In this document: positions 1 to 24,598 of the stretch, in pieces | Layout: every line of letters begins with the position of its first letter | How positions within the stretch are numbered: position 1 is the stretch's first letter | Assembly (NCBI GenBank): GCA_964602335.1 | Contig: CAZRQA010000003.1 | Span: 1 to 24,598, forward strand | Length of the DNA stretch: 24,598 nucleotides | Source of the DNA: an uncultured Bdellovibrionales bacterium | GTDB taxonomy: Bacteria > Patescibacteriota > Minisyncoccia > Moranbacterales > DUUL01 | Reading direction: 5' to 3' | Program-made: the position numbers and the translations under genes | The notes under the pieces: generated by a model | What the model saw: the letters and a program-made list of their open reading frames with translations, nothing else | What the model was told of the DNA's origin: nothing | The model's database searches: none

Positions 1-7
1 AATAATT

Positions 8-1201
8 TTGGATGCTGCAAGAAAAAATTATCCCGGACTAAATAAAATAAATTGTGTTATTTCCGGAAAGGAAAATGGAAACCAAAAAACTATTGATTCC
101 GTAGTAGATTTAAAAAACATTCCGGAAAATAAAGCTGCCAAGAAAAATAATTATAATTTTTTAAAAACCGTCAGCCAAAGCAATCTTAATCCGCGCTATA
201 ATTTCAATAATTTTGTGGTTGGGTCTAACAACGAATTAGCTTTCGCGGCTTGCAAGTCGGTAGCAGAAAATCCCGGTGAAAATTACAATCCTTTATTTAT
301 TTATGGAGGGGTGGGCCTGGGAAAAACCCACTTATTACATTCGGTGGGAAATCAAATCAGCAGCGTCAACAAGAATACTGTAATTAAATATGTGGGCATG
401 GAACGTTTTGCTAATGAACTTTTAAGCGCCCTGCAAAATTCCAAAGCTAGGGAATTTAAAAATGATTACATAAAGCTGGATGTTTTAATAATCGACGATG
501 TTCAATTTTTAGCTAAAAAAGAGAAAACTCAGGAAGAGTTTTTTCATGTATTTGAAACCCTTTATCAGCATGGAAAACAAATCATTATCAGCTCTGACCG
601 GCCTCCTAAATCTATTCCCACCCTAGAAGACCGCCTTAGGTCAAGATTTGAGGGGGGAATGATAGCTGATATTACCAAGCCGGACCTAGAAACCAGAATG
701 GCAATTATCCAAAAAAAATTAAAGGAAAAAAATTTCAATTTAAGGGAAGATATTGTTCAATACTTAGCAGAAAGCATTTATCACAATGTGCGCGAATTAG
801 AGGGCGCGCTTAATAAAATAATTGCTATCTATCAATTAAGCAATAAAACACCCAAATTAGAAGATATAACTGAACAAATTCAAGATCATATTTCCTTAAA
901 TCAACAAAAAAAAATAAATCCGGTTAAGGTAATTAAAAGCGTGGCTGATTTTTTTGATATAAGCCAAAAAGACGTTCTGGAAAAATCTCGCAAAAAAAGG
1001 GTGGTAAAGCCCAGGCAGTTGGCTATTTATTTAATTAGGGAAGACGTAGGGCTTTCTTTTCCTGAAATCGGCCAAGTTATGGGAGGAAGAGACCACTCTA
1101 CTGTTATTTATGCTTACGAAAAAATTAAAAAAGAATTAATAAATAATGATATTTTAGAAAATAACTTAAAATATATCAGGGAAAAATTTATTGACTATTA
1201 A
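8..1201 (+). CDS. dnaA: Chromosomal replication initiator DnaA (5' end probably outside window)
   Basis: NPRYNFNNFVVGSNN, YNPLFIYGGVGLGKTHLL (Walker A), LIIDDVQF (Walker B), RLRSRFEGG, domain IV GGRDHSTV. The frame is open back to the window edge and domain I is missing, so the TTG at 8 is probably not the true start. Confidence 0.98.
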   Translation: MDAARKNYPGLNKINCVISGKENGNQKTIDSVVDLKNIPENKAAKKNNYNFLKTVSQSNLNPRYNFNNFVVGSNNELAFAACKSVAENPGENYNPLFIYGGVGLGKTHLLHSVGNQISSVNKNTVIKYVGMERFANELLSALQNSKAREFKNDYIKLDVLIIDDVQFLAKKEKTQEEFFHVFETLYQHGKQIIISSDRPPKSIPTLEDRLRSRFEGGMIADITKPDLETRMAIIQKKLKEKNFNLREDIVQYLAESIYHNVRELEGALNKIIAIYQLSNKTPKLEDITEQIQDHISLNQQKKINPVKVIKSVADFFDISQKDVLEKSRKKRVVKPRQLAIYLIREDVGLSFPEIGQVMGGRDHSTVIYAYEKIKKELINNDILENNLKYIREKFIDY

Positions 1202-1506
1202 TATTATATTTCTATTTAATCACATAATTTAAACACCACTTAAGACTGTTAATAACCTGTTAGTTTATAAAATATTCTGCTTATAAGTATGTTGATTAAT
1301 TGTTGATAAAGCCTTACTTTCACTTAATTAAAATACTTATCAATAAAAAACCAACAACTATTAACAGCTTCTTGTAAAATTATTCAACAATTTATTATTA
1401 TCTTTTTCCCTTTTATAAAAGCTTTAAAATGATTTATCCACAATATTTTAACTATAATAATAAGTAATAATAATTTTAAATATAAATAATTATTAAATTA
1501 ATACCT
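1202..1506. other. Probable replication origin oriC (dnaA-dnaN intergenic region)
   Basis: 305-bp non-coding gap between dnaA and dnaN with one perfect DnaA box (1434-1442), several 1-2 mismatch boxes and an almost pure A/T tract at 1443-1503 (candidate unwinding element). Confidence 0.8.
1434..1442 (+). promoter_or_regulatory. Perfect DnaA box TTATCCACA
   Basis: Exact match to the canonical 9-mer. It precedes the AT-rich tract and lies 10 bp upstream of a TATAAT hexamer at 1453-1458 (possible dnaN -10). Confidence 0.85.
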
Positions 1507-2655
1507 ATGAATTTTCTAATTAAAACAGATAATTTAAAAAATGCTATTAATAAAGTGGAAAGAATTGTTACCAAACAAACCACCCTGCCAATTCTGGGGA
1601 ATATTTTAATTAAAGCTGAGAAGGGAAGGGTAATAATAGCCTCTACAAATCTTGAAATTGCTGTAAAAACTATTATAGGGGCTAAAATAAACAAAGAAGG
1701 CTCAATAACAATTCCGGCTAGAATTATTAGTGGATTTTTAAACGGCATTAATGAGGAAGAGATAAAAATTTCCCTAAAAGATTTAAATTTAAAATTATCC
1801 ACCCTTAAGCATAATATTATTATTACAGGAATGGATCCTGAAGAATTTCCTATTATACCAGAAAACCCCAAAGAGTATTTAATAAAAACTTCTAAAATCT
1901 TAAAATTAAACAAGGCAATAAGCGCCACCCTAATTTCAGCGGCAAAAAACGATAGCCGCCAGGAATTAAATGGGATTTATTTAGAGTTTAAAAAAAATAA
2001 AATAATTTTAGCTTCCACTGACAGTTATCGTTTAACTGAAGCTACAATTAATCTAAATAAAGAAGAGATAAACAAAAAATATTATGAAGTTTTTATTCAG
2101 GAAAATCCCTCAATAATAATTCCCGCCTTGACTTTTATGGAACTACAAAGAATTTTAACAGAAGGGGAAATAGAAATAAACATAAAAGATAACCAGTTAT
2201 TTATTAAAAACAATGAAACTTATATAATTTCTCGCCTAATAAGCGGAAATTACCCGGAATACAAGCAAATTATACCTGCTGAATATAAAACTTCTTTGAA
2301 AATTAAAAAACAAGAATTATTAAGCGCCCTGAAAGTCAATTCTTTATTTTTAAATAATTTAAACAATGAAATAAAAATAAAAAGCGAAAAAAATAAGATA
2401 ATAATCTCTTCTCAATCAGAGGGGGTAGGGAAAAATATTTCCAAAGTGGATATTCAAAAAGAGGGAGAAGACTTTGAAATTATCTTAAATTGCCGATATT
2501 TAATGGAGGGATTAAGTATTTTTAATGAAGATGAGGGCGAGATGATAGTTGTTAAAGTGAATAACCAAAAAACCCCTATTTTAATTCAAGAGATAAAAAA
2601 AGGAAAAGTTATTAGGGAATTTTCTTATATCGTAATGCCAATTATTAAAGATTAA
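1507..2655 (+). CDS. dnaN: DNA polymerase III beta sliding clamp
   Basis: 382 aa; TTLPILGNILI, STNLEIA, STDSYRL, RLISGNYPEYKQIIP, C-terminal YIVMPI; directly follows dnaA/oriC. Confidence 0.97.
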   Translation: MNFLIKTDNLKNAINKVERIVTKQTTLPILGNILIKAEKGRVIIASTNLEIAVKTIIGAKINKEGSITIPARIISGFLNGINEEEIKISLKDLNLKLSTLKHNIIITGMDPEEFPIIPENPKEYLIKTSKILKLNKAISATLISAAKNDSRQELNGIYLEFKKNKIILASTDSYRLTEATINLNKEEINKKYYEVFIQENPSIIIPALTFMELQRILTEGEIEINIKDNQLFIKNNETYIISRLISGNYPEYKQIIPAEYKTSLKIKKQELLSALKVNSLFLNNLNNEIKIKSEKNKIIISSQSEGVGKNISKVDIQKEGEDFEIILNCRYLMEGLSIFNEDEGEMIVVKVNNQKTPILIQEIKKGKVIREFSYIVMPIIKD

Positions 2656-2661
2656 GAAAAT

Positions 2662-2967
2662 ATGTGGAAAAATTTTCAAAAAGTTTTAGAAAATAGGGTA
2701 AAAAAAAAGAACGGCTATAAACCAAAAAATATTCGACCGGATAAATACACCATTATTACTTCAATTAAAAAAATTATAAAAGAAGATTATGGCAAAGAAG
2801 GGTTAAAAAATATTAAAATTGAAATACCCGAAAACAGCCAGGCGGTAGTTTTTGTGTGTAAAAATCCCGCTTGGAAAAACGAATTAAAACTCAAAAAAGA
2901 TGTTTATAAGGAAAAAATAAACCAACAAATAAAAGGTGAGTGGATAAGGGATGTTAAGTTTTGGTGA
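2662..2967 (+). CDS. DciA/DUF721-family protein (putative replicative helicase loader)
   Basis: 101 aa; VFVCKNPAWKNELKLKK..KEKINQQIKGEWIRDVKF resembles the DUF721 pattern (v.sp.wa.EL...k..i..kin......i..i.f); 6 bp after dnaN. Confidence 0.7.
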   Translation: MWKNFQKVLENRVKKKNGYKPKNIRPDKYTIITSIKKIIKEDYGKEGLKNIKIEIPENSQAVVFVCKNPAWKNELKLKKDVYKEKINQQIKGEWIRDVKFW

Positions 2968-3079
2968 TTTATGCGAGGTTAAACAAATTAAGCAATGCCT
3001 ATAATTAATAATATTTTGTTTATATTTATCTTACAATAAAAAGTATAAAATAGGGAGATTATTAAAGTTTAAACTCAAC

Positions 3080-4696
3080 ATGAAAATCAGCCCCGTTAAA
3101 ATAATTAAAAAACTAGAAAACAACCCGGGAAGTTTTAATAAATGGGTTGTTTCTTTTGGAGCCATAATCACTATTCGATTATACATTGAGGGATTGATTT
3201 TAAAACTCTCTGTTAATGATTTTACTTACTTTATATTATTTTTTATTCATACCTTGCTTTTTTTTGGTTTGCTTTTTTTAATTTTTTTATGGATTTTAAA
3301 AAAAATCACCAAGGTTCCATACCGAAAAATTATAAATATTTTATTATGGGGTTATTGGTTTATTATTTTCCCGCCCATTATTGATAGGGTTATCTTTGGA
3401 GATAGATTTATTTGGAGTTATTACGTTTTTGACGGCTTGAGCGGGTTAATTCGGCGTTTTTTTACCTTTTTTGGCGACAACCCAGCCTTAGGGATTACTT
3501 ATGGGACAAGGATAATAATTGTTTTTGTAATTTTATTTCTCTGCCTTTATGTTTTTTTAAAGACCAGGAGTTTTTTAAAACTATTTTTAATTGCCATAAG
3601 CAGTTATTTTGTGTTTTTTATTTTTAGCTCCTTTCCCAGTTGGATGGCTCTGGGTATAGAATTTTTTTCCGGCCAAGCCCTTAAAGACGTAAATAATTTA
3701 GATGTAGCCAAGATATTTTTAACACCCTTTAGTTATTTCAATATAAAACTAGAATTGGAACTTTTTTTGATTTATCGGCTGACTTTATTTTATAATTTTT
3801 TATGCCTTCTTGCTTTTTTTGTTTTCTTGGCCGTTAATTATCAAAAAAAATTTATTGCTTTAATAAAAAACATCCGTTTTCCTCAGGCAGTGTTTAATTT
3901 TGGCCTGCTTTTTATGGGAATGGGAGTGGGATTTTATTATTTTCCTAAAAATGAATTTGATTTTTTTTCGGTTTTAATTGTTTTAAATTTATTAATTATG
4001 GTTTTTTCCAGTTGGTTTTTTTCTGTTTTTATCAACGACTTAACAGATCAAAAAGTTGATAAAGAGTCTAATCCCCAAAGACCATTAATAAAAAATATTT
4101 TTAAGCCCCAAGAGTATTCCAATTTTAGTAAGGTTTTTTTATTTTTTTCCTCTCTTACTTCCTTATTAATTGGTTTTCAAGTTTTTACATTAATTGCTGC
4201 TTATCATTTATTGACCTGGGTGTATTCTCACTACCCCTTTCGTCTTAAAAGATTTTACCCAATTTCCAGTATTTTATCCGCTTTTGCCTCTTTGATTTTC
4301 TTTATTATTGGCTTTTTGATTTTTTCAGAAAATCAGTCACTAGTAGGCTTTCCCTGGAAAATCTTCTTTTTTTTAATGGCAGCTTTCTCGCTTATGCTTC
4401 CCATAAAAGACTTTAAAGATATTAGGAGTGATAAAAAAGATGGGGTTTATACCTTGCCCGTGATTTTGGGAGCAAAAAACGCTAAAAATTTTTTAGCCGT
4501 AGCTTTATTTTTCTTATATTTATTCTCAGTGGTTTTATTAAAAGAGCCAAAACTTTTTTTACCTGCTTTGATTTTTGCTTCAATTAGTTTTTGGTTTTTA
4601 ATTAAAATGAAAATTAAGGACAAAAAAATAATTTGGTGGCTTTTATTTTTAATTTTTTTGTATGGTTTAGCTATAACAAAAACAGTCTTTACATAA
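3080..4696 (+). CDS. UbiA-family prenyltransferase with an extra N-terminal multi-TM domain
   Basis: The C-terminal half carries both Asp-rich UbiA motifs: INDLTDQKVDKESNPQRPL (from nt 4031) and KDFKDIRSDKKDGVYTLPVILG (from nt 4406). The N-terminal ~250 aa are hydrophobic and unassigned. Confidence 0.82.
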   Translation: MKISPVKIIKKLENNPGSFNKWVVSFGAIITIRLYIEGLILKLSVNDFTYFILFFIHTLLFFGLLFLIFLWILKKITKVPYRKIINILLWGYWFIIFPPIIDRVIFGDRFIWSYYVFDGLSGLIRRFFTFFGDNPALGITYGTRIIIVFVILFLCLYVFLKTRSFLKLFLIAISSYFVFFIFSSFPSWMALGIEFFSGQALKDVNNLDVAKIFLTPFSYFNIKLELELFLIYRLTLFYNFLCLLAFFVFLAVNYQKKFIALIKNIRFPQAVFNFGLLFMGMGVGFYYFPKNEFDFFSVLIVLNLLIMVFSSWFFSVFINDLTDQKVDKESNPQRPLIKNIFKPQEYSNFSKVFLFFSSLTSLLIGFQVFTLIAAYHLLTWVYSHYPFRLKRFYPISSILSAFASLIFFIIGFLIFSENQSLVGFPWKIFFFLMAAFSLMLPIKDFKDIRSDKKDGVYTLPVILGAKNAKNFLAVALFFLYLFSVVLLKEPKLFLPALIFASISFWFLIKMKIKDKKIIWWLLFLIFLYGLAITKTVFT

Positions 4697-4715
4697 TTTT
4701 TTAAAAAGGTATAAT
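4688..4715 (+). promoter_or_regulatory. Sigma70-type promoter candidate upstream of the T4SS-like operon
   Basis: TTTACA (4688-4693), 16-bp spacer, TATAAT (4710-4715), 40 bp before the ATG at 4756. Confidence 0.5.
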
Positions 4716-4755
4716 TAAAGAGAAAATGGTCATTGTTTAATTTTTTTAAATAAAG

Positions 4756-5865
4756 ATGGAAATAAAAAACCAAGAAAAAAGGAATAATTCAAAATTTTCA
4801 GTTTGGGTTTTATTTTTTTGCGTATTTTTTACCGGCTGGCTTTTTGTTTCCGGCGTAAGCTTTGGAGAGATGAACATTTTTGAAGATAAAGACCAGGATG
4901 GGCTTTCTGACCAAGAAGAAAGAGCTTATGGAACCGACCCGAATAATCCCGATACAGACGGTGACGGATATTCAGATGGAACAGAAGTAAAAAGCGGCTA
5001 TGACCCCCTAAAACCAGCGCCTGGAGATAAAATTAAAACAGAGAGCCAAGTCTTGGGAACAGAAGATGAGCAAGATTTTTTACTTAAACAATCAGAAAGC
5101 GAAAACTTTAATTATACGGAAGAATTTTTAAATAAATTAAAAAATGAAAAAGGAGAGGAACTTTCTGCTATAACCGATATTTTAAATAATCCTGAATCAC
5201 TAGAAGATGAAAGTGTTTTAGAAAATTTAGGAAACACCTCTTTAACCACAGAAGATTTAAATGAAATAATCAACGGCATTGCCCAACAAAAAAATGTAAC
5301 GGAAGAAATTGAAATCATCCCCAGAAATTCAATCAATATTTTAGAAAAACCTGAAGGGTCAGAAGAAGAGGTTAAAGAAAAAGAAAAGCAGCAAATTCAA
5401 GAGTATTTATCAGTTTTAAGTTATATTGCTTTTAGTAATGCCCCGCTAGAAACTCTAAGTGAAAACCAACTTAGCCAATCGGGCTTGCTTTTTATAAGCC
5501 AGCTCAGCACTTATTTAGAAGCGGGAAACAGCAAGGAGTTGGAGTTGCTTAGGAGTAAAGCTGAGAAGGCCTATCAAGAGCTAAACCAAGTGGACGTGCC
5601 GGAAGTTCTGGTGGACATTCATTTGTTGGGAATGTCTTTATTGAAGTATTCCCTGGAGAACATTGACGAAAAAGCGCTGATTGACAGCCGGGATCCGGTA
5701 GAGATGTTGATAACTTTAAACAAGTTTCAAGCCGTCTTGGCTCAAGGAGAAAATTTAAAAAAGGAAATCCAATCAATATTAGATGAATACGAGATAGAAT
5801 TTTTGAATTTTAATTCCAGTGGGGCGATTGAAAAAGAAGAAGATGAAGATACGCCAAGCAAATAA
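4756..5865 (+). CDS. Membrane-anchored or secreted acidic protein with bacterial thrombospondin-type-3-like Ca-binding repeats
   Basis: N-terminal hydrophobic segment, then DKDQDGLSDQEERAYGTDPNNPDTDGDGYSDGTEVKSGYDPL (two DxDxDG motifs), followed by a Glu-rich helical-looking domain. Confidence 0.75.
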   Translation: MEIKNQEKRNNSKFSVWVLFFCVFFTGWLFVSGVSFGEMNIFEDKDQDGLSDQEERAYGTDPNNPDTDGDGYSDGTEVKSGYDPLKPAPGDKIKTESQVLGTEDEQDFLLKQSESENFNYTEEFLNKLKNEKGEELSAITDILNNPESLEDESVLENLGNTSLTTEDLNEIINGIAQQKNVTEEIEIIPRNSINILEKPEGSEEEVKEKEKQQIQEYLSVLSYIAFSNAPLETLSENQLSQSGLLFISQLSTYLEAGNSKELELLRSKAEKAYQELNQVDVPEVLVDIHLLGMSLLKYSLENIDEKALIDSRDPVEMLITLNKFQAVLAQGENLKKEIQSILDEYEIEFLNFNSSGAIEKEEDEDTPSK

Positions 5866-5893
5866 TAATTTTTCTTAAAAACCGACTTAAAAA

Positions 5894-6832
5894 ATGCAAA
5901 ATAAAAAGATACAAAAATTTTTTTCTTTTATGTTGATTTTCGTAATCAGTTTGTCTTTTTTTGGTTTTTCTCCCAATAAAGCCAAGGCGGGCTATTGGGG
6001 AGAGCCGATGCAGGCGGCGGCTTTTCAAAATCTGTGGCAGGAAATGTATGACGCTTTTCGGGAGGCTTTGCGGGGCATGCTAAAAAAGCAAGCGGCTAAT
6101 TTAATTATTGACAGGGTGCGGGCACTGCTAACCGGACGGAGTTCGCGCAGCTTAATGATAGGCGATTACGAGGACTATATTTTTGGCAATGCTCGAAGGG
6201 AGGCCAAGTTGTTTTCCAATAATTTTTTCCGGTCCATAACAAGAAACGTTTCATCTTCTACTAACAGGATTCAAAGAAGCGTGCAAAAGACTATTGAAAA
6301 TGAAATAGAGATTCAAACTGAAAATTTGGGCCCTGATATTGATAATTACGTGCAGGGCGGAGCAGATAACTTATTTGATACTCGAAAAGGCGGTGGCACC
6401 TCGGCGGTGATGGCTACCGTGGCTAATCCCTACAACAACGCTTTTGGGTCATATCTAAGGACTTCTCAGATTGTAGAAGCTAAAATGGAAGCCTCCCAGC
6501 GCTCCGCAGAAGCCCGGGCGGTGGCCGGCCAGGGGTTTGACAGCAAGACAGATGCCGGCACTAACTTAATAGACTTGCCTGGCAGTATTACCAAGGAAAT
6601 AGTGGCTACGGCAGAAACTTTGCCGATGGCAATGGTAGCAGCCGCCACTTCAATGCCGGAAATAATAGGCACTATGGCAGCCGAGGTGGTTTCCAAGGCG
6701 CTGGAGTCTGGAATTGCTAAAATAACCCAGCCCGTGGACAATAAATTAACAGAAATAAATCGAAACGTGCGAGGAGGAGCGCGCAACATACAAAAGAAAA
6801 TAAACAACGGACTAAAGTTTTCTGATCATTAA
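5894..6832 (+). CDS. Secreted hypothetical protein (positional VirB5-like candidate)
   Basis: Sec signal ending AKA-G; Ala-rich, probably helical; 8 bp upstream of the VirB6-like gene. Function is inferred from position only. Confidence 0.6.
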   Translation: MQNKKIQKFFSFMLIFVISLSFFGFSPNKAKAGYWGEPMQAAAFQNLWQEMYDAFREALRGMLKKQAANLIIDRVRALLTGRSSRSLMIGDYEDYIFGNARREAKLFSNNFFRSITRNVSSSTNRIQRSVQKTIENEIEIQTENLGPDIDNYVQGGADNLFDTRKGGGTSAVMATVANPYNNAFGSYLRTSQIVEAKMEASQRSAEARAVAGQGFDSKTDAGTNLIDLPGSITKEIVATAETLPMAMVAAATSMPEIIGTMAAEVVSKALESGIAKITQPVDNKLTEINRNVRGGARNIQKKINNGLKFSDH

Positions 6833-6840
6833 TCAAAAAA

Positions 6841-9039
6841 TTGGAAAAAATAAAAGAAATAAAAAATAAAATATTTAAGAATTCTATACAAAAGAAAAAA
6901 CTTTTTTTAATTTTTTTGGTTTCTTCTTTATTAATGTTGTTTAATTCTAATTATGCTTATGCATTTGTTGATTGGGCTAATATGGGAATGAAGATAGTTA
7001 ACGCGACCCTTTATATGGTGTATCAACTCAGCGTGTTTATTTTTGTTGCGGGCAAATGGCTTTTAGACACCATGACCGATCCCGGGCTTTATTCCACTGT
7101 CTTTTTATCGCCTCATTCCATTGAGGCCATTAACACCGCTTGGACGCATGTACGAGATTTCTTTAATATGATTTTTATTTTAATAATTTTAATGATAGCG
7201 ATTTGCATTATTTTACGCGTACCAAAATACAGCGATAAGAAGTTTCTTTTTTATATAGTTCTGGCGGCGCTTTTAATAAATTTTTCCAAACCAATCGCTT
7301 TGGCAATTATTGACGCTTCGCAATTAACTATGAATTATTTTATCAATGCAGTTAATGGAGACACCTTCGCTTTTACTGACACCTTTGCTAAAAATATTAA
7401 TTTTGACAGAATTCTTAACGTGTCGGATGCTAAAGTGGGAATGGGCATAGCAGTGGTTATCGTGGCTTGCACCATTTTTTTATTATTACTGGGGTTTATG
7501 TTTTTTCTTTTGGCCATCACTCTTTTAATAAGGATGGTAGCCTTTTACGTTTTAATTATACTCTCCCCTTTTGCTATGTTTGGCTTGGCTCTAAGAGGCA
7601 CTGGTGCCGGCAATATGTCTAGCGATTGGTTTAAGAAGATGATAAGCTGGGCCTTTTTCGGTCCGGTGTTAGTTTTTTTTCTTTGGGTTGCTGTAATTTT
7701 GGTCAAGTCAATAACTGAAGCAACCGACAGCGCAAGTTTTCAGCAATATTTCGGTACCTCCTCGGCACTAAAAGTAGAGGGAGCAGACGGAAAAGCTAAT
7801 AATACCTTAAATCTTCTTTTGGGACTGATAATTCCTTACGCAGCCGGGATATATTTATTATATTACGGCTTTGACCTCTCCAGAAAAATGTCCTTGGGCG
7901 CGGCTAATGGAATTTTAAATTGGGGAGAGGGAAAAATGAAAGCATGGAGCAAAAAAATAACCGGAGGTATTAGAAGGGGGGCCACAGCTCCACCTAAAGC
8001 TCTCTGGAAAAGCCAGCTTCAACCTAGACTGAGGGGCAGAATGGAAGGATTAGGAGAAAGACGGAACTCATTAGGAGTTTTAAAAACCAAGGAAGCTAAA
8101 GAAAAAGATCGCAAGAAAAAGTTTGAGCGCTCAAAAGCTCTTGCCAAAGGAGAGGATGAGGGTTTTTATAAACAAAAAATCGAAGCTAAAGAAATAAACG
8201 AAAGAACAGGAGAACTAAAGAAGGAAAATATGACCAAAGAACAAATGGTAGAAAGGCTTGGAAAAACCAAAGATAAAAATGAAAAAGCTGCCCTAGCTAA
8301 ACTTATTGTCAAAGAAGATAAAATCGATCACGACAATTTTAGTGAAGTAATAGAAGCCGCTTCTTATAATCCTCTAATCAAGGAACAAGTGGAAGATTCA
8401 ACAAAAAAAGAACACGTTAACCTGTTAATGGAAAACGAAATAAAAGAGGAAGCAAAAAAGGCAGGACATACTAAGGTTATAAAGAAGGATGACGGAACTG
8501 AAAAAATAGAAGGAGACATAGAAGCCTTTAAAAAAGAAGACAATAAAAAATACAAGGAAAAAACAAAGCCGGTTTATAATAAATATTTAAAAGGTAAAGA
8601 TATGAATTATTATTTAAGACAAAAGGATGATTTTTTAGTTAACGAGGATATCCAAGATCATATAGCCGATAAATATGCCGGCGCCTTATTTAGTGAAAGG
8701 CAAATTCAAGACATGGAGAGACTTGTTGCCGAAAAACACAATAGTCCGCAACATTTTAAATTTGTAAATAATTTTCGTGAAAAGGTTAATGCTAAAAAAG
8801 CGTCAGGTAGTAACAAAAAAACATCAATCTCGCAACAAGCACAAGATCAAAAATCACAGCAAGCACATGATCAAGGAGAGGCTATGGAACATTTTATAAA
8901 TAGCCAAGAAAATCAAGAAGGTAGGCGAAATCAAGAAAATCAAGAAGGCGAACAAAGTCAAAACAATCAAAGCTCTTTTAATAGACAGCGCCCATATTAT
9001 AACGTAGATAATACCAAGGAAGAGAAAGGCGAAGAATAA
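6841..9039 (+). CDS. VirB6/TrbL-like polytopic membrane protein with long charged C-terminal tail
   Basis: TTG start; N-terminal ~350 aa with many TM segments including AWTHVRDFFN..ALLINFS..IIDASQ and LLIRMVAFYVLIILSPFA..WFKKMISWAFFGP (VirB6-type pattern); C-terminal ~380 aa Lys/Glu/Gln-rich; upstream of prgI/virB4. Confidence 0.75.
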   Translation: MEKIKEIKNKIFKNSIQKKKLFLIFLVSSLLMLFNSNYAYAFVDWANMGMKIVNATLYMVYQLSVFIFVAGKWLLDTMTDPGLYSTVFLSPHSIEAINTAWTHVRDFFNMIFILIILMIAICIILRVPKYSDKKFLFYIVLAALLINFSKPIALAIIDASQLTMNYFINAVNGDTFAFTDTFAKNINFDRILNVSDAKVGMGIAVVIVACTIFLLLLGFMFFLLAITLLIRMVAFYVLIILSPFAMFGLALRGTGAGNMSSDWFKKMISWAFFGPVLVFFLWVAVILVKSITEATDSASFQQYFGTSSALKVEGADGKANNTLNLLLGLIIPYAAGIYLLYYGFDLSRKMSLGAANGILNWGEGKMKAWSKKITGGIRRGATAPPKALWKSQLQPRLRGRMEGLGERRNSLGVLKTKEAKEKDRKKKFERSKALAKGEDEGFYKQKIEAKEINERTGELKKENMTKEQMVERLGKTKDKNEKAALAKLIVKEDKIDHDNFSEVIEAASYNPLIKEQVEDSTKKEHVNLLMENEIKEEAKKAGHTKVIKKDDGTEKIEGDIEAFKKEDNKKYKEKTKPVYNKYLKGKDMNYYLRQKDDFLVNEDIQDHIADKYAGALFSERQIQDMERLVAEKHNSPQHFKFVNNFREKVNAKKASGSNKKTSISQQAQDQKSQQAHDQGEAMEHFINSQENQEGRRNQENQEGEQSQNNQSSFNRQRPYYNVDNTKEEKGEE
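8830..8949 (+). repeat. Short in-frame tandem repeats in the VirB6-like tail
   Basis: Two imperfect 24-bp units at 8830-8877 (SQQAQDQK/SQQAHDQG) and the exact 17-mer CAAGAAAATCAAGAAGG at 8905-8921 and 8932-8948 (QENQEG twice, period 27). Confidence 0.85.
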
Positions 9040-9111
9040 AACCTCAACAAAAGAAATATAAGAAGGGGATAATACTAAAATAATAAATTTAAAAAAGTCT
9101 AATTTATCAAA

Positions 9112-10179
9112 ATGACACAGAAAAAGGAAGTAAAATTCAATAATCAAGCCAGCCCGGTTTTTGCCAGTGTGTTATGGAACCCGAAAGAAAGCCAGGAAAA
9201 ACAAATGAATGCTTGGTTTGAAACTTATTCAAGGTTGCCTTTAGTTGTCAGGAGGGGCTTAATCAATTATGATATAGAAAAAACAATAGAAAGTTTTTGC
9301 GCTAATTATAAATTTTCTCTGGAAAAAACTGGTGAGGTTTCCCGGATGATTCGGGAATACTTTACGGAAAACAAAAACAGGGAAGAGTTTGTACGGGACG
9401 CAGTGCGACGCACGAAAGAAAAATTATTAATCCCCCGAGAAAATATTAAGGAATTTATAAAAGAATTATTAGAAATAATCAACAATATTAAAATATTGGG
9501 GCAAGAATTCATAGATGAAGAATATGAAAAAATTTCTTTATTAGAGGCCATAAAAAAATACGAATCAGTGGCTCAACAACTGGTTTCCAGTGATCCGATA
9601 AAACTGGAAGATGAAAAAAAGGGAAAAGCTCCTACTATTAGCCATTGGCTAGAGGATTATTTGGAAAAAATGGGCAGTGATTATCATAATACAGTGGAAA
9701 TAGGCAAGTATCTTTTTGAATCAGAAAATGCCAAAAAATTAAATAAAAAAGAGAGGGACAATTTATCGTCTATAATCGAAGCTTTTAATGAAAAAAAGAA
9801 TGTTTTCATATTAAAAAACAAAAAAGAGAGGCCGCAGATTAATTTTGAATTAACTAATGAACTCAATGAAAGTTTTAGTAAAAATCAATATAAAAAAACA
9901 AAAGCTTTAAAAGAAGAAAGACCCATTAAGTTAAACAAGCAAACAAGCGATCAGCTAAAAATTAAAAAAGATTTTTCCTTGCCGCCGCAATTTAATAATG
10001 ATAAGATTTTTATTGAAAATAAAATGAAAGTGGATTCGGGAAGCAAAACTAATAATAAATCCAAAGAAGAAAGCAATCCTCAAGTTAATTTAAAAGATAA
10101 AAAATCCAGCCAGCCCGAAAAAAATGCCAGCTCAAACAGAAACGTTCTAGACTTAAGTGAATTTATAAATCATAATTAA
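9112..10179 (+). CDS. Soluble hypothetical protein of the T4SS-like cluster
   Basis: 355-aa ORF with no TM or signal peptide; two helical-looking domains and a low-complexity tail ending NVLDLS; 4 bp from the prgI-like gene. Confidence 0.7.
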   Translation: MTQKKEVKFNNQASPVFASVLWNPKESQEKQMNAWFETYSRLPLVVRRGLINYDIEKTIESFCANYKFSLEKTGEVSRMIREYFTENKNREEFVRDAVRRTKEKLLIPRENIKEFIKELLEIINNIKILGQEFIDEEYEKISLLEAIKKYESVAQQLVSSDPIKLEDEKKGKAPTISHWLEDYLEKMGSDYHNTVEIGKYLFESENAKKLNKKERDNLSSIIEAFNEKKNVFILKNKKERPQINFELTNELNESFSKNQYKKTKALKEERPIKLNKQTSDQLKIKKDFSLPPQFNNDKIFIENKMKVDSGSKTNNKSKEESNPQVNLKDKKSSQPEKNASSNRNVLDLSEFINHN

Positions 10180-10183
10180 AAAA

Positions 10184-10579
10184 ATGAAATTTAGAGTTCC
10201 CCAATACATAGAAATAGAAGACAAAATCGCCTTCTTACTAACTGCCAAACAATTAGGCTGGTTTGCTCTAGGGGGAGTAATTTTGTTTATTATTTGGAAT
10301 TTTGTGACCCAGGGATTTTTTATTTTTTGGGCAATTATTATAGGTTTGGCAAGCTGCGCTTTTGCTTTTTATAAGCCTTGCGGCATAACTCTGGCTTCCT
10401 TTATTAAGAACTCTTTTTTATATATGATTGGGCCTAAAAAATATGTATGGAAAGTGAACCCCTCCATAATGGATTCGGTCAAGAAAAAGCAAAAACCAGG
10501 CAAAAAAGAAGAGAAAGAAAAAGATATAAAAAAGCGTCCAAAAAATTTAAATGAAATTGTAGAGATTCTTGATTCATAA
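10184..10579 (+). CDS. prgI: PrgI-family (VirB3-like) membrane protein
   Basis: FRVPQYIEIEDKIAFLLTAKQ N-terminal motif, two TM segments, then YMIGPKKYVWK; upstream of virB4. Confidence 0.85.
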   Translation: MKFRVPQYIEIEDKIAFLLTAKQLGWFALGGVILFIIWNFVTQGFFIFWAIIIGLASCAFAFYKPCGITLASFIKNSFLYMIGPKKYVWKVNPSIMDSVKKKQKPGKKEEKEKDIKKRPKNLNEIVEILDS

Positions 10580-10603
10580 AAATTAAAATAATCATAAATA
10601 AGT

Positions 10604-11275
10604 ATGAAAAAAAAAGAAATTAAAAACAGATTAGCCTCTCTGCAAGATCAGCTGGATATTGTGGATATTAAAAAGGGAGCGGTAGCATTGCGAGACGGCT
10701 CCCTAAGAGGTGTTTTAGCTGTTTCTTCTATAAACTTTGAGTTGAAAGCCCAGGAGGAGCAAGAGGCTATTATTTATAATTATCAGAGGTTTCTCAACAC
10801 TCTTGATTTTTCTATTCAAATTTTAATTTCTTCCAAGAAATTTGATGTAGATCCCTATCTGGATATGCTGGAAAAAAGAAAAAGAAAAACACTGAATAAC
10901 ATGCTTAAAAAGCAAATAACCGACTACATTGATTTTATCGGCGAATTAACGGAGATAAGCAATATTATGTCTACTTATTTTTATATAATTGTTCCTTTTT
11001 ACCCCATTGAGCAAAAAGAACGGAGCATTTTTGAAAAAATTTTTTCGCTGGTCAATCCGAGAAAAGCTATTTATCAAGAAAGGGAGAATTTTGAAACTTG
11101 CCGCAGCCAGCTTTTTTTAAGAATGGAACAAGTGCGTGAGTCTTTAATAAACTTAGGGTTGGATATTACTCCCCTGGGAACAGAAGATTTAATTGAGCTT
11201 TTTTATAACTTTTTTAATCCTTCTGAATTTGAATATAATCAAATGGAGGGTATAGATAAATTGCAATTAGAATAA
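10604..11275 (+). CDS. TrsD/TraC-like T4SS accessory protein (resembles a stand-alone VirB4 N-terminal module)
   Basis: LDIVDIKKGAVALRDGSLRGVLAVSSINFELKAQEEQEAII..FLNTLDFSIQILI; lies between the PrgI-like and VirB4 genes, as trsD does in monoderm conjugation loci. Confidence 0.65.
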   Translation: MKKKEIKNRLASLQDQLDIVDIKKGAVALRDGSLRGVLAVSSINFELKAQEEQEAIIYNYQRFLNTLDFSIQILISSKKFDVDPYLDMLEKRKRKTLNNMLKKQITDYIDFIGELTEISNIMSTYFYIIVPFYPIEQKERSIFEKIFSLVNPRKAIYQERENFETCRSQLFLRMEQVRESLINLGLDITPLGTEDLIELFYNFFNPSEFEYNQMEGIDKLQLE

Positions 11276-11291
11276 TAATATTAACAATTTT

Positions 11292-13184
11292 ATGAATTTT
11301 TTGAACAAATTAGCTGCTTTATTCAATAAAAAAGAAAAAGCAAAAAAAGAAGCAAAAAAAGACATTATTGAAAAACAAGACAATAAAGAATCAGCCAAAG
11401 ACATATTAAAAGAAGAAAGGAATTACAAGGAGGGATTAATTAAGGTTTTAGATTTTATTTCTCCTTCAGCCTTGGGCATAAATGCTTCTCACATTCAAAT
11501 AGGAGAAGCTTATTGCCGAATTTATTTTATTTCCACTTATCCGCAAACCCTGTCTATTGGCTGGCTTTCGGGCGTGGTTAATATTGACATGCCGTTAGAT
11601 GTTTCTATTTTTCTTCACCCGGTAGATACCGGAAAAATCATCAAGACCTTAAGGAAAAAAGCCGCTCAGATTCAATCGGAGCTAAACATTGAATCAAGAA
11701 AGGGACTGGTGCGAGATCCTACCCTAGAGCTTGCTTTTGAAAATGTAGAAAATTTAAGGGATACGCTCCAGGAAGGAAGTGAGAGAGTTTTTAAAGTGGG
11801 AATTTATATTTCCATTTTTGCTAAAAGCCTTAAAAAACTTAATAAGCAAGGGGAATTATTAGAAACCATTTTAAATGCGAGGTTAATTTATACCAAGAAA
11901 GCCATTTTTCGCATGAAGGAAGGATTTTATTCCACTCTCCCTTTTTGTGAAGACAAGTTAATGTCCGGGGTAGACTTAAACACAGCCCCCTTGTCCACAT
12001 CTTTTCCTTTTATTTCCTCAGACGTCACTTCCAATAAGGGAATTTTATATGGCGTTAATAGACACAATAATTCCCTAATTCTTTTTGATAGATTTTCTAT
12101 GGAAAATGCCAATATGGTAATTTTTGCCAAGTCGGGAGCTGGTAAAAGTTATACTGTAAAATTAGAAGCCTTGCGCTCTATGATGCTGGGAACCAATATT
12201 GTTATTATTGATCCGGAGGATGAATACCGACACTTAGCGGAAGCAGCCGGGGGAAGCTTTATTAAAATATCCTTAACCTCTTCTAACCACATTAATCCTT
12301 TTGATTTATCCAAAGAGGAGGGAGAAGAAATGGAAAGCATTCTAAGGAGTAATATTGCTGAGTTGTTGGGACTTTTAAAATTAATGCTGGGAAATATCAC
12401 GCCAGAAGAAGAAACAATCCTAGAAAGAGCTATTAAAGAAACTTATGCAGTAAGAGATATAACCACAGACACTCCCATAGCTGAACTATCTAATAGAACA
12501 ATCCCTGTTTTGGATGATTTATATGAGGTTTTAAGAAATATGAAGGGAGCGGAGGATATAGCCATGAGGATAGAAAAATACACCAAAGGCATTTTTTCCG
12601 GATTTTTAAACAATCAATCTAATACCAGCTTAAACAACCAGATGATAGTTTTTAATATTAGAGACCTAGAAGAAGAACTGAGACCGATAGCGATGTATAT
12701 GATTTTACACTATATGTGGAAAGATATAAAAATAAACCGAAAGAAGAGAATAATTATCGTAGATGAAGCCTGGGTAATGATGCAAAATGAAGAAGCGGCT
12801 AAGTTTATGTTTTCTTTAGCTAAAAGAATTAGGAAATATTATGGAGGGTTGACCACAATTACTCAGGATATTTCCGATTTTATGAATTCAAGATATGGCA
12901 AGCCGATTGTTTCCAACTCTTCTTTACAGCTTTTAATGCGCCAATCCCAGTCTTGTATTGATGTTATTACTGATACTTTTTATTTAACAGACCGAGAAAA
13001 ATATTTATTATTGGAGAGCCGGGTGGGGGAGGGAATCTTTTTTGCCGGCAATAAACGCGCAGCCATTCAAGTAGTTTCTTCTTACAATGAAGATAGATTA
13101 GTTACTACCAACCCAGAACAATTATTAGAAATAGAAAGAGAAGAAAAAGAAAAAATGAAGGAAACAAAAGAAGAAGATAAATAA
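11292..13184 (+). CDS. virB4: VirB4/TraC/TraE-family T4SS ATPase
   Basis: Walker A FAKSGAGKSY, IIDPEDEY, INPFDL, Walker B IIIVDEAW, RIRKYYGGLTTITQDISDF, VGEGIFF. Confidence 0.93.
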   Translation: MNFLNKLAALFNKKEKAKKEAKKDIIEKQDNKESAKDILKEERNYKEGLIKVLDFISPSALGINASHIQIGEAYCRIYFISTYPQTLSIGWLSGVVNIDMPLDVSIFLHPVDTGKIIKTLRKKAAQIQSELNIESRKGLVRDPTLELAFENVENLRDTLQEGSERVFKVGIYISIFAKSLKKLNKQGELLETILNARLIYTKKAIFRMKEGFYSTLPFCEDKLMSGVDLNTAPLSTSFPFISSDVTSNKGILYGVNRHNNSLILFDRFSMENANMVIFAKSGAGKSYTVKLEALRSMMLGTNIVIIDPEDEYRHLAEAAGGSFIKISLTSSNHINPFDLSKEEGEEMESILRSNIAELLGLLKLMLGNITPEEETILERAIKETYAVRDITTDTPIAELSNRTIPVLDDLYEVLRNMKGAEDIAMRIEKYTKGIFSGFLNNQSNTSLNNQMIVFNIRDLEEELRPIAMYMILHYMWKDIKINRKKRIIIVDEAWVMMQNEEAAKFMFSLAKRIRKYYGGLTTITQDISDFMNSRYGKPIVSNSSLQLLMRQSQSCIDVITDTFYLTDREKYLLLESRVGEGIFFAGNKRAAIQVVSSYNEDRLVTTNPEQLLEIEREEKEKMKETKEEDK

Positions 13185-13193
13185 AAAAAATTC

Positions 13194-13703
13194 ATGGAAA
13201 AAGAGAGGGAAATAAAGAGAAATTTAGACAGAAACCGATTATCCCTAAGGCAACAAAAAAAAATGAGAGAAGAAAGTGTTTGGCCAAAAAACAGGATTGC
13301 TAGTTATGATGAAAAAAATGATGCTGAATTAAAAAACAGCGGTGTTGCTAGAAAAATAACTCCCGTCAGGGCGATTACTCTGGCCCTTAAAATGAGAAAA
13401 CAAGCCGTTCAAGGAGATACCAGTGTTTACATCTATGTATTTTTTTTGGCCGTTATGGCAGACTCAATTGATTTTATTCCCATTGCTGGGCCAATGGTTT
13501 CGGGTTTCATAAAGCCGTTTTTATTTGTTTTTCTATGGGGAAGAGGAGCTTGGAAAGTAAAAACTGTTCGTTTAATTTTAATAACAGCAGATTATTTGCC
13601 GGTTTCCAACAAGCTTCCCTGGTCTACTATTTGTGTAGCTTATTCTTATATAAATGAAAAAAAACAAGCGGAAATAAAAAGCAAAAGAATAGAATATTTT
13701 TAA
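13194..13703 (+). CDS. Hypothetical membrane protein
   Basis: Basic N-terminus, then hydrophobic segments with DSIDFIPIAGP and LPVSNKLPWST; 9 bp after virB4. Confidence 0.7.
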   Translation: MEKEREIKRNLDRNRLSLRQQKKMREESVWPKNRIASYDEKNDAELKNSGVARKITPVRAITLALKMRKQAVQGDTSVYIYVFFLAVMADSIDFIPIAGPMVSGFIKPFLFVFLWGRGAWKVKTVRLILITADYLPVSNKLPWSTICVAYSYINEKKQAEIKSKRIEYF

Positions 13704-13725
13704 ATCAATTAAAATAATAAGAGGC

Positions 13726-14406
13726 TTGAAAAAAAATAATAAAGAAAATTTAATATTTTTTATTACTATTGCGATAATTTTTTTAGGGCAATGGTATCTT
13801 GCTAAGAATAATAGCAGTACTTTTGATTTATTGAATTGGCTGCTGGCTTCAATTTTTATGTTGTTTCTTTTTCCAATTTTTATTATTAAACGAATTTACA
13901 AAAAAAAATTAAAGAATTATTACTTAAAATTAAATTTTTTAAAAGATAACCAAGTTAAAAGCATCGTTTTACTGGAAGTTTTGTTTGTAGTTGGATTATT
14001 ATATTTTTTTGTGGTAGAATTAGGCTGGGTAGAACACTTTAGGGCTTATATGTGGTTTTTTGGCAGCTGGAGTGTTATTTTATTTGTAGAACTTGTTATT
14101 TTACCCTTACTTATTTTTTCTGAAGAGTTTTTTTTTAGAGGATTTATTCTTAAAACACTATTAGACAGATATAAGATATTATGGGCCTTGCTCATCCAGG
14201 TTTTCATTGTGATAATCTATCAGGCAATTTTAAGTTCTTTTTTAGCCTGGCAGTTGTTGATTATTTTATTCATAGTTAATATTTTTTTAAGCTGGATAGT
14301 GGCGCAAACTAGGACAATTTGGATTTCTTTTTTGGTGATGCTTTTATTTAGATATCTCATTGACGGATACATTCTATACCAAATAAAATTTTTATTGGGA
14401 AATTAA
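13726..14406 (+). CDS. CPBP/Abi (CAAX protease-like) intramembrane protein with degenerate active site
   Basis: TTG start; multi-TM; EEFFFRGF matches the EExxxR motif, but no histidine occurs downstream of it. Confidence 0.75.
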   Translation: MKKNNKENLIFFITIAIIFLGQWYLAKNNSSTFDLLNWLLASIFMLFLFPIFIIKRIYKKKLKNYYLKLNFLKDNQVKSIVLLEVLFVVGLLYFFVVELGWVEHFRAYMWFFGSWSVILFVELVILPLLIFSEEFFFRGFILKTLLDRYKILWALLIQVFIVIIYQAILSSFLAWQLLIILFIVNIFLSWIVAQTRTIWISFLVMLLFRYLIDGYILYQIKFLLGN

Positions 14407-14421
14407 ATTTGAAAACAAAAA

Positions 14422-17391
14422 ATGCCTAACGGATTAAAAAACAAAACAATAAAAAACTTTTATTTCTTTTTGATTTTAGTGTTGTTTTTTTCAGAAAATG
14501 TTTTTGCTCAATTTGATCCAACTCCTGACGTTCCAACTCCCGACAGCGGAGGAGGAATTTTTGGAGGCGGGCCCAGTATAAGCGTGGCAGGGGTTTTAGA
14601 TCAGATAGAAAAGAGATACGGATATGACAAAAATGTTTGGAGAAGAGGGAAGGTAAAAGCTTTTTATCCCAAAGTCGAACTTTTTTTTGATAAAACCAAT
14701 CCCAAAGAGGGAGAAATGGTTACTGCCAGCGCTATCCCGGCTTATTTTAGAAATACCTCCGAAAACTTATATTTTACTTGGTATATCGTTCACAAGGATG
14801 ATGCGGAAGACGGGGTTATTGATATAGAAGAAGCCAAAAGGGAAGCCATGGGAAAAGTGGCGAGGGGCAATTTTAATCCGGTTCTATTTGGAACAAGATA
14901 CGATAATGGTGGAGACGACCCCGATCATGACGGTTTTGATGCTCCAATAGGAGGAAAAGACGGAGTTGGAGCCAAGGATTCCCATGGGTGCGGCTCTAAA
15001 ACAAAAAGAAGCAACCCTTGTTTTGAGGATTATTGTTATATAGATGAACCCCGCCAATTAGTTGGAGCTTCATGTATTAGCCGATGTTATGAACATAATT
15101 TTGGCTTGCAATTTAATGCTGATTCCGAGGTAGATAAAATAGAAGGGGGAGAAGAGATAGCCTCTGGGAAAGATAGGATCATAGAATGCAAACACGATTT
15201 TGCTAAAGCAAAAAAAGGAGAAAAAGCGACTTTTAGTTATGAGGATGGCACAACAAAAACATATGAGTGCGATAAAAATTATAGAGTAGGAGATTCAAAT
15301 AAATTTACTACTAATGAGGAATTTTGCTGGAGATTAGATCCTGAAAACCCCGATACTGATGGAGATGGAATTGAAGATGAGGCTGATTTAGCTGGTTTAG
15401 CTCAAAATAGCTTTAGATGGGAGTATCAGGAGGGGGACTTGGTCGGGGTAATAGTGGAAGGAACTGCCCACGTTCCAACAAATGAAGGAAAAACACAAAA
15501 GCAAGCAAATGAATTAACAAGGGCGAATGAAGATGGAAATGTTTCGTTGGGTTCGGCTAATGCTAGCGCTTCAGCTACTGGCGGATCCAATAATTCTGGC
15601 GGATCTGCTAATGCTAGCACTAGTGTAGATCTAGGTTTTGATGTAAGTGATACAGCTGAAGCGCTTGGCGGGTATGATGCTCCAGCTGATGAAGAAGATT
15701 TAGCTGCTGATACCAGTGCGTTAACGCCTTATTATAAAATAATGTGGGCTGGAATTGAAATTTGCAATGAACATAATGACGGCCTTTTTGTTGGGGATAA
15801 TTGCGATGACGAGCATGATTATGGCTATCACTTTTACGCCCTAAAGCCGGTAAATGAGGAAGCTGATTCACTTATTGAAAATGAAATAAATTATAAGCCT
15901 ATTAATCCCCAATTCGATAGCGTGGACGAAGAATATTCAGACACAATTGAGTTTAATTCAACCTTAATAAATGAAACTCTGAATACCAATTTTGTTTACT
16001 ATGAATGGGACATCTTTAGGTGTAAAGATGGTGATATTGAAAATTGTCCAGGTTTAGGAAAGGATCTAGACGAATACGTTAATTTAACCAAAAGATGTGA
16101 ACACGGAGACTTATTAGAAGAATGCACCAAGCAGTGCGTTAACCAGGATGGAAAAATTATTGGTTATAATAATTGTAATGAAAGCGAATTAGTAAAGGTT
16201 TTAGAATCAGACAGTCATGTTCAGGGAATGGGAGTTAATGAAATTAAATTCAAGCCCAAAAAACCCTTAATAGAAGAAGACAGGCAGTATTTCAATGTTT
16301 TTTTAAAGACAAAGCACTTTAAAGAAGAACAAAAATATTTTGTTTCCAGAAAATCAGTACCAGTGACTAAAAATAACCTAAAAATAAAATTATACAAAAC
16401 AAAAAAACTGGAAAACGGCAAGTATGGCTTTGATTCAGAAGAGGATGAAATATGCAAGGAAGGCCTGTATAAAACTATGTGCCCCGTTTTCCCTTACCAG
16501 GTTTTAGCTGCTAAAGCCGAATTTCAAGGTGAGCCGGAAGATGATGTAACTTACAATTGGAAATTGGGAGAAAATTTAATAAGCCCACCATTGGATTGCG
16601 AGGATTCATTTCAAGAAAAATATTGTGATTTAGATGAGGTTATTTATTTTCCAATTTTAGAAGAAAATAAGTCCATCAACACTATTGGAGTAGTAGCCAA
16701 GAGAGGGGATATAATAGAGGGAGACAATGGAGAAGATTTAATTTCCCAGAGAATATTTTCCATTAATCCTCCCGCGGCGGCAATTAAAACCCAAAACCCA
16801 GAGACCGCTTGGCAGTCTAAACTGTACGATGAGACGGAAGGAGTTAATTTTTTTGAAACTGAGCCTGGCAATAAAGTGGAATTTAAAGCTTCCATGATAC
16901 CTGATTATTTAGAAATAGGCGAGGATGTTTATTTGGACTGGTATTTAAATGGGACAAAAGTTACGGAAGATTTCATTAAAGAAATTCCAGAAATGGAGAT
17001 AGAATTCAAAGAAGATCAAAAGGTGATAAATTATAAAGTGTTAGGAAAAATTGGTAACAATAGCAGTTTAAGCATAAAAACAAGAAAATTATTTTCTTTT
17101 GATGAGCTTAGGCTGTTACAAAAGAATTGGGATGTTTTAGATGTGGACCCGCTTGAAAAAGAAAACTCGATTACTATTAAAAAAATTTATAATCCGGCCA
17201 ATGAAGAAGAAAATAATTTAGCCAATAACACAGAGTCATTAAAATTGTTTTTTGCCTCTACGGTTAAAAATGCTCCGGGATATTTGATTTTTACTTTAAG
17301 ATTGTCAGTAATGTTGATGATTATTTGGGGAATTATTCTTGGGGCAGATTACATAGTTTCACGGCCAATCAAAAGCGACTCTAAGAAATAA
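14422..17391 (+). CDS. Large secreted, C-terminally anchored Cys-rich surface protein (adhesin-like)
   Basis: Signal peptide ending VFA-Q; 20 Cys; DPENPDTDGDG Ca-binding motif; repeated Y-x-W strands (YFTWY, YYEWD, TYNWK, YLDWY) suggestive of Ig/PKD-like domains; C-terminal TM followed by a short basic tail. Confidence 0.75.
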   Translation: MPNGLKNKTIKNFYFFLILVLFFSENVFAQFDPTPDVPTPDSGGGIFGGGPSISVAGVLDQIEKRYGYDKNVWRRGKVKAFYPKVELFFDKTNPKEGEMVTASAIPAYFRNTSENLYFTWYIVHKDDAEDGVIDIEEAKREAMGKVARGNFNPVLFGTRYDNGGDDPDHDGFDAPIGGKDGVGAKDSHGCGSKTKRSNPCFEDYCYIDEPRQLVGASCISRCYEHNFGLQFNADSEVDKIEGGEEIASGKDRIIECKHDFAKAKKGEKATFSYEDGTTKTYECDKNYRVGDSNKFTTNEEFCWRLDPENPDTDGDGIEDEADLAGLAQNSFRWEYQEGDLVGVIVEGTAHVPTNEGKTQKQANELTRANEDGNVSLGSANASASATGGSNNSGGSANASTSVDLGFDVSDTAEALGGYDAPADEEDLAADTSALTPYYKIMWAGIEICNEHNDGLFVGDNCDDEHDYGYHFYALKPVNEEADSLIENEINYKPINPQFDSVDEEYSDTIEFNSTLINETLNTNFVYYEWDIFRCKDGDIENCPGLGKDLDEYVNLTKRCEHGDLLEECTKQCVNQDGKIIGYNNCNESELVKVLESDSHVQGMGVNEIKFKPKKPLIEEDRQYFNVFLKTKHFKEEQKYFVSRKSVPVTKNNLKIKLYKTKKLENGKYGFDSEEDEICKEGLYKTMCPVFPYQVLAAKAEFQGEPEDDVTYNWKLGENLISPPLDCEDSFQEKYCDLDEVIYFPILEENKSINTIGVVAKRGDIIEGDNGEDLISQRIFSINPPAAAIKTQNPETAWQSKLYDETEGVNFFETEPGNKVEFKASMIPDYLEIGEDVYLDWYLNGTKVTEDFIKEIPEMEIEFKEDQKVINYKVLGKIGNNSSLSIKTRKLFSFDELRLLQKNWDVLDVDPLEKENSITIKKIYNPANEEENNLANNTESLKLFFASTVKNAPGYLIFTLRLSVMLMIIWGIILGADYIVSRPIKSDSKK

Positions 17392-17399
17392 AAAACTGC

Positions 17400-18587
17400 A
17401 TGAAAATTTTATTTAATAAAAAAAACATCAAACTATTTTCTTTATTTCTGTCTTTTGCTTTCTTTATTATTGTTTTTCTTGTCTGCAATTTAAGCCTTGT
17501 TAAACAGAACGCAGGTTTTTCATTGACTTTTTCAAAAAATCAAGTACTGGCAGCCGATCAATCGAATAGTGGATCTTATGAAATGTTTGAAAAGATTCCC
17601 GGGCAAGATCCTGCCAAGAATTTGTTAGAATATCTGGATACTCTTTATAAATTTGGCATTGCCATTTCCGCTATTTTGGCTTTTGTAATGATTTCTATTG
17701 CTGCTTTTACTATCATGGTCAGCGGTGCTGGTAATGCTTCCAAGATTGTTGATGCCAAATCGATGATTGGAGACGCCGTGCTCGGCTTGGTTATAGCCTT
17801 AGCCGCTTATTTATTTTTGTATGTTATTAATCCAGATTTTGTTTCCGCTACCAAAGAGAAACAGAAAACAGTCGGTGAGATGACTCATGATGAAAGCGAC
17901 CAACCATCTAGTGTTTCGAATAAGGAAGGTTATTCCAAAGCCTGCCCCAAAGGCGAAGAAAGTGATAGTCCAATTGATTATGGAAAATCCAAAGAAGAAG
18001 AACAAAATTTTGGTGGTGATTGTAGCAATAAAAAAATGAACGAATCTTTTGAAAAATTTGGTGAATCATTAAACCAATCAGGCGTCCCCAGAATAGATGG
18101 TGCTTGCCTTTTAAAAACTATTGCCCACCTGGAAACCACTTGCGGCGCAAATGGCAAGGAAAAACGTCCCAAAGAACTAAAAGACGGGACAACGGTGTAT
18201 GTTTGCAGTTTAATGCAATTAAGAGAATCTACTGCCATAGAATTGGGCCATACTGACGGATGCGACGAAGAATTAGTAAAAGATGATGAATTGGCGATAA
18301 GATTAGCTACTGATTATATAAAAAAACATTTAAGCAGTGTTAGCAGCCTAGAGAGTTATAATAAAATTGCAGGCTTATTAGCGGGATACAATAGCGGCTA
18401 TGCCACTTCTGTGCCAGAAGGAAAGCCTAAGAGCGCCCTTTGTGATAGCAGTGATTGTCCGGGAGAGAAAGCCTTTGAGTGTTGCATAAATCCGGTCAGG
18501 CTGGATGAATCAATTAGTCATGCTTGGAACGGAGTAGGCCTTTATAAGCAATGCACTGGAGCTCACTGGACAGAAGAAGAGCAATAA
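17400..18587 (+). CDS. VirB2-like pilin fused to a C-terminal lytic transglycosylase (SLT/lysozyme-like) domain
   Basis: Residues ~60-148 form a pilin hairpin (IPG..LLEYLDTLYKFGIAISAILAFVMI..SGAGNASKIVDAKSMIGDAVLGLVIAL..YVINPDFV). C-terminal TIAHLET (Glu245), SLMQL, AIRLATDYI and AGYNSG follow the order of SLT motifs I-III. Confidence 0.75.
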   Translation: MKILFNKKNIKLFSLFLSFAFFIIVFLVCNLSLVKQNAGFSLTFSKNQVLAADQSNSGSYEMFEKIPGQDPAKNLLEYLDTLYKFGIAISAILAFVMISIAAFTIMVSGAGNASKIVDAKSMIGDAVLGLVIALAAYLFLYVINPDFVSATKEKQKTVGEMTHDESDQPSSVSNKEGYSKACPKGEESDSPIDYGKSKEEEQNFGGDCSNKKMNESFEKFGESLNQSGVPRIDGACLLKTIAHLETTCGANGKEKRPKELKDGTTVYVCSLMQLRESTAIELGHTDGCDEELVKDDELAIRLATDYIKKHLSSVSSLESYNKIAGLLAGYNSGYATSVPEGKPKSALCDSSDCPGEKAFECCINPVRLDESISHAWNGVGLYKQCTGAHWTEEEQ

Positions 18588-18588
18588 A

Positions 18589-18616
18589 TTGTATCCTTGT
18601 ATCCTCTTAATATAAT
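18589..18616 (+). promoter_or_regulatory. Sigma70-type promoter candidate with tandem 8-bp repeat
   Basis: TTGTAT (18589-18594), 16 bp, TATAAT (18611-18616); TTGTATCC is tandemly duplicated at 18589-18604. Confidence 0.4.
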
Positions 18617-18654
18617 ATTCTTTTTTGATTAGATAAAAGAATTAATTTTAGATT

Positions 18655-19806
18655 ATGATTAAAAAGATATTTTTAATATCTTCTATTTCATTTTTAATCT
18701 TGGGCTTGGTTTTTTTGTTTTTGAAGTTTTTTTTCAAGGGCGATTTTAGTTTTTTTAATAAAAATCAGCCAGAAAAGGTTAGTGTTTCAGAAAAAGAAAA
18801 AGAGAGTCCATCCCTAAGAGAAGAGGCCGTTGCCGAAAAAAATAAAGAAAAAATAAAGCAGGTAATCACTGGAAATTTAGTTTCTGCTACCATTAAATTT
18901 CCAGAAAACGATATTTATTATTTTCATAATAATAATTTTTTAAAATTTAATAGCAGTACAACATCCCCAATTTCTCTTGCCAGCCATCCTTTCAAAGAAA
19001 TTAATTACATAAACTGGTCTTTTCAAAAAGATAAAGCTTTAATAAGGGATGGCTACAAGTTTTATGTTGTTTTTTTAGAGGAAAATAAAATTTCACCTAT
19101 TGAAAAAACAATGGATATAGCTGTTTTTAATCATTATGGAGATAAACTAGTATTTAAGGACTACAACAAAGAAACCCAAAAAAGAAATATTAAGTTGTTG
19201 GATTTAACTACTAACAAAGAAGAGTTATTGACAAACATAAAAGAAAGGAAGATTTCTTTAAAAAGAAACCCCAATCAAAATGAATTTTTATCTTTTGCCT
19301 ATCCTAGCGCTTTTCAGAAAACGAATAGTTTTTTGTTTGATTTAGTGACTAAAGAAAAAAAACAAGTGCTTGAAAATAAACAAGGAGTTAATTTTTTATG
19401 GTCAACTAAAGGCGATAAACTGCTTTTTTCTTACACATTAGAGAATGATAAAAGTAAAATGGAATTAGCAATTATGAATAAAAACGGAGGAGAGGTGGGG
19501 AATTTAAATTTCCCTACGATGGTTGATAAATGCGTGTGGTCTAAGGATAATATTAATGTCTATTGTGCGGCACTAACAGACACAGAAGCGACTGCGGTTT
19601 TGCCAAATGATTGGCTGAAAAGGAGTTTTAAAAACAAAGACGTTTTTTGGAAGATTAACACCATTAGCGGTAAAAAAGAAAGAATTTTAGAGCTGAAAGA
19701 CATAAAAAAGAATTATGATGGATATAATTTTTTTGTCGACCAAGAAGAGGAAAATTTATTTTTTATTAACAAGCGAGACAAAAGCCTATATAAAATTATT
19801 TTGTAG
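18655..19806 (+). CDS. Membrane-anchored beta-propeller protein (TolB/WD40-like)
   Basis: Single N-terminal TM, then recurring blade-like motifs (WSFQKDKALI, FNHYGDKLVF, WSTKGDKLLF, WSKDNINVYC). Confidence 0.65.
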   Translation: MIKKIFLISSISFLILGLVFLFLKFFFKGDFSFFNKNQPEKVSVSEKEKESPSLREEAVAEKNKEKIKQVITGNLVSATIKFPENDIYYFHNNNFLKFNSSTTSPISLASHPFKEINYINWSFQKDKALIRDGYKFYVVFLEENKISPIEKTMDIAVFNHYGDKLVFKDYNKETQKRNIKLLDLTTNKEELLTNIKERKISLKRNPNQNEFLSFAYPSAFQKTNSFLFDLVTKEKKQVLENKQGVNFLWSTKGDKLLFSYTLENDKSKMELAIMNKNGGEVGNLNFPTMVDKCVWSKDNINVYCAALTDTEATAVLPNDWLKRSFKNKDVFWKINTISGKKERILELKDIKKNYDGYNFFVDQEEENLFFINKRDKSLYKIIL

Positions 19807-19936
19807 CCTGTGGCTGTATTAGCGAGAAGATTTGTAATCAAAGGCGGAGTTGTCTAATAATGTTATATTTTTTATTTTGAAGTCGATTTCCAAAGGGGAG
19901 TCGATTTGTATTTGTAATTATTTTTATTTAAATAAA

Positions 19937-20638
19937 ATGAAGCTAGGCGGCTTGCAAAAAATTTCCTTAATAGATTATCCGGGCAATATAGCGTGTACTG
20001 TCTTTACTGTGGGTTGCTGTTTTAGATGCCCCTTTTGCCATAATCCAGAACTGGTTTTGCCGGGCATAGGGAAAATGGGTTCAATTTCAGAGAAAGATTT
20101 TTTTGTTTTTCTTAAGCAAAAAAAACGTAAATTGGACGGAGTTTGTATTACCGGCGGAGAACCGACTATTCAGCCGGATATTATTAAATTTATAGAAAAA
20201 ATAAAAAAACTTGGTTACCAAGTAAAATTAGACAGCAATGGGGCTAGGCCGGATGTAATTTCAAAATTAATAAAAAATAATCTGGTGGATTATATAGCGA
20301 TGGACATAAAAAATTCTTTAAAAAATTACAACAAGGCTTGTGGCAGAGATGTTGACCTAGAAAGAATAAAGTTAAGCGTAAATTTAATAAAAAGATTTAA
20401 ATTTGGTTATGAATTTCGCACCACTGTTGTGCCGGGAGTTCATAAATATGAAGATTTTAGGCTTATTGCTGAATGGCTCAAAGGCTCAAGGCTTTATATT
20501 TTGCAGGCCTACCAGGATCAAGGAAAAATTTTAAAAGAAAATCAGCGAGAATTATTCAAAACTGCTCCTTCTTTAGATTTTAATAAGATAAAAAAAATTT
20601 TAGGGGAGAGCTTTAAAAAGGTAGAAGTAAGGGATTAA
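19937..20638 (+). CDS. nrdG: Anaerobic ribonucleoside-triphosphate reductase activating protein (radical SAM)
   Basis: MKLGGLQKISLIDYPG..VFTVGCCFRCPFCHNPEL (CxxxCxxC), GVCITGGEPT, VKLDSNG, YIAMDIK, EFRTTVVP. The ATG at 19937 is preferred over the TTG at 19850. Confidence 0.88.
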   Translation: MKLGGLQKISLIDYPGNIACTVFTVGCCFRCPFCHNPELVLPGIGKMGSISEKDFFVFLKQKKRKLDGVCITGGEPTIQPDIIKFIEKIKKLGYQVKLDSNGARPDVISKLIKNNLVDYIAMDIKNSLKNYNKACGRDVDLERIKLSVNLIKRFKFGYEFRTTVVPGVHKYEDFRLIAEWLKGSRLYILQAYQDQGKILKENQRELFKTAPSLDFNKIKKILGESFKKVEVRD

Positions 20639-20643
20639 TTTTA

Positions 20644-20901
20644 ATGAAATTAAGAGCCAAGGTTTCTACAAATTCCAGTTGTAACAAAATAGAACGGCTT
20701 AACCAAAATAATTACAAGGTATGGCTGACACAAAAACCTTTTAAAAATAAAGCTAACCAGCAGTTAGTCCAATTTTTAGCTGAATATTTTCAAGTTCCAA
20801 GAGTAGCGGTAAAAATTTTAAAGGGAATGCGCTCAAAAAACAAACTGATTCAAATATTAAATTCAAACAAGGAAAAGCAGCAAAAGCGCCTTAAAGATTA
20901 A
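20644..20901 (+). CDS. DUF167/UPF0235 (YggU-like) protein
   Basis: 85 aa; KVWLTQKPFKNKANQQLVQFLAEYFQVPR..VKILKGMRSKNKLI matches the family pattern. Confidence 0.85.
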   Translation: MKLRAKVSTNSSCNKIERLNQNNYKVWLTQKPFKNKANQQLVQFLAEYFQVPRVAVKILKGMRSKNKLIQILNSNKEKQQKRLKD

Positions 20902-20913
20902 ATTTTTAAAAAA

Positions 20914-22395
20914 TTGAGTAAAAATTTTGGAAAATTTTTCTACTGCCTTTTGTTTTTTTATATCTTGGGGATATTTATCGGTAATTTTTACCAATTTCCC
21001 TTTTATTTTATTATTATTTTTTTAAGCTTAGGCCTGGCCTTTTTAGCAGCCAATTATAAAAATAAAAAGAATTTATTAATATTTTTTATTTTAACAGGGC
21101 TAATTTTAGGAAACTTAAGAACAACAAAAGAGTTAAATTTTATTTCTGGTCTGCCGGAAAAGCAGCTAAAGTTTTCAGGTCATGTCCTGATTAGCCAATT
21201 TCCCAAACAAAAAGAAGATTACCAGCAGCTTATAGTTTGCCCTCTTGAAGGAAAACAAATAAAAAATTGCAGAAAAAATTTTTTAATTTATGCCTCAAAA
21301 TACAAAGAAGTTGGATTAGGCGATATTTTTAAAATCAATTGCCTACTGGAACAGCCAGAAAATAGGTTTGGCAATTTTAATTATCAGTTTTTTTTGGCTA
21401 ACAAAAAAACTTATTTTATTGGCAAAAAAATTGAATTTCAAGAAATAAAAGAAAAAGATTTTTCTATTCCCCTTAAAATTCAAGCTAAAATTTTTGTCTT
21501 TAAAAAACTATACGCAGTTCGTCAATTTTTAGAAGAAAAAATCAATTTAATATTTTCCCAGCCTCAGAGCGGATATTTAGCTGGTCTTTTATTGGGAGGC
21601 GAGGATCGGTTGCCTAAGCAAGTAGCGGAAAATTTTCGCAAAACCGGTACTACTCATACCGTAGCCGTTTCCGGCTTTAATATAACCATTATTGCGGAAT
21701 TTTTAATTTTATTAGCCATCGCCGTTGGCTTTTGGAGAAAACAAGCTTTTTGGATTGCTTTAATGGGAATTATTTTATTTGTAATTATGATAGGCGCTCC
21801 TTTTTCAGCCGTCAGGGCGGCCGTAATGGGCGGAATACTGCTTTGGGGCAGCTGCAAAGGAAGACTATCTAAGTCTTATTATGCTGTTCTTTTTGCGGCG
21901 GCCGTTATGTTGACTTTTTCTCCCTTGGCTCTTTTGTACGATGCCGGCTTCCAGCTTTCCTTTTTAGCTACCCTGGGAATAATTTTTATTTATGGCCCGT
22001 TATCCAAAAAATTTCAAATAAAAAATGATTTCCTGGGATTAAAGTCAATCTTGTTGGTTACTATTTCTGCTCAACTAGGAGTCTTGGGAATAATAATATA
22101 TAATTTTGAAGCTTTTTCTATTTCCTCCTTGCTAGTGAATATGATTATTCTTCCCTTAATTCCAGTCATTATGCTTTTGGGTTTTATAACGGTAATAATA
22201 GGCTTTTTTTCTTTATTCTTAGCCCAAATTGTAGGTTTTCCGGCTTGGCTGTTTTTATTTCTTGAAATAGAAATAGTCAATTTTTTTGCTAAAATGGACC
22301 GGTTATTAATAGAATTCAAAGATATTAGCTGGGTTTGGCTGGCTGGCTACTATTTATTTTTTTTATTGCTAGTTGTTTTTTTAAAGAAAAAATAA
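20914..22395 (+). CDS. comEC: ComEC/Rec2 DNA uptake channel (no metallo-beta-lactamase domain)
   Basis: TTG start; N-terminal TM pair and OB-like region, GLLLGG, GTTHTVAVSGFNI, GAPFSAVRAAVM, DAGFQLSFLAT, LLVNMIILP; ends after the TM domain. Confidence 0.92.
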   Translation: MSKNFGKFFYCLLFFYILGIFIGNFYQFPFYFIIIFLSLGLAFLAANYKNKKNLLIFFILTGLILGNLRTTKELNFISGLPEKQLKFSGHVLISQFPKQKEDYQQLIVCPLEGKQIKNCRKNFLIYASKYKEVGLGDIFKINCLLEQPENRFGNFNYQFFLANKKTYFIGKKIEFQEIKEKDFSIPLKIQAKIFVFKKLYAVRQFLEEKINLIFSQPQSGYLAGLLLGGEDRLPKQVAENFRKTGTTHTVAVSGFNITIIAEFLILLAIAVGFWRKQAFWIALMGIILFVIMIGAPFSAVRAAVMGGILLWGSCKGRLSKSYYAVLFAAAVMLTFSPLALLYDAGFQLSFLATLGIIFIYGPLSKKFQIKNDFLGLKSILLVTISAQLGVLGIIIYNFEAFSISSLLVNMIILPLIPVIMLLGFITVIIGFFSLFLAQIVGFPAWLFLFLEIEIVNFFAKMDRLLIEFKDISWVWLAGYYLFFLLLVVFLKKK

Positions 22396-22398
22396 TGC

Positions 22399-22427
22399 TT
22401 GTTAATTACTTTAATCTTGATTATAAT
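22399..22427 (+). promoter_or_regulatory. Sigma70-type promoter candidate
   Basis: TTGTTA (22399-22404), 17 bp, TATAAT (22422-22427), upstream of the antiporter. Confidence 0.4.
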
Positions 22428-22457
22428 TAAAACAATTATGAATTAAAAAAATAAAAA

Positions 22458-23423
22458 ATGTTAGAACTTTTTATCTGGATTACAGTTTTCGTCTTCAGTT
22501 TATATGTATTAAGCAAGTCTTCCGATTATTTTTCCGACTCAGCGGAAAGAGTGGGCCTGTTCCTGGGCTTTTCTCCTTTTATTGTTGGTGTTACCATAGT
22601 AGCGCTGGGAACGTCTTTTCCGGAATTAATTTCCTCCATTCTTGCAGTACTTAGAAATTCTTCCGAGATTGTTATAGGCAACGTAATCGGATCTAACGTG
22701 ACTAATATTTTTTTGGTTTTAGGAATTGCGGTAATTGTTGGGAAAAGAATGAAGATAGCCCGTGAATTGATTAATGTTGACTTGCCGCTTTTTGCCAGCT
22801 CCGCTTTTCTTTTAATTTTAATGATCTGGGATGGGGAATTTACTTTTTTTGAAGGCATAATCAGCCTTCTGGCGTTTGCGGTTTATCTTTTTTATATGAT
22901 TAAAACCGGAAAAAAGCATACGGCCTACAAGGAAGTCAAGAAAGAAGAATTGCAAATAAAAAGAAAAGAAAAAAAGTTAAATTCGCGTACAATTTTTGTC
23001 CTAATTATTAGCTTAATAATAGTTTTTATAAGCGCTAGCTTTACTATTGAATCAATTTTAAAACTTTCTGCTATATTAAATATCGGCAAAGAAATAATTG
23101 CTGCCAGCGCAGTGGCTTTGGGAACGTCTTTGCCGGAGTTAATGGTGAGCATTAGTGCCGCTCGTCGAGGGAAGTCTGAAATTGCGGTAGGAAATATTTT
23201 AGGATCCAATATTTTTAATTGTTTAATTGTTATGGGAATTCCGGCTTTATTGGGAACTCTGATAATTCCTCAGAGCATAATTTTTTTCGGTATTCCGGTG
23301 TTGCTGGCGGCTACCTTTTTATATTTTTTTGCCACTCAAGACAAGCAGATTACCCGCTGGGAAGGCTGGATGCTAATTGTTTTTTATGTTTTTTATCTTG
23401 GCAAGCTGTTTAACTTATTTTAA
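22458..23423 (+). CDS. Calcium/sodium antiporter (CaCA family, YrbG-like)
   Basis: Two alpha repeats GTSFPEL..GNVIGSN and GTSLPEL..GNILGSN; ~10 TM segments. Confidence 0.93.
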   Translation: MLELFIWITVFVFSLYVLSKSSDYFSDSAERVGLFLGFSPFIVGVTIVALGTSFPELISSILAVLRNSSEIVIGNVIGSNVTNIFLVLGIAVIVGKRMKIARELINVDLPLFASSAFLLILMIWDGEFTFFEGIISLLAFAVYLFYMIKTGKKHTAYKEVKKEELQIKRKEKKLNSRTIFVLIISLIIVFISASFTIESILKLSAILNIGKEIIAASAVALGTSLPELMVSISAARRGKSEIAVGNILGSNIFNCLIVMGIPALLGTLIIPQSIIFFGIPVLLAATFLYFFATQDKQITRWEGWMLIVFYVFYLGKLFNLF

Positions 23424-23429
23424 TTTTTT

Positions 23430-24149
23430 ATGAATTATCAATTAGAAGCTATCATTCTAAAAGAGTGGGACGCCAAAGGCTTTGATAGGTTTTACGAAAT
23501 ATTTTCCAAGGAAAAAGGAAAAGTGAATGTAATCGCTAAGGGAGTGAGAAAGAGCAATGCCCGCTTGGCCGGCGGAATGGAGCCAATTACCTATTCTAAG
23601 GTTTACCTTTTTAAGGGCAAGCGGGTTGACAGGCTGATAGGAGTTTTAGTTTTAGAACAATTCTTATCTATCAAGCAAAACCTTGGATTAATCGGAGAAG
23701 TGCAAAAAGCTAGCTGGATTCTTAGAAATTTTTTAGGAGAGCAGGAGCCTAATGAAAAAATTTTTCAACTATTCTTGAATTATCTAAAAAGAACTGACAA
23801 AAAAAAATCTAAGAATAATCTGCAATTTTTATTTTTTTTGTGGTGCTTAATAAAAGAAAGTGGATATCAATTCCAGCTGGTTAGATGCATCCATTGCAAT
23901 AAAAAACTAGCTATTAATCCAAAACATTTTTTTTCTTTTAAGCGGGGAGTAATTTGCCCTAAATGTGCGTCTCAAGAGAGGCAAAAAATAGAAATATACG
24001 AAGAGAGTATAAAGTTGTTAAGAGTGTTTCAGCAAGGAAAAACAAATTTAATTGAAAAGCTTAAAGTAGAAGAAAAAACTAGGATTCAGTTGATGCTGAT
24101 AACAAAAAACATACTGGAGAACCTACTTAATAAACAGGTTTATTTATAA
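23430..24149 (+). CDS. recO: DNA repair protein RecO
   Basis: AIILK..DRFYEIFSKEKGKVNVIAKGVRKSNARLAGGMEP; Zn motif CIHC..GVICPKC. Confidence 0.93.
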   Translation: MNYQLEAIILKEWDAKGFDRFYEIFSKEKGKVNVIAKGVRKSNARLAGGMEPITYSKVYLFKGKRVDRLIGVLVLEQFLSIKQNLGLIGEVQKASWILRNFLGEQEPNEKIFQLFLNYLKRTDKKKSKNNLQFLFFLWCLIKESGYQFQLVRCIHCNKKLAINPKHFFSFKRGVICPKCASQERQKIEIYEESIKLLRVFQQGKTNLIEKLKVEEKTRIQLMLITKNILENLLNKQVYL

Positions 24150-24151
24150 AA

Positions 24152-24180
24152 TTGATTTATTTGTTTAATTTATTTATAAT
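24152..24180 (+). promoter_or_regulatory. Sigma70-type promoter candidate
   Basis: TTGATT (24152-24157), 17 bp, TATAAT (24175-24180), 35 bp before the ATG at 24216. Confidence 0.4.
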
Positions 24181-24215
24181 TTAAAACAAGAGAAGATAAT
24201 AAATAATTTAAAATT

Positions 24216-24598
24216 ATGACAAAACAAAAAAATAAAACAGCCGAAAGGGATAACGCTTTTTTCTTTTTCAGCGTGGCCCTGCTTATAATTTCTTTTATTT
24301 TTATTGTAGTCTTTGTTAAAACCAAAGCACTAAATAAAGAATCTTTAAGCACTAGCCTAGTAAAGCAAAACGATTTAATTGTTGAAACAGCACTAATAAG
24401 GCAATCCAGCAAGGATAACGCATCAGTAATAACTTGTAATCAAGAATCTTTAAATAGCTGTTTAACAAAGATTAACAACATCAATAGAGACTTAGTGGCT
24501 CCTCCGGCTGGAGCAGCGGAGAATATTTTAGTAATTTCCGCTATCTTGATGGGACTTTTGGGAGTAATTATTTTCCTGGGTTTAAAATTTCGCTGGTA
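24216..24598 (+). CDS. Small two-TM hypothetical protein (not in the ORF track; runs to the window edge)
   Basis: Hand translation gives 127 open codons, MTKQKNKTAERDNAFFFFSVALL...GVIIFLGLKFRW, followed by the partial codon TA (possibly a stop). Confidence 0.65.
   Translation, partial: MTKQKNKTAERDNAFFFFSVALLIISFIFIVVFVKTKALNKESLSTSLVKQNDLIVETALIRQSSKDNASVITCNQESLNSCLTKINNINRDLVAPPAGAAENILVISAILMGLLGVIIFLGLKFRW

Follow-up and report, generated by a model that had tools for sequence, protein, structure and literature searches.

Why should an operon resembling a T4SS, in which no mobility genes were visible, lie a few kilobases from the putative chromosomal origin of a genome-reduced bacterium, and is it a conjugative element or a machine domesticated for another task? 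The window, i.e. the whole stretch of 24,598 nucleotides that was analysed, is an entire contig of a sediment Moranbacterium genome (0.91 Mb, 90.8% complete, 119 contigs). We consider that the locus represents the published chromosomal T4SS of the Patescibacteria clade as it occurs in Moranbacterales (class Paceibacteria), and that it has been inherited vertically (probability about 0.8).

The ORF map agrees with the sequence-only reading in placing eleven co-oriented genes (here A to K) on the + strand at positions 4756-18587, with gaps of 28, 8, 72, 4, 24, 16, 9, 22, 15 and 8 bp, and all ORFs of the locus are intact (Table 1). As a description of the full cluster the count of eleven is too low, synteny adding a twelfth conserved member, a TolB-like propeller. 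Short gaps and + orientation are shared by all 22 genes of the contig and hence do not set the limits of the operon. Housekeeping genes flank it, as had been proposed: DnaA, DnaN, DciA and UbiA are encoded upstream, and a radical-SAM enzyme, a DUF167 protein, ComEC and a Na/Ca exchanger downstream. The evidence for the origin is a single perfect DnaA box (1434-1442) between dnaA and dnaN, the contig beginning inside dnaA. The candidate promoter is the best sigma-70-like match of the region and is a lead only, because the promoter scan found 58 promoter-like sites against 60 expected; the combined promoter and terminator scan gave an overall signal at chance level.

Table 1. Features of the locus and of its origin-side flank (positions in the window)
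Feature	Position	Strand	Basis or remark
dnaA + dnaN	2..2655	+	dnaA 5'-truncated by contig end
Candidate operon promoter, sigma-70-like	4688..4715	+	TTTACA-16-TATAAT, 11/12, ubiA-gene A spacer
Gene A, exported or N-anchored acidic protein, 369 aa	4756..5865	+	PF18884 4.8e-15
Gene B, signal-peptide-bearing all-alpha protein, 312 aa	5894..6832	+	sequence features
Gene C, polytopic membrane protein, probable "extended" VirB6/PrgH/TrbL-family channel subunit	6841..9039	+	topology, weak profile matches
Gene D, cytoplasmic protein, 355 aa	9112..10179	+	no TM segment; alignment of orthologues
Gene E, PrgI/VirB3-like, two TM	10184..10579	+	PF12666 1.3e-10, 42.1 bits vs cut-off 27
Gene F, TrsD-like	10604..11275	+	NF041427 TrsD 1.1e-8, below curated cut-off
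Gene G, VirB4 ATPase, MPF-FATA/CD1110 type, 630 aa	11292..13184	+	conju_CD1110 NF045971, 7e-110
Gene H, small membrane protein, 169 aa	13194..13703	+	TM prediction, position
Gene I, CPBP/Rce1-like, seven TM	13726..14406	+	PF02517 2.5e-8
Gene J, surface protein, 989 aa	14422..17391	+	AF2 pLDDT 79.7
Gene K, VirB2-like T4SS pilin fused to SLT-like domain	17400..18587	+	alignment, orthologue Pfam matches
Twelfth member, N-terminally anchored TolB/PD40-like beta-propeller, 383 aa	18655..19806	+	Atlas clusters 0.97, PD40

The predicted membrane translocon is made up of C, E and F plus the ATPase G, with K as its VirB2-like pilin. Of the T4SS parts named from the sequence alone, VirB4, PrgI, the TrsD-like protein and the pilin were recovered by profiles or through orthologues, whereas the VirB6-like assignment of C found weaker support. 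VirB4 reaches 368 bits with the conju_CD1110 model (cut-off 325) and also matches TraG P-loop (9e-29), PF19044 and PF03135; its Walker A and B motifs are readable in the translation. Its residues 46-588 correspond to positions 182-730 of the CD1110 model and residues 23-94 of F to positions 12-85, so that F, judging from these alignments, corresponds to the N-terminal domain of VirB4 as a protein of its own; it is a separate ORF beside virB4 in all 34 loci compared (14/14 in the order, 20/20 in other orders of the class). Gene E, close to virB4 here, is present in 14/14 order loci and 17/20 class loci. Gene C is predicted to have about 8 TM segments in residues 1-340, followed by a charged tail of about 390 aa; with these features and its position it is a probable VirB6-like channel subunit, for which homology is weak: hhalign against pCF10 PrgH gave a weak match (E 9e-4, probability 23%), one orthologue matched PF04610 TrbL (1.2e-4), and a precomputed TrbL_3 tag on the protein and three relatives was not reproduced by a direct TrbL_3 search of the genome, which was negative. 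A profile search of PDB sequences with the gene C alignment found nothing significant. Between the VirB6-like and PrgI genes, relatives keep gene D in place, a protein whose conserved N-domain of about 230 aa is followed by a low-complexity tail, with the motif N-[VL]-[LV]-[DN]-L conserved at the C-terminus. Gene H has no family match in Pfam and NCBIfam profile searches, and most sampled relatives encode after VirB4 a protein of 107-240 aa for which 1-4 TM segments are predicted, or 2-4 within the order.

Mobility genes were not found at the scale of the genome either. No relaxase above threshold was found in the window or in the 90.8% complete genome by a search covering four families (MOB_C, MOB_M, MOB_H and MOB_B lay outside its scope); PF03432 had one sub-threshold match of 15.9 bits, and PF02486, PF01076, PF08751 and PF00589 had none in the genome. 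Neither window nor genome yielded an integrase, and the direct repeats are AT-rich chance matches, none of them att-like. Searches of the genome for VirB8 and VirB10/TrbI were negative, and the T2SSE matches, which might be read as VirB11, are type IV pilus ATPases. The claim that VirD4 is missing holds for the window, where no coupling protein is linked to the MPF genes; PF02534 VirD4 had no match genome-wide, but at this scale the claim fails, as other contigs carry two unlinked VirD4/TrwB-like ATPases (TrwB/TraG-D_C, with TrwB_AAD_bind matches), which could couple DNA to the T4SS channel.

One might still suppose an integrated conjugative element, or its decaying remnant, with relaxase, coupling protein and integrase just outside the contig, since VirB4 is of the CD1110 conjugative type and the window, being the whole contig, leaves its own flanks unseen. 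The distribution of the locus leaves this reading with hardly any probability. VirB4 is a single-copy gene, without a second copy here; the order has it in 41/41 genomes and the class in 97/101 of those sampled, with 47-68% identity to the class homologues. The ORFs are intact, and where relatives have long contigs the locus is bordered by dnaA-dnaN-dciA-ubiA and by housekeeping genes. The order of A to K and the propeller is kept across the family, and that of C-D-E-F-G-H-I-J-(K)-propeller across the order. Among 20 loci of other Paceibacteria orders, F and G are present in all, E in 17, C in 15 and the pilin and the propeller in 12 each. In the family, all ten cases with both genes on one contig have dnaA some 10-20 kb upstream of virB4; in other orders, 11/20 loci have it 2.3-8.9 kb downstream and on the same strand. 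The cluster is a core, single-copy, origin-proximal set of the whole class. The synteny check returned conserved gene order and a conserved dnaA neighbourhood, and neither the patchy distribution nor the linked relaxase and integrase expected of a mobile element was seen; domestication, as the sequence-only reading had it, is strongly supported.

Such a system is already in print, as had been anticipated for its core: Quinonero-Coronel 2025 (PMC12102498) described the Patescibacteria T4SS as relaxase-less, near dnaA/dnaN and repurposed, with import from hosts as hypothesis, and the cluster SEML1_0006-0019 of Southlakia epibionticum, which has no coupling and relaxase proteins, is essential for epibiotic growth (Wang 2023, PMC10633639). 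The clade's system derives from monoderm (MPF-FATA) conjugation machinery. Our locus shares with it the MPF-FATA-type VirB4, TrsD, PrgI/VirB3 and VirB2-like pilin, a virB4-linked VirB1-like hydrolase, which PMC12102498 reports from Paceibacteria, the lack of a relaxase, T4CP homologues only elsewhere in the genome, probably also the VirB6-like protein, and a chromosomal, ubiquitous location beside dnaA/dnaN. By contrast, it has one SLT-fused pilin instead of a pilin array, the operon of the Moranbacterium family is downstream of dnaA-dnaN and not upstream of dnaA, and the His-less CPBP/J pair, the TSP3 proteins and the TolB-like propeller are unmentioned in the main text of PMC12102498. Compared with pCF10 Prg/Pcf of Enterococcus faecalis, the MPF-FATA prototype, the common elements are PrgI, a CD1110-type VirB4 (PrgJ), a polytopic protein that is PrgH in pCF10 and probably PrgH-like here, a cell-wall hydrolase (predicted here) and, within the operon, a large surface protein with Ig-like domains (the adhesin PrgB in pCF10). 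A linked VirD4 (PcfC), a relaxase, MobC and LPXTG adhesins are found only in pCF10, which has no pilin, whereas here VirB4 is split and J, which is TM-anchored, shares only generic Ig-like folds with PrgB.

Few candidate explanations exist for the way in which the ultra-small, host-dependent Patescibacteria, with their reduced genomes, subsist on other cells, and the T4SS is one of them, a case that has already been published. The present locus adds a clean, fully syntenic Moranbacterales example that leaves the understanding of the system unchanged; only some lineage-specific partner proteins were undescribed. It does separate class-wide parts (VirB6-like protein, PrgI, TrsD, VirB4, pilin, propeller) from order-specific ones (the His-less CPBP and the Ig-like anchored protein).

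A DNA-uptake machine, ComB- or Ced-like, could feed ComEC by way of the unlinked TrwB-like ATPases and supply nucleotides or genes: comEC lies 2.3 kb downstream in this genus, VirB4 has weak matches to the CedB/CedD models, two TrwB_AAD_bind ATPases are encoded elsewhere, and import from the host is the hypothesis of PMC12102498. This reading seems improbable to us, however. We rejected a functional link to the neighbouring comEC because the two adjoin in this genus only: they do so in the same-genus relative and in none of 33 other loci; in Southlakia, cells deleted for comEC were viable but no longer competent, while the T4SS is essential (PMC12857230), and one of the TrwB-like genes adjoins pilM, a type IV pilus context.

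The order-specific part of the cluster is the pair I and J. In gene I, E134, F136, F137 and R138 are invariant among nine orthologues, and motif 1 (EExxxR) keeps its second Glu and its Arg throughout, while its first position varies (E/Q/K/Y/R). None of the nine has the catalytic His of motif 2 (FxxxH) or motif 3 (HxxxN/D), in agreement with what had been noted in the window, and the protein belongs to the CPBP fold family but is probably not an active protease, with a probable role as non-catalytic membrane partner. Gene I is always directly upstream of J within the order and was not detected in the 20 loci of other orders; J is essentially order-restricted (371 cluster representatives at E<=1e-30), and the two form an order-specific pair. 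From its N-terminus, J has a signal peptide, a Cys-rich head with a TSP3 motif (about 80-355), a low-confidence linker, which in the model is probably disordered, at least four Ig/FnIII-like domains (about 484-925), a conserved motif and a TM anchor. According to Foldseek and VIA it resembles tandem Ig-like adhesion molecules, including the PrgB Ig-like domains, the matches being generic; an Atlas feature search gave weak leads only, to TSP3/PKD surface proteins, and PDB sequence profile searches with the J and B alignments gave nothing significant.

Complex prediction gave the I-J pair "weak support" (score 0.56, best control 0.01), a mark reached in calibration by 51/78 solved complexes and 2/108 mismatched pairs, although scores of 0.60 or less comprise only 5/78 solved complexes and all 4 passing mismatches of 180, and unspecific helix packing is possible since the controls are probably not membrane helices. 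A precedent is SpdC-SagB of Staphylococcus aureus, in which a non-catalytic CAAX-protease homologue scaffolds a membrane-anchored hydrolase (bioRxiv 10.1101/2020.05.21.109470). Like gene I, SpdC is a polytopic CPBP/Rce1-like protein; its protease residues are dispensable or missing, and it binds the TM helix of a single-pass partner. Unlike in that case, the partner proposed here is the C-terminal anchor of J, and there is no sequence relationship beyond the family. Alternatively, I may bind K, the propeller or some other anchored protein.

Gene K combines a pilin module (about 55-150) with an SLT-like lytic transglycosylase domain (about 230-395). The protein of the window is sub-threshold for both (T4SS_pilin E 0.42; SLT 19.4 bits vs 21.3), and it is through its orthologues that the pilin-muramidase fusion predicted earlier is borne out, as a prediction: T4SS_pilin PF18895 matches 5/7 (best 1.6e-8) and SLT 4/7 (best 8.4e-21), and fusion proteins carrying both PF18895 and PF01464 were found. 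The pilin module is invariant in the orthologue alignment, in which the Glu of IAHLET, putatively catalytic, falls on the E-S motif of the orthologues; the C-domain appears to carry the SLT/GH23 succession of a catalytic Glu, then (G/S)LMQ and AYN. A PDB sequence search with this C-domain returned uridylyltransferase matches only, which are spurious. Relatives of K may be pilin only, pilin-SLT, or a pilin with another Cys-rich domain, and K is missing in some that retain I and J. The propeller follows J or the pilin in 8/14 loci of the order and 12/20 of other Paceibacteria orders.

We propose that the Sec-exported A, B, J and K together with the propeller would assemble an extracellular contact structure, in which J would be a membrane-anchored Ig-like stalk whose head, rich in disulfides and binding Ca, would meet the surface of the host. 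The His-less CPBP would not cut but dock the TM anchor of a partner, most likely that of J, in the way SpdC scaffolds SagB; the SLT domain of K would open the peptidoglycan locally, and VirB4/TrsD would power pilin extraction and substrate passage through a VirB6/VirB3 channel. The machine would thus serve contact-dependent exchange with a host cell, not conjugation, and the earlier suggestion of a host attachment and penetration machine would fit the Ig-like stalk of J, the pilin-SLT fusion and the essentiality in Southlakia. More tentative, and on balance doubtful, is the fuller proposal that the Moranbacterales T4SS gained a host-contact module, with a dead CPBP docking, within the membrane, the conserved C-terminal anchor of the Ca-binding, Ig-like adhesin J, a sole pilin bringing its own lytic transglycosylase, by which the filament subunit would itself cut the wall, and the propeller as a previously unlisted class-wide core component.

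Export of protein effectors or toxins into the host without a coupling protein, as in Ptl or Brucella VirB systems, would also suit an operon with no T4CP and many Sec-signal proteins, and protein export is one of the options of Wang et al. for Southlakia (PMC10633639). We regard it as rather unlikely, as the cluster and its neighbourhood hold no effector candidate with a recognisable toxic or enzymatic domain, the SLT domain excepted, but nothing separates export from import; within the exchange with a host proposed above, we lean slightly towards uptake of host material. The predicted muralytic activity of the pilin fusion, the proposed binding of CPBP to the anchor and possible ligands of the head domain are biochemical targets, and the architecture offers cues for cryo-ET at host contact.

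The remaining proteins with putative export signals, A and B, are encoded at the start of the cluster. Two Ca-motif proteins had been claimed, and both were found: gene A has two TSP3 Ca-binding repeats (motifs at residues 44 and 66) and one N-terminal hydrophobic segment, and gene J has one TSP3-type motif (residues 311-320). Gene B has no match in Pfam, NCBIfam or PDB, and its AF2 model (36 sequences) is poor (pLDDT 60.5), with no fold match. It was also considered as PrgL/PrgD-like and does not match PrgL or PrgD of pCF10; a VirB5- or VirB8-like role is neither supported nor excluded. Its relatives are about 30 hypothetical Moranbacteria proteins, while orthologues of A occupy the same place in the family and occur in 5/20 other Paceibacteria loci.

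The gene cluster listed below is real and well conserved, and it belongs to a kind that has already been published. A Patescibacteria-wide system with a distinct VirB4 clade descended from MPF-FATA has been described (Quinonero-Coronel et al. 2025, PMC12102498), in which TrsD, PrgI/VirB3, VirB6 and VirB2-like pilins lie close to virB4, VirB1 homologues are linked to virB4 in Paceibacteria, relaxases are nearly absent and the Paceibacteria cluster is found near dnaA/dnaN; its authors hypothesised that the machine has been repurposed, possibly for import. In Southlakia, the cluster SEML1_0006-0019, which contains pilins but neither coupling nor relaxase proteins, was essential for epibiotic growth by Tn-seq (Wang et al. 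2023, PMC10633639), and these T4SS findings are restated in a 2025 review (PMC12857230). The sequence-only reading, a domesticated T4SS-like operon without mobility genes and with a core already known, was right in its main point, which these two studies show not to be new. Our additions are modest: a corrected boundary, unlinked T4CP-like genes, the distinction of class-wide from order-specific parts, and a weakly supported CPBP-anchor pairing.

Features of the T4SS-like cluster, its surroundings and related genes elsewhere in the genome (TM, transmembrane)
Feature	Coordinates	Strand	Description
dnaA		+	cut by contig end; upstream of A
DnaA box, perfect, single	1434-1442		dnaA-dnaN spacer
dnaN		+	upstream of A
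DciA-like gene		+	upstream of A
UbiA-family gene	3080-4696	+	538 aa; upstream of A
Promoter-like site	4688-4715		top of region (11/12); just 5' of A
A	4756-5865	+	TSP3 Ca-binding protein; two TSP3 repeats, 4.8e-15
B	5894-6832	+	
C	6841-9039	+	probable VirB6 family; about eight TM segments, long charged tail; weak sequence evidence
D	9112-10179	+	
E	10184-10579	+	PrgI/VirB3, 1.3e-10
F	10604-11275	+	TrsD-like; matches TrsD and first ~85 positions of VirB4 models
G	11292-13184	+	VirB4, CD1110/MPF-FATA type, 368 bits vs cut-off 325; TraG P-loop 9e-29; CagE_TrbE_VirB 2.6e-10
H	13194-13703	+	
I	13726-14406	+	CPBP/Rce1-like, His-less; 2.5e-8, alignment
J	14422-17391	+	surface protein; one TSP3-type motif, residues 311-320
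K	17400-18587	+	VirB2-like pilin fused to SLT-like domain; both sub-threshold in this copy
Twelfth gene	18655-19806	+	383 aa, N-terminally anchored TolB/PD40-like propeller; directly after K
Radical-SAM enzyme		+	downstream of K
DUF167		+	downstream of K
ComEC	20914-22395	+	downstream of K
Na/Ca exchanger		+	downstream of K
TrwB/VirD4-like ATPase	contig C20, L117:8617-10419	minus	601 aa, soluble; C-terminal treble-clef zinc finger (PF23477); one gene from pilM
TrwB/VirD4-like ATPase	contig C85, L116:2-2521	minus	840 aa; N-terminally anchored

The source genome (0.91 Mb, 119 contigs, 90.8% complete) carries the cluster on a 24,598-bp contig (C3), which the window spans in full; all 22 of its gene-size ORFs are on the plus strand. 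The eleven genes A to K were found in the ORF map exactly where they had been placed, with intergenic gaps of 28, 8, 72, 4, 24, 16, 9, 22, 15 and 8 bp. Since the neighbours are likewise co-oriented and tightly packed (59 bp ahead of A, 67 bp past K), operon limits cannot be set by spacing or orientation, and are defined by conservation of gene order. On this basis the proposed extent of 4756-18587 had to be amended at its 3' end: the propeller comes after J or the pilin in 8/14 loci of the order Moranbacterales and 12/20 loci of other orders, a conserved position that makes it part of the cluster, which therefore ends at 19806. The promoter-like site ahead of A comes from a scan that as a whole was at chance level. 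The suggested distance of about 3.3 kb from oriC is plausible because of the DnaA box in the dnaA-dnaN spacer. Cumulative GC skew climbs along the whole window (1-24598), which, with the co-orientation of the 22 genes, is consistent with leading-strand DNA immediately to the right of the origin.

Family matches bore out the VirB4, PrgI, TrsD-like and pilin genes of the earlier reading, with weak sequence evidence for the VirB6-like one. F and G jointly make up a VirB4 split over two genes, G aligning to positions 182-730 of the VirB4 model and F covering its beginning, and this split is kept in 34/34 loci examined. C is a probable VirB6-family protein: hhalign against pCF10 PrgH gave E 9e-4 (probability 23%), one C orthologue matched TrbL at 1.2e-4, and C is tagged TrbL_3 in precomputed annotation; searching directly with TrbL_3 was negative. 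Two end motifs were also observed, N-[VL]-[LV]-[DN]-L at the C-terminus of D, past a non-conserved low-complexity tail, and hydrophobic-x-x-hydrophobic-L-D at that of E; both are conserved, sit at the ends of cytoplasmic tails, and might act as docking peptides on one shared partner, e.g. VirB4.

Were the locus an ICE, it might be patchily distributed or linked to a relaxase and an integrase. VirB4 is instead present in all 41 genomes of the order, which span 12 families and 28 genera (55-68% identity, 94% in a same-genus genome), and in 97/101 sampled genomes of the class Paceibacteria (47-58% identity, nearly always one copy); it is single-copy in the window's genome. In longer contigs of relatives the family-wide order is dnaN-dciA-ubiA-A-B-C-D-E-F-G-H-I-J-(K)-propeller, other families of the order retain C through propeller, and dnaA lies about 10-20 kb upstream of virB4, on the same strand, in 10/10 family genomes with a shared contig. 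The refuting case set out for the earlier reading, an ICE, is thus contradicted by the ubiquity of VirB4, the kept gene order and the proximity of dnaA, and the locus is vertically inherited and origin-proximal. Profile searches of the genome (90.8% complete) detected no PF02534 VirD4, no tyrosine recombinase and no Rep_trans, Mob_Pre or TrwC relaxase, the Relaxase profile giving a 15.9-bit sub-threshold match only; VirB8 and VirB10 were not found in the genome, and no att-like repeats were found. The five T2SSE ATPases of the genome were assigned to type IV pili.

The absence of VirD4 claimed earlier holds for the window and for PF02534, but genes for two ATPases carrying TrwB_AAD_bind and TraG-D_C domains lie on other contigs, the setting of the C20 copy being that of a type IV pilus and not of conjugation. 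This agrees with the published pattern in Patescibacteria, where T4CP homologues are common and unlinked to virB4 (PMC12102498).

In 11/20 loci of other orders (L119, L121, L122, L127, L128, L130, L131, L135-L138), the T4SS operon immediately precedes dnaA, virB4 being co-directional with dnaA and 2.3-8.9 kb ahead of it, and in the window's family the cluster is downstream of dnaA-dnaN-dciA-ubiA (window 2-19806). The cluster has thus held its origin-proximal place but switched sides, hence altering its orientation relative to replication.

The proposed pilin-muramidase K is upheld at the sequence level by its orthologues, with T4SS_pilin matches in 5/7 (best 1.6e-8), SLT matches in 4/7 (best 8.4e-21) and a putative catalytic Glu of the SLT-like domain that lines up between them and K. 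Its C-terminus is variable: 4/7 aligned copies, including that of the window, are pilin-SLT, two relatives have the pilin only (138-142 aa), one has a pilin with a different Cys-rich domain, and K is missing from two relatives. Further proteins combine both Pfam domains, and pilins of other orders measure 128-469 aa.

The main text of PMC12102498 does not mention CPBP, TSP3 proteins, the propeller or Ig-like adhesins, and states that a PrgB-like adhesin was undetected. The two predicted Ca-motif surface proteins correspond to A and J, and the His-less character of I was confirmed by alignment, as motifs 2 and 3 are free of histidine in all nine orthologues, and E134, F136, F137 and R138 of motif 1 are invariant. 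At E<=1e-30 the J family has about 371 cluster representatives, each 800-1200 aa, and when 101 class genomes were searched with a profile, real matches were essentially confined to the order. An AF2 model of J (76 sequences, pLDDT 79.7) shows a signal peptide, a Cys-rich head (~80-355) with the TSP3 motif, a low-confidence and probably disordered linker (358-431), at least four beta-sandwich domains (~484-925), a short conserved motif (A945, P952) and a C-terminal TM helix. By Foldseek and VIA-align the stalk resembles tandem Ig/FnIII/cadherin-type adhesion molecules, generic matches, among them PrgB, the pCF10 adhesin, through its Ig-like domains (8beg, E 8.5e-8).

In order loci long enough to show them, H (small, 2-4 TM), I (CPBP-like, 6-7 TM, ~220 aa, 0-2 histidines) and J (large, anchored) follow VirB4 in the same order. 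In the 20 loci from other Paceibacteria orders, no I was detected, J had a single real relative (1269 aa, in L134), and the position is taken instead by two other proteins, a small one with TM segments and an exported one of 250-360 aa.

A complex predicted between I and residues 905-989 of J received 'weak support', with a score of 0.56 vs 0.01 for the best control, in a range (<=0.60) that holds just 5/78 solved complexes but all 4 passing mismatches of 180; the calibration mark itself was passed by 51/78 solved complexes and 2/108 mismatched pairs. The predicted interface joins J 939-976 to the first helices of I. Because the control set consisted of unrelated natural proteins, which probably lack membrane helices, the score may come from unspecific helix packing. 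The weakly supported I-J pairing would have a solved parallel in SpdC-SagB, where a CAAX-protease homologue is the non-catalytic scaffold of a single-pass partner.

It is established that such a cluster is required for growth on the host in relatives (Southlakia). Here, Sec-exported products would assemble a contact structure, in which J may extend outward on its Ig-like stalk, I may grip an anchor helix instead of cutting, the SLT domain of K may open peptidoglycan, and TrsD/VirB4 may power pilin extraction and transport via a VirB6/VirB3 channel. Alternatively, the T4SS could serve ComEC-coupled uptake, comEC lying 2.3 kb past the cluster; such a role is less likely because the adjacency is genus-specific (shared with the same-genus relative L023 and absent from 33 other loci) and because comEC is dispensable in Southlakia (PMC12857230).

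G+C reaches 0.39-0.42 within B, C and J (window 5500-8000, 14500-15500) vs 0.27-0.31 in the flanks, which probably reflects amino-acid composition (Gly/Ala/Asp-rich exported domains); foreign origin is disfavoured because synteny is conserved. DNA of the locus is present in sediment metagenomes. The UbiA-family gene lies directly 5' of A throughout the family; in two further families (L020, L024) it adjoins the cluster and points the other way. It may have a functional link with the envelope machine instead of lying there by chance.

What the first reader, a model, noticed from the sequence alone, without database searches (positions are those of the whole stretch)
17400..18587. Pilin-lytic transglycosylase fusion: a VirB2 subunit carrying its own cell-wall drill
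The last operon gene joins a signal peptide, a VirB2/TrbC-like two-helix pilin (nt ~17577-17843, ending INPDFV), an acidic linker and a domain with SLT motifs in the right order. These are IAHLET with putative catalytic Glu245 (nt 18132-18134), SLMQL (cf. GLMQ, nt 18207), AIRLATDYI and AGYNSG (cf. AYNAG, nt 18381). In canonical T4SS, VirB1 (SLT) and VirB2 are separate genes and VirB1 opens the donor's own wall. Here the enzyme would be displayed on a minor pilin and is stabilised by 11 Cys, as expected for a fully extracellular domain. The inference is a pilus-delivered muramidase aimed at the host's peptidoglycan in an epibiotic lifestyle. ES to ET and GLMQ to SLMQ are deviations. Pilins with C-terminal extensions occur in CPR, so novelty needs checking.
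Basis: partly seen in the sequence, partly recalled or inferred. Interest (0 to 1): 0.85.

Follow-up and report, generated by a model that had tools for sequence, protein, structure and literature searches.

The report
T4SS pilin fused to wall-cutting enzyme
In an ultrasmall (CPR/Patescibacteria) bacterium, the only pilin gene of the type IV secretion cluster has a cell-wall-cutting enzyme fused to its outward-facing end; the fusion is real, conserved and unstudied, but nothing yet shows whether it cuts the bacterium's own wall or its host's.

Summary
ORF 17400-18587 (+, 395 aa) encodes a leader, a two-helix hairpin of the CPR 'T4SS_pilin' family (PF18895), a short disordered linker and a disulfide-rich GH23/SLT lytic-transglycosylase domain (aa 175-395). 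Every motif coordinate is exact.

- **Enzyme domain:** Glu245 is invariant in 42/42 fusion homologues and aligns with the Slt70 'ES' motif. The 29 best Foldseek PDB matches are all lysozyme-like.
- **Selection:** both halves are under purifying selection.
- **Family:** the gene belongs to a recurrent family, already auto-named in databases. The order is always pilin then SLT. Related pilins carry NlpC/P60, VanY or unknown Cys-rich tails instead.
- **Position:** the gene sits at a fixed place in the origin-proximal T4SS cluster of Moranbacteria-type genomes. Sister genera have a plain ~140-aa pilin at that place, so this is the cluster's own pilin, not a minor one.
- **Not the last gene:** a conserved 383-aa gene follows, with no terminator between.
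- **Target:** the host-wall reading is untested. The organism makes its own peptidoglycan, and the enzyme first appears at its own membrane.
- **Pilin identity:** similarity to proven VirB2 pilins could not be shown by sequence or fold.
- **Earlier work:** no paper describing the fusion was found. This scan had noted it only on this window.

The parts
17400..18587 (+). Whole gene: pilin-SLT fusion protein, 395 aa plus stop
   Evidence: ORF list. Relatives of 86%, 58% and 44-47% identity are full length in independent assemblies. dN/dS against the congener is 0.15 overall.
17400..17555 (+). Leader, aa 1-52: Lys-rich start, hydrophobic helix aa 7-31, then a disordered spacer ending in VLA. Signal-peptidase cleavage after Ala52 is inferred.
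   Evidence: Hydropathy. AF2 helix 7-31, with aa 33-56 disordered. In plain pilins of the family the leader ends just before the conserved E-x-IPGQ motif. The cleavage site is inferred, not tested.
17556..17849 (+). PF18895 'T4SS_pilin' hairpin, aa 53-150. It comprises the Y-E-x-x-E-K-IPGQ motif (aa 60-69, nt 17577-17606), helix 1 (aa 75-108), a short Lys-containing loop with invariant Gly111-Asn112, helix 2 (aa 113-143) and the NPD motif (aa 144-146).
   Evidence: All 38 aligned relatives match PF18895, best 7.9e-11; 141 of 150 in the wider set match, best 1.8e-25. The subfamily profile scores this stretch 133.7 bits. AF2 pLDDT is 80-97. dN/dS is 0.08.
17850..17921 (+). Flexible linker, aa 151-174, mixed Lys/Glu/Asp/Ser
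   Evidence: AF2 pLDDT is below 50 for aa 151-173. Its length varies among homologues.
17922..18584 (+). Disulfide-rich GH23/SLT lytic-transglycosylase domain, aa 175-395. It comprises an N-terminal helical lobe (175-232), the SLT core (233-340) and a family-specific Cys-rich C-terminal extension (341-395; motif S-x-DCPG..AF-x-CCINP).
   Evidence: AF2 pLDDT is about 90+. The 29 best Foldseek PDB hits are all lysozyme-like: LtgA, MltE, DslA, g-type lysozyme, EtgA. The domain profile hits Slt70 at 8e-11, EtgA at 1e-10, and also MltC and T7 gp16. 29/42 relatives hit the NCBIfam flagellar-assembly LT model and 26/42 the Slt70 model.
18132..18134 (+). Glu245, the predicted catalytic acid (motif E-T; E-S in most relatives)
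   Evidence: Invariant in 42/42; the next residue is S in 35 and T in 7. The family's 'aEs' aligns on 'QES' of E. coli Slt70. That this is Slt70's catalytic Glu478 is from the literature, recalled from memory.
18207..18218 (+). S-L-M-Q, aa 270-273, a variant of SLT motif II (GLMQ), preceded by Cys269
   Evidence: G in 40/42 and S in 2/42 (this genus only). Met272 is invariant; Gln273 is present in 41/42.
18381..18401 (+). A-G-Y-N-S-G-Y, aa 328-334, SLT motif III (AYNAG-type)
   Evidence: Gly329 and Tyr330 are invariant; Asn331, Gly333 and Tyr334 are each present in 41/42.
6841..17391 (+). Upstream genes of the same conserved T4SS cluster: 732-aa polytopic protein (VirB6-like, weak TcpD hit), 355-aa protein, PrgI/VirB3 (10184-10579), TrsD-like (10604-11275), VirB4 (11292-13184), 169-aa protein, Rce1/CAAX-like (13726-14406), 989-aa Cys-rich surface protein (14422-17391)
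   Evidence: Pfam and NCBIfam hits. The same gene order recurs in 9 Moranbacteria-type loci and 4 further genomes of the order.
18655..19806 (+). 383-aa membrane-anchored protein, the constant downstream neighbour of the cluster pilin whether that pilin is fused or plain
   Evidence: Homologue found directly after the pilin gene in L013-L020, L023 and L033-L036. No terminator-like site in the gap.

Best explanation
The gene encodes the T4SS cluster's own pilin-type subunit (PF18895 hairpin) with an active-looking GH23 lytic transglycosylase permanently tethered to its C-terminus.

Shown:
- The two-domain architecture.
- The lysozyme-like fold and the invariant Glu245.
- Purifying selection on both halves.
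- A fixed position in the conserved origin-proximal VirB4/PrgI/TrsD cluster.
- Orthology of position with plain pilins in sister genera.

Inferred mechanism:
1. Sec inserts the protein with the hairpin loop in the cytoplasm and both termini outside.
2. The enzyme folds outside, stabilised by about five disulfides, on a flexible tether of about 25 residues.
3. Because it is carried by the subunit that the T4SS recruits, it is concentrated where the machine is built. There it cuts glycan strands of the cell's own peptidoglycan, making space for the channel or pilus. This is the VirB1 job done in cis by the VirB2-type subunit.
4. Pilin termini face outward in all solved conjugative pili. Any filament made from this subunit would therefore also carry the enzyme outward, so a second action on the partner cell's wall at the contact site is possible but not shown.
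For: - Architecture and fold.
- Export and disulfides: a leader and two hydrophobic helices. Cysteines co-occur in tidy pairs: 182-362 (41/41), 269-288 (38/38), 236-385 (11/11), 208-248 (35/37), 353-361 (both invariant).
- Selection: dN/dS is 0.08 for the hairpin, 0.16 for the SLT core and 0.03 for the C-terminal extension.
- Cluster membership and synteny.
- Sole pilin of this subfamily in the genome; plain pilins sit at the same place in G196 and G166.
- No other recognisable hydrolase in the cluster.
- The organism has its own wall: 5 Mur-ligase matches and 3 PBP transpeptidase matches.
- Other tails found on related pilins are SLT, NlpC/P60 (P0101) and VanY. SLT plus a CHAP or NlpC/P60-type peptidase is the domain set of Gram-positive VirB1-type hydrolases such as TraG_pIP501 and PrgK (PMC12102498).
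- Hydrolases next to virB4 are essential in the cultivated Saccharibacterium S. epibionticum (PMC12102498).
- Pilin termini lie outside the pilus (preprint 10.64898/2025.12.18.695078).
Against: - The SLT tail is patchy. Only 22 of 101 sampled genomes of the order match the domain profile. Sister genera with the same cluster have a plain pilin and no hydrolase between virB4 and the 383-aa gene. A space-making enzyme is therefore not indispensable to this machine.
- A conserved carrier with swappable C-terminal domains is also the pattern of effectors aimed at other cells.
- No test here distinguishes own wall from host wall.
- Whether PF18895 proteins polymerise at all is unproven. The hairpin showed no specific match to solved pilins, and the four-copy complex prediction was uninformative.
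- The window's enzyme is a divergent member (ET, SLMQ; Pfam 19.4 bits).
Confidence: 0.45

Rival explanations
1. The fusion is assembled into a T4SS pilus. The enzyme is displayed on the filament's outer surface and digests the host cell's peptidoglycan at the epibiotic contact. It would be an 'evolved pilin', analogous to T6SS spike proteins with C-terminal lysozyme domains.
For: - Pilin N- and C-termini are on the outside of all solved conjugative pili.
- A conserved hairpin with variable Cys-rich or enzymatic tails (SLT, NlpC/P60, VanY, unknown modules) resembles polymorphic effector architecture.
- The tail is accessory and patchy among genomes that share the same cluster, as expected for a host-adaptive module.
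- The CPR T4SS is essential for epibiotic growth in one cultivated species, and its role there is unknown.
- PDB sequence matches include T7 gp16, an SLT domain on an ejected structural protein that cuts the target's wall.
Against: - No pilus has been seen for any PF18895 protein.
- The enzyme is exposed to the producer's own wall before any assembly.
- No fusion-specific immunity-like gene exists: the downstream 383-aa gene also follows plain pilins.
- If this is the only cluster pilin, every subunit would carry a 24-kDa domain. That is unprecedented for VirB2-type filaments.
- The host and its envelope type are unknown.
Confidence: 0.3
2. The hairpin is only a membrane anchor, a common CPR surface-display module misnamed 'pilin'. 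The protein would then be an ordinary membrane-bound autolysin for growth or division that happens to sit beside the T4SS genes.
For: - The hairpin gives only generic helical-hairpin matches by fold and none by profile to solved pilins.
- Most PF18895 proteins in this genome and among relatives carry large Cys-rich ectodomains, on either end.
- Three fusion-bearing genomes (G218, G187, G157) have no other SLT-family gene.
Against: - The gene keeps a fixed place inside the VirB4 cluster across an order, and lies near virB4 in another class.
- This SLT subfamily was retrieved almost only as a pilin fusion: 59 of 60.
- This genome already has a separate SLT-LysM housekeeping enzyme.
- Sister genera lack the tail, which a core autolysin would not allow.
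Confidence: 0.12
3. The fusion is a precursor. The tail is cut off after the NPD motif or in the linker. This yields a normal short pilin for assembly and a free secreted transglycosylase, comparable to the release of VirB1* or the C-terminal trimming of TrbC.
For: - A disordered linker follows the invariant NPD motif.
- Plain pilins also carry short variable tails after NPD.
- An Rce1/CAAX-type membrane-protease homologue lies two genes upstream, and is also present in clusters with plain pilins.
Against: - The CAAX homologue keeps EExxxR but has no histidines at the expected later motifs, so it may be inactive.
- No cleavage evidence of any kind exists.
- The strict retention of the fusion (59/60) argues that physical linkage matters.
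Confidence: 0.1

Closest known systems
VirB1-type T4SS peptidoglycan hydrolases (A. tumefaciens VirB1; Gram-positive TraG_pIP501, PrgK, CwlT, TcpG)
   Same: A GH23/SLT-type enzyme encoded inside a T4SS gene cluster and exported to the wall. In Gram-positive systems the enzyme is membrane-anchored. Related CPR pilins carry an NlpC/P60 peptidase, which is similar to the second domain of the Gram-positive enzymes.
   Different: Here the anchor is the pilin-type hairpin itself, not a separate protein or a simple N-terminal helix. The tail is dispensable in sister genera with the same cluster. There is a family-specific Cys-rich C-terminal extension and about five predicted disulfides.
VirB2/TraA/TrbC conjugative pilins; PrgF of pCF10; PF18895 pilin arrays of Saccharibacteria
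   Same: A leader, two hydrophobic helices joined by a short charged loop, and a gene next to VirB3/VirB4/VirB6-type genes. It belongs by homology to PF18895, the family counted as 'VirB2-like' in Patescibacteria.
   Different: It carries a 245-residue C-terminal extension. There was no detectable profile or fold match to solved pilins. Only 3 of 150 relatives touch Pfam TrbC/VirB2 at E<=1e-3. Polymerisation is unproven.
FlgJ (flagellar rod cap fused to a muramidase) and the EtgA-EscI pair of the T3SS
   Same: A wall-cutting enzyme is physically coupled to a subunit of the growing axial structure, so the hole is made where the machine grows. EtgA is among the best sequence and fold matches. 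29/42 relatives hit the NCBIfam flagellar-assembly LT model.
   Different: This is a different secretion machine and a different carrier. In FlgJ and EtgA the carrier is a cap or rod protein inside the envelope, not an external filament subunit. The FlgJ comparison is from general knowledge and was not tested here.
Structural subunits with C-terminal wall-degrading effector domains (V. cholerae VgrG-3; phage T7 gp16)
   Same: A conserved structural N-terminal part is joined to a lysozyme-like C-terminal domain. T7 gp16 is a direct sequence match of the SLT profile, 2.6e-9.
   Different: Those enzymes act on the target cell's wall, and the T6SS case comes with an adjacent immunity gene. No fusion-specific immunity candidate was found here. 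The VgrG-3 comparison is from memory.

Membership tests
SLT / GH23 family-1 lytic transglycosylase (Pfam PF01464) | Scores above the Pfam gathering threshold | tested here: inconclusive
   The window protein scores 19.4 bits against a cut-off of 21.3. The six-frame genome search gave 21.6 bits. Homologues pass clearly: 51 of 150, best 3.9e-28.
SLT / GH23 family-1 lytic transglycosylase (Pfam PF01464) | Lysozyme-like alpha-helical fold | tested here: met
   The AF2 model has pLDDT of about 90 for aa 175-390. Foldseek ranks 1-29 are all LTs or lysozymes with probability 0.89-1.00.
SLT / GH23 family-1 lytic transglycosylase (Pfam PF01464) | Catalytic Glu in motif I (E-S) | tested here: met
   Glu245 is invariant in 42/42. 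The next residue is Thr here; it is Ser in 35 and Thr in 7. The motif aligns on 'QES' of Slt70.
SLT / GH23 family-1 lytic transglycosylase (Pfam PF01464) | Motifs II (GLMQ) and III (AYNAG) | tested here: met
   SLMQ, with G in 40/42, S in 2/42 and Met272 invariant. AGYNSGY, with Gly329 and Tyr330 invariant.
SLT / GH23 family-1 lytic transglycosylase (Pfam PF01464) | Produces 1,6-anhydroMurNAc ends (a transglycosylase, not a hydrolase) | not testable with these tools
   Needs a muropeptide analysis.
T4SS_pilin (Pfam PF18895), the CPR 'VirB2-like' family | Homology to family members | tested here: met
   The protein's own Pfam E-value is 0.014-0.42, below threshold. A profile of 38 relatives, all PF18895-positive, scores this stretch 133.7 bits, E=2e-39.
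VirB2/TrbC/TraA conjugative pilins | Leader peptide, two hydrophobic helices and a short charged connecting loop | tested here: met
VirB2/TrbC/TraA conjugative pilins | Encoded with VirB3, VirB4 and VirB6-type genes | tested here: met
   PrgI, TrsD and VirB4 lie upstream in one co-oriented cluster, and this order is conserved in relatives.
VirB2/TrbC/TraA conjugative pilins | Detectable similarity to experimentally proven pilins | tested here: inconclusive
   The hairpin profile found no pilin in the PDB. Foldseek gave only generic hairpins with E>1. 3 of 150 relatives hit Pfam TrbC at E<=1e-3. Short hairpins carry little signal.
VirB2/TrbC/TraA conjugative pilins | Polymerises into an extracellular filament | not testable with these tools
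   The four-copy complex prediction scored 0.00 with pLDDT of about 38, which the tool itself rates as no evidence either way.
VirB1-type T4SS-dedicated wall hydrolase | Wall-degrading domain encoded within the T4SS cluster | tested here: met
VirB1-type T4SS-dedicated wall hydrolase | A separate protein, constantly associated with the machine | tested here: not met
   It is fused to the pilin. Same-family genomes G196 and G166 have the same cluster with a plain pilin and no hydrolase gene between virB4 and the 383-aa gene. The domain profile matches 22 of 101 genomes of the order.
Specialised structural-subunit effectors (VgrG-3 type) | Adjacent cognate immunity gene specific to the enzymatic tail | tested here: not met
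   The only constant neighbour, the 383-aa gene, also follows plain pilins. No extra gene accompanies the fusion in the Moranbacteria-type loci.

The most novel reading that the evidence does not exclude
PF18895 'pilins' of CPR bacteria are a modular display platform. The T4SS filament subunit carries swappable, disulfide-rich cargo on its outward-facing ends: SLT, NlpC/P60, VanY and many unknown Cys-rich modules. The essential CPR T4SS would then build an enzyme-decorated filament that opens the host's wall at the contact site. This would make it a pilin-borne counterpart of 'evolved' T6SS spike effectors, and it would suggest what this T4SS is for.
Probability: 0.25. Interest if true: 0.8.

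Novelty: new variant of a known kind. Interest (0 to 1): 0.55.

Why it matters
The T4SS of Patescibacteria is widespread, sits next to the replication origin, and is essential for epibiotic growth in the one species tested. Its function is called 'completely unknown' (PMC11665869). The main survey concluded that most of these systems lack a VirB1 (PMC12102498).

A family in which the cluster's own pilin carries the wall-cutting enzyme bears on both points. It shows where at least part of the 'missing' hydrolase function sits. It links the pilin physically to peptidoglycan cleavage. It also offers a simple soluble domain (aa 175-395, with E245Q as control) that can be assayed without cultivating the organism.

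Plain and fused pilins alternate at one locus, and NlpC/P60 and VanY tails occur on related pilins. This gives a natural comparison for asking whether the tail serves self-assembly or host attack.

The architecture itself is not new to databases. It is auto-named in the ESM Atlas and by NCBI. What is new is its interpretation and context, not its existence.

Tried and rejected
- **Single-sequence PDB search of the whole protein:** only a spurious GalU match, E=0.0045. NCBIfam gave the same weak GalU hit. Both were rejected once profile and fold pointed to GH23.
- **PHROGs:** nothing useful.
- **Hairpin profile against the PDB, and Foldseek of a hairpin-only model:** no pilin match, only generic hairpins. 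This neither supports nor refutes VirB2 likeness.
- **Complex prediction with four hairpin copies:** score 0.00 and low pLDDT, uninformative by the tool's own verdict.
- **Pilin paralogues inside the window:** none found.
- **Complementary distribution (fusion versus stand-alone SLT) across 10 genomes:** mixed. Three fusion genomes have no other SLT, two have one, and plain-pilin genomes usually have one elsewhere. The sample is too small to use.
- **Lipoprotein idea for Cys29:** rejected. The Cys is absent in the 58%-identical relative, and the residues before it do not fit a lipobox.
- **Assembly or frameshift artefact:** rejected, because the same architecture occurs in dozens of independent assemblies.
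- **Supplementary table of PMC12102498:** searched for proteins scored as both VirB1 and VirB2. The stored file is truncated and gave no answer.
- **Model coordinates:** not available to scripts. The cleft position of Glu245 and the disulfide geometry could not be measured.
Full report
**1. Observation**

The window (33% G+C) carries a single long ORF at 17400-18587 on the + strand, 395 aa.
- IAHLET at aa 241, with Glu245 at nt 18132-18134
- SLMQL at nt 18207
- AIRLATDYI at aa 299
- AGYNSG at nt 18381
- INPDFV at nt 17826

There are 12 cysteines, one in the leader and 11 after it. Hydropathy shows three hydrophobic stretches, corresponding to the leader and two helices.

**2. Domain identity**

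Taken alone, the protein is a weak match to curated models. Pfam SLT gives 19.4 bits against a cut-off of 21.3. T4SS_pilin (PF18895) gives E=0.014-0.42. NCBIfam and a single-sequence PDB search gave only a spurious GalU match. The assignments therefore rest on relatives.

Sequence evidence from relatives:
- A word-indexed search found 13 relatives. An exhaustive HMMER search found 8438 cluster representatives at E<=1e-3 and 401 at E<=1e-10.
- Of 150 top representatives, 141 match PF18895 (best 1.8e-25) and 51 match SLT (best 3.9e-28).
- In an alignment of 42 full-length fusion proteins, Glu245, Met272, Thr278, Ala279, Gly329, Tyr330, Ser350, Cys353 and Cys361 are invariant.
- The residue after the Glu is Ser in 35 and Thr in 7. 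The first residue of G-L-M-Q is Gly in 40 and Ser in 2, this genus only.

Structural evidence:
- An AlphaFold2 model built on that alignment has mean pLDDT 81. It shows a leader helix (aa 7-31), a disordered spacer (33-56), a helical hairpin (75-108 and 113-143), a disordered linker (151-173) and a compact domain (175-390) with pLDDT of about 90.
- Foldseek against the PDB returned, in ranks 1-29, only lysozyme-like proteins: LtgA, MltE, Bdellovibrio DslA, g-type and i-type lysozymes, destabilase and EtgA.
- A profile of the enzyme half alone hits E. coli Slt70 (8e-11), EtgA (1e-10), MltC, T7 gp16, MltE and MltF. The family's 'aEs' sits on Slt70's 'QES'.
- NCBIfam places 29/42 relatives with a flagellar-assembly LT model and 26/42 with Slt70.

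The C-terminal half is therefore a GH23/SLT-type enzyme with its catalytic-type Glu intact.

The hairpin half is a member, by homology, of PF18895. However, it could not be tied to experimentally proven pilins. A hairpin profile found no pilin in the PDB. A hairpin-only model (pLDDT 84) matched only generic hairpins.

**3. Is it a functional gene?**

Compared codon by codon with its 86%-identical congener (L013), dN/dS is as follows:

| Region | dN/dS |
|---|---|
| Hairpin | 0.08 |
| SLT core | 0.16 |
| Cys-rich C-terminal extension | 0.03 |
| Whole gene | 0.15 |

Cysteine columns co-occur in neat pairs: 182-362, 269-288, 236-385, 208-248 and 353-361. This leaves Cys348 unpaired. The pattern fits a disulfide-bonded domain outside the cytoplasm. 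These pairs come from co-occurrence only and share phylogenetic history.

**4. Context**

The window runs dnaA, dnaN, a DciA-like gene and a UbiA-family gene, followed by a co-oriented block:
1. a TSP3-repeat protein
2. a 312-aa protein
3. a 732-aa polytopic protein
4. a 355-aa protein
5. PrgI
6. a TrsD-like protein
7. VirB4
8. a 169-aa protein
9. an Rce1/CAAX-like protein
10. a 989-aa Cys-rich protein
11. the fusion
12. a 383-aa protein

This is the origin-proximal, MPF-FATA-like T4SS described for Patescibacteria (PMC12102498).

The same gene order, with the fusion between the 989-aa and 383-aa homologues, recurs in several sets of loci:
- three metagenomic contigs carrying a 44%-identical relative that NCBI names 'transglycosylase SLT domain-containing protein [Candidatus Moranbacteria]'
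- nine species-representative loci, six of them titled Moranbacteria/Moraniibacteriota
- G218

In Falkowbacteria- and Buchananbacteria-type loci, a plain pilin and a pilin-SLT sit in tandem. In two of those loci they lie about 7 kb from virB4.

No terminator-like site lies between the fusion and the 383-aa gene. That gene follows the pilin everywhere examined. The fusion is therefore not the last gene of the conserved module.

**5. The key comparative result**

In five genomes of the same family that lack the SLT profile, the strongest match to the hairpin subfamily profile scores 124-149 bits.
- In G196 and G166 this match lies exactly between the 989-aa and 383-aa homologues and is a plain pilin of 139 and 144 aa.
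- In G156 the gene at that place has a low-complexity N-terminal insert and a different Cys-rich tail.

In the window's genome, only the fusion matches this subfamily profile strongly (133.7 bits). The other PF18895 proteins, on contig C36, are distant. The fusion is therefore the orthologue of the cluster's own pilin, not an extra 'minor' one. The SLT tail is an accessory module.

Distribution:
- The tail's profile matches 22 of 101 sampled genomes of the order, in 7 of 12 families, always a minority.
- In a 150-genome sample of the class, 125 had a hairpin match, but no match extended into the enzyme half.
- Among 157 retrieved proteins, 59 have hairpin then SLT, never the reverse. Only one fragment has this SLT without a hairpin.
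- A further 72 have other extensions of at least 120 aa, nearly all Cys-rich.
- One (P0101) is confirmed as hairpin plus NlpC/P60. Two carry VanY.

**6. Mechanism**

Shown: a Sec-type leader, a two-helix hairpin, a flexible linker and an intact-looking LT domain, encoded as the pilin of a conserved T4SS cluster.

Inferred: with the loop inside and both termini outside, the enzyme is extracytoplasmic whether or not the leader is cleaved.

The organism makes peptidoglycan. It has five Mur-ligase matches, three PBP transpeptidases and a separate SLT-LysM enzyme. The enzyme therefore meets the producer's own wall first.

The most economical reading is a VirB1-type space-making enzyme delivered in cis by the subunit that the machine recruits. 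Two points support this. The tails seen on related pilins overlap the domain set of Gram-positive VirB1-type hydrolases (SLT plus a CHAP or NlpC/P60-type peptidase). Hydrolases beside virB4 are essential in S. epibionticum (PMC12102498).

Against it as the sole role: sister genera run the same cluster without any such tail.

Pilin termini face outward in all solved conjugative pili (preprint 10.64898/2025.12.18.695078). The conserved-carrier, variable-tail pattern resembles effector architecture. But no PF18895 filament has been observed, no fusion-specific immunity-like gene exists, and the host is unknown.

Two further rivals cannot be excluded: an anchor-only role for the hairpin, and a precursor that is cleaved. 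The neighbouring CAAX homologue keeps EExxxR but lacks histidines at the later motifs, which weakens it as the candidate processing enzyme.

**7. Comparison and novelty**

The closest known things are:
- VirB1-type hydrolases: same enzyme class and same genomic association, but separate proteins
- VirB2/PrgF pilins: same topology and context, but no enzyme
- FlgJ and EtgA-EscI: an enzyme coupled to an axial subunit of another machine
- VgrG-3 and T7 gp16: a structural subunit with a wall-degrading tail aimed at a target cell

Searches of the paper library found no description of a VirB2-SLT fusion. The Patescibacteria survey scored VirB1 and VirB2 separately and inferred that pilus biogenesis there does not need VirB1. 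Databases already record the architecture automatically.

I therefore rate this a new variant of a known kind. Interest is moderate, because it offers a cultivable-free biochemical handle on an open question: what the essential CPR T4SS does.

This scan had noted the operon and its neighbours only on this same window.

Noticed in passing
L001:616-2199 (-) and L003:1381-2997 (-); own genome contig C36: An array of PF18895 proteins of 527-538 aa. In these the hairpin is at the C-terminus, preceded by a Cys-rich ectodomain of about 400 aa. One has two hairpins in tandem. Cargo can therefore sit on either end of the hairpin in this organism.
   Followed up: partly
window 18655-19806 (+): A 383-aa protein with an N-terminal membrane helix follows the cluster pilin in every relative examined, whether the pilin is fused or plain. 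It has no family assignment beyond a faint Tricorn_2nd hit in a relative. It is probably part of the T4SS module.
   Followed up: partly
window 13726-14406 (+): The Rce1/CAAX-like protein keeps the EEFFFR motif but has no histidine at the later FxxxH and HxxxN/D positions. It may be an inactive protease homologue. It is conserved in clusters with plain pilins too.
   Followed up: partly
L035:9429-10415 (+); genome G156: The syntenic pilin of a sister genus has a Q/N/G/S-rich low-complexity insert before the hairpin and a tail of about 120 aa, Cys-rich and not SLT. This is a third state of the same locus.
   Followed up: no
L021, L022, L024, L025 (about 9770-12014 in each): In Falkowbacteria- and Buchananbacteria-type genomes, a hairpin-only gene and a hairpin-SLT gene lie in tandem. 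In two of these loci they are about 7 kb from an oppositely oriented PrgI-TrsD-VirB4 block.
   Followed up: no
P0101 (360 aa); P0023 and P0100 (about 900 aa): P0101 is a hairpin followed by an NlpC/P60 peptidase domain. P0023 and P0100 each contain three PF18895 hairpins in one chain.
   Followed up: partly
L013 (contig CAYMRZ010000008.1): The 86%-identical, fully syntenic relative is titled 'uncultured Bdellovibrionales bacterium'. Its gene content (CPR-type T4SS cluster, same neighbours) indicates that this automatic label is wrong.
   Followed up: no
window 6841-9039 (+): The first 60 residues of the 732-aa polytopic protein weakly match the NCBIfam model for the Clostridium conjugation membrane protein TcpD (E=8.4e-5). 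No VirB6 model matched it directly.
   Followed up: no
L007:892-2358 (-); own genome contig C9: A separate 488-aa SLT enzyme with a LysM-like C-terminal part is the likely housekeeping lytic transglycosylase of this genome. Three other fusion-bearing genomes (G218, G187, G157) show no second SLT gene.
   Followed up: partly
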